A DNA stretch of 54,541 nucleotides from positions 1-54,541 of the forward strand of contig JAYGFS010000338.1 in NCBI GenBank assembly GCA_046581765.1, read 5' to 3'. This DNA is from Verrucomicrobiota bacterium (GTDB lineage Bacteria > Verrucomicrobiota > Kiritimatiellia > SS1-B-03-39 > UBA6053). The position numbers and the translations under genes are program-made. Of the stretch, positions 1 through 54,541 are shown piece by piece; within the stretch, counting starts at the first letter, position 1, and each line of letters starts with the position of its first letter. The notes under the pieces are model-generated. The model ran no database searches, had not been told where the DNA came from, and saw nothing but the letters and a program-made list of their open reading frames with translations.

Positions 1-87
1 AAGGGTTTAGGCCTACGGGGATGGACCCGGTCTTGCCAATCCCGGCGGGGAGCGACATAACAGCCGGCCTGTCTGTTTGTCTTGGTG

Positions 88-408
88 CTACCTCGCCTTC
101 TCAAGCGCGTACAACGCCTTCACCTCGGCTTCACTCAAGGCGCGGTTGTAGATGCGGACGTCGTCGATTTTGCCACGCCAAAAGGCACAGATAGCCCCAC
201 GTTTGTACCTGGCACCAATTTCTGTTACGGCATTATTTTTAATATTGGAAATCCGTGTTTGGCCCGAATCAGGTCCTTATCCTTCCCCACGCTGCCACGA
301 GGCGGACGAATAGAGAAGAGCGGGTAGCACGTTCCGTTCTTTCCCGTTGACTCCCCCCGGGGGGCCGCCATAGGCACTGAGAAGCGTGGGACAAGAATGT
401 TCGTTCAT
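88..408 (-). pseudogene. LamG/concanavalin-like domain remnant (disrupted C-terminal fragment)
   Basis: Minus-strand translation of 91..276 reads ...AICAFWRGKIDDVRIYNRALSEAEVKALYALEKAR followed by TAG (88..90). This is the classic last strand of Laminin_G_3 domains. There is no ATG/GTG upstream in frame. An in-frame TAA at 277..279 separates it from a 43-codon ATG-initiated piece (280..408). The space before the next gene (505) is too small for a whole domain. It is absent from the ORF track. Confidence 0.35.
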
Positions 409-504
409 GTGTTGATCCCGATGGTGATATGATTAAAGCGCACTCCGGTCATTGTTCCAACCTGGTTCCTTTCCCACTGGAGAGCAGAAGTAGTGGGCCA
501 TTCT

Positions 505-2535
505 TTACTGCAACCATCTAAGACTGGTACCAGAGAAGGTCTGCACGCGACGAGTAGAATCCTCCGGGCAGAGATCGATGAGGCCTTCGAGGTCACCGTA
601 TTTTACGGCCCCGGGGATGAAGTACGGGTGGCGGTAGCTCTTGATGTCGGCGAAGGTGAAATCGGCCGTTTCGAGAAGCGTCCGGGTAACCGCGGAGCCG
701 GAAAGGACCCTGGCAGCGGCGGCCAGGGGGGCAGCTCCGGCGGTGGCTACCAGGTGGACGGGGAGCCCCGACTGTTTGTTCGCCAGGGCTATAAGACTCA
801 GGATGTCGTGGGTTCGGCGGGCGAAAACGGAGGGATTGTAGCCGTGGGTGTAGCCGGCGTATTGGCGCGGGTTAGGGACGGTCGGGGTCTGGGTGAGGGT
901 CTTCCCGTCTGGCAGAAACTCGCCCTGGAGGAAGAGGTCGGCGGTAATGACGCGGGAGCCCTGGGCCAGGAGCTTGCGAACGCCCTCAACCGGCTTGCCG
1001 GCATCGTCGAATAGGCCGTCCTTGCCCTTACCGTGCAGCCAGATGACGTTCGAAGCGGCCTTGCCCTCGGGCTCGAGGATAACGACAGGGATGACCTCGC
1101 CCATCGCCGGGAAGCTCAGCTTGCCGTTTTCGAACCGGATGTCGGCAGCGCCGGGAAGTTCCCGGCCGACGAGGATCTTCCAGGCCTTGCGGATGATAGC
1201 GCGGCGGTCCTTGTCATTCATGGCGGCGAGAAGCTTCGCGTCCTGGTCGGCGAGCTGGCGGGTGAGCTTGCGCTCAAAAACGTCACCGCCCGGGGGCTTC
1301 GGGTGCTTGTCGGTCCAGACCGCGTGCTCTTCCCTGGTGAAGAGCTTGTAGTCCTTCTCAACCATCGGCTCCTTGATGCCGAGCTTGAGGTGCTTGTTGA
1401 ACCAGGCGTACATGTGGCCGCGGGTCACGGTATTGTAGTTGTGGGGAAAGCGCAGGAGATCGGGGCAGATCACGGAATCCTTCTTTCCGTAGAGGGCGTA
1501 GAGGTCCTGGATCTCGTAGAAGCCCTTGCCCTTGACGAGCATCTCCTTCGTCCAGTCGTTGGCGGACGTCATCCCCTGGGGCCGGGGGGCGAAAAGCGCC
1601 GCGAGCTCGACGTTGCCGGTACCGATGCGAAGCAGGCTGGCGTTTTCGCAGGTGCAGCCGCCCTGCATGGAGCTACTCACCATGCCGTTGGGGAAGCCGA
1701 CCACCGGGCGCGGGTCGAGGGCACCGATGATGATCGTCTGGGTGCCGCCGCCACTGCCCCCGGTGACGGCAAGGCGCTTGGGGTCGACCTCGGGGAGGCT
1801 GGCGAGGAAATCGAGTGCGCGGATCGAGTTCCAGGCCTGGATCCCGAAGATCGACTGCATGCGCATCTCGGCCTGGGTGCTGTAGAGCCCCCAGCTCTCC
1901 TTGCCCTCAAAGTCCGGGCGCTGCTTGCCGAAGCGGTGCGCCAGCTGCATCGACAACTGCTGGTTATCGGCATAGCCCAGCATGTCGTAGAGGAAGGTAA
2001 CGCAGCCCATGCGGGCGAGCTGGGCGTTGCGCGCCAGCTTGGGCATCCGGCCGGACTCCTCGAAAAGCTCGGCCCCCTTGGCGATCTCCTTGCGCACCCC
2101 GGCGAGGCCATGGTCCTGCAGGCGGCCGCCGTGGCCGTGCGGACTGAGTACGGCGGGAAGCTTGCCCGGAGGCGGATTGGACGGCCGAAAGAGCAGGCCG
2201 CTAACGTAGAGACCCGGGTAGCTCTCAAAGTAGACCTGCTCGACGGTGAAGCCGGGGCGCTCGAACCTGCCATGGATCACCGCGTTGAGCGGCGTCTTCG
2301 GTGGCAGGGGGTAGAGACCGGTAGCGACGAGAATCCGCAGGCGGAGTTCGGCCGCCCGCCGCTCCCAGGCCTCGAGCGAGTCCGGAACGTCAAACGGGAA
2401 GAAACCGTTGAGGTCCTTGGGCGGCTTCAGGCGGACGTCGTCGGGACGTTTTCCCTCGGGGAAGACGCGTGGAGCCTTGGCCAAGAGAGAGACGCTGCAG
2501 CAGGCGACCAGCAAAAACACAATGGACCTTCTCAT
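505..2535 (-). CDS. secreted alpha/beta-hydrolase (acetyl-xylan-esterase / dienelactone-hydrolase-like)
   Basis: 676-aa ORF with ATG at 2533..2535. Signal peptide MRRSIVFLLVACCSVSLLAKA. Nucleophile elbow G-x-S-x-G in LAVTGGSGGGTQT. Length and layout resemble secreted esterases. Confidence 0.85.
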   Translation of the reverse strand: MRRSIVFLLVACCSVSLLAKAPRVFPEGKRPDDVRLKPPKDLNGFFPFDVPDSLEAWERRAAELRLRILVATGLYPLPPKTPLNAVIHGRFERPGFTVEQVYFESYPGLYVSGLLFRPSNPPPGKLPAVLSPHGHGGRLQDHGLAGVRKEIAKGAELFEESGRMPKLARNAQLARMGCVTFLYDMLGYADNQQLSMQLAHRFGKQRPDFEGKESWGLYSTQAEMRMQSIFGIQAWNSIRALDFLASLPEVDPKRLAVTGGSGGGTQTIIIGALDPRPVVGFPNGMVSSSMQGGCTCENASLLRIGTGNVELAALFAPRPQGMTSANDWTKEMLVKGKGFYEIQDLYALYGKKDSVICPDLLRFPHNYNTVTRGHMYAWFNKHLKLGIKEPMVEKDYKLFTREEHAVWTDKHPKPPGGDVFERKLTRQLADQDAKLLAAMNDKDRRAIIRKAWKILVGRELPGAADIRFENGKLSFPAMGEVIPVVILEPEGKAASNVIWLHGKGKDGLFDDAGKPVEGVRKLLAQGSRVITADLFLQGEFLPDGKTLTQTPTVPNPRQYAGYTHGYNPSVFARRTHDILSLIALANKQSGLPVHLVATAGAAPLAAAARVLSGSAVTRTLLETADFTFADIKSYRHPYFIPGAVKYGDLEGLIDLCPEDSTRRVQTFSGTSLRWLQ

Positions 2536-2928
2536 GATCTTCCCCCAGTGCTTGTTTCTTCCAGGTAATCCCCTTGCAGCGAAAGCTGGCGGGCCCGGTC
2601 GATTTGCTTGAAGATCGCGGGGCTAAGCACAGGATCCGAATCGGCCAAGGGCAGGGTACAATATACGCTTGAGATTACCGTTAATTTCGAAGTCAACTTC
2701 ATAAAAACAAACCTTGGCGGCGACTATACACTAAATCCCGGGGCCATGGGAACCGGTGTTTAGCACGAATTGTTTCAGCCGTGAACCGGGTACACACGCT
2801 TGGAAACAACTGGACGGGTTCCATGGCTTCCGGGAAAGCGGGCCGATGTACCTATCGCCCAGATAATCGGGAATAAAGGTCGGCCTTGAAGGGACAAAGG
2901 CCGTATATTATGCGCTGATCTGCACCCT
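2536..2928. promoter_or_regulatory. divergent intergenic region, presumed promoters for 505..2535 (-) and 2929..6516 (+)
   Basis: 393-bp non-coding gap between divergently oriented genes. It is locally AT-richer (e.g. ttaatttcgaagtcaacttcataaaaacaaac). A 7-bp stem CGGCCTT(2881..2887)/AAGGCCG(2897..2903) lies 25 nt before the ATG at 2929. No consensus promoter boxes could be assigned by eye. Confidence 0.35.
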
Positions 2929-5900
2929 ATGAAAATGCTTTACCACCCTGTCGGCCTGGTGTTCGTGATCCTCGGATCTTGTGCGCTTTCGGTTAAGAGT
3001 CCCGCCGAGGGCTTCACCCGGCTCGACCCGCAGAGCACCGGGCTACGCCATCGCAACCCGATTGATATCGACCATCCTTTACACCGGCTCCACGCCACCA
3101 GCCTGGCTTGCGGGGGCATCGCGATCGGCGACCTCGATGGGGACACCTGGCCGGATCTGTTCGTGAGCTCGGGACCGGGGCCCAACCACCTGTACATGCA
3201 GCGTGGCTTATGGACCTTTTCGGACCAGACCGCGGTTTCAGGCCTGGCGGGCAAAGACACCTGGTCCCTGGGGGTCAGCTTTGCCGATGTAGACGGAGAC
3301 GGCGACCTCGACATTTACCTGTGCAATTACGACCAACCCAATCAATGCTTCCTGAATGATGGGACCGGCGGCTTCTCCGACGAGGCACCCCGTCTCGGGA
3401 TCGACATCCGGGATGCAAGCCTGATGTCCGCCTTTTGTGATTACGACCGGGACGGTGCTCTCGACCTCTACCTCCTCACCTACCGGTATTTCCTGGATCA
3501 CCAGGGGCCCGATGCCGCAAAAGCGCGCAGGGGACAGCCATTCAAGGACTGGGAACGATACTTTATCCGGAAAGGTCGTTCCTATTACCCGGTGGCCAGA
3601 CCGGACCGGTTGATGCAAAATACCGGCAACGGCGTCTTCAAGGATGTCACGGAATCGGCGGGCTTGAACCTTGGACCCGCCCATGGGAACTCGGCCGTAT
3701 GGTGGGATTACGACGGAGACGGGTGGATGGACCTCTACGTTGCGAATGACTACCAGGACGCCGATCGACTCTACCGGAACCGGGGCGATGGAACCTTTTC
3801 CGAGCAGCTGCGCGAGGCCACCCCGCAAACCGGCTGGTTCAGCACGGGCTCGGCATCCGGGGACCTGAACAACGATGGACGGGTGGATCTCCTGGTAGCG
3901 GGCATATCCCCGGTGACACACTTTTCCGCCATGCTCAACACAGGGGACATGCAATCCCTGGACAGGTTCCTCGATCAGGTCGAACCCCGGCAGTTCCTGC
4001 GCAATGCGGTCTTCCTGAATACAGGAACCTCCCGTCTGCTGGAAGGCGCTAACCTGGCCGGCCTGGGACAAAGCGACTGGAGCTGGGGCGTAAAGATCCA
4101 GGACTTCGACAACGACGGCCGCATGGATGTCTTTATCGCCAACGGGGTTTCCCGCCCCTATCGCGACAGGGACCTCGCGCTCCTGCACAAGGCGGCTCTG
4201 CGCACGAACAATGTATGGAATGTCTACGCATCCTATCCGCCGCAAAAAGAGGCCAACCGGATGTTCCGCAACCTAGGTGACCTTCAATTCGAAGACATGG
4301 CCCCGCAGTGGGGCCTGAACACGCCCTCCATGTCCTATGCAACGGCATGCGGGGATTTCGACAAAGACGGGGACCTGGACCTGGCTGTTGCGAACCTGGA
4401 TGAACCGATCGCACTCTACCGGAATGACACGAAGGCACACGGGCTCACCCTGCGCCTGCGGGGCTTGGAAAACAATCGACGGGGCATTGGAACGACGGTT
4501 CGTTTGAAGAGCGCCCGGCACACGCTGATCCGCCAATTGATGCCCGGCCAGGGCTTTATGTCCTGCGACCAGGATATCCTCCATTTTGGCATCGGCTACG
4601 ACGAGGTGGTGGAGGAGTTGCGGATCACCTGGCCGAATCAATACGAGGAGGTCTATACGAATCTCATCGCGAGGCGATCGTATGACATTGAGGAAGGTGC
4701 TTTGGAAAAGCGAAAACCCGAAACGATTAAACCTTTATTCACGGCGAGTCCGCTCTTGAAAAGGATGAACCAATCGCATACTACCGAAATCCGGCACAAG
4801 GAAAACCTGTACAACGACTATCAGAATCAGGCCCTCCTCCCCTACAAGCTCTCCCGGCTCGGTCCGGGACTGGCACTCAGCGACGTGAACGGCGATCAAC
4901 GGGATGACCTCTTCCTCGCGGGCGCGATCGGCATGAGCTCGGAGCTTCAGCTCCAGCAGGAAAATGGTGGGTTCAGCTGGAGTTTCCAGAAAGCATTCAA
5001 TGCCCACCGGAACGGCGAGGCCCTGGGGGCGCTGTTTTTTGAGGCGGATGGGGATGGTGACCCCGACCTGTATGTGGCCTATGGCGGCTATGAAAACCCC
5101 GAGGGCAGCCCCCTGCTCCGCGACCAGCTCTACCTGAACGACGGCACGGGGAAGTTCCTCGCCGCACCCGCGAACAGCCTGCCCGATATCCGGACCAGCA
5201 GCAGCGTGGTGACCGCAGCCGATGTCGACCGGGATGGCGATCTCGACCTTTTTATCGGGGGACGGGTGATACCCCACCACTATCCGGGCCACCCACCCAG
5301 CCGACTCTTGCTCAATGACGGCCGGGGTCGATTCTCCGATGTCACGGATCGCCAGGCACCGGCCCTGCTCAGCTCGGGCCTGGTCACCGGGGCCTGCTGG
5401 TCCGACGTGGACAACGATGGCTGGCTGGACCTCATGGTGTGCCATGAATGGGGCCCGGTGAAGTTTTATCACAACCGCATGCAAAGCGGAGAAGGGCTGG
5501 TGGATACCACCGCAGCCTGGGGCCTATCCGCGTGGACCGGCTGGTGGAACGGTATCACCCCCACCGATACCGACGGGGACGGGGATATCGATTTCGTGGT
5601 GACCAATGTCGGCCTGGGAAGCCCCTACCGGGCATCGCCGAAGCAGCCCACCGTATTGTTCTACGGCGCATTCAACCCGGGCGAGGGCCATCAACTCGTC
5701 GAGGCCACCTTCAAGGAAGGGCGACTTGTTCCCCTGCGCGGGCGCGCGGCCTTATCGAAGGTCATGCCCGGCATCGCCGAGCGCTTCCCGTCCTTTCGCT
5801 CCTTCGCGGAAGCCTCGCTGCTCGACCTCTACCCACGTGAACAGCTCCGGCACGCGGAGCGCTTCACCGCCAATACCCTGGCTTCGGGCATCCTGGTGAA

Positions 5901-6516
5901 CGATGCGGGTCGATTCCGCTTTGTCCCCCTGCCCCGGATGGCGCAGATCGCCCCCCTGTTCGGGGCGGTGGCCAGCGACTTTGACGGTGACGGATTCCCG
6001 GACCTCGCCCTCGTGGGCAATTTCTACCATGCGCAGCGGGAAACCCCGCGCCGCGCGGGCGGCATGGGCTGGTTGCTGAAGGGCAAGGGGGATGGAAACT
6101 TTGACGTGCAGTGGCCGGACCGGAGCGGCCTCAGCGTCCCCGGAGATGCACGCTCCCTTGCCATCACCGACCTGAACCGGGACGGGGCCCCTGACCTCGT
6201 GGTCGGACTCAACGACCAGGCCCTCCAGGCCTTTATGAATACCGCGTCCCCCGGCATCCGGCTTGCGCTCGAGGGGAAGCCGGGCAACCCCCGCTGTATC
6301 GGTGCCCGGGTGACGATGGTCTTCGGCGAGGCGGGCAAACAGACCCAGGAAGTCTACGCGGGGACGGGGTACCTCTCTCAATCACCCGGCGTTTGCTGGT
6401 TTGGCCGGCCCGGTGGGGCCGACCTCACCCGCATCCAGGTCCGGTGGCCGGATGGGGTCCTGCAGGCCTATAAGCCGAGCAACGCGCAGGCACGCCAGTA
6501 CCGGATCAAGCGCTAG
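2929..6516 (+). CDS. FG-GAP/VCBS repeat protein with two ASPIC/UnbV modules (CRTAC1-family, internally duplicated)
   Basis: 1195 aa with an N-terminal signal peptide. Many DxDGDGxxD-type repeats are present (DLDGDTWPDLFV, DVDGDGDLDIYL, DYDGDGWMDLYV, DFDKDGDLDLAV, DVDRDGDLDLFI, DTDGDGDIDFVV, DFDGDGFPDLAL). Two UnbV/ASPIC-like segments are present (GIGTTVRLKS...LRITWPNQ near 4480..4700; CIGARVTMVF...IQVRWPDG near 6295..6500). Confidence 0.9.
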   Translation: MKMLYHPVGLVFVILGSCALSVKSPAEGFTRLDPQSTGLRHRNPIDIDHPLHRLHATSLACGGIAIGDLDGDTWPDLFVSSGPGPNHLYMQRGLWTFSDQTAVSGLAGKDTWSLGVSFADVDGDGDLDIYLCNYDQPNQCFLNDGTGGFSDEAPRLGIDIRDASLMSAFCDYDRDGALDLYLLTYRYFLDHQGPDAAKARRGQPFKDWERYFIRKGRSYYPVARPDRLMQNTGNGVFKDVTESAGLNLGPAHGNSAVWWDYDGDGWMDLYVANDYQDADRLYRNRGDGTFSEQLREATPQTGWFSTGSASGDLNNDGRVDLLVAGISPVTHFSAMLNTGDMQSLDRFLDQVEPRQFLRNAVFLNTGTSRLLEGANLAGLGQSDWSWGVKIQDFDNDGRMDVFIANGVSRPYRDRDLALLHKAALRTNNVWNVYASYPPQKEANRMFRNLGDLQFEDMAPQWGLNTPSMSYATACGDFDKDGDLDLAVANLDEPIALYRNDTKAHGLTLRLRGLENNRRGIGTTVRLKSARHTLIRQLMPGQGFMSCDQDILHFGIGYDEVVEELRITWPNQYEEVYTNLIARRSYDIEEGALEKRKPETIKPLFTASPLLKRMNQSHTTEIRHKENLYNDYQNQALLPYKLSRLGPGLALSDVNGDQRDDLFLAGAIGMSSELQLQQENGGFSWSFQKAFNAHRNGEALGALFFEADGDGDPDLYVAYGGYENPEGSPLLRDQLYLNDGTGKFLAAPANSLPDIRTSSSVVTAADVDRDGDLDLFIGGRVIPHHYPGHPPSRLLLNDGRGRFSDVTDRQAPALLSSGLVTGACWSDVDNDGWLDLMVCHEWGPVKFYHNRMQSGEGLVDTTAAWGLSAWTGWWNGITPTDTDGDGDIDFVVTNVGLGSPYRASPKQPTVLFYGAFNPGEGHQLVEATFKEGRLVPLRGRAALSKVMPGIAERFPSFRSFAEASLLDLYPREQLRHAERFTANTLASGILVNDAGRFRFVPLPRMAQIAPLFGAVASDFDGDGFPDLALVGNFYHAQRETPRRAGGMGWLLKGKGDGNFDVQWPDRSGLSVPGDARSLAITDLNRDGAPDLVVGLNDQALQAFMNTASPGIRLALEGKPGNPRCIGARVTMVFGEAGKQTQEVYAGTGYLSQSPGVCWFGRPGGADLTRIQVRWPDGVLQAYKPSNAQARQYRIKR

Positions 6517-6523
6517 GACCGCC

Positions 6524-7009
6524 CTACTTTTCCAGGGACAGCGGTCCCTGTTGGTTCAACAGCGTCGCGTTGGCCGAGTCGATATAGTTATCCCAGGCAC
6601 GACTCACCTCGAAAAGCGCCAGCCCGATGAAGCAGAGAACGACCAATAGGGCAACCATCGTCGGCTTGGCGAAGGTACGGGGCCGGATGGCCATCCAGAG
6701 CGCCACCGCGACCATGCTCCCGACGACATGACACAAGGGTACCCGGGCCATGAAATTCATGCTGCGCGCCATGACACTGGCGGACGAGGCTGCCTGGGAG
6801 ACGAAGGCATCCCCGAGGTGGTGCGCGTAAAGCCAGCAGGGCAACAGCGTGATGATCCAGGCGAAGGCAAGCAGGCAGGGGGTGAGGACCGGCTTGCGAG
6901 CCGCCGCGGTCATGGAGGAAGCGAAAAGGAGGCCCCAGAAGAGCACGGCCATGACCAGGCTAACCTGGGGGTAATCACTGAGGCTACCCAGGTAGGTTAA
7001 ATTATTCAT
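6524..7009 (-). CDS. hypothetical small integral membrane protein
   Basis: 161-aa ORF with ATG at 7007..7009 and about four hydrophobic helices. No recognisable domain. It converges on the previous gene with a 7-nt spacer. Confidence 0.6.
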   Translation of the reverse strand: MNNLTYLGSLSDYPQVSLVMAVLFWGLLFASSMTAAARKPVLTPCLLAFAWIITLLPCWLYAHHLGDAFVSQAASSASVMARSMNFMARVPLCHVVGSMVAVALWMAIRPRTFAKPTMVALLVVLCFIGLALFEVSRAWDNYIDSANATLLNQQGPLSLEK

Positions 7010-7259
7010 GGCATCTCCGGTTCAAGGTGCCCGGCCGGACGAGGCCGGGATGCACATCCCTGCAAGCTACGAATGGATTGTACATGGCCACTTCCTCCAT
7101 TCAAGTACTTCCCGGGGAGGTTTATCCCCCACGCACACGTTAACGGCACCATTTTTTTTGGTTCTTTCACGTGGTCAGCGGGCAAGGACCCCATCGCCTT
7201 CCGGTGGAGCACGAGAAAAACCTGTTGCATTCCCCCGGCCGGGTCCCAAGGATAACCCC

Positions 7260-8723
7260 ATGACCAAACGGGCTGCCACCGGATCCCGCCTCGAAACCTT
7301 CGCGCCACTGCTGATGTTTATCCTCGTGTTCGCGGGTGCTTTCCTGACGGCAAAAATCTACCAGTTCCCCCTGCCCCGGGTCCACGACGAATTCGCGTAC
7401 CTCCTCGCGGCAGACACCTTCGCCTCCGGCCGCATCACCAATCCGCCGAACCCGGAACCCCGCCTGCTGGAAAGCTTTCACGTCATCCAGCAGCCCAGCT
7501 ACCAGGCCAAGTATCCGCCGGGACAGGGTTTCTTCCTCGCCACCGGGCAAACCCTCTTCGGTCATCCCGCCTGGGGGATCTGGCTCGCCATGGCACTCGC
7601 CACGGCGGCGATGTTCCGCCTGCTCCGGATGGCCTGTCCGCCCTGGCCCGCCTCGGTCCTCTGCCTGGCACCCCTCCTCTGTCCACCGCTGTTCTGGCAA
7701 TGGACCCAGAGCTACTGGGGCGGCGGGGCCGCCTACGCGGGAGCGGCACTGTTCTTTCTCGGCTTTGCCGGCAGCATCCGGCACCCGAAGTTCCGCTGGG
7801 CCCTGGTCGGGGCACTCGGTTTGCTCCTGCTCTCCCAGGCCCGACCCCTCGAGGGCGGCCTCACCTGCACCCTCAGCCTGGTGCTGGCCTGGTGCATCAT
7901 GGGAAAGGAGCACCGCACGTCCCTGTTGATGATCACCTGCTGGATGGCCATCGCCGGGTTCCTGGCCCTGCTCGGAACGCTCGCCTACAACCACGCGGTC
8001 ACCGGCGAGGCCTTCAGTTTTCCCCATCGCCATTGGTCAAGGGGCTTTCACGCAACGGGGCTGCCGGAACAATTGAACACCTACACCGGCTCCAAGCCGC
8101 GCACCGCGCTCGAGGAAATCCTCCGCGCAGGCCGGTATTTTATCGGGCCGTTCCTGCTGCTCACACTGCCGGGCCTGATCCTCGCCAGGGAGCGGGGGAA
8201 AATGGCTGGAGCCCTCGTCATCGTCGCTCTCATCACCGCGGTCAGCGTGAACATTTCCGCCGCGCATCCGCATTACCTGGCCCCCATCCTGCCCCTGGTC
8301 ACCGGCCTGGTCGCTCTCGCCTGGCTGGCCCTGTGGCAGCATCCGCGCACGCGCGTCTTCGCCGGGGTGATCCTCGGGCTCCACGTTGCTTACGGGAGCG
8401 GAAGGATCCTGCACCACATCTACCAGCGTCCCGGCTGGGATCGCTTTAACGAACGCGAACAGATCGCTCAACAGTTAAAGGACACCCCCGGCCAGCACCT
8501 GGTATTTGTGCGCTACACACCCGAGCACGATGTCCATGCCGAGTACGTCTACAATGCGGCGGATCCCGGGAAGGCCCCCGTCATCTGGGCCCGCGAAGGC
8601 ACCGATGAACAACGTGCCGCGCTCCTGGAGGCCTACCCGGGGCGACAAGGCTGGCTGCTCGAGGCGGACCAGCGACCCAACACCGTAAAACCGTACCCCG
8701 CAACAGGAGTCCCTTCCCCGTGA
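7260..8723 (+). CDS. GT-C-like (ArnT/PMT-type) integral membrane glycosyltransferase candidate
   Basis: The ORF-track frame 7008..8723 was trimmed to the ATG at 7260 (MTKRAATGSRLETFAPLLMFILVF...). The 84 upstream codons are low-complexity and lie in the divergent spacer. It has many hydrophobic helices and an acidic first-loop motif RVHDEFAYLLAADTF typical of GT-C enzymes. The C-terminal domain is soluble. Its stop TGA overlaps the GTG of the next gene. Confidence 0.75.
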   Translation: MTKRAATGSRLETFAPLLMFILVFAGAFLTAKIYQFPLPRVHDEFAYLLAADTFASGRITNPPNPEPRLLESFHVIQQPSYQAKYPPGQGFFLATGQTLFGHPAWGIWLAMALATAAMFRLLRMACPPWPASVLCLAPLLCPPLFWQWTQSYWGGGAAYAGAALFFLGFAGSIRHPKFRWALVGALGLLLLSQARPLEGGLTCTLSLVLAWCIMGKEHRTSLLMITCWMAIAGFLALLGTLAYNHAVTGEAFSFPHRHWSRGFHATGLPEQLNTYTGSKPRTALEEILRAGRYFIGPFLLLTLPGLILARERGKMAGALVIVALITAVSVNISAAHPHYLAPILPLVTGLVALAWLALWQHPRTRVFAGVILGLHVAYGSGRILHHIYQRPGWDRFNEREQIAQQLKDTPGQHLVFVRYTPEHDVHAEYVYNAADPGKAPVIWAREGTDEQRAALLEAYPGRQGWLLEADQRPNTVKPYPATGVPSP

Positions 8724-9742
8724 GTGACACCCCGCTCGTCAGTTTCCTCATCGCTGCCTTCAACGAGGAACGCTTCGTGGTCGCATGCGTGGCCAGCTGC
8801 CTGGACCAGACCTATACGCCGGTCGAAGTCTGCGTGACCGATGACGGCTCAACGGATGGAACCTGGGACATCCTGCAGGCCGCCTTCGGCCAGGACCCCC
8901 GGGTACGCCTGGACCGTTTTGAACAGAACCGGGGAAAAGTCCACGCCTTCAACCGCTGCTACGAGATGGCGAAGGGGAACTACATCGCCATCATGGGTGC
9001 CGACGATATATGCAAACCGGAACGGATCGAACGGACGATCGCGCCCCTGCTCGCCGACCGGGAAACCGGGCTCAGTTTCTGCGACCTGGCCGTGGTCGAT
9101 GAATCCCTGCACACGATCCACGCCTCGATCTACCATATGCTGGGCCGCAGGGAGGAACTCGGCGAGCCCGGGTTCGACTACGCTTCGTGCCTGGCCACCA
9201 GCCCCCTGGTCTGCGGTGGCGGCATGACGCTCGGGCCCGGCGTCAAGGATCACATCTTTCCCATTCCCGAGACCTTGCTCGTCGAGGATTGGTGGATCAG
9301 TTTCGTGGCCGCCTTTTTCGGGCGCTTCCACTTCGTGGATGAACCACTGGTGCAGTACCGTCAACACGGGGGAAACGACAACGGCGCGATTCACGGGATT
9401 CTCGATGACTACCGCACCCGGGTCAGGCTCGCCGCCCGCCACCCGGCGATCTTTGCCGCCTTTCTCGCCTTCCTGGACGGGCAGGGTTCCAGTGAATATG
9501 TTCACCTCATCGAGGTGGAGAAGCACATCAACGAGCTCGTCCAGCTCGACCGGGCGACTGAACGCCACGCGCTCACGAGAGCCTTCATGGACAGCCCGCG
9601 CACCGAGACCCTAAGCGCAAAGGAACACGCCCGCATCCGGCGCTATACCCGCTTCGGTCGACGGTGGATGTTGCTGAGTGTGACCCGTAAACATCTCAGG
9701 CTGTACAGGTCGCCGCGTATGTCAGGTCCATCACGGGATTAG
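8720..9742 (+). CDS. glycosyltransferase family 2
   Basis: 340 aa. GT-A signature VSFLIAAFNEERFVVACVASCLDQTYTPVEVCVTDDGSTDGT and IMGADDI. The GTG start at 8720..8722 overlaps the upstream TGA at 8721..8723. Confidence 0.9.
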   Translation: MSDTPLVSFLIAAFNEERFVVACVASCLDQTYTPVEVCVTDDGSTDGTWDILQAAFGQDPRVRLDRFEQNRGKVHAFNRCYEMAKGNYIAIMGADDICKPERIERTIAPLLADRETGLSFCDLAVVDESLHTIHASIYHMLGRREELGEPGFDYASCLATSPLVCGGGMTLGPGVKDHIFPIPETLLVEDWWISFVAAFFGRFHFVDEPLVQYRQHGGNDNGAIHGILDDYRTRVRLAARHPAIFAAFLAFLDGQGSSEYVHLIEVEKHINELVQLDRATERHALTRAFMDSPRTETLSAKEHARIRRYTRFGRRWMLLSVTRKHLRLYRSPRMSGPSRD

Positions 9743-9804
9743 GCCAAATATTCCAAGGCCTGGCCGCCCGGGCAAAGGCCGTGGCACTCGTGTATTTCGC
9801 GGAC

Positions 9805-10371
9805 CTACTTCCGCGTCGCCTCCACGCTGATCTCAACCGTCACCTTATCGCCAATCGTGGCGGCTTTCCCGTAGGTCAGGCCGAAGTCCCGGCGGTTCAA
9901 GCTCATGGAGGTCTCGAAGCCAATCCGCTTCATGCCAAAGGGATCATTGATCGGCCCATTCACGGTCACCGGAAGCTCAACCGCCTTTACATTGCCCAGG
10001 ATGCTCAGGTTCCCGGTTAATGCAAAGGTCCCATCCGCCTGCTTCTTCACGCCGGTACTCTCGAAGGTGATGTTCGGGAATTTTTCCACATTGAAAAAAT
10101 CCTTGTTCTTCAGGTGGGCATCCCGCTTAACGTTGCTGGTGTCCACACTGGCCGCTTCAATCGTGCAATGGGCCGAAACCAGCTCCTTCTTCGCGGAGTC
10201 AAAATCGATTTTCCCGGAGAACGTAGTGAACTTGCCCTTGGTCTTGCTGACCAACATATGCTTCACCTTGAAACCAATTTCCGCGTGCGAGGGGTCGATT
10301 TCATACTCTTCCGCGTGGCTCAAACCGGTCGAAACCGCAAAAACCAGGCATACTGCATACAGCTTTCTCAT
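9805..10371 (-). CDS. yceI: YceI family periplasmic polyisoprenoid-binding protein
   Basis: 188 aa with a signal peptide. YceI-like signature YEIDPSHAEIGFKVKHMLVSKTKGKFTTFSGKIDFD. AAGGA lies 8 nt upstream of the ATG at 10369..10371. The sequence is visibly more AT-rich than its neighbours. Confidence 0.9.
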   Translation of the reverse strand: MRKLYAVCLVFAVSTGLSHAEEYEIDPSHAEIGFKVKHMLVSKTKGKFTTFSGKIDFDSAKKELVSAHCTIEAASVDTSNVKRDAHLKNKDFFNVEKFPNITFESTGVKKQADGTFALTGNLSILGNVKAVELPVTVNGPINDPFGMKRIGFETSMSLNRRDFGLTYGKAATIGDKVTVEISVEATRK

Positions 10372-10443
10372 TATTCGTTTCCTTTCATGGTATTGAATAG
10401 TGTTCGATTTAACCGACTGGGTTGCCGTATCGACCCCCAGGAC

Positions 10444-10475
10444 AGAAAAAGACCGCTCGCAAATTACGAGCGGCC
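10444..10475 (-). terminator. rho-independent terminator closing the long minus-strand glycan operon
   Basis: The minus strand reads GGCCGCTCG-TAATTTG-CGAGCGGTC-TTTTTCT. This is a 9-bp stem with one G-U pair, a 7-nt loop and a T-tract. It starts 31 nt after the stop of the last operon gene (10507). Confidence 0.6.
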
Positions 10476-10506
10476 GGTCAAGCTTTTCAGACAGGTACTT
10501 GGCTGT

Positions 10507-11496
10507 TCAGGGGGGCATGATGATATCCCGGACCGCCACCTTCCAACCCCGGCTGTACCGGCGATAGTCACCACGAATAAGCCCGGATAACACGGGCAGG
10601 AGGCGAGCGGGCCGAAAGGCCGAGAGGCGGGATCGGCGCTGCAAAAACGCACGCTTGGCTTCCAGCGAACGGAGCCGTTCTTCCGGCACACCCGGCAGGT
10701 GCCTGGCCTGTTCGACCAGTTCATGGAAAACCGCCTCTTGCTTTTCATAATAGGCGCGGCGGTCCATGGAACACGTCTCCTCCACATAGGAGCGCGTGCT
10801 CGTCGCGGTACCGCCGACCTCGTTGGCGCCATGCTGGCGGTATTGCGCCAGGGATTCCGGGAGAAAGCCCACCGGGTCTACGGTGGAGAGCAGCAGGCTC
10901 AACCAGGCATCGTGAATCCAGCCGGTTGAAAAGGGCAGAACGCGGACAAGCCGATCCCGGCGAAGCATGAGGCCGGCACCCGTGACCAGGGGCCGCTGCA
11001 ATAGCAGGTCAAAAGCGCCGCCCGCCTCCCAGCGATGCTGCTTCTGCGCATCGAAGCCGATGCTCTGCCACATCGTCGACCCCATCGGATTGAGATCGGC
11101 ATCCACCAGCTCAAGGTCGTGAAAAACAAGGGCCCATTCCGGGTGTTCCGCGAGGGAGGCTTCCAGGCGCGCCAGTTTCTCCGGCAACCATACATCATCC
11201 TGGTCGCAGAAGGCGATGTACGTTCCCGAGCAACGCTTCGCGGCCGACTCGAAATTCAGGGCCACCCCTCTCCGGTCCGCGTGTGATTCGACCTGCACGG
11301 GGAAAGGCACTGCAGCGGTAAAGTCGTCCAGGATCTCACGCGTGCGGTCGGTAGAGGCATCATCCCCGACAAGCAGCTCGTCCGGCAGGCGTGTCTGCGC
11401 AGCGATGCTGTTCAACTGCTCACGCAGGTACGCCTCGCCGTTACAGGTGCACAGCGCGACCGAGATCGTGGATGGCTCAGCTTCAGTCCTGGACAT
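10507..11496 (-). CDS. glycosyltransferase family 2 (rhamnosyltransferase-like)
   Basis: 329 aa. ISVALCTCNGEAYLREQLNSIAAQTRLPDELLVGDDASTDRT plus the FCDQDDVW motif. The ATG at 11494..11496 overlaps the upstream stop by 14 nt. Confidence 0.9.
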   Translation of the reverse strand: MSRTEAEPSTISVALCTCNGEAYLREQLNSIAAQTRLPDELLVGDDASTDRTREILDDFTAAVPFPVQVESHADRRGVALNFESAAKRCSGTYIAFCDQDDVWLPEKLARLEASLAEHPEWALVFHDLELVDADLNPMGSTMWQSIGFDAQKQHRWEAGGAFDLLLQRPLVTGAGLMLRRDRLVRVLPFSTGWIHDAWLSLLLSTVDPVGFLPESLAQYRQHGANEVGGTATSTRSYVEETCSMDRRAYYEKQEAVFHELVEQARHLPGVPEERLRSLEAKRAFLQRRSRLSAFRPARLLPVLSGLIRGDYRRYSRGWKVAVRDIIMPP

Positions 11497-13453
11497 CGAA
11501 TACTTCCATCCACTGTTTCACCCCAACCATCAGCCAAACGAGGAAGTAATGCCAACGCAGCCTCGGATGCGCGGGGCATTGCAGCAGGGCCTGGATAAAT
11601 CCGTAATTGAACAATCCGGACGCTTCACACCATTCGCGGCTGAGTTCCTTCTCCACCAGAGGACGCAAGTCCTTCCTCCATTGCTCATAGGGATTGAAGC
11701 TGAAGCCCTGCTTGGTCTTGTTCATGATCTCCGGCGGGAGTTGCTCCCCCGCAACCCGTTTCCAGAGCGCCTTGGTCTGTCGACCTTTCATCTTGTCTGC
11801 AGCTGGCAGGCGAAAGGCCCATTCAACCAGGGATTTATCCAGGAAGGGCACGCGGCCCTCCAGGCCGTGCGCACTGGTCATCCGGTCCTCACACACCAGC
11901 AGGTCATTCACCATTTTTTCCTGAAATTCACAGCGCATGACCTGGTCGAGGTAGTTGCCCTTTCCCGAGAAATACGGCTCGAACCACGCATGGGTGCGCG
12001 GCACGGCACGAAAGCGTTCCGGATCGGCATAGATGCGGGCGTACATGCCCGCATCGTAGTCCCAGGTGTTGCGGAGCCGGGTGTAGAATTGGGTGCGATC
12101 CCCCAGCGAGAGGGCGATCTGCCCACCGATACGATAGTGATCCCAGCTGCGCATGGGATTTCGCTGCTGCAGGCCCCAGAGCAGCTGCGACAGGGGCCGC
12201 AGGAGTCCGCGTTGCACCGGGCCCGGGGTCGCCCCATGCAGGCGACCGAGGGTATTGGCGAAGCGATGGATGTCGTACCCGGCAAACAGTTCGTCCCCCC
12301 CCAGCCCACTGAAGAATACCTTGACCTCCTGGCGGGCAAACTGGGCCAGCTTGAAGACCTGCAGGACGTTGAGCTTCGGCTCCTCCGCGTACCAGAGGAT
12401 TTCCTTCATCTCGTCCAGGGTCCCCAGGGGCAAGCGCAGGTCGTGGTGCTCGGTGTCAAAGCGCCGGGCGACGATCGCGGCGTCATCGTTTTCATCATCC
12501 GGCTGGTTGAACCCGAGGGTGAAGGTGCGCACCGCGCGGTCGTTCACGCGCAGGCGGGCGGGATCTTTCATCCGGTTCGCGGCCGCAGCCACGATCATGC
12601 CCGAATCGAGTCCGCCGGAGAGCCCGATACCGATTGGCACATCGCTGAGCAACTGGGATTCGACCGCCTGGTAAAATGCCGTATCGGAGCCCCTGATCTG
12701 CTCATCCTCAGAAAGCGAATCCGTACCGACCGGCAATTGGTAATACGCCACCGGATCCCGCATGCGGCCCTCCTCGACCCAGGCGAAGTGAGCCGGGGGC
12801 AATCGCCAGATATCCTTGAACAGCGTTTGCTGGCCCGGAATAAACCGGACATTCAACAGGGCGTGCAGGGCCGCATCGTTCAAGCGCGGCTTTACCCCGG
12901 CGGCGAGCAGGGACTTTATTTCAGAGGCAAAAAACAGGCTGCCATCCGATTGGGCCACGTGCAGCGGCTTCACGCCAAAATGATCCCGGGCGAGTAACAG
13001 GCGCCCCCGGCGGTTGTCCCATATCGCGAAGGCAAAAATACCGCGTAACTCTTTCAGCCAGGCTTCAGGATGGTCCGGTTGATCCAGGTAAAGGTGCAGC
13101 AGGATTTCCGTGTCGGTATCGGTCTGGAAGGAGATACCCCGCCCGGTGAATCGTTCGCGCAGGGTCTCGAAATTGTAAATCTCGCCATTTAACACCACGG
13201 CGACCTGGCGATCCTCGCTGGTAATCGGCTGCGCGCCACCAGCCGGATCCAGCACCGCCAGGCGCCGGTGACCCAGGGCGCAGGTGGCCGGCTGTCCCGG
13301 CAGCGCTTCCCCGCTCACGGACAACCACGGCTGCTCGCCCCCGAGATAGATCCCCTCCCCGTCCGGCCCGCGATGCGCCAGTCGATCGTTCATGGCCTGG
13401 ATCGCGACCAGTGACCGCGGGGAGGATGGCATGATGCCGCAAATGCCGCACAT
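11483..13453 (-). CDS. asnB: asparagine synthase (glutamine-hydrolysing) family amidotransferase, glycan-cluster paralog (WbpS-like role possible)
   Basis: The track ORF was trimmed to the ATG at 13451..13453. This gives the obligatory Ntn N-terminus MCGICGI (Cys2 nucleophile). The PP-loop SGGLDS is present in GIGLSGGLDSGMIV. The junction with the upstream gene is TGATG. Confidence 0.92.
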   Translation of the reverse strand: MCGICGIMPSSPRSLVAIQAMNDRLAHRGPDGEGIYLGGEQPWLSVSGEALPGQPATCALGHRRLAVLDPAGGAQPITSEDRQVAVVLNGEIYNFETLRERFTGRGISFQTDTDTEILLHLYLDQPDHPEAWLKELRGIFAFAIWDNRRGRLLLARDHFGVKPLHVAQSDGSLFFASEIKSLLAAGVKPRLNDAALHALLNVRFIPGQQTLFKDIWRLPPAHFAWVEEGRMRDPVAYYQLPVGTDSLSEDEQIRGSDTAFYQAVESQLLSDVPIGIGLSGGLDSGMIVAAAANRMKDPARLRVNDRAVRTFTLGFNQPDDENDDAAIVARRFDTEHHDLRLPLGTLDEMKEILWYAEEPKLNVLQVFKLAQFARQEVKVFFSGLGGDELFAGYDIHRFANTLGRLHGATPGPVQRGLLRPLSQLLWGLQQRNPMRSWDHYRIGGQIALSLGDRTQFYTRLRNTWDYDAGMYARIYADPERFRAVPRTHAWFEPYFSGKGNYLDQVMRCEFQEKMVNDLLVCEDRMTSAHGLEGRVPFLDKSLVEWAFRLPAADKMKGRQTKALWKRVAGEQLPPEIMNKTKQGFSFNPYEQWRKDLRPLVEKELSREWCEASGLFNYGFIQALLQCPAHPRLRWHYFLVWLMVGVKQWMEVFDVQD

Positions 13454-14502
13454 CAGCCCGTCTCCTTGAAGTGACGTGAATGCGGCCGCGTGGTGGCAAT
13501 GCGACATATCATGTCCGTGACATCGATTTTCTCCTCGAGGATACGCTGCCCGGTCGCTTTCCAGGCCGGGCGGTCAAACTGCGCGAGCAACTCCTCGGCC
13601 CTTGCGACAGCGGCCTTGATCTCACCCGGATCGTACACGGAGACGATGCCGTAGTCCGACTCAAGCTCATTGAGGTAGCCCATCTTCAAGGGGTTCACGT
13701 ACACGCTGGGGACACCGAGCATCGCCGCTTCCGAGGGCATGGTCCCGCTCTCGCCAAAAACCAGGTCGGCCGCTGCCAGCAGGTGATGGATCCGATGGAC
13801 CGGCACCTGTACCCGCATCGGCTCCAATTCCTCCGGCAACGGGCCCTCCGCGGAAATCACCACCCGGCGATGCCGGGACAGGCGCTCGACCACCATGCGC
13901 TTGTCTTCCAGGGACAAGCCCTGCTTTCCAATATCGTGCAGGGCACCCCAGGCAACAAAGCGCACGAGGACAAAAGGGTCGTCCCCCAGGCCGGCTTCCG
14001 CGCGTATACCGGGATCGGGTGTGAATACATCCGGGCGCAGGTAGGCCAGCTCGTGATAGCCGTTATATCGTTCGTGCCTCCAGGGGATTTCCTTGTAATA
14101 GCACCGGGGCACATACACACAACTAGCAAAGGGATAGGCGAGGAGATTCGACATGGTCGCGTGCTCGGTGTCGTAGAAGACGTAGGTCGGCACGCGTCGT
14201 ATCCAGCCGAGCGTACCAATAAAGGTTCCGGCAATCGCCATCATGGCGTGCGGCTGAAAACGATTCATGATCCGCCAGAGTTTGCCCTGGCGATACAGCA
14301 GCTCCATGCCGAGTGAAACAAGCCCCGGCTTCGCGGTGCCGAAAAAAGTTACCGCTACATCGTACTGCCCGGCGAGTTCCCTGAGAATATCCTTATCCCG
14401 TCCGGTGAACAGGACCTGGTGTCCTTCGGCAACGAGTCGAGCGGCGGCGTTTCGAAAGAAGTGCAGGTGCGCCGGGTGTTGCAGGTCAATCAGGATACGC
14501 AT
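13453..14502 (-). CDS. DUF354-like protein (GT-B / 2-epimerase-like fold, function unknown)
   Basis: 349 aa. The N-terminus MRILIDLQHPAHLHFFRNAAARLVAEGHQVLFTGRDKD matches my recollection of the DUF354 family. ATG at 14500..14502. Confidence 0.8.
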   Translation of the reverse strand: MRILIDLQHPAHLHFFRNAAARLVAEGHQVLFTGRDKDILRELAGQYDVAVTFFGTAKPGLVSLGMELLYRQGKLWRIMNRFQPHAMMAIAGTFIGTLGWIRRVPTYVFYDTEHATMSNLLAYPFASCVYVPRCYYKEIPWRHERYNGYHELAYLRPDVFTPDPGIRAEAGLGDDPFVLVRFVAWGALHDIGKQGLSLEDKRMVVERLSRHRRVVISAEGPLPEELEPMRVQVPVHRIHHLLAAADLVFGESGTMPSEAAMLGVPSVYVNPLKMGYLNELESDYGIVSVYDPGEIKAAVARAEELLAQFDRPAWKATGQRILEEKIDVTDMICRIATTRPHSRHFKETG

Positions 14503-15410
14503 GCCCTGCTCCGCACCTGTTCATAGGCTGCAATGCAACTCAACCAGCGCGCATCATCGTAGCTCGCTTCCGTTTCATACAGGAAATATTTTGTCTTGCC
14601 CATATGCGTCATGAAAGGCGTGCCTTCCCAGGCGTAGAGCTCAAACAGCCGGGCCAGTTCCCGGAGCGCCTGGTGTTCATTGCCCTGCACGGAAGGCTGA
14701 TTTGCATAAATGTCATCAAGCACCAGGGCCCGCTCGCCCCGGGACCGGGCCGCAGCGGCAATACGATATCCCGTATCAGGCCCCACGACGCCGAGCAGGC
14801 CTTCAAGTGCTTGCCCCGTGCGGAGCAGGCCCGGGTGGTCGATGCAGCGTTGACGGGAGTTGATCGCACCCAGTCGCACAACCTGTCGACCGGTCCAGTT
14901 ATACGCCTTGCGGATGAGGCCCCGGTCAAAGGGCCGCCAGTCGGCCTGCAGGCGACGCAGGCTGTCGGTGTGCAGCAGGGCCAGGACGGGACTGGGAAAG
15001 TCATGGTATTTCCCCAGTTTCCACCGGGGATACGGCGCGCCCGCGGCAATGGCGCCGCTTTGCTGGACGGCCTCGACCAAGTGTTGATCCCAGCCCTCGG
15101 CAAATACATACACATCCGGGTCGATCGTGAGCAGGTACTCGGTTGATGTTCGTTCCAGCCCTTCGCGCAAGGCGCGTGCATGGCCCCAGGAACCGGTCAG
15201 GCCCCGGCTGTCCACCGCGACATAGGTCACCTGTCCCAGGGAGTCACACAAAGCCTGGATGTCCTCATCCAGGCCATGGGTATTATCCAGGAGCAGGAAG
15301 CGCAGGCGCGCTGGTTGCGCAGCTTTCGCGCGGAGGTTCGGTACCAGGTGCTTCAGGAAGAAGGTAGAGTACCAGTTGACCAGGAGAACGGTTATGTCTG
15401 GTTCGTTCAC
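14490..15410 (-). CDS. GT2-like glycosyltransferase (divergent)
   Basis: 306 aa with a GTG start. ITVLLVNWYSTFFLKHLVPNL...LLLDN and TIDPDVYV (DxD-like) suggest a GT-A fold. There is no membrane segment. Confidence 0.7.
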   Translation of the reverse strand: MNEPDITVLLVNWYSTFFLKHLVPNLRAKAAQPARLRFLLLDNTHGLDEDIQALCDSLGQVTYVAVDSRGLTGSWGHARALREGLERTSTEYLLTIDPDVYVFAEGWDQHLVEAVQQSGAIAAGAPYPRWKLGKYHDFPSPVLALLHTDSLRRLQADWRPFDRGLIRKAYNWTGRQVVRLGAINSRQRCIDHPGLLRTGQALEGLLGVVGPDTGYRIAAAARSRGERALVLDDIYANQPSVQGNEHQALRELARLFELYAWEGTPFMTHMGKTKYFLYETEASYDDARWLSCIAAYEQVRSRACVS

Positions 15411-15445
15411 AAAAGTAGGGGTGGCTATGAGCCGGGAAAGAGGGA

Positions 15446-16402
15446 TCAGGACTCGCGGGAAGCATTGGATTCTTCCAGCTTCTCGAGCTTCCAGGCAAGT
15501 TTCTCGCTGAGCTGACGATTCACCGCAATCAGGTCCGCCAGCAGCGCGACAACGAAGGTAATGAAGCCCATGCTCATCAACATGGATGCGAGAATCAGGG
15601 ACTGGACCATGCCCCCACCCTGCCCGGTCGCGTAGTAGTACATAAAACGCAGGCCCAGGAATGCCCCGGCGAAAAATGGAATACAGGCGAGCAGGCTGAA
15701 AAACCGGAAGGGCCGATACACCACGAAGATACGGATGATGACCACGACACTCCGGTAGATGTAACTGGGGATGCTCTGCACCAGGCGCGACGGCCGGAGA
15801 TCGCTGTTCACCCGGATCGGTACCGAGGTGATCGGGATGCCCTTGTGCCCGGCCTGGATAATGGTTTCCAGGGTATAGGTGTACTTATTGAACACGTTCA
15901 ACTGCCGGGCGGCATCACGTGTAATCGCACGAAAGCCGCTCGGCGCATCCGGAATATCCGTATTGCTCGCAACCCGCACCATGTAACTACCGAGGCGTTG
16001 TAAACACTTCTTAAGCCAGCTGAAATGTGGATGATCCTGGATCGGGCGGGCACCGATCACAATTTCGGCCCGGCCCGCCAGGATGGGGGCGATGAGCTTC
16101 TCGATATCGTCCGCACAATATTGATTATCTGCATCGGTGTTGACGATAATATCGGCCCCCTGTTCAATGCAGCCCCCCAGGCCCCGCAGGAAGGCCGCAG
16201 CCAGGCCCCGGTTATAATCAAAAGAGACCACGTGGTGCACCCCGTGTGCACGAGCGACCTCGACCGTGCGGTCAGAACTTCCGTCATCGATAACGAGGTA
16301 TTCCACTTCGTCCACCCCGGGCAGCGAACGCGGCAAGGCGTCGACCGTAATGCCGAGGGTTTCCTCCTCGTTAAAGCACGGAATCTGGATGATGACTTTC
16401 AT
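15446..16402 (-). CDS. polyprenyl-phosphate glycosyltransferase (GT2, DPM1/GtrB-like) with C-terminal TM helices
   Basis: 318 aa. MKVIIQIPCFNEEETLGITVDALPRSL...EYLVIDDGSSDRT and NTDADNQY are present. Two hydrophobic helices lie at the C-terminus (FFSLLACIPFFAGAFL, LILASMLMSMGFITFVVALLA). Confidence 0.9.
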   Translation of the reverse strand: MKVIIQIPCFNEEETLGITVDALPRSLPGVDEVEYLVIDDGSSDRTVEVARAHGVHHVVSFDYNRGLAAAFLRGLGGCIEQGADIIVNTDADNQYCADDIEKLIAPILAGRAEIVIGARPIQDHPHFSWLKKCLQRLGSYMVRVASNTDIPDAPSGFRAITRDAARQLNVFNKYTYTLETIIQAGHKGIPITSVPIRVNSDLRPSRLVQSIPSYIYRSVVVIIRIFVVYRPFRFFSLLACIPFFAGAFLGLRFMYYYATGQGGGMVQSLILASMLMSMGFITFVVALLADLIAVNRQLSEKLAWKLEKLEESNASRES

Positions 16403-16424
16403 GCGGGAACATCTTTAAGGACAT

Positions 16425-17405
16425 TCAGCCCTTAAACAAGTGTTGATCGTTCAGGCTTGCGGCCGCGGCCGCGGCGACACGGGACCGTAATGACCAGGGC
16501 AGCAGCCGAAGCGTGGAACGCAAGAGCGATTTAGGGCCGGGATCCGGCGGGGGATCCGGGAGGGGCCAGCGGGTGGATAAGCCGTCTACCCGGGCCTCCT
16601 CCACCAGGCCCTTCGCGGCAAAAAGCTCGGCCAATTCGAGGCCGAAATCGTAGCGGCCTTCGACCTCGCAGATCAGCAGGATCTTCAAGGCTTTTCCCGG
16701 GGTGATCGCGGGGAAAAGCCCCTGCTGGTCCATCCAGACATAATCGCGGAGCCAGAGCGACTCCGCCCAGAGGATCTGTGAGGTCCCGGCAACATGGGCC
16801 TGCATGGGGTTATTGCGGGGGACGCGGTGACAGTTCAGGTCGAAGAGGCGAAAGCCCTGCTCGCGCATAAAGATGTCGACCTCCGCGTAGGTGTTTTCCT
16901 CGAGGTAGGAATCGTTAAAGCCGGGTTCCATCTCGACGTAGAAGGCCCGGTCGAGCAATGCCGTTCCCTGTTCCAGGATATCACGGTCCAGGCCCTGGGA
17001 ATCGACCTTGAGAATATCCGCATCCACCCCCTGCAACTCGGCGACATCCGAGAGGGCCTGCGTCGGTACGCGGGTCGTGCCATCGACGATGAATTTTTCC
17101 CCGAAGGTAAAGCGATCGAGGAACCGGTGATTCGGTTCCAGCAGCGACCAGCACAAGGGATCCCGCGTCTGGTAAAGCGAGGCCTCCCCCTTGGACCCGG
17201 CCACGGCGGTCGGGAACCACGCGACCGTGTTAAAAGGACTCTCTTCCTTGCTCAGGCGCTCGCACTCTTCCGCATTGGGCTCGAAGGCGAAGTAATTAAT
17301 CAAGCGCTTCAACTGGTTCCAGTCGCGTGGGAATCCACCACTGGCCCCGATGTCGATGAAGTTCAAGCCCCCGTCGAGTTGATCGAGTTTCATATCATTC
17401 CACAT
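16425..17405 (-). CDS. FkbM-family SAM-dependent methyltransferase
   Basis: Motifs FIDIGASGGF and ILKVDSQGLDRDILEQG. The start was placed at the ATG 17403..17405, 1 nt after the upstream stop. The track start at 17456 is a GTG lying 50 nt inside the upstream gene. Confidence 0.8.
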   Translation of the reverse strand: MWNDMKLDQLDGGLNFIDIGASGGFPRDWNQLKRLINYFAFEPNAEECERLSKEESPFNTVAWFPTAVAGSKGEASLYQTRDPLCWSLLEPNHRFLDRFTFGEKFIVDGTTRVPTQALSDVAELQGVDADILKVDSQGLDRDILEQGTALLDRAFYVEMEPGFNDSYLEENTYAEVDIFMREQGFRLFDLNCHRVPRNNPMQAHVAGTSQILWAESLWLRDYVWMDQQGLFPAITPGKALKILLICEVEGRYDFGLELAELFAAKGLVEEARVDGLSTRWPLPDPPPDPGPKSLLRSTLRLLPWSLRSRVAAAAAASLNDQHLFKG

Positions 17406-17406
17406 A

Positions 17407-19545
17407 TCAAAAAACCTTGTAGGGTGGTCGGTATTCAAACTGGATGTCGTTGTCACCCGGAGGGATACGCACCGCCATGTACGCCCCGTACGCGCGCACG
17501 ATCTTCACCGGTTCCCGGTTCAGCGTGCATTCCCACCAGGGATAATACAGGTTCGTGAAGACGAGAACCTTGGCGGACTCATTCTGCACGCGGAGCACCG
17601 CACGCTCCGGATCGTGCTCCACGAGTTCAAAGGCCTCCGCGGCGATATTGGTCTGTGCCATAACCCAGTCCACCACGTCCTGCTTGAGCACCATGACCTG
17701 GTTGGTCAAATCCGAAAGCTCCGCCTGGCCCAGGGCCGTGAACAAGGCTTCCTCCTCCTCGAAAGGACGGATTTCATGCGCGAGGAAGAAGCGATCGACC
17801 GCCGCAGGGTTCTCGTAGATATACATCGGCGCCCCGGGATTCTCCCCGCGGATGTAGCCCTTCACTTTCTCCTTCACCGATCTCGTCCACCAGGCTTCAC
17901 GATCGGCAGCCGTGATCGTCGGCGGCCGGAGCTCCAGTCTCGCATCCTGGATGGGCTTCTGGGAGAGGATGTATTTCACATTCCCCAGGGAGAGGAGATC
18001 CAGGTTGTACCAGTCCGCAAAAGGGATGGTCGGGATATTCGCATGCTCCGGCTTGGTCGAATGGAAAAGGTAGACCCGGCTGCCCCAGCGTTGAAAATGC
18101 CCGGTCAGGTATTCCGGTTCGGCCTCGACCAGGGGCCGTACCACCTCGTTCCAGTACGCCTGGTACCACTTGGGGTACATGACCACGTAGCCATCGGCGA
18201 GCTCGAGCCCGTTCGGCAGGGCGTAAAGCGGATGGTACGCATGATAGGTCCCCGCTGTCGCGCAGCGCACCGGGTGATCATCCAGGCTCTCGGCAAAAGC
18301 CTTGATCTCCGGATTGCCGTAGAGCGTCCGCCAGTTCTTTCCCGCCTGGCTCATCCCCGCCCAGTGCGTCTTCTTTTCCGCCAGGGAACGCCCGATACAT
18401 ACGCCACCCAGCAGCAACGAAAGAACCAGGCCCAGCTGGAGGAAGCCTTCCCGCTGCGGTTTATTCAGGCTGCGGACTCCGAGAGCGGCTGCACAGATCA
18501 AGGCCAGCGGCATCGTCCGGTCGAAGCGGGTGAAGTTGAATCCCTTGAACGGACCCAGTGCATCCCCCATGCTTTTGATCCCGGCCTCGATCAAGGGGCC
18601 GCCCAGCACGCCGATGCAGACAAAGACAAGGACCGCCACGTCAACCCGGTCGCGTTTGCGCCAGTCGAGAATCCAGATGCCGGTCAGCACGAGGGCACCC
18701 CACCAGGGCAGCAAGGCTGCAGGCTTCATCAACAGGAGTCGCTTGAAGGTCCAGTCGACGTTCAACCCGGCAAGCCAATCCGCACGATGCGAAAACGGCG
18801 CGTTGTGCAGCGTCGCCCAGATCCCGGGGATTCGAAGGAGCAGGCATCCCATACCGAAGACCGCCAGCAGGCCGGCGTAGCCCCAGAATTTTTTTCCCTC
18901 CCAGAGATCCTTGCGAAGAATCAGGGCGATCGAAACCGCCGTCGGCACAAAGAAGGGCATGCTTCCCATGGGATCCATGCCCAGGCTGAAGCACAGCCCG
19001 AGCCCAAACATCACCGCAATCATGTCCTTCCGCAGCGGGATCACGGTAAACACATAAAGCATCAGCGGAAAGCCCGGCTCGCTCAGGTTGTGCATCAGGC
19101 GCATCTCCCCGTACTCAAGCCCGATCAGTGAATACGCCATCCCGGCCACTACGGCGATAAGGCGTGGGACGTTCAGACATTGCTTGAGAAACAGGCAGGC
19201 AAAATAGCCCGCGACGAAACGCTGGACGAAGATGAACAGCCCATGTGCCAGCCAGACCGGCAGGGCCAGGCAGAACAAGCGGTGGAGGTTCACCCAGGCG
19301 GTGGTGGCAAAGCGATCCACCCCGCTCATCTCCGGCAGGAGCCCTGCCCCGAAGAGCCGACCCGGCGATTCGGTCAGCCAGCTGGAGACCGGGATAATCT
19401 GGTCGGCATTATCGTGGATATGCAGATAACTCAGGTCGCCCAGGACCCAGTACTCAACCGAGAGCCAGAGGCTCCAGGCGAGAAAGAAGGCCAGGGGATG
19501 CCGGGCGAACCAGTAAACGGTTGTTTGGATACTCTTGCGAATCAT
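17407..19545 (-). CDS. YfhO-like / GT-C superfamily integral membrane glycosyltransferase candidate
   Basis: 712 aa with many TM helices. Acidic loop LHIHDNADQIIPV. The C-terminal beta-rich tail YYPWWECTLNREPVKIVRAYGAYMAVRIPPGDNDIQFEYRPP resembles the YxPGW...G.h.v.f.Y.P tail of YfhO/ArnT-like proteins. Confidence 0.8.
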   Translation of the reverse strand: MIRKSIQTTVYWFARHPLAFFLAWSLWLSVEYWVLGDLSYLHIHDNADQIIPVSSWLTESPGRLFGAGLLPEMSGVDRFATTAWVNLHRLFCLALPVWLAHGLFIFVQRFVAGYFACLFLKQCLNVPRLIAVVAGMAYSLIGLEYGEMRLMHNLSEPGFPLMLYVFTVIPLRKDMIAVMFGLGLCFSLGMDPMGSMPFFVPTAVSIALILRKDLWEGKKFWGYAGLLAVFGMGCLLLRIPGIWATLHNAPFSHRADWLAGLNVDWTFKRLLLMKPAALLPWWGALVLTGIWILDWRKRDRVDVAVLVFVCIGVLGGPLIEAGIKSMGDALGPFKGFNFTRFDRTMPLALICAAALGVRSLNKPQREGFLQLGLVLSLLLGGVCIGRSLAEKKTHWAGMSQAGKNWRTLYGNPEIKAFAESLDDHPVRCATAGTYHAYHPLYALPNGLELADGYVVMYPKWYQAYWNEVVRPLVEAEPEYLTGHFQRWGSRVYLFHSTKPEHANIPTIPFADWYNLDLLSLGNVKYILSQKPIQDARLELRPPTITAADREAWWTRSVKEKVKGYIRGENPGAPMYIYENPAAVDRFFLAHEIRPFEEEEALFTALGQAELSDLTNQVMVLKQDVVDWVMAQTNIAAEAFELVEHDPERAVLRVQNESAKVLVFTNLYYPWWECTLNREPVKIVRAYGAYMAVRIPPGDNDIQFEYRPPYKVF

Positions 19546-19700
19546 GGATCGACGGGTTTAGTATGCGTAATTCCGGGATGTGTAAAGGGGATCGAGAGCC
19601 GGGGGCCGGGTTTTGAGGGTGATGATTCGGGTTTCAGGCACGGGAAGCCCGGTATCCACGACAGGCGCTGAAGGTTCGGGATCCTGGACGAAATGACCCA

Positions 19701-20570
19701 CTATGCATCCCCGTCCAGGTCCCGTCCCAGGATCCCCGACACCCGGTCGTTATGCGGCGCATACGTTTCCGCTAAACGCGCACGCGTGTCCACGTTCATC
19801 ACGGGCTTCGGCTTCTGCTGCTGGTTCCAGACCTGTAGCCAGTTCCCCATCCGCTCTACGCCCAGGACACGCAGGGTCTCCTGCACCGGCTTTAACCCGG
19901 GCCGGGTACGAAAATAATCGCGGGTGCCGCCAATGGCATCGCGCATCCAGCGGAATCTCGGTTCGCGACGTTCGTTCACGCGCGCGTACAAACTCGGGGC
20001 TTCGAAGTCGGGATCGACGCCGATGTAGGTGAAGGCATCGCGCAAAAACCGGGCCGGGTCGGCGTGTAGATCCTCAAAAAACATGAAATGAATCTGCTGC
20101 GGGGGAAACAGGGCCTGGAAACGGGCGATATGCTCATCGTAAAAACCGTAGCTGATGAAGTCGGGATATTCTTTCAACAGGCCCTCGAAGGTATCGGGTA
20201 CGACGTATTGCTTGGTCAATTCGTAGTAGAACGAAAATAATGCATCGATTGGATTGCGCAGGGCGATGAGGAGCTTGACCCCTGGGTTGTGATCGTAAAT
20301 CAATTGCGGCGATGCGGGGTCGACCAGGTAGGCCACGCTGTACTCGCCGATCACCTGCCCTTCCTGCGGGGTCTCAAAGTGGGCACGCAACCACTCGGAA
20401 CCCTGGTCGTAGTGCATCGGGCTCGGCGGCCAGACATGTTTCCGGCCAAAGAAGTTCAACTCCTTCGGCTCTGACATGCACACACCGGGATGCTCTTTCA
20501 GGCACTGGCCCAGCCATGTGGTCCCCGCCTTCGCCGCGCCGACGCCGATAAAATCGAGGGTGAAGCTCAC
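19701..20570 (-). CDS. PAPS-dependent sulfotransferase
   Basis: 289 aa. 5'-PSB loop FIGVGAAKAGTTWL and 3'-PB motif ALRNPIDALFSFY. The GTG start forms a GTGA overlap with the upstream stop at 20567..20570. Confidence 0.85.
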   Translation of the reverse strand: MSFTLDFIGVGAAKAGTTWLGQCLKEHPGVCMSEPKELNFFGRKHVWPPSPMHYDQGSEWLRAHFETPQEGQVIGEYSVAYLVDPASPQLIYDHNPGVKLLIALRNPIDALFSFYYELTKQYVVPDTFEGLLKEYPDFISYGFYDEHIARFQALFPPQQIHFMFFEDLHADPARFLRDAFTYIGVDPDFEAPSLYARVNERREPRFRWMRDAIGGTRDYFRTRPGLKPVQETLRVLGVERMGNWLQVWNQQQKPKPVMNVDTRARLAETYAPHNDRVSGILGRDLDGDA

Positions 20571-21688
20571 GTGGCAGATTCCTCCAGGAGACCGAGCAGT
20601 TTCCGGGCGCTTCGCTCCCAGCTGAAATGCTCCAATCGCAGCCGGCCCTTCTCAATGAAGCGTGTTCGCAGGGCTGCGTCCAGGGCCAATTCCAGCATGG
20701 CCTCCGCCAGGGCCCCTGTATCCAGCGGATCCACGACCCGGGCGGCGTCGCCAACGACCTCCGGGAGAGACGAAGCGGCTGAGCTGATGACCGGGCAATC
20801 ACAGGCGAAAGCTTCCAGGGGTGGAATCCCGAAGCCTTCATACAGGGACGGGAACACAAAGACCTCTGCGGCGTTGTACAGCGCGACCAGGTCCTTACCC
20901 GGCACCAGGCCGAGCACGCGGAAGCGATCCTGCAACCCGTACTGCTCGATCAGGTCCGCGTGATCCACCATCAGCATATCCCCGCCGCCGGTGACGATTA
21001 AATCATGCGGCACCCGGTCCTTGATCCGGCCGAAAGCCTCGAGCATGCGGCGGCTGTTCTTGCGGGGGGAAAGGGTGCCGGCATAAAAGAAGAAGGGCTG
21101 CGCAAGCTGGTACTTTTCCCGGACATCGCCCACCGGGCCCTCCGGCAGCACCCGGAACTCAGGCCCCTGCGCGAGGTGTACCGTACTCAGCTTGTCCGGC
21201 GAGGTGCCGAGCACCCGGGTCGCATCCCGGGCGGTCCAATCGGATATCACCATGACTTTTTTCGCGCGGCGAACCGAGCGGGGAATGAAGTGCCGCATAT
21301 ACAGGGTGTCCAGGCGTGCATACTCGACCACCGGAAAGGCCGGGTCCCTGAAATACAAAAGATCCAGCACGGTCAGGACCGCCGGACGGCGAACCCCCAT
21401 GCCCATCACGTTGTGCGGGAACCAGGTGACGTCGGGTCGGTCCTTCTTGATCACCCGGGGCACCGCCAGGTGATCAAAGATAAACTTGTGCGGGGCGGGC
21501 AGAAACTTTTCCTCGGCACTCGGATGCATGCCCATCAACGATTCATCCGCGTAGTAGATGGTGAAGCGGTGTGGCGTATCCAGGGCGAGCAGGCTGCGCA
21601 CCATGGAACGGCTGTACTCGCGGACGCCGCCGACCGGGTGACTCAGCGCGCGGCCGACGATGGCAATCTGTAGGTTTTTGCTGCTCAA
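20567..21688 (-). CDS. glycosyltransferase family 4 (GT-B)
   Basis: 373 aa. The C-terminal GT1-domain signature is FVFPSLYEGFGIPPLEAFACDCPVISS. The start codon at 21686..21688 is TTG. Confidence 0.88.
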   Translation of the reverse strand: MSSKNLQIAIVGRALSHPVGGVREYSRSMVRSLLALDTPHRFTIYYADESLMGMHPSAEEKFLPAPHKFIFDHLAVPRVIKKDRPDVTWFPHNVMGMGVRRPAVLTVLDLLYFRDPAFPVVEYARLDTLYMRHFIPRSVRRAKKVMVISDWTARDATRVLGTSPDKLSTVHLAQGPEFRVLPEGPVGDVREKYQLAQPFFFYAGTLSPRKNSRRMLEAFGRIKDRVPHDLIVTGGGDMLMVDHADLIEQYGLQDRFRVLGLVPGKDLVALYNAAEVFVFPSLYEGFGIPPLEAFACDCPVISSAASSLPEVVGDAARVVDPLDTGALAEAMLELALDAALRTRFIEKGRLRLEHFSWERSARKLLGLLEESAT

Positions 21689-21748
21689 TGTTCGCTGCTC
21701 AGTGGACGGTTGGACCGGGGATGGACAGGGCTGCCGGTTTCCCCGGCT

Positions 21749-22897
21749 TCACTTGGATTCGATAATTTCCCGACAGAGATCGAGGTAGGTCTGGGAAACG
21801 GCTTCCCAGCTGAATTGCTCGGCGATGGTTCGGCTGCGCCGGGCCATCTCGACCCGACCCGCCTCGTCTGCAAGCATGTCCTGCATCGCGACCTGCAAAC
21901 CGTCGATATCCGCCCATTGAATGATGCTCCCATTGCCTTTGACCAACTCGGCGGTGCCACCCGCATCGGTCACAATCACGGGCAGGCCGGAAGCCATGGC
22001 TTCCAGCAGGCCCAGCGACATGCCTTCGCTCATGGACGGCAGGACAAAAATATCCGCCTCGCGATAGGCCGCCGGCATATCCTCCAAGGCAACGGTTCCC
22101 CGGAAATCCACGCGGTCGACGACATCAAACCGCCTCGCCAACTCGCGCAAATGCGGTTCTGCATCGCCGGTGCCGACCAGGCTCAGCTTCAACTGTTTCC
22201 CCTCCGGTGGCACAAGCCGGGAGAAGGCCTCGATGAGAAAATGTTGCCCCTTGCGCTCGATCAGGCGCCCCACGCAGGTGAAATGAATTTCCCCCGTGTC
22301 CCGTGCCTGTTCCGGCGGATGGAAGGCCTTCGCGTCCACCCCGTTATTGATCATCGGGATCTCCATCCCGGGCATGAAGGCATGCGCGAGGGCCAGGTGT
22401 TCCTCGCTGATTGCAGTCACCCGTGCGGCGGCGGTCCAGATGCGGCGGAGCAGGGGCTTCAAGAAGGGGTAGATAGTTTTGTACCGCGTTTCAAAGCCGG
22501 GAATATCCGCGCCTTCCAGGATCACGATGAAAGGAAACCCGCCTTTCCTGCTCAGGCGCCAGGCAACGGCCCCGGCGGGCACACCGTGAAAACCGATAGC
22601 GATATCATAGCGCTCCAGATCGAGTTCTCTTTGTGCATAGGCATAGGCCCTGCGCACATAGCGCAGCAATTCCCCGTTCGTCGCGTGATGGATGTTCCGG
22701 TTATCCACCGGGACCTTGTGCAGGGTGATGTTCTCCGAGAAGGATTCCCGCTCATAATCATTCCTGGTCCGCGAGGACGTTACCAGGTCCACCTCCAGGC
22801 CAGGGATGGTTTCCCAGACCTTGAAGATGTTGTAGTTCTTGATCGCGGTGCCGCCCCCGAGCGGGGGAAATTCATTGTTGAAAACCAGGATACGCAT
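21749..22897 (-). CDS. glycosyltransferase family 4 (GT-B)
   Basis: Trimmed to the ATG at 22895..22897 (MRILVFNNEFPPLGGGTA...), 1 nt after the upstream TAA. Signature FVLPSMSEGMSLGLLEAMASGLPVIVTDAGG. Confidence 0.88.
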   Translation of the reverse strand: MRILVFNNEFPPLGGGTAIKNYNIFKVWETIPGLEVDLVTSSRTRNDYERESFSENITLHKVPVDNRNIHHATNGELLRYVRRAYAYAQRELDLERYDIAIGFHGVPAGAVAWRLSRKGGFPFIVILEGADIPGFETRYKTIYPFLKPLLRRIWTAAARVTAISEEHLALAHAFMPGMEIPMINNGVDAKAFHPPEQARDTGEIHFTCVGRLIERKGQHFLIEAFSRLVPPEGKQLKLSLVGTGDAEPHLRELARRFDVVDRVDFRGTVALEDMPAAYREADIFVLPSMSEGMSLGLLEAMASGLPVIVTDAGGTAELVKGNGSIIQWADIDGLQVAMQDMLADEAGRVEMARRSRTIAEQFSWEAVSQTYLDLCREIIESK

Positions 22898-22898
22898 A

Positions 22899-25043
22899 TT
22901 AAAACGCCTCCTCAATCGTGAGCACCTTGCCGCTTGGATCGAGGGCCTGTTCCTCGGCCCCGTACAGGGCACGGCCCGGAAGGCCGGTTTCCATGTAGGC
23001 CGCACGCAGGAATACCGCCACCGGAACGATCGCCCAGACCAGGACGCATACCGCGAGCGAGCGCTTGCGGTGCAGGGAAAGGATCCCGGCAAGCGCGATG
23101 GGCACGAGCAGGAGACTCAACACCGTGCTCAGCACCAGGATCAGCGGTCGAAAAAGTAACTCGATCTTCGTCTCCCCGGCACCGGCTTCGAGCACGATGA
23201 AATGTGAGAAGGCCCCCTTGCCCCTGCGCATCGGCACGTTGGATTTCCACAACGGGAAGAAGGTCCCGAAGTACAGTACCGGTGCCGCCTTTTCCTGGTT
23301 CACGGTCAACTGCAATTCGTTTGGGCCGAAACGATCGAGCTTCAACGTGGCTTCTCCATTCGAGGCAAAGCGCGTGGCGGGAAACCGTGCCGTCTTCGGC
23401 ACGTGCTTCGCGTAGGCTTGATTCGCAGGATGCTCGGCCAGCATTTCCCCCTTCGGATGCAACATGCGCGTCGGGTCACCCTGGAAGGGAGTCATGCGCT
23501 CCAGTATCCCGTCCGGAAAAGAATCTGCCGGGCCGCGCATGCCATGCGGGGATGGATCCGGTCTCAACCAGGTGGCATACTGCGCATAGGCCGTGACGAA
23601 GATGACGACGAGTACCAGGAGGGACAAAAGCTGTGGGACGAGGCCACGGAAACGCAGGAACAATACCGCCGCAAGCCCCCCTCCCAGGCAGAGCCAGACA
23701 AAGGGGCTCAGCGAGGCATCCATGGAAATATTTTCCATCGCGTAAGGCGTATACGAAGAGCCGGTAAAGGGCTCCACCAGGAATCCGCGCACGAGATAGG
23801 CGCTCATCAAGGCCACGGGCAGGAGGAACCAGACCGCCCGCCGGCGATCCTGCTGCAACCACTCGACCCCATGGCTCACAAACCACGTTAACCCAACCAA
23901 TGTCATCCAGTTATGCCTGCCCTGTATGCGGAATCCCGAGAAGCCCGGGAGGTATTCGTAAAGAAACTTGAAGGTATATCCCTGCAGGCCACGGGATATA
24001 TCCGCCATGAGAATGACCCCGATCAGCAGGGCGAGGCTCAGCCGACGTTGACCGCGCGGGATCAGTACCGCCACGCCCCCGGCACCGGCCAGGAGCAGGA
24101 ACACCGGTATAAAATAGGCACTCGCCTGCACGTCGATGGAATAGGGCTGGGCAAACATCGTGATGTACGAATAGGCCAGGGGAAACGAAGCCGCCCAGGT
24201 GATATCATTCCCCGTGCGTTCAGGTGCATTTGCCAGGTCGGCCAGCAGGCCGATTATCGTCGGGAGGGCGACCAGTGCTGCCAGCAGCCCCGCCCCGGCC
24301 AGGTAGCCGAGGCATTTGAAGCTGCGCAAGGTGAACAGCCCGACCACCGCCGTGAAGAGCACCCCGGAATACGGAAGATGCGGATAGCCCGCGCAGAGTG
24401 CCATCCCGAGGCTCAGGCCGAGCCCCAGGGTCCAGGCCATGGCCTCCTTCCGGCTTTCCGCGAAGTCATGCTTCGAGCGGGTCGTGAGCATCAGGGTGCA
24501 GAGCAGCACCCATGGCATCCAGGAAAAGCTCTCGATCGTATTCGCGTATTGAACCGATTCGTTGAAGCGTTGATTCAATAAGACCAGGGAGGCCCCGAGC
24601 ACCGCCGCAGGCGGATGCACCCGCCCGAGCCTGCGCAACAACGCGTAGATCCCACCCAGGCCCCAGGACATGTGCAGGGCAATCTGCAGGTACTCCGCGT
24701 AATAATTCCATAGGCCACCCTTGAGGAAAGCTGCGTTCAGCCACCAGCCCGGCGGATAGCCCAGGTTCGCGCCGCGATACCCCAGTTGCATCACGCCGAA
24801 ACGTTCCAGTGGATTCCACAGCGGCAGGATTCCGTGACTGAGATAATACGCATTGAACTGGGTCCACCAGATACGGTTGCCGTAGAAGTCGTTGCCGTAA
24901 TGCTTGCCGAGCCCGAAAGGCTCGGGAAGTAAAACCACCGCCAGGTAGACGAAGGGCAAGGCAATCAAGGCGGTGATCCATGCGATTTCGCCCCGTCTCG
25001 CCTTAGGCGTGGAAACTTCAAAAGGTATTTCAGCTTCGGACAT
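22899..25043 (-). CDS. YfhO-like / GT-C superfamily integral membrane glycosyltransferase candidate
   Basis: 714 aa and highly hydrophobic. First-loop motif HYGNDFYGNRIWWTQFNAYYL. The extracytoplasmic C-terminal domain ends FFPLWKSNVPMRRGKGAFSHFIVLEAGAGETKIELLFRP and is followed by a terminal TM region. Confidence 0.8.
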   Translation of the reverse strand: MSEAEIPFEVSTPKARRGEIAWITALIALPFVYLAVVLLPEPFGLGKHYGNDFYGNRIWWTQFNAYYLSHGILPLWNPLERFGVMQLGYRGANLGYPPGWWLNAAFLKGGLWNYYAEYLQIALHMSWGLGGIYALLRRLGRVHPPAAVLGASLVLLNQRFNESVQYANTIESFSWMPWVLLCTLMLTTRSKHDFAESRKEAMAWTLGLGLSLGMALCAGYPHLPYSGVLFTAVVGLFTLRSFKCLGYLAGAGLLAALVALPTIIGLLADLANAPERTGNDITWAASFPLAYSYITMFAQPYSIDVQASAYFIPVFLLLAGAGGVAVLIPRGQRRLSLALLIGVILMADISRGLQGYTFKFLYEYLPGFSGFRIQGRHNWMTLVGLTWFVSHGVEWLQQDRRRAVWFLLPVALMSAYLVRGFLVEPFTGSSYTPYAMENISMDASLSPFVWLCLGGGLAAVLFLRFRGLVPQLLSLLVLVVIFVTAYAQYATWLRPDPSPHGMRGPADSFPDGILERMTPFQGDPTRMLHPKGEMLAEHPANQAYAKHVPKTARFPATRFASNGEATLKLDRFGPNELQLTVNQEKAAPVLYFGTFFPLWKSNVPMRRGKGAFSHFIVLEAGAGETKIELLFRPLILVLSTVLSLLLVPIALAGILSLHRKRSLAVCVLVWAIVPVAVFLRAAYMETGLPGRALYGAEEQALDPSGKVLTIEEAF

Positions 25044-25078
25044 GAATCACGTACCGGAGAACAGCCCGGCCACAGGAA

Positions 25079-26368
25079 CTATTTTAAAGACCCAAGCAGG
25101 GGCCTGAGTTGCGCGGCAATCACCTCCGCGGCTTTCGCACAGCCTGCAGGTTTAAAGTGGCAATCGTCATACATCATTTCCAGGGTCTTGGGCACCTCGG
25201 CGGCGAGATCGATCACCAACACCCCTTCCGCCTCGGCCGTGTCGACCAGCACCTGGTTAAATCGCCCCATCGCCTGCTCCAGCACCGGCGTGCGGTACGC
25301 CTCCGTGCGGGTCTGTACGCAGAGCAACTCCTCCAGCTCGGGCGGCATGGGCGATTGCCAGGTCGTCGGCTGGGTCATCAGCACCGGCACAACGCCTTGC
25401 ACTTTCGCGGCCGAGATCAAGGTGCGGATATCGGACCGATAACGCGCAAGGGACGAATCGAAATCGTCCGGCAAGGCGTCGAGTCCCCCGGCGGCAAGCT
25501 TGCGCTGGCGCGCGGCGCGGATATCGGCAATTTTCTGGTCGTAGTTTTCTACCACGCTGCCCTGGTTGATTTGCTGACGAAGGGACCACCACTCCTTGAA
25601 CCTGCGCACCATCCACAGGCGGCGATAATACAAGCCGCCAACTTTTTCGTTAAACAAGAGGCTGTCCCCTTCAATCCGGGCCATGCGCTGGTCGTAGTCC
25701 TCGCGAAAGGCGCGCCCGAGATCGTTGATCCCAGCCAGGATGAGGACGAACTGGAAGTCCTTGATAAAGGTGTAGTTTTCAACCTGATAGGTATGGTTGG
25801 GCATAAAATGCCCGCTGCGACCGGCATTCCCGACGACCACCCCCTGGTCTGCCAATCGTTCATGAAGCTGCCACGGCCAACTTTCCACGTCGGTTACGGC
25901 ACGACATTCCGTGGTACTTCCGCCGATGCACAAGACGGCCTTTCCCGCGGGAAGCTTAAAGTCAGGGGCCCGAACGCCATAGCGATTGACGGTAAAAACC
26001 GCACGAACATCCTCACCCGGGATGGCTTCCTTCAACTCGAGCACGGTCTGCCCTGGATAGTGTGGAAGCCACTGGTCCACCGGGATATGCGGATCGGAGG
26101 CCCGGCCGAAAAACTCGACCAGTACCAAGCCGAGAAGGACGGGATACACGACGGAGATCAGTCGAAAAGTCCGCGTACGATTGACGGTGATAAGGAAGCC
26201 ACCGACCACGTAGGCGAGCAGGAGGACGATGCCGGCAACATCGAGCCGGCCGAGTGCCAGGGGACGCTCGGTGATACACCCGTGAACCAGCAGGACAACA
26301 TGAATCGCGGCAGGCAGGAGATAAAGCATCCAGCGAGCGCGGCGTTCAATGACAGCATCGGTGGTCAC
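25079..26368 (-). CDS. membrane-anchored SGNH/GDSL-family hydrolase
   Basis: Block I is VLCIGGSTTE, block III is LILAGINDL and block V is DDCHF. There are N-terminal TM helices. The start was set at the GTG 26366..26368 (GTGA overlap with the upstream TGA). The ATG at 26329 is an alternative. Confidence 0.75.
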   Translation of the reverse strand: MTTDAVIERRARWMLYLLPAAIHVVLLVHGCITERPLALGRLDVAGIVLLLAYVVGGFLITVNRTRTFRLISVVYPVLLGLVLVEFFGRASDPHIPVDQWLPHYPGQTVLELKEAIPGEDVRAVFTVNRYGVRAPDFKLPAGKAVLCIGGSTTECRAVTDVESWPWQLHERLADQGVVVGNAGRSGHFMPNHTYQVENYTFIKDFQFVLILAGINDLGRAFREDYDQRMARIEGDSLLFNEKVGGLYYRRLWMVRRFKEWWSLRQQINQGSVVENYDQKIADIRAARQRKLAAGGLDALPDDFDSSLARYRSDIRTLISAAKVQGVVPVLMTQPTTWQSPMPPELEELLCVQTRTEAYRTPVLEQAMGRFNQVLVDTAEAEGVLVIDLAAEVPKTLEMMYDDCHFKPAGCAKAAEVIAAQLRPLLGSLK

Positions 26369-27315
26369 GAATCCTTGCGGTTGATCTCTTCGTTCACGAT
26401 GTAAAGCGGGCGGCGGCGAACGTCGCTGTAAATCCGGCCGATGTACTCCCCGATAATCCAGAGGAGGATGAATTGCGCTCCGACAAACCCGAACAGGATG
26501 ACCACCAGCCACTTGTAGAGTTCATATTTGGCCGCGGGGGGACCAAAGACGGTGTCACAAACCATGTAGCCAAGGAAGATCATCGAGATGAGGATGCTGG
26601 TGATGCCGACCCACAGGCCGATCTTGAGCGGGGTAAACGAAAAGTTGAGGATGCCATCCATGGCCAGCTTGAACATTTTCCTGAAGGGGTAATGCGTTTC
26701 CCCGTGCAGGCGATCCGGACGATCGAAGTTGACGAAATCATGCTTGAACCCCAACCAGGCGACCATGCCGCGCAGGTACCGCGCGTGCTCATCGAGGCGG
26801 GTAAGGTTCTCGAGCACGATGCGATCGATGAGCCGGAAGTCGCCTACCTGGCGGGGGATGTCCACGTCCGACATCCCGGAGAGGATCCGATAATAGAGAT
26901 CGGCGGTCCATTTCTTGAGGGCCTTGTCGCTGCGGGACACCCGGCGGGCATAAACGATTTGATTCCCCTCTTCCCACTTGGCCACCAGCTTGGGAATGAC
27001 CTCCACCGGGTCTTGAAAATCGGTATCCATGGTGATGACCGCATCGCCAAGGGCGCGTTCCATACCCGCGGTGAGCGCGGCCTGGTGGCCGAAGTTTCGA
27101 CTGAAGCTAGTGACCCGAACCTTGTCATGCTGAGCGGCGATGGCCTTGACCCGCGCGAGGGTCTGGTCACGGCTGCCGTCATCGACGAAAATAAACTCGA
27201 CCTCGTAGGCCGAGAGCGATGCCTCCGCCATGGTATGCAAGGCCTCAAAGAAGGGCAGCACGTTGTCTTCCTCGTTAAAGACGGGAAGCACGAGGGATAG
27301 GCACTTCCTGCTCAT
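26365..27315 (-). CDS. polyprenyl-phosphate glycosyltransferase (GT2, GtrB/CsbB-like)
   Basis: 316 aa. LSLVLPVFNEEDNVLPFFEAL...FIFVDDGSRDQT...FSRNFGHQAALTAGM...TMDTDFQDP is present, plus two C-terminal TM helices. The junction with the upstream gene is ATGA. Confidence 0.92.
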   Translation of the reverse strand: MSRKCLSLVLPVFNEEDNVLPFFEALHTMAEASLSAYEVEFIFVDDGSRDQTLARVKAIAAQHDKVRVTSFSRNFGHQAALTAGMERALGDAVITMDTDFQDPVEVIPKLVAKWEEGNQIVYARRVSRSDKALKKWTADLYYRILSGMSDVDIPRQVGDFRLIDRIVLENLTRLDEHARYLRGMVAWLGFKHDFVNFDRPDRLHGETHYPFRKMFKLAMDGILNFSFTPLKIGLWVGITSILISMIFLGYMVCDTVFGPPAAKYELYKWLVVILFGFVGAQFILLWIIGEYIGRIYSDVRRRPLYIVNEEINRKDS

Positions 27316-28283
27316 GTGACCCGCCGGGCCGGTTGTCCACGTTTATTCATCCAGATGAAAGGTAACCCGAATCCGGCAATGATCAATCCGATTCCGAACT
27401 GGGCAAGCGACAGCGCGGTGGCCGGTTCGGCGGAGATTCCCTGGGTGCCGAGGAGAACCACAAAGGAGAGTTCCCGCACCCCGAGACCCCCGAAACTCAG
27501 GGGGACAGCCGTGATCAGCCAACTGATGGCAGTTATCATGGACAAGCTGAGAAACCCGATGGGCAAGTCGAGGTTCCGGGCGATCAAGTAGACGGCGAGG
27601 AAGGAGACGAGGTGCATGACGAAACAGAGCAGGATGCCCATCGCAACCCGCCCGCGATTGCTGCGATAGTATTCCGTTGCCCCGGTCCAGGTCTCCAGCA
27701 GGCGCACGAGCTGGGCACCCCGTTTTCCGCATCGACCGAGGATTCCCGCCAGGCTCCGGTTAACGGGTCGGTTCAAGCTCAGCCCGGCCCCGAGCAGGGC
27801 GAGGGAAAACATGCCGCCCATGCCGAGCACGAAAGGGACCTTCTGCTCGAGGCCCTCGGCAAAAACCCCGCATATCGTCCCCAGCAGGAGAATCGAGAAC
27901 AGGCCCACCACCCGGTCGACCAACATGCCCACCAGGTTAATCGCCCGATGACTCTCGGCCTCCTTCATGATGTAGACCGAACGAACGAGGTCACCACCGA
28001 GGGCGCCGGGCATGACGAGGTTAAAGGTGTTGCCGATCATGGTATAGCGGAAATAATCGAATACGTGCCATTGACCGGTGGGATCCGGATTCAGCCACAT
28101 CCACCGCATGCTGGACAAGCCATGGCGAAACACGGTGAGCACGATGTAGAGGAGCACACAGGGTACACTCAAGCCCGCGATGTGTGCCGTGGCCGAACGC
28201 AGGTCCACGAAGTGGAAAAGCAGGCCCAGGCAGACCGTGAGCACCGCAATGCGAAAGACCAGGTTAACGGTTTTTTTATTCAT
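27312..28283 (-). CDS. flippase-like membrane protein (LPG-synthase-TM / UPF0104 family)
   Basis: Trimmed to the ATG at 28281..28283 (MNKKTVNLVFRIAVLTVCLGLLFHF...). The ATG at 28334 is an alternative. It has about 8 TM helices. The motif NLVMPGALGGDLVRSVY is typical of the family as I recall it. Confidence 0.75.
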   Translation of the reverse strand: MNKKTVNLVFRIAVLTVCLGLLFHFVDLRSATAHIAGLSVPCVLLYIVLTVFRHGLSSMRWMWLNPDPTGQWHVFDYFRYTMIGNTFNLVMPGALGGDLVRSVYIMKEAESHRAINLVGMLVDRVVGLFSILLLGTICGVFAEGLEQKVPFVLGMGGMFSLALLGAGLSLNRPVNRSLAGILGRCGKRGAQLVRLLETWTGATEYYRSNRGRVAMGILLCFVMHLVSFLAVYLIARNLDLPIGFLSLSMITAISWLITAVPLSFGGLGVRELSFVVLLGTQGISAEPATALSLAQFGIGLIIAGFGLPFIWMNKRGQPARRVT

Positions 28284-28383
28284 GGAATGTCGTGGGCTAC
28301 TGGTTTCCGGATTCGCAGCCGCTCGTCGCAGCATGTGCTGCTTTCGGTTGCCGGGTTTGCCACCTTGCCGGGACCGCCGGAGC

Positions 28384-29322
28384 TCAGGGATTCTTCTGGA
28401 TGAAGATATCCCAGCCACCCACCAGGGAATACCGGCGGCCGAGCAATCTCCACGGCAGCTTGATGCAGTGGGCGACCAGGGAGCGGAAAAAATGTTCACT
28501 GAAAGCGGTTTCCACGATGGAGGGCTGGGAATGCACGATCCGGTGTGGACCGGATGGGCTGATCGTGGAAAAGTACCCCTCCCAGAAACCCTGGCCCATG
28601 TCGTGGATATGCCCGGGAAAAGTGAAGTCAAGCGTGAGCCCGAAGCGTTTCATCAACCTGAGGACCGGGACCACGAAGGGCGTGCGCACGTAGAGGATGC
28701 CCCCCGGGCGGAGAAACGCGAGGAGGCGTTCCGTCTCGGTCTTGGCATCCGGTAAATGCTCAATAATCGCACTGGCGATCACGATGTCAAAGGTGCCTGC
28801 CGCGGATGCAAGGGCATCCAGGCTGGGTTCGTGCCGCATGGTTATGGCTTCGCGGGTACTCTCCACAACGGCATCGTGGTATTCGACAACGGTGACAACG
28901 ACTTCCGGATACCCGGCAGCCACCAGCTGTTCCGCCATGCGCAGGACGATGGTTCCGTCGCCCCCGCCAAAGTCGAGGATGTTCAGGGAACTCGGTGACA
29001 AGGCCCCCTGTATGACACCGGCCAGGTGGCCCGCGAAACGATTCACGTGCTTAAACGTAACCTGCGAGTCCCCGGGACCATCGTTCCCGGAGCGTTCGTA
29101 ATATCCGGTATAATACATTTCCAGCGCCGCGACGGTGGGAATACGCGAAGCCGTGCACACGCCACAGGAACGGCACTTCATCAAGTCGACATCCGGGTCC
29201 GCCTGCAACCGGGTGACCGCTACCCGGTCATCCACGTCGCAAAACAGGCAGTGGGTCTGCACAGCACCCAGCTCGCTTTCACCCAGGTGCTTGCTCGCAT
29301 GAAACGTGGTGGCATTCGGCAT
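28384..29322 (-). CDS. class I SAM-dependent methyltransferase with N-terminal CxxC...CxxC zinc-ribbon
   Basis: The start ATG at 29320..29322 forms a TGATG junction. Zinc-ribbon cysteines are HCLFCDV...KCRSCGVC. SAM motif I is LNILDFGGGDGTIV. Confidence 0.8.
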   Translation of the reverse strand: MPNATTFHASKHLGESELGAVQTHCLFCDVDDRVAVTRLQADPDVDLMKCRSCGVCTASRIPTVAALEMYYTGYYERSGNDGPGDSQVTFKHVNRFAGHLAGVIQGALSPSSLNILDFGGGDGTIVLRMAEQLVAAGYPEVVVTVVEYHDAVVESTREAITMRHEPSLDALASAAGTFDIVIASAIIEHLPDAKTETERLLAFLRPGGILYVRTPFVVPVLRLMKRFGLTLDFTFPGHIHDMGQGFWEGYFSTISPSGPHRIVHSQPSIVETAFSEHFFRSLVAHCIKLPWRLLGRRYSLVGGWDIFIQKNP

Positions 29323-30866
29323 CAGAAGGTCCTCCCGAAGGTCTTCTCCCACAGGCGCGCGGAACGCGTCCCGGAGGTGAAGGTCTCCAGGGTATGGTCC
29401 AGGCCGGGTCGGATTCCCAGGCCTGTTCCGAAAAGATTATTGGCATCGAGCCAGATATTCCCGGCCGCCCGGCGCTGCTCCAGCGCCAGTTCACCAAAAT
29501 ATGGAATGCCGGCCCAGGCCATGGCCGGCCGGTTGACAGCAATGACATCAAGCGGTTCCGCTACATACCCGAAACCCGGATGGGCGAGGATTTGGGCCTG
29601 CGGCCAATGCGCCAGCACCGTGCGATCGGGATAGTCCGCAGCCAGGGTGGAGGCGATCTCCCGGTTGAGGTGAAGATCCTCTTCGTATTCCAGGCTGCGC
29701 TCAAGGATGTAGCCATTGTTCAGTGCCGGTGAGCGGTAAAAGCGCCCGTGGTGGTTCGCACTGAAGAAAACCACGAGCAGTCCCAGGAAAGGGAGGCTTA
29801 TTTTCGCGGGCAAGGGCTTGAGTGCCAGGGCGAGCAGGATGAAGATCGCGGGATAAAGGAACAACAGGTAACGCGGCAACCAGGAAACGATCAGGATCGA
29901 CTCAAGGATCAGGCCGCCGAGTGCGAGGGCCAGTATCAATGGCATCTCATAGGGCAGGAGACAGGCCCGCCAGCTAAGGGGCTTCAGTACATTTTTTCGC
30001 ACCCGCCAGAGGATAAGCCCCACATGCAAAAGAAGCACCCCGAGCACAAGTGCCATGACATCGGGCACCTGGTTAAACATCATGAGGGTCTGCTCGCGGA
30101 GATAGTCCAGGCGGGAGGCCCCGGCGGGAAAGAAGGTGTCGTTCCCGATAGGATTGGTATCCGGCCGAAAGAAAAGCCAGGCCGCGAGACGGGCCCAACC
30201 TGAAAAATAGATGACGGGCACCAGGTACCCGGCCAGCAGGAGCAGGTCGCGACGGGTTTTCAGGTGGAAGAGGACAAAGCCGCCGGCCAGGCAAATCGAC
30301 ATCAGGGCCGGCATGGGTTTGACCGTTACCGCCACGATCATCGTGATAATGGCCCAGGCATGTTTACGCTGCACATACAGCCAAAAGCCAAGCAGGCACA
30401 GGCCGGCCAACATCAGGTCGCTACCCATCATGGATGCCTGGGCGATAAACATCGGCTGCAGGCACATGGCAAGGCTGGTGCCGATGGCGAGCGCGTATCC
30501 AACCCGCTTGTGCAGCAGCCGGACCATCATGCCGGCGAGGGCAGCCGCGAAGAAGAAGTTCAAAACATGCAGGAACACGAAGGTCGACTTCACCGTGGGG
30601 AAGACATGCATCAGCACGGCGTAAAACCCGGGCAGCCAGGAGAAAAAGTAGGTGCGAGGACCACCGGCCAGGTAGCCAAGTTCCTCACGGGCCAGTTTCA
30701 GGTAATTGAAATCGTTCTCGTACAGCCAGATGCCCTCCTGAAACATCCCGAGGATCGAATCCCAATACGGCGGATTCCCCAGGGCGGACATCCGGTAGAA
30801 GAACAGAAAAATCCACATGCCGAAGAACATCATCCATGAAGGTGATCGGAAAAAGTGAGCGTTCAC
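29322..30866 (-). CDS. GT-C-like (ArnT-type) integral membrane glycosyltransferase candidate
   Basis: 514 aa with at least 10 TM helices and a soluble C-terminal domain. It lies 20 nt downstream of an ArnC-like gene. The track start at 30866 is GTG, and the ATG at 30833 is an alternative. Confidence 0.75.
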   Translation of the reverse strand: MNAHFFRSPSWMMFFGMWIFLFFYRMSALGNPPYWDSILGMFQEGIWLYENDFNYLKLAREELGYLAGGPRTYFFSWLPGFYAVLMHVFPTVKSTFVFLHVLNFFFAAALAGMMVRLLHKRVGYALAIGTSLAMCLQPMFIAQASMMGSDLMLAGLCLLGFWLYVQRKHAWAIITMIVAVTVKPMPALMSICLAGGFVLFHLKTRRDLLLLAGYLVPVIYFSGWARLAAWLFFRPDTNPIGNDTFFPAGASRLDYLREQTLMMFNQVPDVMALVLGVLLLHVGLILWRVRKNVLKPLSWRACLLPYEMPLILALALGGLILESILIVSWLPRYLLFLYPAIFILLALALKPLPAKISLPFLGLLVVFFSANHHGRFYRSPALNNGYILERSLEYEEDLHLNREIASTLAADYPDRTVLAHWPQAQILAHPGFGYVAEPLDVIAVNRPAMAWAGIPYFGELALEQRRAAGNIWLDANNLFGTGLGIRPGLDHTLETFTSGTRSARLWEKTFGRTF

Positions 30867-30886
30867 GATGGGCGTGGGAAGAGGAA

Positions 30887-31846
30887 TCAGGTGTCTTCAT
30901 TCGCATCATCATCCGAATCCACAACGTAGGTCGGACGATCCGTCATGCGGAGGTGTATGCGAGCGAGGTATTCGCCGATGATGCCCAGTGACAGGAGCTG
31001 CGCACCGGCGAAAACAGAGATGATAATGGACAGGAAGGCAAAACCCGGGACCGATGTCTCGTAACGGATCTTCAGGTACATGACGTGGGTGAATACGCCG
31101 ATGCCAAAGAGGATCATGCAGAAACCGATGACATTTGCCAGGCGCAGGGGCAAGGTGCTGAAGCCGGTCATCATGTTCAGGGCGTGGGAAATCAATTTGC
31201 GCACGGTGTAGCCGGAAGAACCAAAGGCACGCTCCTCGTGGCGTACCGGTACGGCAGAAAATCTTGTGGTCGACCAGGTCAGCAACACATCGATGGATAC
31301 ATTCGGGCTTTGATAATCCACAAAGGCCCGGCGCAGGCGCGTGCGAAACACCCGGAAGGCCGATGACTGATGGGCCGTCTCCGCCCCCATCACTCCCTGC
31401 AGTGCGAGCTTGGTGATCCGGGACGCCAGGTTGCGGAACAGCGAGTGCTGCTCTTTTTCCGGTGGACCGTAAACGACGTCATGCCCTTCCTCCAGTCGTG
31501 CGATCAACTTGGCCATCTCTTCCGGCGGATGCTGCAGGTCGTCATCCATGGTAACGAGGATCTCGTAACGGGCCTGCCGGATCCCGCACAGCAGGGCATT
31601 GTGCTGGCCGTAATTGCGCAACAGGTTGACGGGCCTGATCCACGTATGCTCCCCGGAGAGCTCATGCATGACCGCCCGACTGTTATCGGGGCTGCCATCG
31701 TTGACCAGGATGCATTCATACGAGTCGGCCAGCGTGGGCAGCACCGTGCCCAGGGCCTCGATCAAGGCGGGCAGGCATTCGTCGCTCCGGTAGACCGGAA
31801 CCACGACCGAGATCCCCGGTTTCAGCTTTGTGTGATTGGAGTCCAT
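30887..31846 (-). CDS. polyprenyl-phosphate aminosugar transferase (GT2, ArnC-like)
   Basis: 319 aa. ISVVVPVYRSDECLPALIEAL...CILVNDGSPDNS...LLRNYGQHNALLCGIRQA...TMDDDLQHPPEE is present, plus two C-terminal TM helices. This is very like my recollection of ArnC/PmrF. Confidence 0.9.
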   Translation of the reverse strand: MDSNHTKLKPGISVVVPVYRSDECLPALIEALGTVLPTLADSYECILVNDGSPDNSRAVMHELSGEHTWIRPVNLLRNYGQHNALLCGIRQARYEILVTMDDDLQHPPEEMAKLIARLEEGHDVVYGPPEKEQHSLFRNLASRITKLALQGVMGAETAHQSSAFRVFRTRLRRAFVDYQSPNVSIDVLLTWSTTRFSAVPVRHEERAFGSSGYTVRKLISHALNMMTGFSTLPLRLANVIGFCMILFGIGVFTHVMYLKIRYETSVPGFAFLSIIISVFAGAQLLSLGIIGEYLARIHLRMTDRPTYVVDSDDDANEDT

Positions 31847-32529
31847 AACCAGAAGCCTTCGGGAACGAGATAGCGTACACCCAGTCGAGCGTAGATGCCC
31901 ATGACCATGGTGTTGGTCGAGCTGTAGCTGGCAGATCCGATGCGGGCGCCCCGTTTTGCGTATTCAACCATGGCCTTGTGATACAGGTGCATCCCGGAAA
32001 TCGTGGCATCTTTGTGCAACATGGCCAAGGTCAAGTTCAGCGATTTTCCATTCATTTGGGAAACGAACCAGCCCTGGGCGACACCGTCCAAACGAACTTC
32101 CATGCACCATTGGGGTTGCTCAGCGATGAGATTGTTGGCCCAGAGCGCGTAGCGGGTATTCACCCGCTCGGGGGTCGCACCGGGCAGAAGCAGGAAGCGT
32201 TCGTGCTGAAACAGGGCCATGTGGGCGGGATTCAACTGGAAGGATTTATCCGAAGCGAACACCACGTCGATCGGATCCAGGCTGGGCGACGGGTCAACCT
32301 GGTGCAGGCCGATCTTGAAGCGCAACTGGATATCGGCATGGGTAAATCCAGCCGTGCTGAGCGCCCAGGCCGGTACGTCGGTATCATACAATTGGCGGTA
32401 TTCAACCCAGGCGTACGCGGCGAGTTGGGCCTCCTGGTCTGCCAGGGGCTGGTCAAAGAAAGCCGCATCGCTGACCAGCCCGGCCGGCTTGCCCCACCAG
32501 GCCGTGTTAAAAGCGTGTTCGTGAATCAT
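31822..32529 (-). CDS. GNAT-fold N-acyltransferase, WecD/RffC-like (NDP-4-amino-4,6-dideoxyhexose acyltransferase candidate)
   Basis: Start at the ATG 32527..32529 (ATGA junction). The N-terminus is MIHEHAFNTAWWGKPAG. The C-terminal GNAT core is EYAKRGARIGSASYSSTNTMVMGIYARLGVRY. Size and layout resemble E. coli WecD as I recall it. Confidence 0.6.
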   Translation of the reverse strand: MIHEHAFNTAWWGKPAGLVSDAAFFDQPLADQEAQLAAYAWVEYRQLYDTDVPAWALSTAGFTHADIQLRFKIGLHQVDPSPSLDPIDVVFASDKSFQLNPAHMALFQHERFLLLPGATPERVNTRYALWANNLIAEQPQWCMEVRLDGVAQGWFVSQMNGKSLNLTLAMLHKDATISGMHLYHKAMVEYAKRGARIGSASYSSTNTMVMGIYARLGVRYLVPEGFWLWTPITQS

Positions 32530-33686
32530 GCCTGTAGCTCCATGCATTCAAACAATTGCAGCAGGTAATCGTACCCGTCCCACACGGGACCAAAATGATG
32601 CATGGCCGATAATGGCACGAAGCGCTTGACCCGCGCACGGGCCATCCGGGCGAGAAAATCATCGCTCGCCGGCACGGCGAGGGCGTAACCGATGGTTTGA
32701 ATATTCCCGGGCAGGCGCGCGAAGGCGCCCTCCGTGGACATCCCGGTGAGCGGAAGAAATAGCGGGGCATCGATGGGGGGGTGATCCCCTACCCCGATGA
32801 CCGCAGCTCCACGGGGGGCCAAGTCCGCCCGCCAGCCCACGCCCGCCGCCCATTGACGGGCCATGACATTACCCGAAGCGACATGCGGCTCCGGCGACTG
32901 CTTGACCACCCGCGGCCAGGCCTCGACCAGGCGCGTGCGAAAAGCCTCGACCGCGGCAGCGTCGGCATCCAAAAGGATCACCCGCGAGGGCGAGGTACAT
33001 CCGGCCTGGCCGTAGACGAGAAAAACATTGATCAGGGATTCCAGCACCGCGTCATCTGCAGCGGCGGGGTCGATCCAGGCCTCGGAACGCTTGTCGGTAA
33101 AGGGCAGCGAGATACTGTGTAGCGGATGCGGCAGGGATTCGACCCCTTCCACGGCTGGTTCTCCACCGAAGACGATGCGCACCTGGGCTTCACCCGCCAT
33201 CTCGGCATTGCGCGGATCGTGGTGATCGAATACCCCGCGGGTGACGAAGGTATCGAGATAGGTCCGCAATACGGACGCCGGGTCGGCTTCTTCGATAAAA
33301 TCGAGCAAGGCCGCACAGAGATCTTCGCTACGCGAGCCGCCTTTGAAGCGAAGTTTATTTCCCGTCAGGCTGAGCAGGATCATCACCAGGGGGCCGAGTA
33401 AACTGACGTTGTTCGGAAGCCATACCGCAACGCTTCCCCGCGGGTAATACATGCGCGGACCCGCCTCAGCGGGTGCGCAGCGTGATCCGAAAACGGACTC
33501 GTACACACCCCAGAGTTGATCCGACGCGAGAAAGGTCATCAGGTAAGCCCATTCATCCCGGTTGAAAGCCTCCGGAACCTGGCGGGCCATCTTCCCGCGC
33601 AGGCCATCCCAGGCCGCGATAAGGGCCTCGGGATCATAGGGCAGGCTGACGCGGCCACGGGTAAAAGCGAGCAGGTGATCAGACAT
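32526..33686 (-). CDS. LuxC-like acyl-CoA/acyl-ACP reductase family protein
   Basis: Start at the ATG 33684..33686, an 8-nt overlap with the upstream stop. VWLPNNVSLLGPLVMILLSLTGNKLRFKGGSR resembles the LuxC LPGNVP segment. The candidate catalytic Cys lies in YGQAGCTSPSRVILL. Confidence 0.7.
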   Translation of the reverse strand: MSDHLLAFTRGRVSLPYDPEALIAAWDGLRGKMARQVPEAFNRDEWAYLMTFLASDQLWGVYESVFGSRCAPAEAGPRMYYPRGSVAVWLPNNVSLLGPLVMILLSLTGNKLRFKGGSRSEDLCAALLDFIEEADPASVLRTYLDTFVTRGVFDHHDPRNAEMAGEAQVRIVFGGEPAVEGVESLPHPLHSISLPFTDKRSEAWIDPAAADDAVLESLINVFLVYGQAGCTSPSRVILLDADAAAVEAFRTRLVEAWPRVVKQSPEPHVASGNVMARQWAAGVGWRADLAPRGAAVIGVGDHPPIDAPLFLPLTGMSTEGAFARLPGNIQTIGYALAVPASDDFLARMARARVKRFVPLSAMHHFGPVWDGYDYLLQLFECMELQA

Positions 33687-34725
33687 TGGCGCAGCCCCGT
33701 ACTTCGCTTTTAGGTATCCGTCCCATGAGCTCAAAAACCGTGCCGGACCGGCCACACGAGCAAGCACCGGGAACCAGGCGGCCCAGGTCCTCGGTCAGGA
33801 CATTGTGATACGGTGCACCCCAGGAAATGGTATTCATCAATTGCAGTTGGCCGACATCCTCCTCCAGGCATGCACCCGACACGGGATCACGCACGAGGAC
33901 ATCCGCCCAGGCGGGCGCCGTGCGGTACCCGCAGGGACAGAGGGGAAAGATCATGCCAACCTGTTCAACCAGCCCGTAGAAATCCATGACCTGCGAGGCG
34001 GGATCGAGATCCTCTTTCAGTTTGGCATCAAAGGTTGCGGGACTCACTTTTTGCGCCTCAAGCTTTTTCCATCCACCGCTGTGCACGAAGGTAATCCGTT
34101 TGCCTGCAAGTGCCTTTACAACGTCGTCCGGGAAGGCCTGCTCGACCCAGGCGAGCCAGAGCATCCAGGTGAATCCATAGACCATGAACGCATCGTGCCC
34201 GTCAATCGCCTCGAGCAGCTCCGGCCATTTCAAGCTGGCGGGATCGTTGCTGTCTTCGAGGAGGAAATACAACTGGCTCGCCAGGGGCTTGAGGCTCATG
34301 GCCGCCGCGATGCGGGCAGATATCTGGCGGCCACCGCGGAGTGCGCTGGCGCTGTCGAGGATACACAGGGGTTGCTGTTCATCGCCGATAAAATCCTTGA
34401 GCACGGCCAGGGAGCTCTGCGACTGGTATTCACTGCTGCGCGTATCGAGGGCGATCCTGCTCGACACACCGCTGGAGGTCGCAGAAGACAACAGCGTCCG
34501 CACGTGCTTGCTCCCATCGACGGCCGTGCGCAAATCCAGGTGCTTAAACACCTCGACATGCAACCAGGGCAGATCTTCCAGGCATTCGGCCGTGCCCGTA
34601 TCCGGCCAGATGCGCTTATACGCTTCGCAACCGTTCAAATGGTGTGCGCTCAAGGCATTCATCTCCGCGAGGAAAGCGGCATCATCGCGCTTCGCGTAGG
34701 GGGGCTGTTCCACGAATTGGCTCAT
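33679..34725 (-). CDS. LuxE-like acyl-protein synthetase (adenylate-forming)
   Basis: Start at the ATG 34723..34725 (ATGA junction). LPWLHVEVFKHLDL...LLSSATSSGVSSRI occupies the position of the LuxE SSGTTG motif. The C-terminus is GRIPKSEVRGCANV. Confidence 0.75.
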   Translation of the reverse strand: MSQFVEQPPYAKRDDAAFLAEMNALSAHHLNGCEAYKRIWPDTGTAECLEDLPWLHVEVFKHLDLRTAVDGSKHVRTLLSSATSSGVSSRIALDTRSSEYQSQSSLAVLKDFIGDEQQPLCILDSASALRGGRQISARIAAAMSLKPLASQLYFLLEDSNDPASLKWPELLEAIDGHDAFMVYGFTWMLWLAWVEQAFPDDVVKALAGKRITFVHSGGWKKLEAQKVSPATFDAKLKEDLDPASQVMDFYGLVEQVGMIFPLCPCGYRTAPAWADVLVRDPVSGACLEEDVGQLQLMNTISWGAPYHNVLTEDLGRLVPGACSCGRSGTVFELMGRIPKSEVRGCANV

Positions 34726-35630
34726 GCAAAAGAGGTGTTTAAAAAATAGTCGACATGACCGCGGCGTACCAGCACCCCATTGGTGCGGGTGCAAGGGTCC
34801 CTGAGGATGGTCTTCCAGTGCTCGCCGAGGAGACGGCGTACCGGCTCGAAGCGTTCCGGGTCAAACAACGCACGGGCACAGCCCTCAATGGCGGATTCAT
34901 CCACCTCGAACCGGGATACCAGCTCCGTCCATTTCTCCGCGTGCTCCCGGTTGAAGCGGAGGACCGGCCAGAGCAGGATGGCACAGAGGGCGGCGTGGCC
35001 GAATTGTTTCGAATCGTTCAACAGGTGCTCCAGCGAATGGGCGATGCCGTGGATCAAGCCCACGCTGCAGCGCGACTGGGCCGTACAGGCACGGGCGCTG
35101 AAACCAAACCAGGCGGAATCGGCCTGCAAGGGCTGGTCCAGCATCTCACTCACCAGGACGGCAATCTCCCCGCGCAGGCCATCCTCCGCCAGCGGGGACA
35201 TAAAGGCTTCCAGGGCATGGCTCCAGACATCGCCACAGGCATCCCTGGCTTGTGACACGGGAACCGTCGCCAGGAGTTCAGGCCAATAAACCCGGGCATG
35301 GGGCATGTAGCGATCATCCATCTCGATTTGTTTGCCCCTTGGCGTATTCAGCACGACAATCGGCGAAACCTCGGCTCCGCTTCCATAGATGGTCGGAACA
35401 CAAACCAGTTCAAACCCGCCGGGCCCCTGCTTCACCTTCCACTGGTCCATCAAGGCCCCGCCGCCGGCCACAACGAGTGTCTGCCCGGCTGCCGGGAGTC
35501 CATCGAGCCCGGGTATATTCAACTCCGCGAGGACCCGGTCCCGGCAGCTCGGGGTCACGCAGAGCCGGGTATCTTCGCGCCGGAGCCGTTTGAGCTGGTC
35601 CAGGCTCCAGACCGGAACCTCAGTCGGCAA
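34722..35630 (-). CDS. iron-containing alcohol dehydrogenase family protein (short form)
   Basis: VVAGGGALMDQWK (GGGS-type NAD motif), VCVPTIYGSGAEVS, and metal-site histidines in GLIHGIAHSLEH. The track ATG at 35783 would overlap the ACP gene by 163 nt. I therefore propose the TTG at 35628..35630, preceded by GGGGA 6 nt upstream. The exact start is uncertain. Confidence 0.7.
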   Translation of the reverse strand: MPTEVPVWSLDQLKRLRREDTRLCVTPSCRDRVLAELNIPGLDGLPAAGQTLVVAGGGALMDQWKVKQGPGGFELVCVPTIYGSGAEVSPIVVLNTPRGKQIEMDDRYMPHARVYWPELLATVPVSQARDACGDVWSHALEAFMSPLAEDGLRGEIAVLVSEMLDQPLQADSAWFGFSARACTAQSRCSVGLIHGIAHSLEHLLNDSKQFGHAALCAILLWPVLRFNREHAEKWTELVSRFEVDESAIEGCARALFDPERFEPVRRLLGEHWKTILRDPCTRTNGVLVRRGHVDYFLNTSFA

Positions 35631-35865
35631 AGGAGATCCCCTTGTTTTCGAGCAGGTCGATGATGTCCTGGACCCGGGCCACGCCGGTGGCCTCCTCCGG
35701 GGTGAAATGATAGCCAAAGGTCTCCTTGACCCCCACGGCCACCGAGACCACGGCGAGGGAGTCCCAGGTTTCCACGTCCTCACGGGTCAGGTCGAAACTG
35801 AATTCCTCCGGTTCAAGGAGGAAGATATCCAGCAGTAAATCACTTAGTTTTTCGCGGTTCGTCAT
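35620..35865 (-). CDS. acyl carrier protein
   Basis: 81 aa from the ATG at 35863..35865 (MTNREKLSDLLLDIF...). The phosphopantetheine attachment motif is ETWDSLAVVS. It is acidic and of helical-bundle size. Confidence 0.85.
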   Translation of the reverse strand: MTNREKLSDLLLDIFLLEPEEFSFDLTREDVETWDSLAVVSVAVGVKETFGYHFTPEEATGVARVQDIIDLLENKGISFAD

Positions 35866-35878
35866 AGGGCAGGTACCT

Positions 35879-37060
35879 TTAGAGTCGTTGACGCCAGTGC
35901 TCCTGCTTATCGGCCAGGGTGGGCAAGGCAAGAATATCCGTTTTCCCGTTGGGCAACACGGGCAGTTGTGCCGCGCTCTCAATGCGCAGGGGCCAGTGGG
36001 TGCGCGGGAAATCCTTGCGGAAGCGCAGAAGTATTTCCCGCACTTCCTTCTTGTCCGGATGGGGTGCCAGGCTCAACACGTGGGCTTCCTCTCCACCCGG
36101 ATCATGGGCCTTGTAAAACGCGGCGGCATGTGGCCAGACCTCGCCGACCGACTTCAACAGGCTACTCAGGGAAATTTTTTCCCCGAAGCGCTTAAATACT
36201 TCGCCACTTCGGCCAAGAACCCGCCAATGGCCATTCGGGCCTTCTTCCGCCAGGTCGCCGGTGGAAATCCACTGCGTGTCGTGGACCGCGCTAAAGCCCT
36301 GCTCATCCATGAAGGCGACGGCTGAAAAGGGGCTCTGGAAAGTCAACTCCCCTGCCCCATCCAGCCGGAGTTCCACCCCATCGAGCGGTCGACCGACATC
36401 TGCAGCATCGTCGGCCTCATGGGCTTTCCGCAGGGTCAACCGGGGCATCGCCTCGGCACACCCGTAGTTGTTGTAGATCGTAGCCGAGGGAAATCGCCGG
36501 GCGAGATCCGCCAGGTGCTCCTGCGGGAAACGGCCCCCGGCAAAATGCACGCGCTGCACCTGGGGAAAGGTCGCATCGGGAAAATGTTGGTGGAACAGGG
36601 GCAACTGGGCTCCGACGAGGCAGATCATGGATGCCGGGGTCGAGGCAAGGGCGGTCTCCAGCTCGACCGGCCGGGAAAATCCGTCCGTCATGACCAGGTC
36701 GCGGCCCAGGCTGCGGGCCCAGCGCCACTGGTTGACAAAGGCGTAACAGTAGGTCAGCGGGAGCAGGCAGACGGTGGCCTGCACCGCCTCGCTATCCTGC
36801 CGCTCATGGAGGTGCCGGGCCAGGGCCTCCGCGCGATCCCGCAAGCCGATGACCAACTTCGGTTCCCCGGTCGTGCCCGAGGTCAGCAGAATAAAGTGAC
36901 CTTCCGCGTAGTCCCCGGGAATCCCGGCGAGACGTTCTGCGATCCAGGCCTCACCGGCGGCTGACTTTTCGGGCAGGAAAATAAAGGTTTCCGGCGCGGC
37001 CCAGGCACGATCCAGCTCAGCCAGGTCGGTGCGGACCTGTTGCTCGTGTAAGGTTTTCAT
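35879..37060 (-). CDS. AMP-dependent synthetase/ligase (acyl--ACP ligase candidate)
   Basis: 393 aa with ATG at 37058..37060. Adenylation motifs are LLTSGTTGEPKLV, YGCAEA, TGDLAEEGPNGHWRVLGRSGE and PVLPNGKTD. It sits directly upstream of the ACP gene. Confidence 0.88.
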   Translation of the reverse strand: MKTLHEQQVRTDLAELDRAWAAPETFIFLPEKSAAGEAWIAERLAGIPGDYAEGHFILLTSGTTGEPKLVIGLRDRAEALARHLHERQDSEAVQATVCLLPLTYCYAFVNQWRWARSLGRDLVMTDGFSRPVELETALASTPASMICLVGAQLPLFHQHFPDATFPQVQRVHFAGGRFPQEHLADLARRFPSATIYNNYGCAEAMPRLTLRKAHEADDAADVGRPLDGVELRLDGAGELTFQSPFSAVAFMDEQGFSAVHDTQWISTGDLAEEGPNGHWRVLGRSGEVFKRFGEKISLSSLLKSVGEVWPHAAAFYKAHDPGGEEAHVLSLAPHPDKKEVREILLRFRKDFPRTHWPLRIESAAQLPVLPNGKTDILALPTLADKQEHWRQRL

Positions 37061-37064
37061 GATT
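37056..37064. repeat. 9-nt TTCATGATT, left copy flanking the wecE segment
   Basis: An identical 9-mer occurs at 38210..38218. The left copy contains the AMP-ligase start codon. The right copy contains the stop of the GT-C gene. Confidence 0.9.
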
Positions 37065-37098
37065 GCACGCCCCGCGTGCTTGGTTTACCAAGAGGTCC
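37061..37098. promoter_or_regulatory. 38-bp divergent spacer with two short palindromes
   Basis: GCACGC-CCC-GCGTGC (37065..37079) and CTTGG-TTTA-CCAAG (37079..37092) fill the whole gap between the AMP-ligase ATG (37060, minus) and the wecE ATG (37099, plus). A regulatory role is inferred only from position. Confidence 0.3.
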
Positions 37099-38229
37099 AT
37101 GAAGATTCCTTTCAACCGCCCCTTCATCGTCGGCCGTGAACTCGAGTACATTCGCGAAGCGGTCGAGGGCGGACAACTGGCGGGGGATGGCCGTTTCACC
37201 CAGCGCTGCCAGGCCTGGATGGAAGAGCGTTTTGATATCGACAAGGTACTCCTGACAACGTCCTGCACCATGGCACTTGAGATGTCGGCTATCCTGTGCG
37301 ACATCCAACCCCGGGACGAGGTCATCCTGCCCTCTTACACCTTTGTCACCACCGCGAATGCTTTTGTGCTGCTGGGTGCGCAACCCGTGTTCGTCGACAT
37401 CGATCCCACCACGCTGAACATGGACCCCTCGGCCATCGAGGCCCGCATCACGGAGCGCACCAAGGCGATCGTTCCGGTTCATTACGCGGGTGTAGGCTGT
37501 GACATGGACGCGATTGGTGCGATTGCCAAAAGGCATAAGCTCCGCGTGGTCGAGGATGCCGCACAGGGGGTGAACGCGCGTTACCGGGACCGCTACCTCG
37601 GCAGTATCGGGGATCTGGGTTGTTTCAGCTTTCATGAGACCAAGAATTTCATTGCCGGGGAAGGTGGTGCCATCACCATCAACGACCCGGGCCTGGTCGA
37701 ACGCGCGGAGATCATCCGCGAAAAAGGCACGGACCGGAGCAAGTTCTTCCGGGGCGAGGTGGATCGGTATACCTGGGTGGATATCGGGTCGTCGTTTTTA
37801 CCGTCTGAACTGGTGGCCGCCTACCTCTTCGCGCAACTGGAAGAAGCCGATCGCATTACCGAGAAGCGGCTGGCGATCTTCGACCGCTACAGCGCGGGCC
37901 TTCAATCGCTGCAGGATGCGGGAACCCTTCGCCTGCCCATCATTCCCGAACACTGCCAGCACAACGGGCATATGTTTTACCTGATCCTGGATTCGCAGGA
38001 ACAGCGGGCGGACCTGATCGCCCATTTGAAAAGCCGGGACATGCTTGCCGTCTTTCATTATATCCCGCTGCACACCTCGCCCATGGGTCAACGCTTTGGC
38101 GGCCGGGCGGGTGATCTGCCGGTGACCGAGGACCTGAGTAAGCGCCTGCTGCGCCTGCCCTGCTACTTTGAACTGAGCCCTTCCGAGCAGGAGTGCGTTA
38201 TCAAGGCGGTTCATGATTTCTTCCGGTAA
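37099..38229 (+). CDS. wecE: dTDP-4-amino-4,6-dideoxy-hexose (4-keto-6-deoxyhexose) transaminase, DegT/WecE family
   Basis: 376 aa from the ATG at 37099. Near-colinear similarity to E. coli WecE as I recall it: MKIPFNRPFIVGRELEYIREAV, LPSYTFVTTANAFVL, VPVHYAGVGCDMD, VVEDAAQGV, GCFSFHETKNFIAGEGGA, AEIIREKGTDRSKFFRGEVDRYTWVDIGSS, HMFYLIL, AVFHYIPLH, RLLRLP. It is the only + strand gene inside the 44-kb minus-strand array. Confidence 0.95.
   Translation: MKIPFNRPFIVGRELEYIREAVEGGQLAGDGRFTQRCQAWMEERFDIDKVLLTTSCTMALEMSAILCDIQPRDEVILPSYTFVTTANAFVLLGAQPVFVDIDPTTLNMDPSAIEARITERTKAIVPVHYAGVGCDMDAIGAIAKRHKLRVVEDAAQGVNARYRDRYLGSIGDLGCFSFHETKNFIAGEGGAITINDPGLVERAEIIREKGTDRSKFFRGEVDRYTWVDIGSSFLPSELVAAYLFAQLEEADRITEKRLAIFDRYSAGLQSLQDAGTLRLPIIPEHCQHNGHMFYLILDSQEQRADLIAHLKSRDMLAVFHYIPLHTSPMGQRFGGRAGDLPVTEDLSKRLLRLPCYFELSPSEQECVIKAVHDFFR
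38210..38218. repeat. 9-nt TTCATGATT, right copy flanking the wecE segment
   Basis: Identical to 37056..37064. It lies inside the 19-nt convergent overlap of wecE and the GT-C gene. Confidence 0.9.
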
Positions 38230-39836
38230 AGGCGTATTTCGGGGCCGCTGAACGGGATCTTGATGCGCACTTCCCCCGGCCAGGATTGCACCAGCTCGTA
38301 GTTTTCCTGGTCGAAAATCAGGTCCTGGTAAAAGCGAAACTCCTCGGCGGTCGGAATCTGTTTATCCAACCACCACCCGCCGCCAACCCAGTTGAAGTCT
38401 TCATCCAGGTGCTTGTGTTTGTCCAACAGGGCCCGCCGCATACGCACGAGGTTTATGTCGTTTGTAACAATGTATTCCGGCTCATCGAGAATGGATACGA
38501 GCTGGTACTTCTCCGCGCGAATAACCGGATACCGCCACTCGTGCTCCCGCCAGTCCCGAAAGTCCGGCGCATTGGCCATGGTTAGTCGAGCGCCTTCCGG
38601 GAGATACCCCGCCAGGTAGGCTGCAGCGATGGTGCGGGAATCGTGCTTCCTGACCTCAATCGCGATCGCGATGCTGCGGAGATTCCACACCAGGATAAAA
38701 ACCGCCAGCGAACAGGCCAGCGAACGAGTGAGAAGGGAGCGATGCTGAATCAACCGCGCGAGCATGCGAGCGGAGAACAAGGCCAGGATCGTGGATATAA
38801 ACAGCAGGTAGCGCGCCGGAATCCACCCGCCCCAGAACAACAGGATGGAGCATACCAGGATGGGCATGCTCAGCCAGCACTTGAAATAGGGATGGTTGCG
38901 CCCCGGGTAGGAGAAAAGAAAACCGGCCAGCGGCACCCAGGCCAGGAACGGGGTATACATCTCGTTAAAGGCGAGACCCCACCCGCGACGAATGCGCCAG
39001 CCCTGGTGCATTTCCCCGGGGAACCAGAGATCCGGGCGACTGGTCATCCAGGCGACATACTCGGGGAAATGCAGGAAAATATGCGGCGTCGTGATGAAGG
39101 TGGTCAGGATGGCAACGCCGGCATAGATCGACATGGGAGCGATCCAGGTCCTCGCTTCCTCCCACCAGCGCGATCGGTCTTTCAGGATCGCTCCACCCAG
39201 GTAAACAAGGGGCACGATCCCGATGAAGAAGGCGTAGATCTTCATGCCAATGAGGTACCCGGTCGCCATGCCCAGTAACACGAAGGCCCGCTTGGATTTG
39301 CGCTCGAAAGCCCAGGGCACGAGGAGCAGGAGCAGGGTGACAAAGAACGACATCGGCACATCGAGGCTGCAGATCGGCGAGTTAATCACATGATAATAAC
39401 CAAGGGCCACCAGGGCGGCGGCAAACCAGGCGGTCATCCCATCGTAGAGTTTGCGCCCCAGCTTGAAGACCAGGAACACACATCCCACGCCGAACAGGCT
39501 GTTCACGAAACGAAAGGCCAGGACATTGAACTGCAAGCGGTCGATACCGCCAAAGAGTACACCAATCTTATTCCAGCCGATGTTCACCGGGTAACAGCAG
39601 ATGGCGAGCGTATACTGCAGGGCGGTTCCGTATTCATAGCGATGGTTGTTGAGATAGTTGCCGGGGAAGTTGGTCATCGACCGCCAGGCCTTGTGCTCGT
39701 CGGGATGGTAGTAACCCGTGTGTTCATCGATGCCGGTTCCCCAGGTGAGCATGGACAGGCGGAGGACCAGGCTGAGCAGGGCCAGCAGGATCAACCAACG
39801 ATGCTGCCGAATCAATATGAACCATTTCTTGCGCAT
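38211..39836 (-). CDS. GT-C-like (PMT_2/ArnT-type) integral membrane glycosyltransferase candidate
   Basis: Trimmed to the ATG at 39834..39836 (MRKKWFILIRQHRWLILLALLSLVLRL...), which forms a TAATG junction. The first loop is GTGIDEHTGYYHPDEHKAW. It has more than 10 TM helices and a soluble C-terminal domain. Its 3' end overlaps the wecE 3' end by 19 nt. Confidence 0.8.
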   Translation of the reverse strand: MRKKWFILIRQHRWLILLALLSLVLRLSMLTWGTGIDEHTGYYHPDEHKAWRSMTNFPGNYLNNHRYEYGTALQYTLAICCYPVNIGWNKIGVLFGGIDRLQFNVLAFRFVNSLFGVGCVFLVFKLGRKLYDGMTAWFAAALVALGYYHVINSPICSLDVPMSFFVTLLLLLVPWAFERKSKRAFVLLGMATGYLIGMKIYAFFIGIVPLVYLGGAILKDRSRWWEEARTWIAPMSIYAGVAILTTFITTPHIFLHFPEYVAWMTSRPDLWFPGEMHQGWRIRRGWGLAFNEMYTPFLAWVPLAGFLFSYPGRNHPYFKCWLSMPILVCSILLFWGGWIPARYLLFISTILALFSARMLARLIQHRSLLTRSLACSLAVFILVWNLRSIAIAIEVRKHDSRTIAAAYLAGYLPEGARLTMANAPDFRDWREHEWRYPVIRAEKYQLVSILDEPEYIVTNDINLVRMRRALLDKHKHLDEDFNWVGGGWWLDKQIPTAEEFRFYQDLIFDQENYELVQSWPGEVRIKIPFSGPEIRLYRKKS

Positions 39837-41125
39837 TAGAATAAACCGCGAAATATCTGCATGTCCGACCAGTCCCAGAGCCGGGAGGGATCCTCGTTCA
39901 CACTGGTCGGCGTGCCATTCCAGTCGTGTACCTCGCGGCTGCTCAATCCGCGAAACTGGACAAAAGCGCTGAACAGGCCGGCGCAGGCCAGGCCCAGGAG
40001 CGCGGGACGCTTTCCGTCCTCGAGTACCGGCAAGAGGAGCAGCGCCCAGACCGGCGCGATGCCGGCGAAGAGACGCGGGCCGTAGGACCAACCCGCCCAC
40101 CAGACGGGCCAGAGGGCATTGAAGGCCAGGTGCACGAGCACGATAATCGAAAGATAGCGCAACATCAGCCGGGTCCTTTTTCCCCGCCAGATCATCACGC
40201 AGGCAAGCAGGCTGAAGATAAACACCGGCGTGAAAACCAGCAGCCCGCGATTGGGACTGGCCACCAGACCTGCCAGGCCCATGAGCACGGCAGAGAACGA
40301 CGTGGCGATCTCGTCGACCGGCCCCTGGTAGGGCTGCACCAGGGTGCCGTAGGTCACGAGGCAATGGGCAACGTACAACGCGGCAATCGCCCCACCGCTG
40401 AGCACGAAGGGAATGAATTGTTTACGGTGATGAAGGAACAGGTAAACCGTGAACGCCGTGGTGGCGACGATCATATCCGGTCGCAGCACGGTCGAGAAGG
40501 CCAGCGGGAAAGCCGCGGTCCAGGCCCAGCGCCCGTTCTCAACCAGCAGCAGGGCCAAGGCGGCGAGCAAAAAGAACGCACCCGGGTTATGTGACCAGTA
40601 GCCCCCGACATGGCTCGACACGTGCGGCGTCACCAGGGCAAAAAGCACCGTGAGGACGACAACCTGCCAGGTTTTCCTCGCAAGCTGTCGGGCGACGAGG
40701 AAAAAAAGCGCCACGGAGGCCGCCGCGTAAATCTTGGCGAGCAGCGGGGTGATCAACATGGACCGCCAGACCCGATTCGACACGTGGCGGTAACGCCAAT
40801 TCAGCATCGGCAGGAGCGGTATGGCCGCCACCGCATTCCCGATGGTATAGTGATTCACGAGGCCAACGGATTCCAGCTGGTAGATCCGGTAATCCCTTTC
40901 GGGATCGAGGTATTCCTGCAGGAAAGGATTCTCGGGATACAGGGCCTCGAGATCGGGTCGAAATTCACTCAACTCGATATTGCCCTCCGCGAGCAGGCTC
41001 ATCGCGGTCGGCACGTACCAGAAATTATCGCTCCGGGTCATGATTTCGCCCGGAACGTCCCAGGGCAGGTACAGGACCAGGGCCGAGAGGCCGGCGACGA
41101 CTGGACCGAGCAGGACCTTAAGCAC
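39836..41125 (-). CDS. uncharacterised polytopic membrane protein, paralog B of a tandem pair (GT-C-like)
   Basis: Start proposed at the GTG 41123..41125, an 8-nt overlap with the upstream TAA. This aligns the N-terminus with the paralog. Shared motifs are NFWYVPTAMSLL, AKIYAAASV, GGYWSHNPGAFF, SPNRGLLVFTPV, WPVWWAGWSYGPRLF and LWDWSDMQIFRGLF. Confidence 0.75.
   Translation of the reverse strand: MLKVLLGPVVAGLSALVLYLPWDVPGEIMTRSDNFWYVPTAMSLLAEGNIELSEFRPDLEALYPENPFLQEYLDPERDYRIYQLESVGLVNHYTIGNAVAAIPLLPMLNWRYRHVSNRVWRSMLITPLLAKIYAAASVALFFLVARQLARKTWQVVVLTVLFALVTPHVSSHVGGYWSHNPGAFFLLAALALLLVENGRWAWTAAFPLAFSTVLRPDMIVATTAFTVYLFLHHRKQFIPFVLSGGAIAALYVAHCLVTYGTLVQPYQGPVDEIATSFSAVLMGLAGLVASPNRGLLVFTPVFIFSLLACVMIWRGKRTRLMLRYLSIIVLVHLAFNALWPVWWAGWSYGPRLFAGIAPVWALLLLPVLEDGKRPALLGLACAGLFSAFVQFRGLSSREVHDWNGTPTSVNEDPSRLWDWSDMQIFRGLF
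39855..39879. repeat. 25-nt direct repeat, copy 1 (ATCTGCATGTCCGACCAGTCCCAGA)
   Basis: 24/25 identical to 41152..41176. It encodes the shared WDWSDMQI C-terminal motif of the paralog pair. Confidence 0.85.
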
Positions 41126-42434
41126 CGTAGGTCCCTCCCAAGCCGCGGAAGATCTGCATATCCGACCAGTCCCAGAAGCGGTCAATATGATCGTTCACAT
41201 CATTGGGTTGACCGTTCCAGAGATGGACATCGTGATCGCTCACCCCTCGATATGTAACGAAGGCACTCCAGGCGATGCACAGTGCGGCGAAAACGGCGAT
41301 CGGCACCTTGCCTTGACGCGGCAGGGATTGCAGCACCCGGAAAAGGGGAATCGTGAGCAACAACCAAACCGGTATGTAGGTACAGAACAGGCGCGGACCG
41401 TAGGACCAGCCGCCCCACCACATGGGCCAGAGGGCGAGGAATATCCAGTGACCGATCAAGGCGATAGCGAGAAAGCGGTACAGCACCAGCGCATCGGACC
41501 GGTCGCGGAAGATATGGATCATCGACCAGAGACTGAACAGGCAAACCGGCATGTAAACAAACAATCCGCGGCTCGGGCTGACCAGCAGGCCAAGGACCCC
41601 GGAATCGAAATCACGCCCGATGACCCCGGTCGGCCCGGGGTACGGCTGCACCCATGCACCGTAGCTCGCCTTGCAGATGACCACGTAGACGAGTGCCACC
41701 ACGGCACCCGAGATCGCGTACACCATGAAGGCTTTGCGACGATTGCATAACACGTGGAGGGTCAGCAGCCCGATCAGCACGATGACATCCGGCCGCATCG
41801 CAGCCGCGATGGCCAGCGGAATACCCGAGAGTCCGGCCCACTTGTCCGGCAAAGCAGTCAGGGCCCCAAGTCCGAGCAACACAAAGAAGGCTCCGGGATT
41901 GTGCGACCAGTAGCCCCCCGCATGCTGACACGCGTTCAGGCTGGCAAAGGCCAGGATCAAGGCAAGCATGAGGGCGATGCCGATGGAACCGGACAGGCGA
42001 TACGCGACAAGGAACAACAAGCCCACCGACGCGGCCGCGTAGATCTTGGCAATCAAGAGTGTCATGTGGATGGAAACCCAGATCGAATTGGGCTGCTTGC
42101 GGAACACCGGCTTGAGCGCCGCCACGAAGGGCAGCGCGGCAATGGAGGTAAACACCGGGTAGTTGTTGAGTACACGGCCATCCGCATCACGCGTCACGCG
42201 ATAGTCTGCTTCCCCGTAATACGTGCGGAGGTAGCTCAGGTCTTCAGCCAACTCGGTGATGGGGGCCTCGAACTCGTTCAAGTCAAAATTGCCTTCATCC
42301 AGGAGACTCATCGCGCTGGGCACGTACCAGAAGTTGTCGTTCTGGTTGAGTACCCGGGTGACATGATCCAGCGGCCAGTAGGCCACCAGGACCACCCCGC
42401 TCAGCACAAGTGCGATAAACAATGGGTGCTTCAT
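41118..42434 (-). CDS. uncharacterised polytopic membrane protein, paralog A of a tandem pair (GT-C-like)
   Basis: 438 aa. The ATG at 42432..42434 forms an ATGA overlap with the UGM stop. Motifs are NFWYVPSAMSLLDEGNFDLNEF, AKIYAAASV, GGYWSHNPGAFF, SPSRGLFVYMPV, WPMWWGGWSYGPRLF and FWDWSDMQIFRGL. Confidence 0.8.
   Translation of the reverse strand: MKHPLFIALVLSGVVLVAYWPLDHVTRVLNQNDNFWYVPSAMSLLDEGNFDLNEFEAPITELAEDLSYLRTYYGEADYRVTRDADGRVLNNYPVFTSIAALPFVAALKPVFRKQPNSIWVSIHMTLLIAKIYAAASVGLLFLVAYRLSGSIGIALMLALILAFASLNACQHAGGYWSHNPGAFFVLLGLGALTALPDKWAGLSGIPLAIAAAMRPDVIVLIGLLTLHVLCNRRKAFMVYAISGAVVALVYVVICKASYGAWVQPYPGPTGVIGRDFDSGVLGLLVSPSRGLFVYMPVCLFSLWSMIHIFRDRSDALVLYRFLAIALIGHWIFLALWPMWWGGWSYGPRLFCTYIPVWLLLTIPLFRVLQSLPRQGKVPIAVFAALCIAWSAFVTYRGVSDHDVHLWNGQPNDVNDHIDRFWDWSDMQIFRGLGGTYGA
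41152..41176. repeat. 25-nt direct repeat, copy 2 (ATCTGCATATCCGACCAGTCCCAGA)
   Basis: 24/25 identical to 39855..39879. Confidence 0.85.
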
Positions 42435-43822
42435 GGATTTCGCCGTCCGTTCACCAGGGCGGGTTGATGCAGGGTCGGTTCAGCCTCAGGACCGGCTTTC
42501 GCCCGCAGGCGGTCGACGCATTCGTACCCGAGGGCAAAGGAATGATCCTGGTTGGCTACCTCGTATTTCCAGCTGCCGAAGCGGCCACGGCTGTAGATAC
42601 CCTGCGCTTCAAAGGCGCGCAGCAGGGGATCCACGATCGCATCCCGACCGAGGAAGGGCGTGGGATAGCCCTGTTCGATCCGCCGGTACTCCCGGGAGAG
42701 GATCTTGACCCCGGACGGCAGCAGGCCGTCCTCCTTCAAGGCGCGAACGGTATCCTCCACCAGGGTCTCGTGGTTGACGGGCTTCTTCACGCTCTCCGAG
42801 GTCTCGGTCATCAGCGACCACTGCTCGCCGGGCCGGGACACGTTGTTCGGGCTGTAGTTACTGAACACGGTCACCCGATAATAGGGGCTGTTCGATTCCG
42901 GGAAATACATCCAGCACTTGGTATCGAGATGTTCGGGTGTTTGCCCTTCCATGCCGATGCCGACGATATGGGTCGAGGAATAGACCAGGTCCCCGGCCGT
43001 GCGGGCCTCCACCACCCCCGGGGCCAACTCGATGAGGTGGTTCAGCGGCATGGTCGAGATCAGGTGGGTGTAGCTGTAGTTATTCCCCTGCGCATCGGTG
43101 ACCGTCTTTTTCACGGGATCGATCGCGGTGACCGCCGTGTTCAGCCGGATCTGTTCACCCGGAAGCATGGCCCCTATTTTCTGCCAAACCGCGCCGGTGC
43201 CGCCTTCTCGTGGAAACCGAAATACGGCAGTGGGCCCCCAGGAAACGGCATCTTCACCCTTGCAGATGGACTTTAGAACCCCCTCCAGCGCAGGTACGGA
43301 AACGCGTTCGCCGATCCAGGCGAAATCCAGCTCCTCCGGCGGAAAAGCCCAGACCTTGAAATTGTAGGGTTCCATGAACAACTCCGTGATCCCCGCGCCG
43401 AAAGTCGCCCGCATCCAATCGCCGAAATGTGCGGGCGATGCAGCCGTGGCCGTGGCGGCTGCCTGCATGAGTCCCTGTACGCCTTTCCAGCGATCCTCCG
43501 GGTCGAGTCGATGCAGATTGTTCTGGAAAGGATACGGGATAAATCGGTTGCGCATCCACACCCAGCTTTCACGCTGGTGGGAAATCCAGCCGTCCGGGCC
43601 GAGCGCGGCATCCATGTAGCGGTCAAAGGTTTCGTAATGTGAGAACTGGACATGTCCACCGTGATCCCAGAGGAATCCCTGCTCGTCTACCCAGGAGGAC
43701 GCGAGGCCGCCGAAGTGCCCCGCCGCCTCCAGCAGCAGCCAGTCCTCGCTGTTTTCGTGTAAACGGGTTGCTGCGCCAAGACCTGTTGGCCCGGCACCTA
43801 TGATGATCGTTTCTCTATGCAT
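42431..43822 (-). CDS. glf: UDP-galactopyranose mutase, long eukaryote-type form
   Basis: Start at the ATG 43820..43822 (MHRETIIIGAGPTGLGAATRL). The track start at 43876 is a TTG. The signature strings match my recollection of Aspergillus/Leishmania UGMs: GGLASS, GGHVQFSHYETFD, PYPFQNN, EPYNFKVWAFP, AWIGERVS, FRFPREGGTG, YSSTHIVGIG, KCWMYFPESNSPYYRVTVFSNYSPNN, GYPTP, SRGRFGSWKYEVANQDHSF, VNGRRN. Confidence 0.9.
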   Translation of the reverse strand: MHRETIIIGAGPTGLGAATRLHENSEDWLLLEAAGHFGGLASSWVDEQGFLWDHGGHVQFSHYETFDRYMDAALGPDGWISHQRESWVWMRNRFIPYPFQNNLHRLDPEDRWKGVQGLMQAAATATAASPAHFGDWMRATFGAGITELFMEPYNFKVWAFPPEELDFAWIGERVSVPALEGVLKSICKGEDAVSWGPTAVFRFPREGGTGAVWQKIGAMLPGEQIRLNTAVTAIDPVKKTVTDAQGNNYSYTHLISTMPLNHLIELAPGVVEARTAGDLVYSSTHIVGIGMEGQTPEHLDTKCWMYFPESNSPYYRVTVFSNYSPNNVSRPGEQWSLMTETSESVKKPVNHETLVEDTVRALKEDGLLPSGVKILSREYRRIEQGYPTPFLGRDAIVDPLLRAFEAQGIYSRGRFGSWKYEVANQDHSFALGYECVDRLRAKAGPEAEPTLHQPALVNGRRNP

Positions 43823-43885
43823 AAGGCGATGGGGTGGGAATGAACCGTCAACAACGGCCCGGGTTAAGCGATACAAGGTCCCGCG

Positions 43886-44722
43886 CTACTCGACAGCGGC
43901 AGCGTGAAGGTCAAACCAGTACTGGTACGGATTTTCAGACCGTCGAGCCAGGTGCCGGGTGAAATAGTTGATATTGGCGGAAACGGTTTTCATGGATTGC
44001 CACTCACCGTAGGTACCCTCAGCAAAGGGCCCTGAACAGCCTTCATTAAAATACCAGCCATCCTGGCTCCGCAATCGATGTACCCAGGCATCCACGCGTT
44101 TGCGCCGGGCCAGCTTGATCAATCCCCGGGAACCCAGTGAAAAATCCTTAAGTCGGCGGTTCAGGAAATGATGCCAGCGATGCCGAAACACCAGGGGGCG
44201 GCGCAGGGGACAGAAGGTCTGCTGGTCGATCATCTTGAACTTACGATAGCCCTCTTTGTACAGCTGCCTGATAAAATCCACCCCGCTGCATTCCACGGAA
44301 ATAAATTCCGGGCGCGGGGCTTTATGCAGCGCATCCAGGCAGAGCTGGTCGTTTCCCTCAATATCGATCTTCATGAAATAGGGCGTCCCCAGCTCGGCCA
44401 GGATATCCGCGAAGGGCCGGGTGGGCACCTCGACCCGCGTCAACGCGTGACCCCGGCGACCCGCAGCCTCCTTGTCGAACGAACTCCAGACACTTTTCGC
44501 TTCATTCACCCAGAAATCCGCATGCCCAGCCTCAGCGGCCACTCCCAGGTTCAAGATGTTCAGGTCTCCCCGATCGATGGCCTCGCGGAAGCGGTCTTCC
44601 GCCCCGGTGCAGAGCACCGGGTCCGCCTCGATAGCCAACACGCGATAACCGCTGTGCAGGTAGTACGCGGTGTCGTCACCGTTATTCATGCCGACATCGT
44701 AAATGAGCTTTTTATCCGTCAT
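43886..44722 (-). CDS. FkbM-family SAM-dependent methyltransferase
   Basis: Trimmed to the ATG at 44720..44722 (MTDKKLIYDVGMNNGDDTAYYL...), an 11-nt overlap with the upstream stop. Motifs are YDVGMNNGDDT, LAIEADP and FMKIDIEGNDQLCLDAL. Confidence 0.8.
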   Translation of the reverse strand: MTDKKLIYDVGMNNGDDTAYYLHSGYRVLAIEADPVLCTGAEDRFREAIDRGDLNILNLGVAAEAGHADFWVNEAKSVWSSFDKEAAGRRGHALTRVEVPTRPFADILAELGTPYFMKIDIEGNDQLCLDALHKAPRPEFISVECSGVDFIRQLYKEGYRKFKMIDQQTFCPLRRPLVFRHRWHHFLNRRLKDFSLGSRGLIKLARRKRVDAWVHRLRSQDGWYFNEGCSGPFAEGTYGEWQSMKTVSANINYFTRHLARRSENPYQYWFDLHAAAVE

Positions 44723-45644
44723 CGGACTCCTGCCGCCAGAGTTTCGGTAGGGAGGCTTCAAGGGTTTGAAAGGCAAAGCCCGGAAAATGTGAGAGTAACT
44801 TCTGTGCGTCCAGCACTGCTGAAGCATTATCGAGATCACGACGCGCGGCTATATTGAAGTCGATGTTCACATCGACAACGGCCTTGAACAGATCGATTAA
44901 TTGCAGCACGGAAACACCACGTCCGGTGCCGAGATTGTAGGTGTCCGAGTGCCTGAGATCACGCAACGAATGGCTCATCAAGTAGGCAATATCTTCCACG
45001 TGTACATAATCACGCAGGGTCTGGTCATCGCCGAATACCTGCAGGGTTTCACCCTTCCGAACTCGATCCATCCACACCGCAATCACCCCTTGCTGTCGAT
45101 CCGGATCTTGACGCGGGCCATAGGCATTCGCAATCCGGTACACGTCCGTGGCGATCCCGTATCGTTGCTGCACGTAATACAGCAGGTGTTCGGCGGTCAA
45201 CTTGCCGATCCCGTACGGGTTGAAGGGCCGGGGCACCACGCGTTCATCGATCAGTCCCTCGCGCGTGCCGTAGACCGTACCTCCCGAGGAGGCAAACACG
45301 AGCTTGCGTACCCCCGAGGCCGCCGCGCGACGGGAAAGATGGAGGAGAATCGGAAGGTTCGACTGCACCTCGATTTCCGGCTGCTCCCATGCCTTGACCG
45401 GATGGGAGTTCCAGGCAAAATGATAGACCACATCAAAACCTTCATCCATGAAGGTCATGGAATCATTATCGTCCAGGATATGGGGGATCAACCGAACGCG
45501 GTCTTCGACAGAGCGGAGATGCTTTGAACACCCATCGACAAATTGATCTAGCACGCTCACCTCATGACCGTCGTTGACGGCCCGCTCGACAAAATGCGAA
45601 CCGACAAATCCATCGCCCCCGGTAACCAATATTCGATGTGCCAT
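44712..45644 (-). CDS. NAD-dependent sugar epimerase (UDP-hexose 4-epimerase, GalE-like SDR)
   Basis: Start at the ATG 45642..45644 (TGATG junction). Rossmann motif ILVTGGDGFVGSH. The epimerase-type catalytic region is ASSGGTVYG...YGIGK, with no dehydratase Glu. Confidence 0.88.
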   Translation of the reverse strand: MAHRILVTGGDGFVGSHFVERAVNDGHEVSVLDQFVDGCSKHLRSVEDRVRLIPHILDDNDSMTFMDEGFDVVYHFAWNSHPVKAWEQPEIEVQSNLPILLHLSRRAAASGVRKLVFASSGGTVYGTREGLIDERVVPRPFNPYGIGKLTAEHLLYYVQQRYGIATDVYRIANAYGPRQDPDRQQGVIAVWMDRVRKGETLQVFGDDQTLRDYVHVEDIAYLMSHSLRDLRHSDTYNLGTGRGVSVLQLIDLFKAVVDVNIDFNIAARRDLDNASAVLDAQKLLSHFPGFAFQTLEASLPKLWRQESDDG

Positions 45645-46855
45645 CAGGAACTCCCCAGGCGATTCCACAGGTTTCCGGGCAGGTGCCAGGCAAGCCTGGA
45701 CTTCCAGGTTTTCCCCGGATTACCCGGGAGCTGAAAACCCGACCAATCCACCGGGCCGGGAAACCGGGTAAACAGGTCGTCCAGGATCCGGCGGAACTCC
45801 GCGAGCGTGACCTGGATGGAATGTTGTTCGCCCTGGCGACGTGCGGCCGTCTTCAGGCGGGAAAGTCGTGCGGGATCACGGTACAGGTCCAGGACCTCGG
45901 CGGCCGCACGGGCAGCATCACCTACCGGGAAAAGCAAGCCGTTCTCGTCATGGGAGATGATTTCCTCCACCCCGCCCGGCACGGATGCGACCACGGGAAC
46001 GACCCCTTCGGCCAGGGCATGAAAGAGTACAAGCGGCATGCCTTCATACGCGGAAAACAGCACCAAAACATCACTGCCAACGAAATGCTGCATGGCTTCG
46101 GAGTACGGCAGCGAACCGGCAAGCGTCACGTGACCCGCCTCAATCGCGTCGACCAGCGATGAGGCAATCTCATCGTAGGCATCGCCGTGGCCCACGATGA
46201 CCAACTCATATGGAATCCCGGATGTTTCCATGGCCCGGGCAAAGGGAATTAAATCCTGCGCGTTCTTTTGTTCACGGTTCAGGCGCGACATGTACACGAT
46301 ACGGATCCGGCCCTCCCGCATGACCTCCAGCTGCCAGTTCTCCGGAACCTGCACCCCGATAAACAGCTCGCCGACGCGGGTGTGCCATTTTTCATCCAGG
46401 TTTTCACGCAAGCGCTGGGTGATGCGGCAACTATTTCCCAGGATCAACTCCAGGCGGGACACCAGGACCTTGGCATAATCGTAGTAGGTCTGGTCCGGGC
46501 GGTCCACGAGACAGAAGTTGATCGCCGGAAGGCTCCCCGGCACACAGGCGAGCACGTCCTCGGCATGGCGCCATTCGACAAATACGAGCAGGCCCGGATC
46601 AAAGGCGCGTATCGCGCGGGACAAATGACGTTGAAAAGATCGTTCACTGTGCCCCCGCTTTCGATGGAGGGCATGCATCATGGACGCCAGCGGACGGGTC
46701 TCCTCATCGATCTCCATCTCCGTGTCAGCCAGGTCGAAGAGGGCCACGTCGTAGCCCTCCTGCGGCAGATAGTTCAGGCAATTCAGGAGAAAGGTGCGCA
46801 CGCCACCGTACTGGCCAATGTCGTCCCATATAAACAGAATGCGTTGAGGGTGCAT
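45644..46855 (-). CDS. glycosyltransferase family 4 (GT-B)
   Basis: 403 aa. RILFIWDDIGQYGGVRTF and FSAYEGMPLVLFHALAEGVVPVVASVPGG are present. Confidence 0.88.
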   Translation of the reverse strand: MHPQRILFIWDDIGQYGGVRTFLLNCLNYLPQEGYDVALFDLADTEMEIDEETRPLASMMHALHRKRGHSERSFQRHLSRAIRAFDPGLLVFVEWRHAEDVLACVPGSLPAINFCLVDRPDQTYYDYAKVLVSRLELILGNSCRITQRLRENLDEKWHTRVGELFIGVQVPENWQLEVMREGRIRIVYMSRLNREQKNAQDLIPFARAMETSGIPYELVIVGHGDAYDEIASSLVDAIEAGHVTLAGSLPYSEAMQHFVGSDVLVLFSAYEGMPLVLFHALAEGVVPVVASVPGGVEEIISHDENGLLFPVGDAARAAAEVLDLYRDPARLSRLKTAARRQGEQHSIQVTLAEFRRILDDLFTRFPGPVDWSGFQLPGNPGKTWKSRLAWHLPGNLWNRLGSS

Positions 46856-46858
46856 GAA

Positions 46859-48073
46859 TCAGCCCAGCAGGGTTTCAAAACGGTCGGCAACCTGGTGCCA
46901 TTGAAATCGTTCACGCCAGGCCACATGCCCCCTCGCCCCGATCCGGGCGGCGGCCTCGGGGTCGGCCAGCAGGGCGACCATTTCCCGTCCGAGTGCGTCC
47001 ACCGAATCAAACGCGACCAGGAGGCCGGTCTCCCCATGATCGATAAAGGTTTCGCAACAGGATTCGCTACAGGCGATCACCGGTTTGTGATGGCGCCATG
47101 CATCAAGGTAAACCATGCCGAAAGAATCACTGATCGAAGGCACGGCCAACAAACTACACGCGGCCAGGGCTTCCTCGCGTTCCAGGGTATCCACGTCGTC
47201 TGCCTGGATAACCAGGCGCTCCACGTCAAATTGAGAACGGTCGAGGTATTCCTGGATCCACTCCGGACGATTGTGCGAAAAACCCAGCAGGGCCAGCCGG
47301 GCTTCCGGCTCTTCCGCCCAGACCTGCTCCATCGCCTCCACCACGTGGGTAACACCCTTGTTATAAATCTTCCGACCGAGAAAAAGTACCAGTGGCGCAT
47401 CCGGGGGAATGTGATGCCTTTGTCGAAAGGCCAATGGATCCACTTCACCTGGGTAGGGATAAGATCCAGCCAGCATCGTGTGCATATCCCCTTGGGCCCA
47501 CCCGCGGCCGGCAAAAAAGGTCTGTTCAAAATCGGTGAGGGTACAGATCGCGTGGTAGCCTTCATGCAGGCGCTTCAACACGGGATAACGCGATACCTCT
47601 TCATGGGGATGAGCAAAAGGAAAGGCGGCCGTCCAGGTGCCGGGCGAAAGGCGCGGCAGCAGCTCGGCCATGTGAAGCGTCCATGCGCTTGATCCTGAAT
47701 TCATTAATATCACTGCATCAAATTCCCTGAAGTTGTCCGGGTTCTCCAGTTCCGGGCAGCAGGGACCCCGGGCCATAAGTCGGGTTCTCCCCGAGCGAAA
47801 CAACCACCGGCCGAGGCGATATCCCCCGCGTTTTTCCTCGATGGAAATGGCCCGTTTCGCCCGTGCTTCCGGACGGGGGTCGCGCGGGAAGGTCAGGACG
47901 GGACAGGCGGCCTCTCCCAGGGCCCCGGGATCACTTCGCGTATCGGTTTCATCCGCAATAATCGTCACCTCATGCCCTTTCCCGGCCAACTCATCCGCGA
48001 GGCAGCGGGTGTATAGCACCGAACCTCCACCCGCCCACAGGTACCGCGGGCAAAGAAAAGCAAGACGTTTCAT
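46859..48073 (-). CDS. glycosyltransferase family 4-like (GT-B)
   Basis: 404 aa. LAFLCPRYLWAGGGSVLYTRCLADELAGKGHEV and VPSISDSFGMVYLDAWRHHKPVIA...ETGLLV are present. The ATG at 48071..48073 abuts the upstream TGA. Confidence 0.85.
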   Translation of the reverse strand: MKRLAFLCPRYLWAGGGSVLYTRCLADELAGKGHEVTIIADETDTRSDPGALGEAACPVLTFPRDPRPEARAKRAISIEEKRGGYRLGRWLFRSGRTRLMARGPCCPELENPDNFREFDAVILMNSGSSAWTLHMAELLPRLSPGTWTAAFPFAHPHEEVSRYPVLKRLHEGYHAICTLTDFEQTFFAGRGWAQGDMHTMLAGSYPYPGEVDPLAFRQRHHIPPDAPLVLFLGRKIYNKGVTHVVEAMEQVWAEEPEARLALLGFSHNRPEWIQEYLDRSQFDVERLVIQADDVDTLEREEALAACSLLAVPSISDSFGMVYLDAWRHHKPVIACSESCCETFIDHGETGLLVAFDSVDALGREMVALLADPEAAARIGARGHVAWRERFQWHQVADRFETLLG

Positions 48074-49378
48074 TCAGCTCGATCCAACCGCACAGATTTC
48101 CTGGTACGCATGTTCGTAGCGCTCAGCCATGGTGTTCAGGTCGAAACGCGCGCGCGCATCCTCGGCTGCAAATCCACGCATCTCCCGCAGGCGCTCAGGC
48201 TGGCTTAGCAATTGGTCCGCCACCGCAGCCATCGCCGCTGCATCGCCCGGCGGGACAAGTACGCCATTCTTACCATCGATGATCTGCTCGGGGATCCCGC
48301 CCACCTTCGTGCTGATCGCAGGCGTCCCACAGGCCAGGGTTTCCAGGATCACCAGGGGATAATTATCCGCCCGGGTCGCGAAGAGGAACAGGTCCGCCGC
48401 CTGGTAATACCGCGCCAGGGTTTCGGGGTCCTCGATAAAGGGAACGTAACGGAACACATGTAGACCGCGTTGCACGTCACGCGCCTCCTGCCCGCCTACC
48501 ACGAGGCAGGTCACCGGCGTCTGCATCCGTTCCACCGCTTTTTCAATCGTGGTAAAATCCTTGAACGGATTATTCGCATTGGCCGAGAACATAAGTACGG
48601 GACGACCCGGCTCCAGGCCCAGTGAAGCGCGGATCTCCTCGCGATCTCCGGGCGTGAAAATGTCCAGCCGAATACCATTGGGCACCACGCGTACGGGCCG
48701 GTCTTTAAACATCGACTGCCCTACCCGCTGCTTCAACCATTCACTCGGCGTAACCAGGTGCAGGTGGCTCTCCGCGTAAATAGACGCCTTGCGCTGCCAG
48801 TTAAACGCGGTGCCGTCGGCCTCGATGGCCGGCGGCGTATCCAGGTGAGGGCATTCACCACAGGCGCTTTGCCAGCGATCACAGCCCAGGGTATACGAAC
48901 AATGGCCGGTGAAGCTCCACTCGTCATGCAGGGTCATCATGAAGGGCGTGTCCTGGCTGAGCCTGGGCAATTGACGTAAGTCAAAATAGAATCCGTGCAG
49001 GTTATGCGCGTGAATCAGGTCCGGCTTAATCGGCGGCAGGAAGGGAATCCGGGAGGTCCCCACGTAATCGAAAAGCTCCTCGCCCCGTTCACGTGCGAGC
49101 TGGGTTTTCCGGCCAGCGAGCAACTGTAAGCCCCGGGCAAGTTGCCAGGAACCGCGCCACGTATGGGTTAACAGGTGGTCGGCCGTGTGCAGGGCACCAA
49201 AACGCCAGGATGCGGGAGGGGGATTCGGCACCACGAAAACGCCCGGGTCACGTGATTTCTTGATCCCCACCGACATCCAGGAGCCATGCCCTCTCGCTCG
49301 CATCGCCTCGAACAAGTCCCAGGCGACGCGCTCGGCACCCCCACCCGCATCGGAGGAATTCAGCTGAAGAATATTCAT
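48074..49378 (-). CDS. glycosyltransferase family 4 (GT-B)
   Basis: Trimmed to the ATG at 49376..49378 (MNILQLNSSDAGGGAERVA...), which forms an ATGA junction. TLHDEWSFTGHCSY...CGECPH and FATRADNYPLVILETLACGTPAISTKVGG are present. Confidence 0.88.
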   Translation of the reverse strand: MNILQLNSSDAGGGAERVAWDLFEAMRARGHGSWMSVGIKKSRDPGVFVVPNPPPASWRFGALHTADHLLTHTWRGSWQLARGLQLLAGRKTQLARERGEELFDYVGTSRIPFLPPIKPDLIHAHNLHGFYFDLRQLPRLSQDTPFMMTLHDEWSFTGHCSYTLGCDRWQSACGECPHLDTPPAIEADGTAFNWQRKASIYAESHLHLVTPSEWLKQRVGQSMFKDRPVRVVPNGIRLDIFTPGDREEIRASLGLEPGRPVLMFSANANNPFKDFTTIEKAVERMQTPVTCLVVGGQEARDVQRGLHVFRYVPFIEDPETLARYYQAADLFLFATRADNYPLVILETLACGTPAISTKVGGIPEQIIDGKNGVLVPPGDAAAMAAVADQLLSQPERLREMRGFAAEDARARFDLNTMAERYEHAYQEICAVGSS

Positions 49379-51564
49379 CCCGCTCGTTTCAGGAAACGTC
49401 CCGGGGCCAACAGGAAGAGCATGCAATTTAAACCGCCGCGCATAATCGCGCCCGCCGAGGCGGCCCGTTGCGTAAAGGCCAGGACCAGGCACGACCGATA
49501 CACATCCCAACCCGGGCGAATGGCCGCAGGCAACTTAAAATACAGGGCACCGGCCGCCTTGACCGGGGAGATCGTTCCCACCGGCCAAACGACAGGATGG
49601 TGCATGTACAGGTGCAGCAGGAAGGACCCCAGCAAGGGCAGATCCACAAAATCCAGTTCGTCAAAATCCAGCTTAGCCCCCCGCTCCGCCAGGCGGTCGA
49701 GCTCGTGCAACCAGGCATCCCAGGACAAGCGGCCATATCGCAATCCCAGGAGCAGCAGGTTGAGATCCATGACCCAGCGGGCGGACGCACATGCCGGCCG
49801 CGCAGGGGCTTGCGCCACGTCATCCACGAAATCCACCAGGTTGGCCAAGGCCTCGGCCCCGGTTGCCACCACCACCTTGGACAGAAAAGCCCGGGCCTTC
49901 TCCAGTGTTTCCTCCCGAAAAACCTCGTCTTCCATCAGGCGCTCAATCGTGGGTACCAGGTCTTCGATCCGGTCCAGGACCACCGCTCCGCCGTCTTCCA
50001 TTTGTTCACAGGGCGGATACGCCACGGCATCCTTCAGGTAGATCACCGGCACCCGTTTCACCAGGATCTCGGGTAGTACCGAGGTGTGGATATTAATAAT
50101 CATGGCCAGGTCGGCTTCTTCCAGGGCATCCTGGGTGGAAAGGTCGCGCCGCATGCACACGTTCGGCACCTCCTGAAAGGCCGGGCTCTGGTAAAAGCCA
50201 AAATGATCTGAATACGGATGCGGCTTGATAATCACATCCCAGTCCGGGTGCTGGCGGAACAGGTCCAGCAGCTGCATCCAGCTCTGCTTGAGGGCCCGGG
50301 GATGAACCCAGGTCATCATGTGTCCATGCATCACCGGCTGTGAGGTGAACAGCACGATACGTTTCCGACCCGGGGAAACATCGCGGGGTTCGCCCCACTC
50401 GAGCTGCATGCCCTGGCGGAGGGTACCGAGGGCCCGGACCTGGACCTCGCTTGGCCGCCAGGCACTGTGCCCCGCCAATTCATATTGCCCGCACACCATC
50501 GCGTGATTGAGAGCCCCCTGGTGCCGCAGGTGGGTTTCATCCGTTTTGATTCCCCAGTGATCGATCGAAATCACCGGCACCCCTTCCGCGCGGAGTGCCC
50601 GGGTAAATGCCCGGACCGAACCCGCGACGTCGCTGCCCGTGACGACGGCATGGGGGCGATAAGCCCAGGCCGCGAGTTTGCCGAGGTGGTAGGTATGCAC
50701 GCCGGCTTTCAACCAGCGACCAAACGAATCCCATAGGAACTCCATGTGCGGATTTTCAAAGATGCAGGCCGGCCCATCCTCCCATTCGCCCCGGGCTTCC
50801 GCCACGACTGCATCGATCGCCGCCAGGGCCGCACGCGTATCAAAGGGAAAAGATTGCAACTCGGCCAGGGACTGGGCGGGCATTCCGCCACGTGAAAACC
50901 GTTCACCCATTACCAACCAGGCCTTTTCCGGATCATCGTAGCTATCCAGTAAGAGGCCCTGCTCCACCCAGGCGCCGCCCTCCGCGTAGGAAAGATAACG
51001 AATCGTTCGATGCAGCCATTCCGGGTCGAAATCGGGACAACGGTCCTCCACCTCGAGCGGCTTTTCCCGGGTGGGCCTGCCCGGTCCGATCGCCCTCCCC
51101 CGGTCGCCCGCCACCCATGCTGCTATCGCGTTAAACGAGTCTGTCGGGGGCTCCGGGGAATCCCAATACATGGCTTCATATAATTGATTCTCGTAGACCC
51201 AGTCGTGGTCGGGATACCGGTCGCGCACGCGCTCCAGGACCTTGGCTGCATTCATCGATGCGCGAAAACCCCAGAGTAAATCGTTGCACATGCCACGCAC
51301 CAGGTCCCATTCATCCAGGAGGACCCGCCCGGCAAGGCGCCGGCCCACCATGTCGCAGAGTTCCCAGGCCTTCCCGATATGCGCATCGTCTTCCTCTACG
51401 CGGAAGAAATCCCAGAAATCAATGTACCGGCGGCCCTGGGTTTCGAGTTTCACCTGGAGCTGGAGGTCCCCGGTCAGCACAAGCCAATCCGGATGGATGT
51501 CCAGCCGTTCAAACTGCTCGGCATAGACCAGGAACGCGATGGTGGGATGTTGGGGCGCACTCAT
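49375..51564 (-). CDS. large hypothetical protein with a possible GT-B / capsule-synthesis (KpsS/TagF-like) core
   Basis: 729 aa, soluble, embedded by ATGA overlaps on both sides. The central segment is RKRIVLFTSQP...WDVIIKPHPYSDH...EEADLAMIINIHTSVLPEILVKRVPVIYL. It resembles the KxHP...nucleotide-sugar-binding half of capsule/teichoic GT-B enzymes. The N- and C-terminal thirds are unrecognisable to me. Confidence 0.7.
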   Translation of the reverse strand: MSAPQHPTIAFLVYAEQFERLDIHPDWLVLTGDLQLQVKLETQGRRYIDFWDFFRVEEDDAHIGKAWELCDMVGRRLAGRVLLDEWDLVRGMCNDLLWGFRASMNAAKVLERVRDRYPDHDWVYENQLYEAMYWDSPEPPTDSFNAIAAWVAGDRGRAIGPGRPTREKPLEVEDRCPDFDPEWLHRTIRYLSYAEGGAWVEQGLLLDSYDDPEKAWLVMGERFSRGGMPAQSLAELQSFPFDTRAALAAIDAVVAEARGEWEDGPACIFENPHMEFLWDSFGRWLKAGVHTYHLGKLAAWAYRPHAVVTGSDVAGSVRAFTRALRAEGVPVISIDHWGIKTDETHLRHQGALNHAMVCGQYELAGHSAWRPSEVQVRALGTLRQGMQLEWGEPRDVSPGRKRIVLFTSQPVMHGHMMTWVHPRALKQSWMQLLDLFRQHPDWDVIIKPHPYSDHFGFYQSPAFQEVPNVCMRRDLSTQDALEEADLAMIINIHTSVLPEILVKRVPVIYLKDAVAYPPCEQMEDGGAVVLDRIEDLVPTIERLMEDEVFREETLEKARAFLSKVVVATGAEALANLVDFVDDVAQAPARPACASARWVMDLNLLLLGLRYGRLSWDAWLHELDRLAERGAKLDFDELDFVDLPLLGSFLLHLYMHHPVVWPVGTISPVKAAGALYFKLPAAIRPGWDVYRSCLVLAFTQRAASAGAIMRGGLNCMLFLLAPGRFLKRAG

Positions 51565-52553
51565 ACCGTGTACCGGTCAGGCCGATACCCTTCCTGGTGC
51601 TTGCGCAGCCATTCAACCGTTTGCAGCAGGCCGCTTTCCAGGTCGACCTCGGCCTCCCAGCCAAAGGCTTCGCGCGCCAGGGATGCATCGGCCACGAGGC
51701 GCTCGACTTCGCTCCCGGCCGGGCGAATACGCTGTTCGTCGCTTAGCACCTCAGCCTGTGCACCGGTGACCTCGATAATCGTTCGCGCCAGGTCGCCGAT
51801 ACTGGTTTCGCGTCCGGAACCCAGGTTGAAGGTCCCGCCGTGCACCTTGTCGGCATCGGCGTCGGCAGCCTTGATAAATCCATCAACCGTACTGGCCACG
51901 TAGTTCAAATCACGCGTCGGGCTCAGGTTGCCCAGCTTGATCTCGGTGAAGCCGGCGAGGCACTGGCTGGCAATGGTCGGGATTACCGCCCGGGCCGACT
52001 GGCGCGGACCAAAGGTGTTAAAGGGCCGAATCGTCACCACCGGCGTCTCAAACGAGCAGAAATACGACTCCGCAATCTTGTCTGCCCCGATCTTGCTCGC
52101 GCTGTAGGGCGACTGGCCATGGAGAGGATGGGTTTCCTTGATCGGCACCTCAATCGCGGTACCGTATACCTCGCTGGTGGAGGTGTGCAGGATCCGGCGG
52201 ACCCCGCAATCGCGAGCAGCGTTCAGCACGTTCATGGTGCCCTCGATGTTCGTCCGCACATAGGATGCCGGTGCGACATAGGAATACGGAATGGCAATCA
52301 AGGCCGCGAGATGGAAAACCGTATCGCAGCCCTCCACGGCCTGTCGTACGCTCATGGCATCCGTCACGTCGCCGGCCACGATCTCCATGGCCCCGCGGTG
52401 GGGTGATTCCTCCAGCCAACCCCAGTTCCCGATGGCATTGTAGTGTACCATCGCCCGTACCTGGGCCCCCTCCTCAACCAGGCCTTCGGCCAGGTGACTT
52501 CCAATGAAGCCACCCGCACCCGTCACCAGCACCTTCTTCCCGCTTAAACTCAT
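51561..52553 (-). CDS. NAD-dependent NDP-sugar 4,6-dehydratase/decarboxylase-type SDR (LegB/UXS/GMD-like)
   Basis: 330 aa. VLVTGAGGFIGSHL and the catalytic TSTSEVYG...YSASK are present. The Ser-Glu pair occurs in dehydrating/decarboxylating extended SDRs. ATGA junctions on both sides. Confidence 0.9.
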   Translation of the reverse strand: MSLSGKKVLVTGAGGFIGSHLAEGLVEEGAQVRAMVHYNAIGNWGWLEESPHRGAMEIVAGDVTDAMSVRQAVEGCDTVFHLAALIAIPYSYVAPASYVRTNIEGTMNVLNAARDCGVRRILHTSTSEVYGTAIEVPIKETHPLHGQSPYSASKIGADKIAESYFCSFETPVVTIRPFNTFGPRQSARAVIPTIASQCLAGFTEIKLGNLSPTRDLNYVASTVDGFIKAADADADKVHGGTFNLGSGRETSIGDLARTIIEVTGAQAEVLSDEQRIRPAGSEVERLVADASLAREAFGWEAEVDLESGLLQTVEWLRKHQEGYRPDRYTV

Positions 52554-53623
52554 AGTCGTTTCTCCAGTCCATTGATGTCGTTTTGCGCCTGCTCGTATTC
52601 CTCACGGCGGCCGATATCCAGCCAGTACTCGATGATGGGAAAACAGATCACCTTCTTCCCTTCGGCGATCAGGATATCGACGAGATCAGTCATGTTGCAT
52701 TTGTCCGCGGGCACGTATTCGAAAACCGTTGGCTCCAGCAGGTAGATGCCGGCATTCACGAAGAAATCGTAGACCGGCTTTTCCTGCAGGCGGGTCACCT
52801 GTGCGCCCTTGCACTCCACCACGCCAAAGGGCACCTCGACATCGTACTTGCTGACCGCAACCGTGAGGTCCGCCTCATGCTCCCGGTGGAAATCGAAAAG
52901 GGATCTAAAATCCAACTGGGTCAAGATATCGCCGTTCAGCACCAGCATCGGATGCTCGGGTTTTTTTGCCAGGAGATTCAATCCACCGGCGGTACCCAGC
53001 GGGGACTCCTCCTCCACGTAGCTGATATTGATGCCGAACTTTTCACCATCACCAAAATGATCCTTGATCTGCTCTGACTTGTAGCACGTGGTGATGCTTA
53101 GATGCTCGATCTGTGCCGCCTTGAGCTGGTCGACGATCAACTCGAGCAGCGGACGGTCGCCCACGGGCAACATGGGCTTGGGTATTTTCTCGGTCAGGGG
53201 CATGAGGCGCGTACCCGCCCCCCCCGCCATCACCACCGCACCCATGGTGGCCATCGCTTTAGGCAGGAATTCATCGATCACGACCAGGTCGACCACCACG
53301 TTCCGTTCATCCACGAGGGGAATCTGGCGAACCCCCTTCTCCGCCATCAGGTGGAGCACATCGGAGGAACTGGCGTCCTGCGAAGCCGTAATCGGCACTT
53401 GTCCATCGGGATAGGTCTGCGAGAGAAAGGCCCCCGCGGTAATAGACAAGGATACCCCGGAAAGGATACCCCGACGCAGGTCGCCATCGGAAATGGTCCC
53501 GACCAGGCAGCGGGCTTCATCCACCACCAGCACAATGCCCCGCCCGGTTCGGTCGATGGATTCAAAACACGCACCCAAGGTGACCGCGGACGAAACGAAG
53601 GAGGATTCAATCGGTATTTTCAT
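52550..53623 (-). CDS. CBS-domain-containing sugar-phosphate nucleotidyltransferase
   Basis: Start at the ATG 53621..53623 (ATGA junction). The track start at 53641 is a TTG. The N-terminus carries a CBS pair (VGTISDGDLRRGIL, VRQIPLVDERNVVVDLV). The NTP-transferase core is VVMAGGAGTRLMPLTEKIPKPMLPVGDRPLLE. Confidence 0.88.
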   Translation of the reverse strand: MKIPIESSFVSSAVTLGACFESIDRTGRGIVLVVDEARCLVGTISDGDLRRGILSGVSLSITAGAFLSQTYPDGQVPITASQDASSSDVLHLMAEKGVRQIPLVDERNVVVDLVVIDEFLPKAMATMGAVVMAGGAGTRLMPLTEKIPKPMLPVGDRPLLELIVDQLKAAQIEHLSITTCYKSEQIKDHFGDGEKFGINISYVEEESPLGTAGGLNLLAKKPEHPMLVLNGDILTQLDFRSLFDFHREHEADLTVAVSKYDVEVPFGVVECKGAQVTRLQEKPVYDFFVNAGIYLLEPTVFEYVPADKCNMTDLVDILIAEGKKVICFPIIEYWLDIGRREEYEQAQNDINGLEKRL

Positions 53624-54541
53624 GACAGGTAGCGGTAACAAAGGATACGATGGCCGTAGCGTTCAGCCATGCGGGGATTCGCCGCGCGCCAGGCGTCACA
53701 AACCGCGGCATAGCGTTCCGGATGCACAACGCGTTTACTGATGTGAAAGAGATGTTCGTCGGTGCACAGCGACTTCTTGAACAGCAGGAGCGAATCATCT
53801 TCCGCCGCCGTCCGCCCGCCGCCGAGGTGAAAGCGCTCACATCCCATGGATTGCCCGAGGGATGCGGCTTCTTGCAAGAGCAGGTTTACCGTACCCGGAA
53901 CGCGCGCTTCGTAGTCCGAGGCGGAGAGAAAATAGTGCAGGTAGGGCGAGGCATGGAGTAGGATCGCGGCGGCCACCCATCGCCCGTCACGGATGCAGGC
54001 GAGCAGCATTCCATGCTGGTCGACGAACGGTGCCAGGGCGTGGAAAAACGCCCGGTCAAAGCGATAAAAGGAATCGGCGTCAAGGGTTTTCATGTTGGCG
54101 TCATACAAGGCGTGAAAGGTATCGACATGTTCCACCGCGCTGACCTGCTCAACGAGCACGCCCTCCTCGGTTGCGCGTTTCAACATGTTTCGCACCTTGG
54201 CACCAAAGCGCAGTTCCTGCGTCAGGTCGATGGAACAGGTGGTCCGGTCCCGCTCGACCTCGGCATTGATATACGACTCGTTCCGGATCAGGGGGTGCAG
54301 GCGAAGGAACTCGGCGATAACGCCCTGGGATTCCAGCCAATCCGTATACGCGGCATATGCCCGGGCAATGAAGGCCGGGTCATCCGAGTTCGACCAGGGG
54401 CCGCCGTACCCATGAGCGGTCTCAATATCGTACAGCTCGTCTCCATAGGGTTGCAGGAGAAAGGCGTGCAGCCATAGCTGCTCACCCTGCTCAAAAACCG
54501 CGCAGGTTCCTCGCGTTCCCGGCTCGAAAGCGAACAGGGAT
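53620..54541 (-). CDS. FemAB-like / GNAT-fold acyl- or aminoacyl-transferase (5' end beyond window)
   Basis: The track lists only 53620..54195, which starts at a GTG. My hand translation of the same frame stays open to the window edge. It reads ...SLFAFEPGTRGTCAVFEQGEQLWLHAFLLQPYGDELYDIETAHGYGGPWSNSDDPAFIARAYAAYTDWLESQGVIAEFLRLHPLIRNE.... The YDIETAHGYGGP and C-terminal HLGGG motifs resemble FemAB-type GNAT proteins. Confidence 0.65.
   Translation of the reverse strand, partial: SLFAFEPGTRGTCAVFEQGEQLWLHAFLLQPYGDELYDIETAHGYGGPWSNSDDPAFIARAYAAYTDWLESQGVIAEFLRLHPLIRNESYINAEVERDRTTCSIDLTQELRFGAKVRNMLKRATEEGVLVEQVSAVEHVDTFHALYDANMKTLDADSFYRFDRAFFHALAPFVDQHGMLLACIRDGRWVAAAILLHASPYLHYFLSASDYEARVPGTVNLLLQEAASLGQSMGCERFHLGGGRTAAEDDSLLLFKKSLCTDEHLFHISKRVVHPERYAAVCDAWRAANPRMAERYGHRILCYRYLS

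Follow-up and report, generated by a model that had tools for sequence, protein, structure and literature searches.

The window, the whole 54,541-nt stretch of DNA analysed here, carries an acyl-building gene cassette, a sugar aminotransferase gene and two polyprenyl-phosphate glycosyltransferase genes with their neighbours (Table 1). The surrounding Kiritimatiellia glycan gene cluster measures about 44 kb, and the aminotransferase gene is the only one in it on the plus strand. An ORF check placed all six genes between 25079 and 31846 on the minus strand, at or close to their predicted coordinates. Their content and family assignments in the original prediction are borne out, the GT-C assignment by profile only: a strongly ArnC-like transferase, a CxxC...CxxC-ribbon methyltransferase, an LPG-synthase-TM flippase-like protein, a GtrB-like second GT2 and a membrane-anchored SGNH hydrolase. 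The same holds for the WecD-like label of the adjoining 241-aa gene. The longest ORFs of the flippase-like and SGNH genes are too long, and shorter starts agree with the orthologs in locus L001. The aminotransferase probably begins at an ATG near 37099. For the LuxC-like gene, the longest ORF runs 89 nt into the LuxE gene, which leaves the LuxC-like start in doubt.

Table 1. Genes of the cassette, the glycosyltransferase block and the flanking region, with window coordinates.
Feature	Coordinates	Strand	Evidence
714-aa polytopic protein, no family match	22899..25043	-	translation
Membrane-anchored SGNH hydrolase or acyltransferase	25079..26362	-	Lipase_GDSL_2 E 2e-12
Second polyprenyl-phosphate GT2 (GtrB/PgfS-like)	26365..27315	-	NCBIfam PgfS
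Stand-alone LPG_synthase_TM (MprF flippase-domain-like) membrane protein	27312..28283	-	PF03706 E 8e-40
SAM methyltransferase, N-terminal CxxC...CxxC ribbon	28384..29352	-	Methyltransf_23
514-aa polytopic membrane protein, GT-C superfamily candidate	29322..30866	-	family profile
First GT2, ArnC-like polyprenyl-phosphate glycosyltransferase, 319 aa	30887..31846	-	Pfam GT2, ArnC structure match
WecD-fold N-acyltransferase (putative activity), 241 aa	31822..32547	-	AF2 model, Foldseek, hhalign
LuxC-like acyl reductase	32526..33767	-	Pfam LuxC E 4e-17
LuxE-like acyl-protein synthetase	33679..34725	-	Pfam LuxE E 1e-39
Fe-dependent alcohol-dehydrogenase-like protein, about 299 aa	34722..35621	-	weak Fe-ADH matches, Pfam and NCBIfam
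Acyl carrier protein (ACP), 81 aa, DSL serine motif	35620..35865	-	translation ...ETWDSLAVVS..., weak NCBIfam ACP matches
Short AMP-forming ligase, 393 aa, first gene of the cassette	35879..37060	-	Pfam AMP-binding
WecE-type sugar aminotransferase	37063..38229	+	Pfam DegT E 1e-95, NCBIfam
PMT_2-family GT-C, about 541 aa	38211..39836	-	PMT_2 E 2e-8

From the AMP ligase gene to the methyltransferase gene, neighbours overlap or are at most 20 nt apart. The predicted 25-nt overlap between the 241-aa and first GT2 genes is real by ORF coordinates (19 nt in the L001 ortholog pair), the 514-aa gene follows the first GT2 gene after 20 nt, and it overlaps the methyltransferase gene by 31 nt. A 100-bp gap then separates the methyltransferase gene from those for the LPG_synthase_TM protein, the second GT2, the SGNH hydrolase and the 714-aa protein. 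Because tight packing is followed by this gap, the block is probably two units, not one.

The closest solved structure to the first GT2 is ArnC (9hwj, E 4e-54, full length; GtrB, E 3.5e-37), and E. coli ArnC is 34% identical to it over 303 residues. Both motifs originally singled out, TMDDDLQHPPEE and RNYGQHNALL, are present, as are a DxD motif and two C-terminal TM segments (residues 229-248 and 264-293). The protein stays below the NCBIfam ArnC equivalog cut-off (198 bits versus 529), and alignment puts a proline at the position of ArnC R128. In a MAG with 94-97% identity, the GT2 copy is internally deleted. The aminotransferase passes NF008687 (612 bits, cut-off 375) and TIGR02379 (585 bits, cut-off 435) and scores 212 bits against ArnB (cut-off 631). 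As a WecE equivalog by score, it points to a sugar that is probably a dTDP-4-amino-4,6-dideoxyhexose. Neither RmlA nor RmlB was found within the window, where the sole 4,6-dehydratase is LegB-like. To our knowledge, dTDP donor use has not been demonstrated for the ArnC enzyme class.

The AMP ligase (48-97% identity), the ACP, the LuxE-like protein (50-97% identity) and the LuxC-like protein are kept in all cassette loci, and orthologs of the alcohol-dehydrogenase-like protein elsewhere are called Fe-ADH. Among NCBIfam families, the ligase scores best against the 2-oxoglutaryl-ACP ligase AmcH, but with 78 bits it stays far under the cut-off. The 241-aa protein had no Pfam or PDB sequence match. 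Its AF2 model (pLDDT 94.6) has WecD as best Foldseek match (2fs5_A, E 2e-11, TM 0.70/0.75), and E. coli WecD aligns with the protein over the full length (hhalign E 1.3e-3). The modelled fold is that of WecD, which suggests N-acylation chemistry.

We compared gene neighbourhoods in both directions. In the forward test, loci were anchored on the 241-aa family and a GT2 was sought within one gene of the cassette. An ArnC/GtrB-type GT2 was found there in 11/11 distinct locus types (the window, L001/L015, L014, L005/L006, L007, L008, L009, L010, L016, L017 and L018), in six different positions or orientations relative to the cassette and in several phyla. Labelled cassette loci come from Kiritimatiellia, a MAG labelled Omnitrophota, Thermoanaerobaculia, Lysobacterales and Elongatibacter; orthologs of the first GT2 that adjoin the cassette in other loci are 51-83% identical. 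The predicted co-conservation with the cassette thus holds for the ArnC-like GT2 but not for the 514-aa protein, whose orthologs are limited to Kiritimatiellia-type loci (L001-L003, L014 and L015); elsewhere, unrelated polytopic proteins or PMT_2 take its place. In the reciprocal test, no acyl cassette was found beside the best 80 of at least 571 metagenomic relatives of the first GT2. Downstream sequence of 2.5 kb or more is present for 42 of these 80 loci; of those, 41 have a WecE-like gene and 30 have a GNAT of about 245 aa no more than 5 kb away. These closest relatives mostly pair with the simple GNAT, not with the cassette. Since the 80 relatives lack the cassette and WecE accompanies 41/42, the core consists of the ArnC-like GT2, WecE and an N-acyltransferase, the cassette being one plug-in variant. 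In L018, from Elongatibacter, WecE is missing from the surrounding 10 kb.

Accessory genes also recur. Methyltransferase homologs with the same ribbon (CLFC at residue 35 and CRSC at residue 60 in the window protein) and 37-42% identity directly follow the ArnC-like orthologs in L036, L060 and L063, and this Zn-ribbon methyltransferase recurs as an accessory gene of the module. The flippase place is taken in other loci by GtrA or EamA-like proteins, and some reciprocal-test loci combine a small EamA/SMR-like protein with an upstream PMT_2 GT-C.

On the acceptor side, the 514-aa protein had no Pfam, NCBIfam or PDB match as a single sequence. A 47-member profile of its family matches ArnT (5EZM, E 3e-7) and GPI mannosyltransferase 1, 13 of the 47 members have a PMT_2 match, and PPYWD (D36), LPRY and E389 are invariant. 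In the fold test proposed for this protein, the model is of low confidence (pLDDT 48), and its best Foldseek matches are all GT-C enzymes (E 0.04 or worse). The protein is thus a GT-C candidate, by profile and a weak fold hint. The PMT_2 gene, convergent with the WecE gene, encodes an equally good partner for the ArnC-like product; its L001 ortholog has 541 aa and 79% identity.

Beyond the gap, the LPG_synthase_TM protein has at least seven TM segments and exceeds the TIGR00374 cut-off (66.6 bits versus 43.2). The second GT2, 27% identical to the first, is closer to PgfS than to ArnC (NCBIfam, 251 versus 160 bits); it has two C-terminal TM segments, and its gene overlaps the preceding one by 4 nt. 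The SGNH protein has three N-terminal TM segments. The 714-aa protein had no Pfam, NCBIfam or PDB match and only two homologs; its residues 568-635 weakly resemble the YfhO-type C-terminus of the window's DUF6044 protein (hhalign E 0.0095), so that it is possibly YfhO-like, and it may be the GT-C partner of the second GT2. These four genes look like a separate second branch.

Overall, we think it fairly probable that these genes specify a 'three-component' route (paradigm in PMC11127046), resembling the aminoarabinose (Arn) scheme, in which an N-acyl 4-amino-4,6-dideoxy sugar travels on a lipid carrier and is transferred outside the cytoplasm. The WecE-type transaminase would make the nucleotide-linked amino sugar, of the Fuc4N or Qui4N type. 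The AMP ligase may charge the dedicated ACP with a small acid, probably dicarboxylic or hydroxy, whose free carboxylate would become an alcohol through LuxE-like activation, LuxC-like reduction and the Fe-ADH-like enzyme. The WecD-fold protein would move this acyl group onto the 4-amino group, and the ArnC-like GT2 would load the N-acyl sugar onto undecaprenyl phosphate. Obligatory N-acylation upstream of an ArnC-like enzyme makes sense because ArnC accepts only an N-acylated donor (PMC12690121). The lipid-linked monosaccharide would then be flipped and passed to a GT-C, either the 514-aa or the PMT_2 protein, which may decorate the envelope glycan built by the surrounding cluster. The likely target of the Zn-ribbon methyltransferase is the sugar or its acyl group, and the four genes past the gap would, judging by gene spacing, serve a different sugar on a lipid carrier of their own.

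As originally proposed, the delivery line stands in its WecE-type aminotransferase, its WecD-fold protein and an ArnC-like GT2 that is co-conserved with the cassette, but not as a single line with deacylation. One could expect all six genes to act on the same sugar, with the LPG_synthase_TM protein as flippase and the SGNH protein as an ArnD-like deacylase. The genes are indeed co-linear on one strand, the block is syntenic in L001/L015, the SGNH protein retains its catalytic blocks (GGSTT, GIND and DDCH; Ser, Gly-Asn, Asp-x-x-His), and a protein of the LPG_synthase_TM Pfam family adjoins the module in L018 too. However, the SGNH hydrolase (conserved in close relatives only), the second GT2 and the 514-aa protein are missing from the module beyond close relatives, the gap divides the two halves, and a second polyprenyl-phosphate GT2 would have no role. 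Moreover, the Arn scheme includes the ArnD step, whereas no deacylase of any family is kept beside the cassette in the loci compared; the suggested deacylation is therefore unsupported, and so elaborate a dedicated acyl cassette would hardly be expected to supply a protecting group that is soon removed. We regard this linear arrangement as improbable, and to the same degree its end product, in which the 514-aa GT-C would attach a cationic aminosugar to lipid A or core and confer cationic-peptide resistance.

Slightly less probable still is that the ArnC-like protein is a membrane-anchored GT2 acting directly, in the cytoplasm, on an Und-PP-linked glycan or another lipid, with the GT-C-like proteins employed elsewhere (polymerisation, ligation or protein O-glycosylation). 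Its failure at the ArnC equivalog cut-off would fit, as would the Rhizobium plasmids where LuxC/LuxE/ACP/DegT cassettes adjoin a short, generically annotated glycosyltransferase and no gene bears an arnC-like annotation. In Aeromonas flagellin islands the GT2 downstream of luxC is a direct transferase, but that of Fgi-1 has no TM helices, in contrast to the two found here (PMC7874193). Alignment with ArnC, GtrB and DPMS extends over the full length, juxtamembrane region and both TM helices included; the closest annotated relatives among plasmid sequences are all arnC, and GtrA, EamA/SMR-like and PMT_2 genes recur beside the orthologs. A better, if still doubtful, possibility is that the PMT_2 protein is the acceptor-side enzyme, perhaps targeting protein (O-glycosylation) or lipid A, with the 514-aa protein working for the second GT2 or some other donor. 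In the window, L001, L014 and L015, the WecE gene has a PMT_2 gene as its immediate neighbour, and the ArnC-like orthologs of L009, L036, L046 and L069 are flanked by PMT_2 GT-Cs (L009 and L036 proteins 35% identical). Against this, BLAST shows no similarity between the window PMT_2 and its counterparts in the other loci, and it is the 514-aa gene that is packed between the first GT2 and the module-associated methyltransferase.

The combination of an ACP-acyl cassette with an Arn-type line had been considered new. That claim needs narrowing, since most of the nearest GT2 relatives rely on a simple GNAT and cassettes of this type have been described before. The ligase/ACP/LuxE/LuxC/Fe-ADH acyl-building steps suggested here resemble those in the proposed V. 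cholerae tetronate pathway. Such cassettes occur in V. cholerae O1 (tetronate) and in flagellin glycosylation islands (PMC3441752, PMC7874193, PMC4875605). Environmental bacteria commonly carry the core pair of enzymes. What would be new, if our reading is true, is a variant of the three-component/Arn paradigm in which the acyl cassette serves as an N-acylation plug-in.

The six genes predicted in the block 25079-31846 are all present, with every family call correct, and the 25-nt overlap of the WecD-like gene with the ArnC-like gene is real. The ArnC-like protein, the first of two GT2 enzymes in the block, had been described as strongly ArnC-like. The description holds for its closest relationship but not for equivalog status. 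Among solved structures, ArnC is its top relative (E 4e-54), with GtrB (E 3.5e-37) and DPMS behind it and all three matched over the full length. Identity to E. coli ArnC is 34% over the whole chain, but the protein scores well under the cut-off of the NCBIfam ArnC equivalog (NF007986, 198.2 bits versus 529). The protein has the architecture of the ArnC/GtrB/DPMS class: a GT-A domain, the class motif DXDLQ (DDDLQH at residues 101-106, a variant of DADLQN), juxtamembrane helices and two C-terminal TM helices (residues 229-248 and 264-293), all within a full-length alignment. R137 of ArnC is kept; R128 aligns with a proline. The first GT2 is predicted from its sequence to act as a polyprenyl-phosphate glycosyltransferase of this class. 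On annotated plasmids, its nearest relatives are true arnC genes (33-34% identity). In L014, a Kiritimatiellia MAG contig (JAPYUI010000080.1) whose block is 93-99% identical to that of the window, the ArnC-like gene (L014:10702-11501) keeps residues 1-142 and 229-319 and lacks 143-228; the loss could be genuine, as a deletion or pseudogene carried by this population, or could arise from misassembly.

Features of the window with their coordinates (nt) and, where reported, strand
Feature	Coordinates	Strand
1195-aa ORF	2929-6516	
571-aa ORF	7008-8723	
Sulfotransferase gene	19701-20570	
714-aa protein gene	22899-25043	-
SGNH hydrolase gene	25079-26362	-
Second GT2 gene	26365-27315	-
LPG_synthase_TM gene	27312-28283	-
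Zn-ribbon methyltransferase gene	28384-29352	-
514-aa protein gene	29322-30866	-
First (ArnC-like) GT2 gene	30887-31846	-
241-aa WecD-fold protein gene	31822-32547	
192-aa ORF	37057-37635	-
WecE-type gene	37063-38229	+
PMT_2 gene	38211-39836	-
LA_3751/LA_3752-like gene 1	39836-41185	
LA_3751/LA_3752-like gene 2	41118-42434	
729-aa ORF	49375-51564	
LegB-like dehydratase/CBS-domain nucleotidyltransferase pair	51561-53641	

The nature of the sugar is indicated by the plus-strand DegT gene, which scores above the cut-offs of both NCBIfam WecE models (NF008687, 612.2 bits versus 375; TIGR02379, 585.1 bits versus 434.85). We considered an ArnB-type Ara4N pathway and rejected it, since the aminotransferase reaches 212 bits against ArnB (cut-off 631) versus 612 against WecE, and the window contains no UDP-GlcA decarboxylase. 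As the enzyme is a WecE equivalog and not ArnB, the sugar is expected to be a 4-amino-4,6-dideoxyhexose, probably dTDP-linked, and not Ara4N. Neither RmlA nor RmlB, which could supply the WecE substrate, is found within the window. The WecE gene is the sole plus-strand gene of its cluster and diverges from the AMP-ligase gene across a spacer of no more than about 38 bp (37061-37098, if translation starts at the ATG at 37099). A 192-aa minus-strand ORF at this place has no family match and is almost certainly spurious.

Between the WecE gene and that of the 241-aa protein lie genes for an AMP ligase, an 81-aa ACP and Fe-ADH-like, LuxE-like and LuxC-like proteins. All five types characteristic of a tetronate-type cassette are present side by side, next to the gene of a 4-aminosugar aminotransferase. 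The 241-aa protein has no sequence match in Pfam, NCBIfam or the PDB, and hhalign pairs it with E. coli WecD at E 1.3e-3 and a probability of only 18%. Its 'WecD-like' label is confirmed by the structure model (pLDDT 94.6), for which WecD is the best match (2fs5_A, top PDB match, E 2e-11, TM 0.70/0.75, full length) and which has the two-domain WecD/GNAT fold. The 241-aa family lies outside the Pfam GNAT models and is linked to an acyl-ACP cassette, which points to a substituent different from acetyl. Among plasmid sequences, the LuxC-like protein has no match, and the matches of the LuxE-like protein are limited to Rhizobium and Ponticoccus cassettes with generic annotation. These distant LuxE/LuxC/ACP/AMP-ligase cassettes (L100, Rhizobium anhuiense plasmid pRA_T24_2, and L099, a Ponticoccus plasmid; ~32% identity) adjoin a DegT aminotransferase, an LpxA-like acyltransferase, FabZ and a short glycosyltransferase, and carry generic annotation only.

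We analysed co-conservation in both directions. The forward test started from the 241-aa family, with 32 homologs at 40-99% identity, and drew contexts from metagenomes and from species-representative genomes, the latter scanned with a 9-sequence alignment of the family. By tblastn mapping, every locus obtained in this way contains the complete cassette, and in every cassette locus an ArnC/GtrB-type GT2 lies at most one gene away from it. The position of the GT2 gene varies: it is found 3' of the 241-aa gene (window, L001/L015), before the ligase gene (L008, L009), between the 241-aa and ligase genes (L007), between the LuxC and 241-aa genes (L017, L018), on the opposite strand after WecE (L016), or divergent from the ligase gene together with GtrA (L005/L006, L010). 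Eight of the cassette-linked GT2s are orthologs of the window enzyme (51-83% identity) and three are more distant members of the same class (30% identity). The labelled genomes comprise Kiritimatiellia, an Omnitrophota-labelled MAG, Thermoanaerobaculia, Lysobacterales and the cultured Elongatibacter sediminis. The retention of GT2 and cassette together despite such rearrangement is strong evidence that both function together. Conservation of the block as a whole is partial: the GT2 accompanies the cassette throughout, but the 514-aa GT-C candidate is confined, among cassette loci, to those of the Kiritimatiellia type.

Two of these loci deserve separate description. The syntenic block of L001/L015 (64-90% identical) has two tandem Zn-ribbon methyltransferase paralogs where the window has one, and its AMP ligase and ACP genes are separated by a glyoxalase gene that is missing from the window (35866-35878). 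It belongs to a MAG labelled 'Candidatus Omnitrophota', a label that, on a block so close to the Kiritimatiellia one, suggests mis-binning or transfer. L018 comes from the cultured gammaproteobacterium E. sediminis CH-27 (NZ_JAZHOG010000007.1). Around its cassette and ArnC-like GT2 lie genes for an LPG_synthase_TM protein, a TagF-like CDP-glycerol glycerophosphotransferase, a cytidylyltransferase and an AsnB-like enzyme, and no WecE gene occurs within 10 kb. The target glycan of L018 may be teichoic-acid-like.

For the reciprocal test, metagenomes were scanned with an alignment of the GT2 orthologs, which yielded at least 571 relatives, and contexts were taken for the best 80 (55-63% identical). 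The cassette and the 241-aa family are absent from all 80 of these loci. A WecE-like gene (53-62% identical to the window WecE) is present within 5 kb in 41 of the 42 loci with at least 2.5 kb of downstream sequence, and an ordinary, Pfam-recognisable GNAT of ~245 aa in 30 of the 42. In some loci, L036, L046 and L069 among them, the GT2 is accompanied by a small EamA/SMR-like membrane protein encoded just upstream and by a PMT_2 GT-C. In the L036 type (L036:8968-14117; likewise L060 and L063) an ATP-grasp enzyme replaces the GNAT, and a Zn-ribbon methyltransferase homolog directly follows the GT2; the ATP-grasp substitution and the methyltransferase suggest further diversity of the N-substituent, for example an aminoacyl group. 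Cassette-linked GT2s fall at various points among GNAT-linked ones in a crude NJ tree, which hints that the cassette was acquired more than once. The resulting picture is nested: the conserved core consists of the ArnC-like GT2, WecE and an N-acyltransferase, and N-acyl supply takes several routes, of which the ACP/LuxC/LuxE cassette and its divergent WecD-fold transferase form one.

From the observed family assignments and genomic linkage we infer, as the most likely course, a route in which each chemical step is a prediction. WecE would produce a dTDP-4-amino-4,6-dideoxyhexose, the cassette would assemble a short acyl group, omega-hydroxy or similarly reduced, on the ACP, and the WecD-fold enzyme would N-acylate the amino sugar. 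The ArnC-like GT2 would then transfer the N-acyl sugar to Und-P, and a flippase and a GT-C would deliver it to an envelope glycan. ArnC takes an N-formylated donor only, a requirement that by analogy would provide a rationale for the N-acyltransferase that always accompanies the GT2 (PMC12690121). Overall, our confidence is evenly divided on the broader proposal of a widespread pathway, spanning at least 571 metagenomic contigs and cassette loci under at least five lineage labels, in which a dedicated ArnC-like synthase places an N-acylated 4-amino-4,6-dideoxyhexose on undecaprenyl phosphate for extracytoplasmic envelope decoration. The N-acyl group would come from a plain GNAT (acetyl), an ATP-grasp enzyme, or the cassette and WecD-fold protein, and N-acylation would be a licensing step, as N-formylation is for ArnC.

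The enzyme on the acceptor side is less uniform. The original prediction assigned the 514-aa protein to the GT-C transferases, and its family profile agrees; the structure model is poor and at most suggestive of this fold. Taken alone, the protein has no match in Pfam, NCBIfam or the PDB; a word-index search finds three relatives and an exhaustive HMMER scan 1271 cluster representatives. The profile of a 47-member family matches ArnT (5EZM, E 3e-7) and GPI mannosyltransferase 1 (E 4e-4), 13 of the 47 members match Pfam PMT_2 and two match GT87; aligned by hhalign with the single E. coli ArnT sequence, the profile gives no significant match. Typical GT-C features, 7-13 TM segments and an acidic residue in the first extracytoplasmic loop, are present: the low-confidence model has ~12 long helices, and D36, in a PPYWD motif just past the first helix, is invariant in the 47 members. 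On the other hand, the AF2 model, built from an alignment of three sequences, has a pLDDT of 48.4, and its top Foldseek hits (the GT-C enzymes AglB, PglB, ALG9 and STT3) are not significant, all with E >=0.04 and TM ~0.3.

We rejected the 514-aa protein as a core member of the module because, in distant cassette loci, a search with its family profile gave no match; a 28%-identical relative lies in an unrelated gene context. The other cassette loci carry different large polytopic proteins with 7-13 predicted TM segments, some of them weakly PMT_2-like. BLASTP among the large membrane proteins adjoining the module links only L009 with L036 and L005 with L010, and no conserved GT-C partner is definable by this method across loci. 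A lineage-specific GT-C-type partner in every locus is plausible, as would be expected if acceptors differ. Within the window there are two candidates: the 514-aa gene, which starts 20 nt after the GT2 gene and overlaps that of the module-associated methyltransferase, and the PMT_2 gene, which abuts WecE.

The remainder of the block appears to be a separate unit. Gene spacing splits what had been taken as one continuous block in two: from the ligase to the methyltransferase, genes overlap or lie at most 20 nt apart, a gap of 100 bp follows, and 3' of it the LPG_synthase_TM, second GT2, SGNH hydrolase and 714-aa genes are again tightly packed. The methyltransferase has the expected CxxC...CxxC ribbon. 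The flippase-like call is borne out by PF03706 (137.5 bits, cut-off 33.4) and TIGR00374 (66.6 bits, cut-off 43.2). This 323-aa protein is a stand-alone domain that lacks the bifunctional MprF architecture (MprF equivalog, 16.8 bits versus a cut-off of 600); by sequence it is a candidate MprF-type flippase. The second GT2 is closest to PgfS/GtrB; that the block has two polyprenyl-P GT2s points to two lipid-linked sugars. The SGNH hydrolase is membrane-anchored as proposed (PF13472, 48.5 bits, cut-off 32.9), with three N-terminal TM segments and intact GGSTT, GIND and DDCH blocks. It is not co-conserved with the module, and the suggested ArnD-like deacylation finds no support. The 714-aa protein has only two homologs in a word-index search and a C-terminus that weakly resembles the YfhO-type C-terminal domain; its profile comparison with the 514-aa family was not meaningful. 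Tentatively, it may be the GT-C of the second branch.

The window has a G+C content of ~60%, and its nearest public sequences are MAG contigs labelled Kiritimatiellia (protein identity 93-99%). The region from 10.5 to 54 kb is a single very large glycan-biosynthesis cluster, on the minus strand almost throughout, with many GT4 and GT2 genes, a sulfotransferase, two FkbM methyltransferases, an AsnB-like amidotransferase and a LegB-like 4,6-dehydratase with a CBS-nucleotidyltransferase. The number of large polytopic membrane proteins in the cluster is unusual (PMT_2, two LA_3751/3752-like, 514-aa, 714-aa and DUF6044/YfhO). The two LA_3751/3752-like genes lie in tandem and encode paralogs with 43% identity and 8-9 predicted TM segments apiece; the proteins show a weak NCBIfam match to the LA_3751/LA_3752 family of putative membrane glycosyltransferases; they raise an already unusually high count of GT-C-like proteins. 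The LegB-like NAD-dependent dehydratase (453 bits versus a cut-off of 475) and the adjacent CBS-domain nucleotidyltransferase resemble the GDP-GlcNAc branch of legionaminic-acid-type pathways. The sulfotransferase gene, also found in L001, hints that the product may be a sulfated polysaccharide. Three large ORFs (729, 571 and 1195 aa) have no NCBIfam match, and the first two have no Pfam match either.

Among described systems, Arn (PmrF) is similar in its DegT-family 4-aminotransferase, obligatory N-acylation before transfer, ArnC-type GT2 and PMT_2/ArnT-like GT-C (PMC12690121). The window differs in that its aminotransferase is a WecE equivalog, its GT2 is far under the ArnC equivalog cut-off, and a WecD-fold enzyme with the ACP/LuxC/LuxE cassette takes the place of the ArnA formyltransferase; ArnD-type deformylase, ArnE/F and UDP-GlcA decarboxylase are lacking, and no ArnA or ArnD homolog occurs among the cluster ORFs scanned across the window. 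Other ArnC/ArnT-like systems are Francisella FlmF2/FlmK/NaxD (GalN), Bordetella LgmABC (GlcN), mycobacterial PpgS/Rv3779 (GalN) and Rhizobium RgtE/RgtA-D (GalA). In these, a GT2 makes the polyprenyl-P sugar (an N-acetyl hexosamine, or galacturonic acid in Rgt) and a GT-C transfers it; the N-acetyl hexosamine systems (FlmF2, Lgm, PpgS) draw on common UDP-HexNAc pools and use a deacetylase. To our knowledge, none of them involves a 4-amino-4,6-dideoxyhexose or a dedicated acyl-ACP cassette. Enterobacterial common antigen (ECA) synthesis offers another parallel, since the window aminotransferase passes the WecE cut-offs and the 241-aa protein has the two-domain fold of WecD, the pair that makes dTDP-Fuc4NAc. 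E. coli already produces dTDP-Fuc4N, and in ECA dTDP-Fuc4NAc is used by the cytoplasmic WecF on Und-PP-linked lipid II and is not loaded on Und-P. The 241-aa family differs from WecD in its position outside the Pfam GNAT models and its tie to an acyl-ACP cassette.

Three-component periplasmic glycosylation systems (PMC11127046) pair a synthase of polyprenyl-P monosaccharides with a flippase and a GT-C. Their logic, as in GtrA/GtrB/Gtr*, Klebsiella Gal addition, Citrobacter undP-Ribf/GT136 and CsbB/YfhO, is common to the window, whose second GT2 is closest to PgfS/GtrB. However, the donor predicted here is an N-acylated 4-amino-4,6-dideoxyhexose whose biosynthetic genes travel with the synthase, and the flippase candidate is an LPG_synthase_TM protein and not GtrA, SMR or MATE. 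Acyl cassettes of this type have been described before, from the tetronate genes of V. cholerae O1 (PMC3441752) and, in Aeromonas and Enterobacteriaceae, from flagellin glycosylation islands (PMC7874193, PMC4875605). By domain content, wbeK-O (VC0248-VC0252) and the flagellin islands have the same inventory as the window, beside 4-amino-sugar genes. These cassettes feed cytoplasmic assembly (a GDP-perosamine polymer; flagellin O-glycans, with a soluble GT2), whereas the window-type cassette always occurs with a membrane ArnC/GtrB-type GT2. The functional assignments of the Wbe proteins reportedly follow Morona et al. 1995. We found no description in the open-access literature of an Und-P-Fuc4N, Und-P-Qui4N or viosamine system, or of an ArnC acting on a 4-amino-6-deoxyhexose, which is not proof of absence. 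We know of no characterised member of a window-type system.

The short list of polyprenyl-phosphate monosaccharides known to be used outside the cytoplasm comprises Glc, Gal, GlcNAc, GalN, Ara4N, GalA, Man and pentofuranoses. If confirmed, Und-P-linked N-acyl-4-amino-4,6-dideoxyhexoses would be a new donor class among them, and would suggest N-acylation as a general gate of ArnC-type enzymes. No paradigm is overturned: with all functional steps predicted, what emerges is a solid, testable prediction of known Arn/three-component logic with a predicted new donor. More useful and of wider reach is the ArnC-like/WecE/N-acyltransferase module itself, which the comparative data define as compact and portable and which is abundant in environmental bacteria. 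This module could assist predictions of side-chain chemistry for uncultured Kiritimatiellia, Acidobacteriota and Gammaproteobacteria.

Follow-up and report, generated by a model that had tools for sequence, protein, structure and literature searches.

A LuxC/LuxE-type carrier-protein cassette beside wecE in a Verrucomicrobiota genome: a proposed module for an N-acylated 4-amino sugar

What is made by a gene cassette that combines an adenylating ligase, an acyl carrier protein (ACP), an iron-type alcohol dehydrogenase (Fe-ADH), LuxE- and LuxC-type enzymes and a GNAT, and that sits beside wecE? We addressed this question in a 54,541-nucleotide stretch of DNA (the window) from a Verrucomicrobiota bacterium, an uncultured member of the Kiritimatiellia. 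The cassette probably serves to make an N-acylated 4-amino-4,6-dideoxyhexose, with the acyl group being assembled on a carrier protein of its own. An initial annotation, made from the letters alone, had proposed that a hydroxy-acyl or aldehyde-derived acyl group is formed on ACP and ends up on an amino sugar. The protein families and the glycan context support that proposal; we infer the identity of the acyl group, ACP as its donor to the GNAT, and a sugar nucleotide as the acceptor.

Layout of the locus

Seven overlapping or near-abutting genes run along the minus strand from 37060 to 30887, from the ligase to an ArnC-like GT2 (Table 1). The initial annotation had described a unit of six. After checking the translations and refining the boundaries we found all six genes in place, together with the motifs quoted for them (LLTSGTTGEPKLV, WDSLAVVS, GGGALMDQWK, and PTIYGSGAEVS), but the unit has a seventh member, the GT2 gene, which overlaps the GNAT gene by 25 nt. 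A 13-nt gap separates the ligase and ACP genes, and the junctions from ACP to GNAT are, in order, overlaps of 11, 4 (ATGA), 8, and 4 (ATGA) nt, which makes translational coupling plausible. The TTG start of the ADH was picked by its upstream AAGGGG motif and by agreement with the gene called in a relative (L002). The WecE-like gene adjoins the ligase, as had been noted, but lies on the opposite (plus) strand and diverges from it. The gap between them is 38 bp if WecE starts at the Met aligned with residue 1 of E. coli WecE.

Table 1. Features of the cassette and its surroundings in the window
Feature	Position	Strand	Product	Basis
Short ANL (adenylate-forming) ligase	35879..37060	-	393 aa	PF00501
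Stand-alone acyl carrier protein (ACP)	35620..35865	-	81 aa	Nine-orthologue profile matches PDB ACPs
"Mini" iron-type alcohol dehydrogenase (Fe-ADH)	34722..35630	-	302 aa, TTG start	phmmer, FucO alignment
LuxE-type acyl-protein synthetase	33679..34725	-	348 aa	PF04443
LuxC-type acyl-thioester reductase	32526..33686	-	386 aa	PF05893
WecD-like two-domain GNAT	31822..32529	-	235 aa	Foldseek match to WecD
ArnC/GtrB-like GT2	30887..31846	-	319 aa	PF00535
WecE orthologue	37099..38229	+	ORF opens 37063, likely start Met 37099	NF008687
PMT_2-type GT-C membrane glycosyltransferase	38211..39836	-	541 aa from internal Met	PF13231
Flippase-like membrane protein (LPG_synthase_TM / TIGR00374)	27312..28631	-	True start probably internal	PF03706
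Second GT2	26365-27315

Enzymes of the acyl group

The ligase matched PF00501 (AMP-binding) at 63.5 bits, against a gathering score of 29.9. Because model positions 166-355 were matched from ligase residue 56, the N-terminal part falls about 110 aa short of the usual length. By eye, the translation contains the ANL-like motifs TSGTTGEPK, YGCAE, STGD, and PNGK, and the gene is kept in the same position, at 42-54% identity, in relatives outside the window's own lineage. Its best NCBIfam match was the 2-oxoglutaryl-ACP ligase AmcH, at 78 bits with a family cut-off of 370. The intact motifs, and a nearest named family that attaches a dicarboxylic keto acid to ACP, agree with the proposed role of loading an acid onto the carrier protein.

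That acid might instead be aspartate or glutamate, loaded DltA-style on the carrier protein by the same machinery for the same acceptor, in which case the sugar would bear a homoseryl- or 5-hydroxynorvalyl-type amide. In NCBIfam, an amino-acid adenylation domain ranked second for the ligase, nearly equal to AmcH at 70.8 bits, and DltA models also matched. The best PDB match, and the sole one at E<=1e-8, was the D-alanyl carrier protein ligase 7vhv. LuxE, LuxC and the ADH would then mirror the logic of aspartate kinase, semialdehyde dehydrogenase, and homoserine dehydrogenase. However, scores so far under the family cut-offs carry little substrate information, and the top-scoring model is a keto-acid-ACP ligase, so we consider this choice of substrate rather unlikely.

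For the ACP, a Pfam search gave no match and NCBIfam gave weak ACP matches (22 bits). A PDB search with a profile of nine ACP orthologues returned ACPs only (best, 6.8e-7), and T33-W34-D35-S36 is invariant in the orthologue alignment (A6). A phosphopantetheinyl transferase gene (PF01648) adjoins the cassette in two relatives (L005 and L093).

The initial annotation assigned the genes at 32526-34725 to the LuxC and LuxE families, and this assignment held: both proteins exceed their Pfam thresholds, and the best solved match for each lies in the Photobacterium LuxC-LuxE structure 7xc6. LuxE matched PF04443 at 136.9 bits (gathering score, 24.9), and its family profile matched 7xc6_E nearly over its full length (E 1.1e-16). 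The profile alignment places HSGGWKK opposite GGWKTK and the C-terminal R..RGCA opposite R..KGCS, so that the aligned residues coincide with the Lys238/Arg355/Cys364 active site of Photobacterium LuxE (PMC9157457). The corresponding K219/K220, R335, and C344 are invariant in our LuxE alignment (A2). LuxC matched PF05893 at 62.7 bits (gathering score, 21). PDB searches with the LuxC sequence of the window and with a nine-sequence LuxC profile did not retrieve 7xc6, but the AlphaFold model of LuxC (pLDDT 90.4) had 7xc6_A as its top Foldseek PDB match (E 2.1e-15, TMq 0.79), with aldehyde dehydrogenases ranking next. C230, in YGQAGCTSP, is the sole invariant cysteine across 41 LuxC homologues. In contrast to the bioluminescence system, the window has no luxAB or luxD, its LuxC is about 90 aa shorter, and the partners are instead an ACP, a ligase, an ADH, and a putative sugar N-acyltransferase.

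The ADH scored 24.1 bits against PF00465, under the gathering score of 31.3, and matched solved Fe-ADHs in a phmmer search of the PDB, down to 3.4e-11. Aligned with FucO, it keeps the GGG..D..K and P.T.G..AE motifs and the metal ligands Asp185/His189/His245(249)/His263 (long-ORF numbering). The protein had been described as truncated at its N terminus. It is indeed short, but the FucO alignment attributes this mainly to three internal deletions in the N-terminal domain.

The sugar side and gene linkage in relatives

The WecE protein scored 612 bits against NF008687 (cut-off, 375) and 585 bits against TIGR02379, and is 60% identical to E. coli K-12 WecE over 374 aa. This equivalog-level match marks it as a WecE orthologue, predicted to act as a dTDP-4-keto-6-deoxy-D-glucose 4-aminotransferase yielding dTDP-Fuc4N. 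Neither rmlA nor rmlB was found in the window, where the only 4,6-dehydratase/nucleotidyltransferase pair is LegB-like.

Pfam, NCBIfam, and PDB sequence searches with the GNAT were all without a match. Its AlphaFold model (pLDDT 95.9) had WecD (2fs5_A) as the top Foldseek match (E 5.9e-11, TM 0.72/0.76, 18% identity), and hhalign aligned it colinearly with E. coli WecD across 179 columns, weakly, at a probability of 21%. The resemblance to WecD first called by eye therefore agrees with the fold and, weakly, with the profile. The family is small, with 95 cluster representatives at E<=1e-30 among 1.84 billion, and the LuxC cassette adjoins in all eight distinct contexts reached from the GNAT itself. 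WecD uses acetyl-CoA as its donor; as the GNAT is always attached to the ACP/LuxCE cassette, a purely acetyl-CoA-dependent activity is unlikely for it. We propose it as a candidate N-acyltransferase onto a 4-amino sugar, since WecD, its best structural match, is responsible for N-acylating the WecE product. Enterobacterial common antigen synthesis thus offers an orthologous WecE and, judging from the model, an acyltransferase of the same two-domain fold, but the window GNAT has no BLASTP similarity to WecD, and wecF, wzxE, and wzyE are absent here.

At least 40 species-level genomes, spread over more than 10 phyla, have the five-gene core (ligase-ACP-ADH-LuxE-LuxC) in fixed order. Cultured strains among the carriers of the cassette are Elongatibacter sediminis CH-27 and Parahalioglobus pacificus KCTC 23430. 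An identical gene order in dozens of unrelated genomes puts the cassette far beyond chance. Flanking genes were counted in those 23 loci that extend 6 kb or more to either side of the cassette. Of these, 17 carry the GNAT and 12 a WecE-like gene; an ArnC-like GT2 (homologues 47-59% identical) also occurs in 12. Loci without the window-type GNAT carry another N-acyltransferase, either an Acetyltransf_3 GNAT or an LbH protein with a DegT.

The GNAT might also pass the proposed acyl group to a target that is not a nucleotide sugar, such as a peptide, an amino lipid, or a free amine, leaving the neighboring WecE to act in the synthesis of a different, N-acetylated sugar. Enzymes of the GNAT fold acylate a wide range of amines, the sequence similarity to WecD is marginal, and three loci with the six-gene cassette (L010, L021, and L037) have no sugar gene within 10 kb. 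We nevertheless find a target other than a sugar improbable: WecD is the top structural match across the whole two-domain protein, the window has no other N-acyltransferase candidate beside wecE, and in many unrelated taxa the WecE-like gene comes right after the GNAT gene. Indeed, in most other taxa the two are co-directional, with the WecE-like gene directly 3' of the GNAT gene in L005, L007, L008, L014, L020, L030, L031, L033, and L093.

The initial annotation also set a glycan role against a lipid one. In relatives, the neighbors of the cassette are glycan genes (WecE-like aminotransferases, N-acyltransferases, ArnC/GtrB-like GT2, GtrA, PMT_2-type GT-C, Wzz, and methyltransferases), and in L093 ACPS and GtrA genes flank it; none of the loci inspected had fatty-acid, wax-ester, or phospholipid genes next to it. 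Similar cassettes are already annotated, uncharacterized, in flagellin glycosylation islands (Aeromonas group II and Enterobacteriaceae), and the type also occurs in the Idiomarina locus L075; in these, ACP, AMP-ligase, LuxE, and LuxC likewise lie within a glycan locus. There, however, LuxE is only 31-40% identical to the window LuxE, the ligase has about 476 aa, the reductase partner is an SDR (FabG) rather than an Fe-ADH, the linkage is to pseudaminic acid genes rather than wecE, and the WecD-like GNAT is found in none of 40 loci.

The authors who described those islands took the related cassettes to be genes for fatty-acid synthesis and put forward liposugars as products. The window cassette could be a bioluminescence-like fatty-acid reductase that produces a long-chain aldehyde or alcohol, or that transfers a long fatty acyl chain, with a liposugar or a lipid as the outcome instead of a small hydroxy-acyl sugar. 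Canonical LuxC/LuxE reduce myristic acid (PMC9157457), and NCBIfam long-chain acyl-CoA ligase models weakly match the ligase. The lack of lipid genes in the inspected loci speaks against this, as does the redundancy of an ANL ligase with ACP plus LuxE for a mono-acid. The glycan masses left unexplained in Aeromonas, which has a related cassette in its island, are small ones (102 Da, and a 376.14-Da pseudaminic acid derivative) and by our arithmetic fit C4H6O3, not a fatty chain. A fatty acyl product is thus unlikely.

Three further proteins suggest possible downstream functions. The GT2 matched undecaprenyl-phosphate 4-deoxy-4-formamido-L-arabinose transferase ArnC best in NCBIfam, over its full length but at 198 bits against an equivalog cut-off of 529, and we propose it as a candidate polyprenyl-phosphate N-acyl-Fuc4N transferase. 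The GT-C protein (PF13231, 35.2 bits; gathering score, 26.1) is kept beside wecE in close relatives, and L008 likewise has PMT_2-like proteins next to the cassette; the window GT-C is a candidate periplasmic transferase for the lipid-linked sugar, presumably linked to the cassette. The flippase-like protein matched PF03706 (137.5 bits, residues 125-418) and the TIGR00374 "flippase-like domain" (66.6 bits), and its family also occurs near the cassette in L002, L009, and L011. It is a weak candidate for flipping the lipid-linked sugar, and may instead serve the second GT2. The neighborhood resembles the Arn (L-Ara4N) system and the three-component Gtr systems of periplasmic glycosylation, with a DegT-family aminotransferase, 4-amino N-acylation, an ArnC/GtrB-like polyprenyl-phosphate GT2, a GtrA- or flippase-like protein, and a GT-C transferase. 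Unlike in those systems, the ArnA formyltransferase and ArnD deformylase are absent here, the proposed sugar and acyl group differ, the GT2 falls under the ArnC cut-off, and gene linkage is what suggests the route.

Proposed pathway and its precedents

From the observed families, folds, catalytic residues, and conserved gene linkage, we infer an order of steps, a substrate, and a lipid-carrier route. The invariant cassette contains two separate carboxyl-activating enzymes, the ANL ligase and LuxE, which points to a substrate with two carboxyls. The ligase would adenylate a small acid bearing a second carboxyl and thioesterify it onto the holo-ACP; the likeliest acid would be a C4-C5 dicarboxylic, hydroxy-, or amino-dicarboxylic acid such as malate, succinate, aspartate, or 2-oxoglutarate. 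LuxE would then adenylate the free distal carboxyl and move it onto its C-terminal Cys344. LuxC would take up the acyl group, probably on Cys230, for NAD(P)H-dependent reduction to an aldehyde, which the mini Fe-ADH would turn into an alcohol. The resulting omega-hydroxyacyl-ACP would carry a tetronate-, 4-hydroxybutanoyl-, or homoseryl-type group.

Other orders of steps are possible, as acyl-ACP or acyl-CoA can be a direct substrate of LuxC-like reductases; TabE of tambjamine biosynthesis is a stand-alone reductase of this kind (bioRxiv 10.1101/2025.08.11.669332). By analogy, LuxC could reduce the ACP thioester and free an aldehyde for the ADH or an aminotransferase, to give a small alcohol or amine metabolite. 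This would leave no role for the GNAT or for a LuxE with a conserved self-acylation Cys, and the equivalog-level WecE, so similar to that of E. coli, should act on a sugar and not on an aldehyde. We therefore regard such a metabolite as very improbable.

On the sugar side of the proposed N-acyl-sugar pathway, WecE would convert dTDP-4-keto-6-deoxyglucose, which must come from rmlAB genes elsewhere in the genome, to dTDP-4-amino-4,6-dideoxy-D-galactose. The WecD-like GNAT would acylate the 4-amino group of this sugar, with the acyl-ACP as donor. The translationally coupled GT2 would place the N-acyl sugar on polyprenyl phosphate and, after flipping, the GT-C enzyme would transfer it to a glycan of the envelope. 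Amino sugars with an omega-hydroxyacyl amide have precedents in the tetronate-bearing perosamine of V. cholerae O1 and in N-(4-hydroxybutanoyl)-Qui3N of Idiomarina abyssalis, the latter as cited in PMC8074265 (its reference 55).

Compared by description, the cassette is a widespread, uncharacterized variant of the gene set first proposed for V. cholerae O1. Morona and colleagues reportedly proposed a pathway in 1995 (Gene 166:19) for the tetronate genes rfbK-O (wbeK-O), said to comprise an ACP, an AMP-ligase, an Fe-ADH, a LuxE/LuxC-like reductase, and an N-acyltransferase in an order similar to that of the window, and to adjoin a 4-amino-6-deoxyhexose pathway. To our knowledge, this type of pathway has never been reconstituted. 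The V. cholerae ligase WbeL (VC0249) has 471 aa against 393 in the window. By description, RfbN is a LuxE/LuxC fusion, whereas the window has separate genes; RfbO is a hexapeptide-type acyltransferase rather than a WecD-like GNAT; and the V. cholerae ADH contrasts with the 302-aa mini form. The sugar is GDP-perosamine in V. cholerae and predicted, from WecE, to be dTDP-Fuc4N here, and the window cassette differs further in its coupled ArnC-like GT2.

Gene order and enzyme families of the cassette

Seven co-directional minus-strand genes run from an ANL ligase to a GT2, as determined by ORF listing and translation, start-codon inspection, and gene calls in close relatives. From the ligase onward, the junctions are a 13-nt gap followed by overlaps of 11, 4, 8, 4, and 25 nt, the last being that of the GNAT and GT2 genes. 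The five genes from ligase to LuxC are termed the core here and, with the GNAT, the six-gene cassette. All peptide motifs cited in the initial annotation were found in the translations. When we scanned for promoters and terminators, promoter-like sites were no more frequent than expected by chance, and none of the terminator-like sites marked an operon boundary. The window's closest non-identical relatives (loci L002, L003, L004, and L013; 78-89% protein identity) carry an extra gene between ligase and ACP (approximately 6287-6640 in L002), where the window has only the 13-nt gap. In these relatives, its 117-aa glyoxalase/VOC-family product may serve to modify the acyl substrate.

Cassette genes and other genes discussed here, with their occurrence in the 23 close-subfamily loci flanked by ≥6 kb on each side
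Gene	Position	Strand	Length	Close loci (of 23)	Remark
ANL ligase	37060-35879	-	393 aa	21	
ACP	35865-35620	-	81 aa	22	
Mini Fe-ADH	35630-34722	-	302 aa	21 (ADH)	TTG start
LuxE	34725-33679	-	348 aa		
LuxC	33686-32526	-	386 aa	23	
WecD-like GNAT	32529-31822	-	235 aa	17	
ArnC-like GT2	31846-30887	-	319 aa	12	
WecE	ORF 37063-38229	+		12 (WecE-like)	probable start 37099; divergent from ligase gene
PMT_2-type membrane glycosyltransferase	38211-39836	-			convergent with wecE
Polytopic membrane protein	39836-41185	-	449 aa		
Polytopic membrane protein	41118-42434	-	438 aa		
Flavin amine-oxidase-like protein	42431-43876	-	481 aa		
FkbM methyltransferase	43886-44839				
GalE-like epimerase	44712-45668				
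LegB-like dehydratase and associated genes	51561-54195	-			
Methyltransferase	28384-29352	-			
LPG_synthase_TM protein	27312-28631	-			flippase-like
PgfS-like GT2	26365-27315	-			
GDSL acylhydrolase	25079-26512	-			
Sulfotransferase	19701-20570	-			
DUF6044/YfhO-like membrane protein	17407-19545	-	712 aa		

The ligase scored above the PF00501 threshold (63.5 bits; gathering score, 29.9) with a shortened N-terminal domain. The ANL core motifs used as criteria, a P-loop (TSGTTG.PK) and the catalytic Lys in PxxxxGK, were visible in its translation. Its best NCBIfam match was the 2-oxoglutaryl-ACP ligase family AmcH, which does not name the substrate because the score of 78 bits is far under the cut-off (370) and models for amino-acid adenylation do nearly as well. 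The carrier protein gave no PP-binding match in Pfam at an E value of ≤0.01; W-D-S36 is invariant in the ACP alignment, and a nine-sequence profile matched only ACPs in the PDB (best E, 6.8e-7). The ADH scored 24.1 bits against PF00465, under the gathering score of 31.3; its orthologues in L005 to L011 do have a recorded match to this family, and phmmer matched it to solved Fe-ADHs in the PDB (best E, 3.4e-11). It had been described as truncated at the N terminus, and alignment with Escherichia coli FucO revised this description: the N-terminal domain lacks three internal segments. Invariant in this alignment are D185, H189, H245/H249, and H263, placed as Asp/His/His/His by the FucO metal-ligand numbering, together with GGG and P.T.G..AE. 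With three internal segments missing and the metal ligands and nucleotide motifs kept, the enzyme is thus a "mini" Fe-ADH.

The LuxE and LuxC family calls of the initial annotation were borne out by Pfam scores above threshold (136.9 bits for LuxE against PF04443, gathering score 24.9, residues 50-371 of the long ORF; 62.7 bits for LuxC against PF05893, gathering score 21). The LuxE family profile matched Photobacterium LuxE over nearly its full length (7xc6_E; E, 1.1e-16). A HMMER alignment with this protein placed GGWKK on GGWKT and the C-terminal R..RGCA on R..KGCS, and the aligned catalytic Lys/Arg and C-terminal Cys are invariant in the LuxE family alignment. By cryo-EM, Lys238/Arg355/Cys364 of P. 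phosphoreum LuxE form the adenylation and self-acylation site, with the Cys in a flexible C-terminal motif (PMC9157457).

Neither LuxC, as sequence or as profile, nor the GNAT matched any PDB sequence, and we therefore used structure prediction and Foldseek. The LuxC AlphaFold model (pLDDT, 90) had Photobacterium LuxC as its top match (7xc6_A; E, 2.1e-15; TMq, 0.79), with aldehyde dehydrogenases ranked below it. C230, in YGQAGCTSP, is the sole invariant Cys among 41 LuxC homologues, and the loop preceding it has low pLDDT in the model. The active-site cysteine of P. phosphoreum LuxC is Cys296.

The GNAT had no Pfam or NCBIfam match and no significant BLASTP alignment with WecD (E, 0.36), and hhalign gave a weak match to WecD, colinear over 179 columns (probability, 21%; E, 0.001). 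The top PDB fold match of its model (pLDDT, 96) was WecD (2fs5_A; E, 6e-11; TM, 0.72/0.76; 240 columns), predicting the WecD-type two-domain fold, an N-terminal domain plus GNAT. The earlier label "WecD-like" thus stands at the fold level. WecE scored 612 bits against the dTDP-4-amino-4,6-dideoxygalactose transaminase equivalog (NF008687; cut-off, 375) and shares 60% identity with the E. coli enzyme over 374 aa. On the strength of this equivalog-level match, we rejected a tambjamine-like scheme in which the aminotransferase would aminate a LuxC-made aldehyde. We found no rmlA or rmlB in the window, whose sole 4,6-dehydratase/nucleotidyltransferase pair is LegB/PtmE-like; genes for the dTDP-glucose steps must therefore lie elsewhere. 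The best NCBIfam match of the GT2 was ArnC (NF007986), at full length (12-310 versus 8-309 of 316) and at 198 bits, under the cut-off of 529. We class it as ArnC/GtrB-like and not as ArnC.

Distribution and gene neighborhoods

A full HMMER search of 1.84 billion proteins placed 95 cluster representatives in the GNAT family at an E value of ≤1e-30. With the GNAT as the starting point, the five-gene core was present in 8 of 8 distinct contexts retrieved, and this linkage to an ACP cassette suggests that the acyl donor differs from the acetyl-CoA of WecD. The GNAT alignment has no conserved stretch of 7 to 10 columns; we scanned species-representative genomes with LuxE motifs, the LuxE alignment taking the place of the GNAT alignment, and found LuxE relatives in at least 592 of them. 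The best 80 of these formed two classes of 40 loci each. In the close subfamily (LuxE 49-97% identical), the order ligase-ACP-miniADH-LuxE-LuxC is fixed. By record titles, this subfamily spans Kiritimatiellia, Verrucomicrobiota, Planctomycetota, Omnitrophota, Acidobacteriota, Myxococcota, Gamma- and Alphaproteobacteria, Massilia, Bacteriovoracaceae, Syntrophobacteraceae, and Acidimicrobiia; on one contig from a Kiritimatiellia MAG (L012), the same nine genes as in the window recur, with 93-98% protein identity. The distant class (LuxE 31-40% identical) is without ADH and GNAT and is the type already annotated in Aeromonas and enterobacterial flagellin glycosylation islands. In the plasmid collection, the only LuxE relatives were distant ones (≤34% identity).

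Of the 17 fully flanked relatives with the GNAT, 10 have a WecE-like gene adjacent or close by, as does the window. Close loci without the GNAT have a different N-acyltransferase after LuxC: in Massilia, a GNAT of the Acetyltransf_3 family, accompanied by Wzz and a WecE-like gene; elsewhere, a MaoC protein with an LbH acyltransferase and DegT. The initial annotation had held that consistent linkage to lipid genes in relatives would count against a glycan role, and we saw no lipid-synthesis neighbors at the loci inspected. A long-chain fatty acyl or "liposugar" system is therefore disfavored by the neighbors of the cassette, and two activating enzymes would be redundant in it.

A minority of loci (L010, L021, and L037) lack sugar genes within 10 kb of the cassette, and at such loci the GNAT may act on a non-sugar acceptor. 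For the window, the WecD fold of the GNAT and the recurring GNAT-WecE adjacency disfavor this reading. L010 (Acidobacteriota-like) has the full six-gene cassette with an Asp-Al_Ex family transporter directly upstream of the ligase (locus coordinates 5885-7510). This family is of the aspartate:alanine/succinate exporter type, which is a weak hint of a C4 dicarboxylate substrate.

Two taxonomic labels drew our attention. L003 and L013 are one contig (Ga0535658_0004284) deposited as "Candidatus Omnitrophota bacterium"; a GNAT protein identical to theirs is named from a Kiritimatiellia MAG, as is the window's nearest contig, and one bin is probably mislabeled. L040, an 18.5-kb contig (CAZPCY010000025.1) binned as a Candidatus Poseidoniales archaeon, bears a close-subfamily LuxE-LuxC-GNAT segment (51%, 43%, and 36% identity), reflecting either mis-binning or transfer into archaea.

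A candidate route to an N-acyl amino sugar

That an invariant cassette should contain a pair of distinct carboxyl-activating enzymes, the ANL ligase and LuxE, suggests an acid with two carboxyl groups. The ArnC-like GT2, GtrA- and flippase-like proteins, and PMT_2-type GT-C neighbors suggest a lipid-carrier route; at locus L093, for example, phosphopantetheinyl transferase, GtrA, GT2, and DegT genes accompany the core. We tentatively propose, with more doubt than assurance, a widespread pathway whose carriers span more than ten phyla and include the cultured Elongatibacter and Parahalioglobus. In it, the free carboxyl of an ACP-tethered dicarboxylic acid would be reduced by a LuxE-LuxC-mini-ADH relay, the omega-hydroxyacyl group would be put on dTDP-Fuc4N by an acyl-ACP-using WecD-like GNAT, and the sugar would pass via a polyprenyl-phosphate carrier to a periplasmic-side envelope decoration.

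In the most likely order of steps, the ANL ligase would tether one carboxyl to ACP; LuxE would activate the other and carry it on Cys344, LuxC would reduce it to an aldehyde, and the mini ADH would convert the aldehyde to an alcohol. The GNAT would take the resulting omega-hydroxyacyl group from ACP and attach it to WecE-made dTDP-Fuc4N at the 4-amino group. The GT2 would then place the N-acyl sugar on polyprenyl phosphate; once flipped to the periplasmic side, the sugar would be joined to an envelope glycan, Arn/Gtr-style. A free aldehyde or amine as the product seems very improbable, as it would leave no role for LuxE or the GNAT. The dicarboxylate model has a live variant in which the substrate is an amino-dicarboxylate, with aspartate giving a homoseryl group.

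The cassette is of a known kind, an ACP/ligase/reductase set giving an amino sugar a non-acetyl N-acyl group, as proposed for Vibrio cholerae O1. That proposal, from 1995, reportedly followed the same logic, with tetronate (2,4-dihydroxybutanoate) attached to perosamine. To our knowledge, the making of such N-acyl groups is still a sequence-based proposal of 1995, and no cassette of this kind has been reconstituted. The window ligase is shorter than V. cholerae O1 WbeL (393 versus 471 aa). Unlike the cassettes known before, the window subfamily has a mini Fe-ADH, LuxE and LuxC as separate genes, a WecD-like GNAT unrecognized by current family libraries, and coupling to WecE and an ArnC-like GT2.

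A related FabG/ACP/ligase/LuxE/LuxC cassette lies in the flagellin glycosylation island of Aeromonas piscicola AH-3, whose flagellin glycan contains an "unknown 102 Da moiety" and a 376.14-Da pseudaminic acid derivative (PMC7874193). By our arithmetic, 102.03 Da corresponds to C4H6O3 (dihydroxybutanoyl), and 316.13 - 42.01 + 102.03 = 376.15 Da corresponds to Pse5Ac7Ac with one acetyl swapped for this group. Because these masses fit C4H6O3, the products of FabG-type cassettes may be tetronate-like groups and not fatty acyl chains. N-(4-hydroxybutanoyl)-Qui3N, a second natural omega-hydroxyacyl amide, has been reported from Idiomarina abyssalis (in a reference cited in PMC8074265). We considered the Idiomarina locus L075, of the distant class, as a link between a LuxE cassette and Qui3N genes; it proved instead to be a FabG-type cassette, its SDR, ACP, and 476-aa ligase adjoining pseudaminic acid genes.

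The N-acyl groups that amino sugars carry influence immune recognition and phage receptors as well as the epitopes of O antigens and flagellins. Because the subfamily consists of a small set of separate proteins, tightly conserved across many phyla and present in at least four cultured strains, three points are directly testable: LuxE/LuxC reduction of a carboxyl group on a carrier, a sugar N-acyltransferase dependent on acyl-ACP, and a possible new lipid-carrier-linked modification of the envelope. If true, the proposed pathway would amount to a modification system of the Arn/Gtr type, novel both in its sugar and in the way the acyl group is made; it would also serve as a simpler, separate-protein model for the tetronate chemistry of the cholera O1 antigen. 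Where glycan loci contain LuxC/LuxE genes, labeling these as "fatty acid synthesis" probably misleads.

Other glycan genes in the window

The LegB-like gene encodes an NAD-dependent 4,6-dehydratase scoring 453 bits against TIGR04180 (cut-off, 475); with it lie a CBS-domain sugar-1-phosphate nucleotidyltransferase and, at the window end, an Acetyltransf_6 (FemAB-like GNAT) fragment. These genes suggest that the glycan region also encodes a nonulosonic acid pathway of the legionaminic acid type. The tandem polytopic membrane proteins are paralogues with no Pfam match and share an N-terminal motif (...NFWYVP.AMSLL.EGN...) and a C-terminal one (...WDWSDMQIFRGL). They are kept upstream of GT-C/WecE genes in L002 to L004 and may be novel GT-C-like transferases. 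The flavin amine-oxidase-like protein scored approximately 139 bits, under cut-off, with PRK07208-type NCBIfam models labeled "hypothetical"; its gene adjoins those of the FkbM methyltransferase and the GalE-like epimerase, among glycan genes.

A possible second lipid-carrier glycosylation set, made up of the PgfS-like GT2, the flippase-like LPG_synthase_TM protein, the GDSL acylhydrolase, and the methyltransferase, occupies positions 25079-29352, a block kept in L002. Its PgfS-like GT2 scored 251 bits against NF047588, and its GDSL acylhydrolase has an N-terminal membrane segment. The DUF6044/YfhO-like protein may be a GT-C of the kind found in LTA/WTA glycosylation; its gene adjoins that of the sulfotransferase, and the pair hints at sulfated, multiply decorated envelope glycans in this organism.

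Follow-up and report, generated by a model that had tools for sequence, protein, structure and literature searches.

The closest described systems are the ArnT/PMT_2-type glycosyltransferases (GT83/GT39, PF13231), the three-component systems (GtrA/GtrB/Gtr*, CsbB/GtcA/YfhO and the GT136 pentofuranose systems) and the lipid-phosphate-mannose GT-C enzymes ALG12, ALG9, ALG3 and PimE, which are ~400-550 aa and have no large soluble domains. In the three-component systems, a GT2 synthase with C-terminal TM helices is encoded together with a GT-C, and the furanoses delivered are Ribf, Araf and Xylf (PMC11127046, PMC8035078). For several solved GT-Cs, and likewise for GT136, it has been proposed that the catalytic residue is an aspartate immediately following TM1 (PMC11127046).

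The window, a 54,541-nucleotide stretch of DNA from a Verrucomicrobiota bacterium, carries a locus of ~45 kb with many cytoplasmic GT4 and GT2 enzymes, at least four GT-Cs, two lipid-phosphate-sugar synthases and methyl- and sulfo-transferases. The genes that bear on the two adjacent genes considered here, A and B, are the following.

17407..19545, minus strand: fourth GT-C-type protein (DUF6044, PF19510, E 2e-29; YfhO C-terminal, PF09586, E 1.8e-7)
26365..27315, minus strand: GT2b, ArnC/GtrB/PgfS-type polyprenyl-phosphate sugar synthase (PgfS E 1.8e-74, ArnC E 7.6e-47, full length)
27312..28631, minus strand: LPG_synthase_TM-family membrane protein (PF03706, E 8.4e-40), at least 7 hydrophobic segments, 4-nt overlap with GT2b
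30887..31846, minus strand: GT2a, ArnC/GtrB-type polyprenyl-phosphate sugar synthase (PRK10714 (ArnC) E 1.6e-58, full length; PgfS E 1.5e-44)
38211..39836, minus strand: gene C, 541-aa GT-C of the PMT_2 (ArnT/PMT-like) type (PF13231, 35.6 bits against a cut-off of 26.1, E 1.3e-8)
39836..41125, minus strand: gene B, 429 aa, GTG start, B-type GT-C-fold paralogue
41118..42434, minus strand: gene A, open reading frame of 438 aa, ATG start, A-type paralogue, GT-C-fold membrane glycosyltransferase
42431..43876, minus strand: UGM, eukaryote-type UDP-galactopyranose mutase (match to PDB 4dsg)
43886..44839, minus strand: FkbM-family methyltransferase (PF05050, E 3e-14; synteny), likely 278 aa from M40
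44712..45668, minus strand: NAD-dependent sugar epimerase/dehydratase (PF01370, E 1.6e-44)

BLASTP aligned the products of genes A and B over their entire length with 43% identity and 61% positives (E 1e-112), far above chance. A preliminary description of this DNA had presented them as adjacent paralogues of ~430 aa with common motif blocks, and every motif that it quoted was found in both: NFWYVP(S/T)AMSLL, AKIYAAASV, GGYWSHNPGAFF, RPD, SP(S/N)RGL, WP(M/V)WW(G/A)GWSYGPRLF and (F/L)WDWSDMQIFRGL. The proposed duplication also stands. A-type and B-type proteins fall into two distinct clades, and orthologues of either type occur in several lineages; the sequences mark A and B as an old duplicated pair. 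The GTG start of gene B is preceded by the ribosome-binding site GGAGGG, and its position is the same in the aligned orthologues P0006-P0010. Read from the sequence, ATGA at 42431-42434 joins the UGM stop to the A start, the A stop codon (TAA, 41118-41120) and the B start codon (GTG, 41123-41125) lie within an 8-nt overlap, and TAATG combines the B stop with the C start, base 39836 being common to both. These junctions are as first described, but the translational coupling to UGM that was read from them marks no special link, as genes throughout the operon are generally joined tightly or with an overlap.

Judged by its sequence, the gene upstream of A is a genuine long eukaryote-type UGM. It matched the T. 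cruzi enzyme (4dsg; E 1.3e-136) and that of A. fumigatus (E 1e-128) over its full length with the active-site motifs kept, and its true start is likely M19, giving 463 aa (42431-43822), the length of its orthologues. The epimerase/dehydratase at 44712..45668 may be a GalE-like supplier of UDP-galactose. Downstream, the suggestion that the third coupled gene is GT-C-like was borne out by the PMT_2 score of gene C. GT2a and GT2b each have two C-terminal TM helices and lie in the same operon as A and B, 7-12 kb downstream; in the L006 lineage, a GT2a-like GT2 (34% identity, 305 aa) directly follows gene C. No GtrA, SMR or MATE flippase was recognised at the locus. We would guess that the LPG_synthase_TM protein flips a lipid-linked sugar; no copy of its gene was detected in the L006 lineage.

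A and B are members of a large unnamed bacterial GT-C family that is distantly related to the ArnT/PMT_2-type enzymes. The family comprises 4,583 clusters at E<=1e-30 and occurs in Acidobacteriota, Chloroflexota, Cyanobacteria, the PVC phyla, Patescibacteria and others. It has no Pfam model, functional name or characterised member, and the relatives are all annotated at source as 'hypothetical protein'. The preliminary description could not place the pair in a named family, and searches of A and B against Pfam gave no match even at E<=1. The only named model that they matched was NCBIfam NF047440 ('LA_3751/LA_3752 family putative glycosyltransferase'), over residues ~120-400 with 37.0 and 31.5 bits (E 1.8e-9 and 7.9e-8), far below the cut-off of 200 bits. 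This Leptospira family is likewise named after adjacent paralogues, but it has no characterised member itself, and the literature searched yielded nothing for LA_3751 or for the NF047440 family. Sequence searches of the PDB with A alone and with a profile of 43 family sequences gave no match, nor did tblastn of A against plasmids.

The relation to PMT_2 emerged from profile comparisons. Aligned with hhalign, the A/B family profile and the profile of the gene-C (PMT_2) family gave a probability of 86% (E 4.9e-6, 290 columns), the gene-C profile being shallow because the homologue search for gene C returned only four proteins. Among the 43 family members, eight matched PMT_2 in Pfam, one Glyco_transf_22 and one PMT. 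Neither A nor B reached the PF13231 gathering threshold, and at the level of profiles their relation to the PMT_2/ArnT-like enzymes reads as remote homology, not membership. The family profile was also aligned with single proteins of the window (C, four unknown polytopic proteins, the LPG_synthase_TM protein and a soluble 729-aa protein at 49375-51564); in this too insensitive comparison the sole marginal match was a 571-aa protein at 7008-8723 (E 0.005).

AlphaFold2 models of A (pLDDT 93.2, pTM 0.93) and B (pLDDT 94.1, pTM 0.94) are polytopic, within the 8-14 TM helices of the GT-C superfamily, and superpose on solved GT-Cs. In Foldseek searches of the PDB with both models, every match with a probability of about 0.5 or more was a GT-C enzyme or PIGU, the GT-C-like subunit of GPI transamidase. 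The GT-C matches were ALG12, STT3, ALG9, DPY19, PimE, PglB, AftA, ALG3, Pmt4, ArnT and Emb; those of B included STT3, ALG9, Pmt4, PimE, PglB and ArnT. ALG12 was matched with E 1.6e-4 and a TM-score of 0.55, and for B the TM-score was 0.53 with ArnT and the TMt 0.51 with PimE. TM-scores with known GT-Cs span 0.45-0.55 and do not distinguish users of lipid-phosphate monosaccharides from users of lipid-diphosphate oligosaccharides (STT3, PglB). The lists for A and B contained no confident match to a transporter, WaaL or SEDS protein. The remote-homology and fold comparisons proposed in the preliminary description returned ALG12-, ArnT-, PglB- and Emb-type matches and no confident transporter or Wzy assignment, and its GT-C-like label agrees with the fold of both proteins and with their remote homology to PMT_2-type enzymes.

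ALG12, ALG9, ALG3 and PimE are best or near-best structural matches and, like A and B, are almost wholly membrane-embedded helices of similar size. They belong to other organisms and other pathways and have no detectable sequence similarity to A and B, with 9-16% identity in the structural alignments. With ArnT and the PMT_2 enzymes, gene C included, A and B share the GT-C fold, a long first periplasmic loop, an aspartate after TM1 and profile homology over ~290 columns, and some members of their family match PF13231 directly. The locus resembles that of ArnT further in its ArnC-like lipid-phosphate-sugar synthases and a DegT (ArnB-like) aminotransferase. A and B differ from these enzymes in falling under every Pfam threshold, in their shorter length (~430 aa) and in having no C-terminal periplasmic domain; gene C, for its part, lacks the A/B signature motifs DNFWYVP, SPxRGL, WWGGWSYGPRLF and RxWDWSDxQxxRGL.

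In the numbering of A, all 43 sequences (22-77% identity) share D33, S286-P287-x-R289-G290, G342/G346/R348 and W421/D425 as invariant residues. The acidic first loop had been offered as a GT-C mark on the strength of its LLDEGNFDLNEF stretch. The loop, residues 20-93, is long, but its sole invariant acidic residue is D33 of the DNFWYVP motif; the LLDEG stretch is not invariant, and D46 of A is Ala in B. The candidate catalytic acid would thus be D33 rather than that stretch. In the predicted topology the first loop with D33 lies outside, a placement supported by charge bias and domain fusions: lysine and arginine (K+R) make up 18-22% of the proposed inside loops against 6% of the outside loops, two extra TM helices occur in those relatives whose N-terminus bears a PA14 or unknown domain, and other relatives carry a soluble domain of ~290 aa after the WDWSD motif. 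In A and B the tail after the last TM helix is only ~40 aa.

We consider it likely that A and B are anciently duplicated GT-C-fold membrane glycosyltransferases that act outside the cytoplasm, where they would transfer sugars from polyprenyl-phosphate-sugar donors to a surface glycan; the mechanism is proposed on the basis of the fold class. Each protein would have ~11 TM helices with a cytoplasmic N-terminus and a periplasmic C-terminus, and the active site would face the periplasm with D33, in the long first loop, as the probable catalytic base. Conserved arginines may hold the donor phosphate, the candidates being R289 (SPxRG), R348 (WWGGxSYGPR) and R214 (RPD), and the C-terminal RxWDWSDxQxxRGL tail may close the site or bind the acceptor. 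One of the two ArnC/GtrB-like GT2s of the operon would synthesise the donor at the cytoplasmic side of the membrane, after which it would be flipped, perhaps by the LPG_synthase_TM protein. Then A, B and gene C would each transfer one sugar, differing in position or linkage, to a surface glycan whose backbone would come from the many cytoplasmic GT4 and GT2 enzymes of the locus.

The operon content (synthases, a possible flippase and further GT-Cs) is compatible with a multi-component periplasmic glycosylation system. As in the three-component systems, GtrB/ArnC-type synthases (GT2a and GT2b) are encoded with the GT-Cs, and the proposed catalytic aspartate follows TM1, as D33 does in A and B. 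The locus differs from those systems in having two synthases and at least four GT-Cs within one very large biosynthetic operon, and in having the LPG_synthase_TM protein as its sole flippase candidate. A hexofuranose (Galf) donor would be a further difference, one for which the literature searched offers no precedent.

The donor could be polyprenyl-phosphate-galactofuranose made from the UGM product. According to this specific sub-case of the favoured explanation, UGM would supply UDP-Galf, an ArnC-like GT2 would charge polyprenyl phosphate with its Galf, and A and B, perhaps together with C, would add Galf in the periplasm or build a galactofuranan, by analogy with the use of decaprenyl-phosphate-arabinofuranose by Emb and Aft. 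It starts from gene order. In six lineages, reaching down to 52% A identity, each A-type gene that could be evaluated is immediately preceded by a UGM gene, the stop codon of the one overlapping the start codon of the other, and the order FkbM-UGM-A-B-C is kept in all evaluable relatives although the flanking genes differ. This fixed position is suggestive as a clue to function, and the full-length UGM with its conserved active-site motifs and the GalE-like epimerase two genes upstream fit such a supply of Galf. In three other phyla, distant family members (L053, L071, L056/L062/L070) adjoin a UGM-superfamily flavoprotein and a GT2.

Several observations weigh against this use of Galf. Since the six lineages belong to a single related clade, common descent rather than selection may explain the shared UGM-A order, and the overlapping junctions are generic. 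Family members at 35% identity or less mostly have no UGM linkage, ~73 of 78 distant loci being without a UGM-like neighbour. A census of 104 genes flanking distant members found no dominant partner family and no consistent GT2 or flippase, which rejects a tie of the whole family to UGM or to GT2. At the locus itself, at least four ordinary GT2s and five GT4s could consume UDP-Galf, and one ArnC-like GT2 has genes for an aminotransferase and for acyl activation beside it, a hint that the donor is an amino sugar instead. As far as we are aware, every bacterial Galf transferase characterised to date works in the cytoplasm with UDP-Galf, and the literature searched mentions neither a polyprenyl-phosphate-Galf donor nor a link between UGM and a GT-C. 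The idea that the pair may handle Galf-containing units had been put forward together with a search for UGM in other genomes, and UGM was present in every evaluable close relative; gene order is the only basis of the idea, and the linkage mostly does not extend to the more distant relatives. A galactofuranose donor for A and B stays at the level of plausible because linkage to UGM is not general in the wider family and close overlaps are common throughout the operon, and we regard Galf transfer by the pair as possible but rather doubtful. Slightly less probable again is the fuller proposal that FkbM-UGM-A-B-C forms a periplasmic galactofuranosylation machine, in which an ArnC-like GT2 would load UDP-Galf onto polyprenyl phosphate and A and B would add Galf, perhaps methylated, outside the cytoplasm, possibly as an obligate heteromeric pair like EmbA/EmbB or Pmt1/Pmt2.

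It is unlikely that A, B or both are polymerases or ligases that move whole oligosaccharides from polyprenyl-diphosphate donors as analogues of Wzy, WaaL or OST. The WDWSD motif of A and B, shortly after the last TM helix, resembles the WWDYG motif of OST, a lead only, and STT3 and PglB, users of lipid-diphosphate oligosaccharides, are among the best structural matches. The likeness of A and B to oligosaccharyltransferases is nevertheless at the general GT-C level, and they differ from GT66 (STT3/PglB/AglB) in having no STT3 match in Pfam or among PDB chains and a tail of only the length given above. Searches of the window with Pfam and NCBIfam picked out no Wzy, Wzx, WaaL or ABC exporter, which speaks for this reading; against it, four other unassigned polytopic proteins at the locus could be the polymerase or flippase. 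The Wzy polymerases of CAZy clan GT-C3 also have a long N-terminal loop with a conserved Asp, two Arg and a His (PMC10920833). When compared by hhalign with an EpsG/GT122 Wzy profile (28 relatives of the E. coli O104 Wzy, all EpsG, with GT123, GT124 and other polymerase families outside the comparison), the family profile showed no relation (0.07%, E 0.69). Membership in GT122 was rejected for this reason, and with it the GT122 form of the 'polymerase' option of the preliminary description. None of the 43 members matched the Wzy, EpsG (PF14897), O-antigen-ligase or STT3 Pfam models, and WaaL and SEDS structures were missing from the Foldseek lists. Moreover, the detectable sequence relatives (PMT_2, GT22 and PMT) all use lipid-phosphate monosaccharides, and the two lipid-phosphate-sugar synthases of the operon need GT-C consumers. 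That the pair are instead transporters or flippases for a lipid-linked intermediate, or structural membrane proteins, would suit their polytopic build, their lack of a soluble catalytic domain and their lack of a named family, but it is very improbable and was rejected on fold, since all transporters in Foldseek had a probability of 0.13 or less and a TM-score below 0.2, and the invariant D, R, R and D are predicted in outer-face loops, as suits a GT-C active site, not in a TM pore.

The signature motifs of the family (the D in DNFWYVP, SPxRGL, WWGGxSYGPRLF and RxWDWSDxQxxRGL) are directly usable for annotation and mutagenesis, and the Kiritimatiellia locus is unusually rich in parts for periplasmic glycosylation. 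If the linkage to UGM does not reflect the donor, A and B would be an ordinary side-chain transferase pair. If it does, the recently described extracytoplasmic addition of furanoses would extend from pentoses to galactofuranose, and should the galactofuranosylation machine be true, its donor pathway would be the first to be based on a lipid-phosphate hexofuranose, and a large GT-C family without a characterised member would gain a function.

Genes A and B encode adjacent paralogous polytopic membrane proteins that align end to end with 43% identity (E 1e-112). They lie between a UDP-galactopyranose mutase (UGM) gene and a third gene, C, with these positions:

41118-42434, minus strand: gene A, 438 aa, ATG start
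39836-41125, minus strand: gene B, 429 aa, GTG start with GGAGGG before the start codon
38211-39836, minus strand: gene C, a PMT_2-family GT-C protein above the Pfam threshold

The early observation on the pair was confirmed. As read from the sequence, the UGM-A junction is ATGA, A and B overlap by 8 nt, and B joins C through TAATG. All seven motif blocks that the preliminary description had quoted were found in both A and B, and the B start falls at the same residue as in its orthologues. The overlapping junctions behind the proposed coupling to UGM are real but not specific to that gene, as overlaps and near-zero gaps run throughout a co-directional operon extending from ~53.6 kb to ~10.5 kb. 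A-type and B-type sequences form two separate clades with several lineages in each, implying that the pair is older than these lineages and that both copies were kept, which supports the reading of A and B as a duplicated pair. Sixteen positions in the first loop, later outer loops and TM helices are fixed differently in the two clades, a sequence pattern that would fit diverged specificity. On one metagenomic contig (L091:8660-9989) the A-type gene was called as two pieces of 287 and 139 aa, a split that may reflect a frameshift, a pseudogene or faulty assembly.

Neither A nor B matched Pfam, even at E<=1, and PDB sequences gave no match for A alone or for the 43-sequence family profile. The sole named match was far sub-threshold, to NCBIfam NF047440 ('LA_3751/LA_3752 family putative glycosyltransferase'). 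AlphaFold models built from the 43-sequence alignment reached very high confidence, with pLDDT 93.2 and pTM 0.93 for A, and pLDDT 94.1 and pTM 0.94 for B. When these were compared with the PDB by Foldseek, all matches of meaningful probability were GT-C proteins (including ALG12, ALG9, ALG3, STT3, PglB, DPY19, PimE, AftA, Pmt4, ArnT and Emb) or the GT-C-like GPI transamidase subunit PIGU. Transporters appeared only at probability 0.13 or lower, and WaaL and SEDS proteins were absent from the lists. Eight of the 43 family members matched Pfam PMT_2 directly, and a profile of gene C (PMT_2) aligned to the A/B family profile with 86% probability (E 4.9e-6, 290 columns). It is these Foldseek matches and the remote PMT_2 homology that carry the GT-C assignment. 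A and B belong to an unclassified family inside a well-known enzyme kind, for which a standard GT-C mechanism is expected.

The family is large. Of 1.84 billion representative proteins searched with the family profile, 28,081 matched at E<=1e-3, a number that falls to 17,647 at E<=1e-10 and to 4,583 at E<=1e-30. Relatives at 24-36% identity came from Acidobacteriota, Chloroflexota, Cyanobacteria, Deltaproteobacteria, Verrucomicrobia, Patescibacteria, Binatia and one Methanosarcina MAG. Where a source name was given it was nearly always 'hypothetical protein', the exceptions being generic JGI labels on two distant relatives (P0030 and P0061).

The 43 sequences, at 22-77% identity, all keep D33, S286/P287/R289/G290, P296, G342/G346/R348 and W421/D425, and nearly all keep R214/P215 and a number of tryptophans. 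The helices of the predicted structures gave a topology model of 11 TM helices that starts inside and ends outside, in which K+R make up 18-22% of inside loops and 6% of outside loops. In this model D33, SPxRG, WWGGWSYGPR and the WDWSD tail would face the periplasmic side. Relatives with an additional N-terminal PA14 or unknown domain have two more TM helices, which preserve the inside-to-outside direction of GT-C TM1, and others carry a ~290-aa soluble domain right after WDWSD; both arrangements agree with the model. Near the C-terminus, ~20 residues past the last TM helix and at a predicted periplasmic position, the whole family shares the motif RxWDWSDxQxxRGL (residues 419-432 of A and 415-428 of B), which may be likened to the oligosaccharyltransferase WWDYG motif by position and composition. 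For several GT-Cs of solved structure, as well as for GT136, the catalytic residue has been proposed to be an Asp a short way past TM1 (PMC11127046).

The preliminary description had allowed for transferases or polymerases, and a Wzy-type polymerase is the chief competing reading. In polymerases of CAZy clan GT-C3, a long N-terminal loop bears a conserved Asp, two Arg and one His (PMC10920833), and the supplement of that paper assigns E. coli O104 wzy to GT122. A profile of this Wzy and its relatives, all of which fall in Pfam EpsG, matched A/B with a profile-profile probability of 0.07%, rejecting a GT122/EpsG Wzy-type polymerase. The Wzy, EpsG, O-antigen-ligase and STT3 Pfam models had no matches among the 43 family members.

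The gene upstream of A (42431-43876, minus strand) is a genuine eukaryote-type UGM. It aligns full length with the Trypanosoma cruzi enzyme (E 1.3e-136, the best PDB match) and with that of Aspergillus fumigatus (E 1e-128), and the conserved blocks GGHVxFSH, FRFPxxGGTG, YFPE..PYYRxTxFSNYS, GYPTP and RGRFGSWKYEVxNQDHSF are intact. A bacterial (Kiritimatiellia-like) genome thus encodes the long form of UGM instead of the short Glf form of bacteria, for which the NCBIfam model TIGR00031 matched at only E 2e-4. A distant relationship to the uncharacterised PRK07208 flavoprotein family was also found (E 1e-40).

The order FkbM-UGM-A-B(-C) was present in all close relatives with enough flanking DNA, namely a Kiritimatiellia MAG (L011), a lineage at 78% identity (L001-L005, L012), L006 (52-56%), L091 and L098; L006 has the same FkbM-UGM-A-B-C module with other genes downstream. 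Relatives at <=35% identity are mostly in unrelated gene contexts. No sugar genes were found near P0015 and P0014, P0023 is near YfhO and PMT_2 genes, P0021 is downstream of rml genes, and a census of 104 immediate neighbours of distant family members gave no dominant partner family. The exception is a recurring three-gene module at five distant loci in three phyla, where a UGM-superfamily flavoprotein and a GT2 adjoin the GT-C gene (among them L053:6412-11587, L071:2427-6509, L056:9875-13388 and L062:9929-14819, in Margulisiibacteriota, Verrucomicrobia and Bryobacteraceae MAGs). The flavoprotein of L053 and L071 belongs to PRK07208 (E 1e-200). By informal expectation, this grouping recurs more often than chance would give.

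As a whole, the window forms a single large island for glycan biosynthesis. Among genomes, a Kiritimatiellia MAG matches it best, with proteins 91-97% identical along the cluster. Encoded in the island are a sugar nucleotidyltransferase, a 4,6-dehydratase, five GT4s, several GT2s, two FkbM methyltransferases, a sulfotransferase and an AsnB-like amidotransferase, together with:

49375-51564: soluble 729-aa protein without a family match
31822-38229: block between C and GT2a (an ArnC/GtrB/PgfS-type GT2, 30887-31846, minus strand), with a DegT aminotransferase (plus strand), AMP-binding enzyme, ACP-like protein, LuxE, LuxC and two unknown proteins
29322-30866, 22899-25043 and 7008-8723: polytopic proteins of 514, 714 and 571 aa without family matches
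28384-29352: class-I SAM-dependent methyltransferase
26365-28631, minus strand: GT2b (26365-27315, the second such GT2) and an LPG_synthase_TM protein
17407-20570, minus strand: DUF6044/YfhO-type polytopic protein of 712 aa, a further GT-C, with the adjoining sulfotransferase

This locus probably makes a glycan that carries sulfate and methyl groups. By analogy with Arn, the 31822-38229 block, missing in the L006 lineage, resembles a pathway that would make an N-acylated amino sugar and deliver it by a lipid-P donor. The window as a whole contains no recognisable Wzx, Wzy, WaaL or ABC exporter. At 505-6516, beyond the glycan operon, lie an esterase-like protein that weakly matches AXE1 and glucuronyl esterase, and a protein of 1195 aa containing FG-GAP and ASPIC/UnbV repeats.

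GT2a and GT2b match the ArnC/GtrB/PgfS type over their full length (E 1e-44 to 1e-74), each with two C-terminal TM helices. In the Gtr, Arn and CsbB/YfhO systems, such GT2s make polyprenyl-phosphate-sugar donors for GT-C enzymes. The supply of these donors to GT-C enzymes by GT2s of this type is documented (PMC11127046, PMC8035078). GT2b is translationally coupled by a 4-nt overlap to the LPG_synthase_TM protein (MprF flippase-domain family), a possible flippase, suggesting that this family may flip lipid-linked sugars here. With two polyprenyl-P-sugar-synthase-type GT2s and a possible flippase in the operon, the best-supported model is one in which A, B and C would use polyprenyl-phosphate-sugar donors in the periplasm, as the YfhO-like protein probably would too. 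Cytoplasmic GT4 and GT2 enzymes would build the glycan backbone, which these GT-C proteins would decorate or extend.

The interpretation first offered for the pair is supported as to GT-C nature and duplication; polymerase activity and Galf (galactofuranose) are possible specifics. Galf as the donor sugar of A and B, an attractive reading that would be new, has gene order as its sole basis. The ordinary cytoplasmic GT2s of the locus could instead consume UDP-Galf, and the literature searched gave no mention of a lipid-linked Galf donor. If true, a demonstrated lipid-linked galactofuranose donor would substantially raise the interest of the A/B pair.
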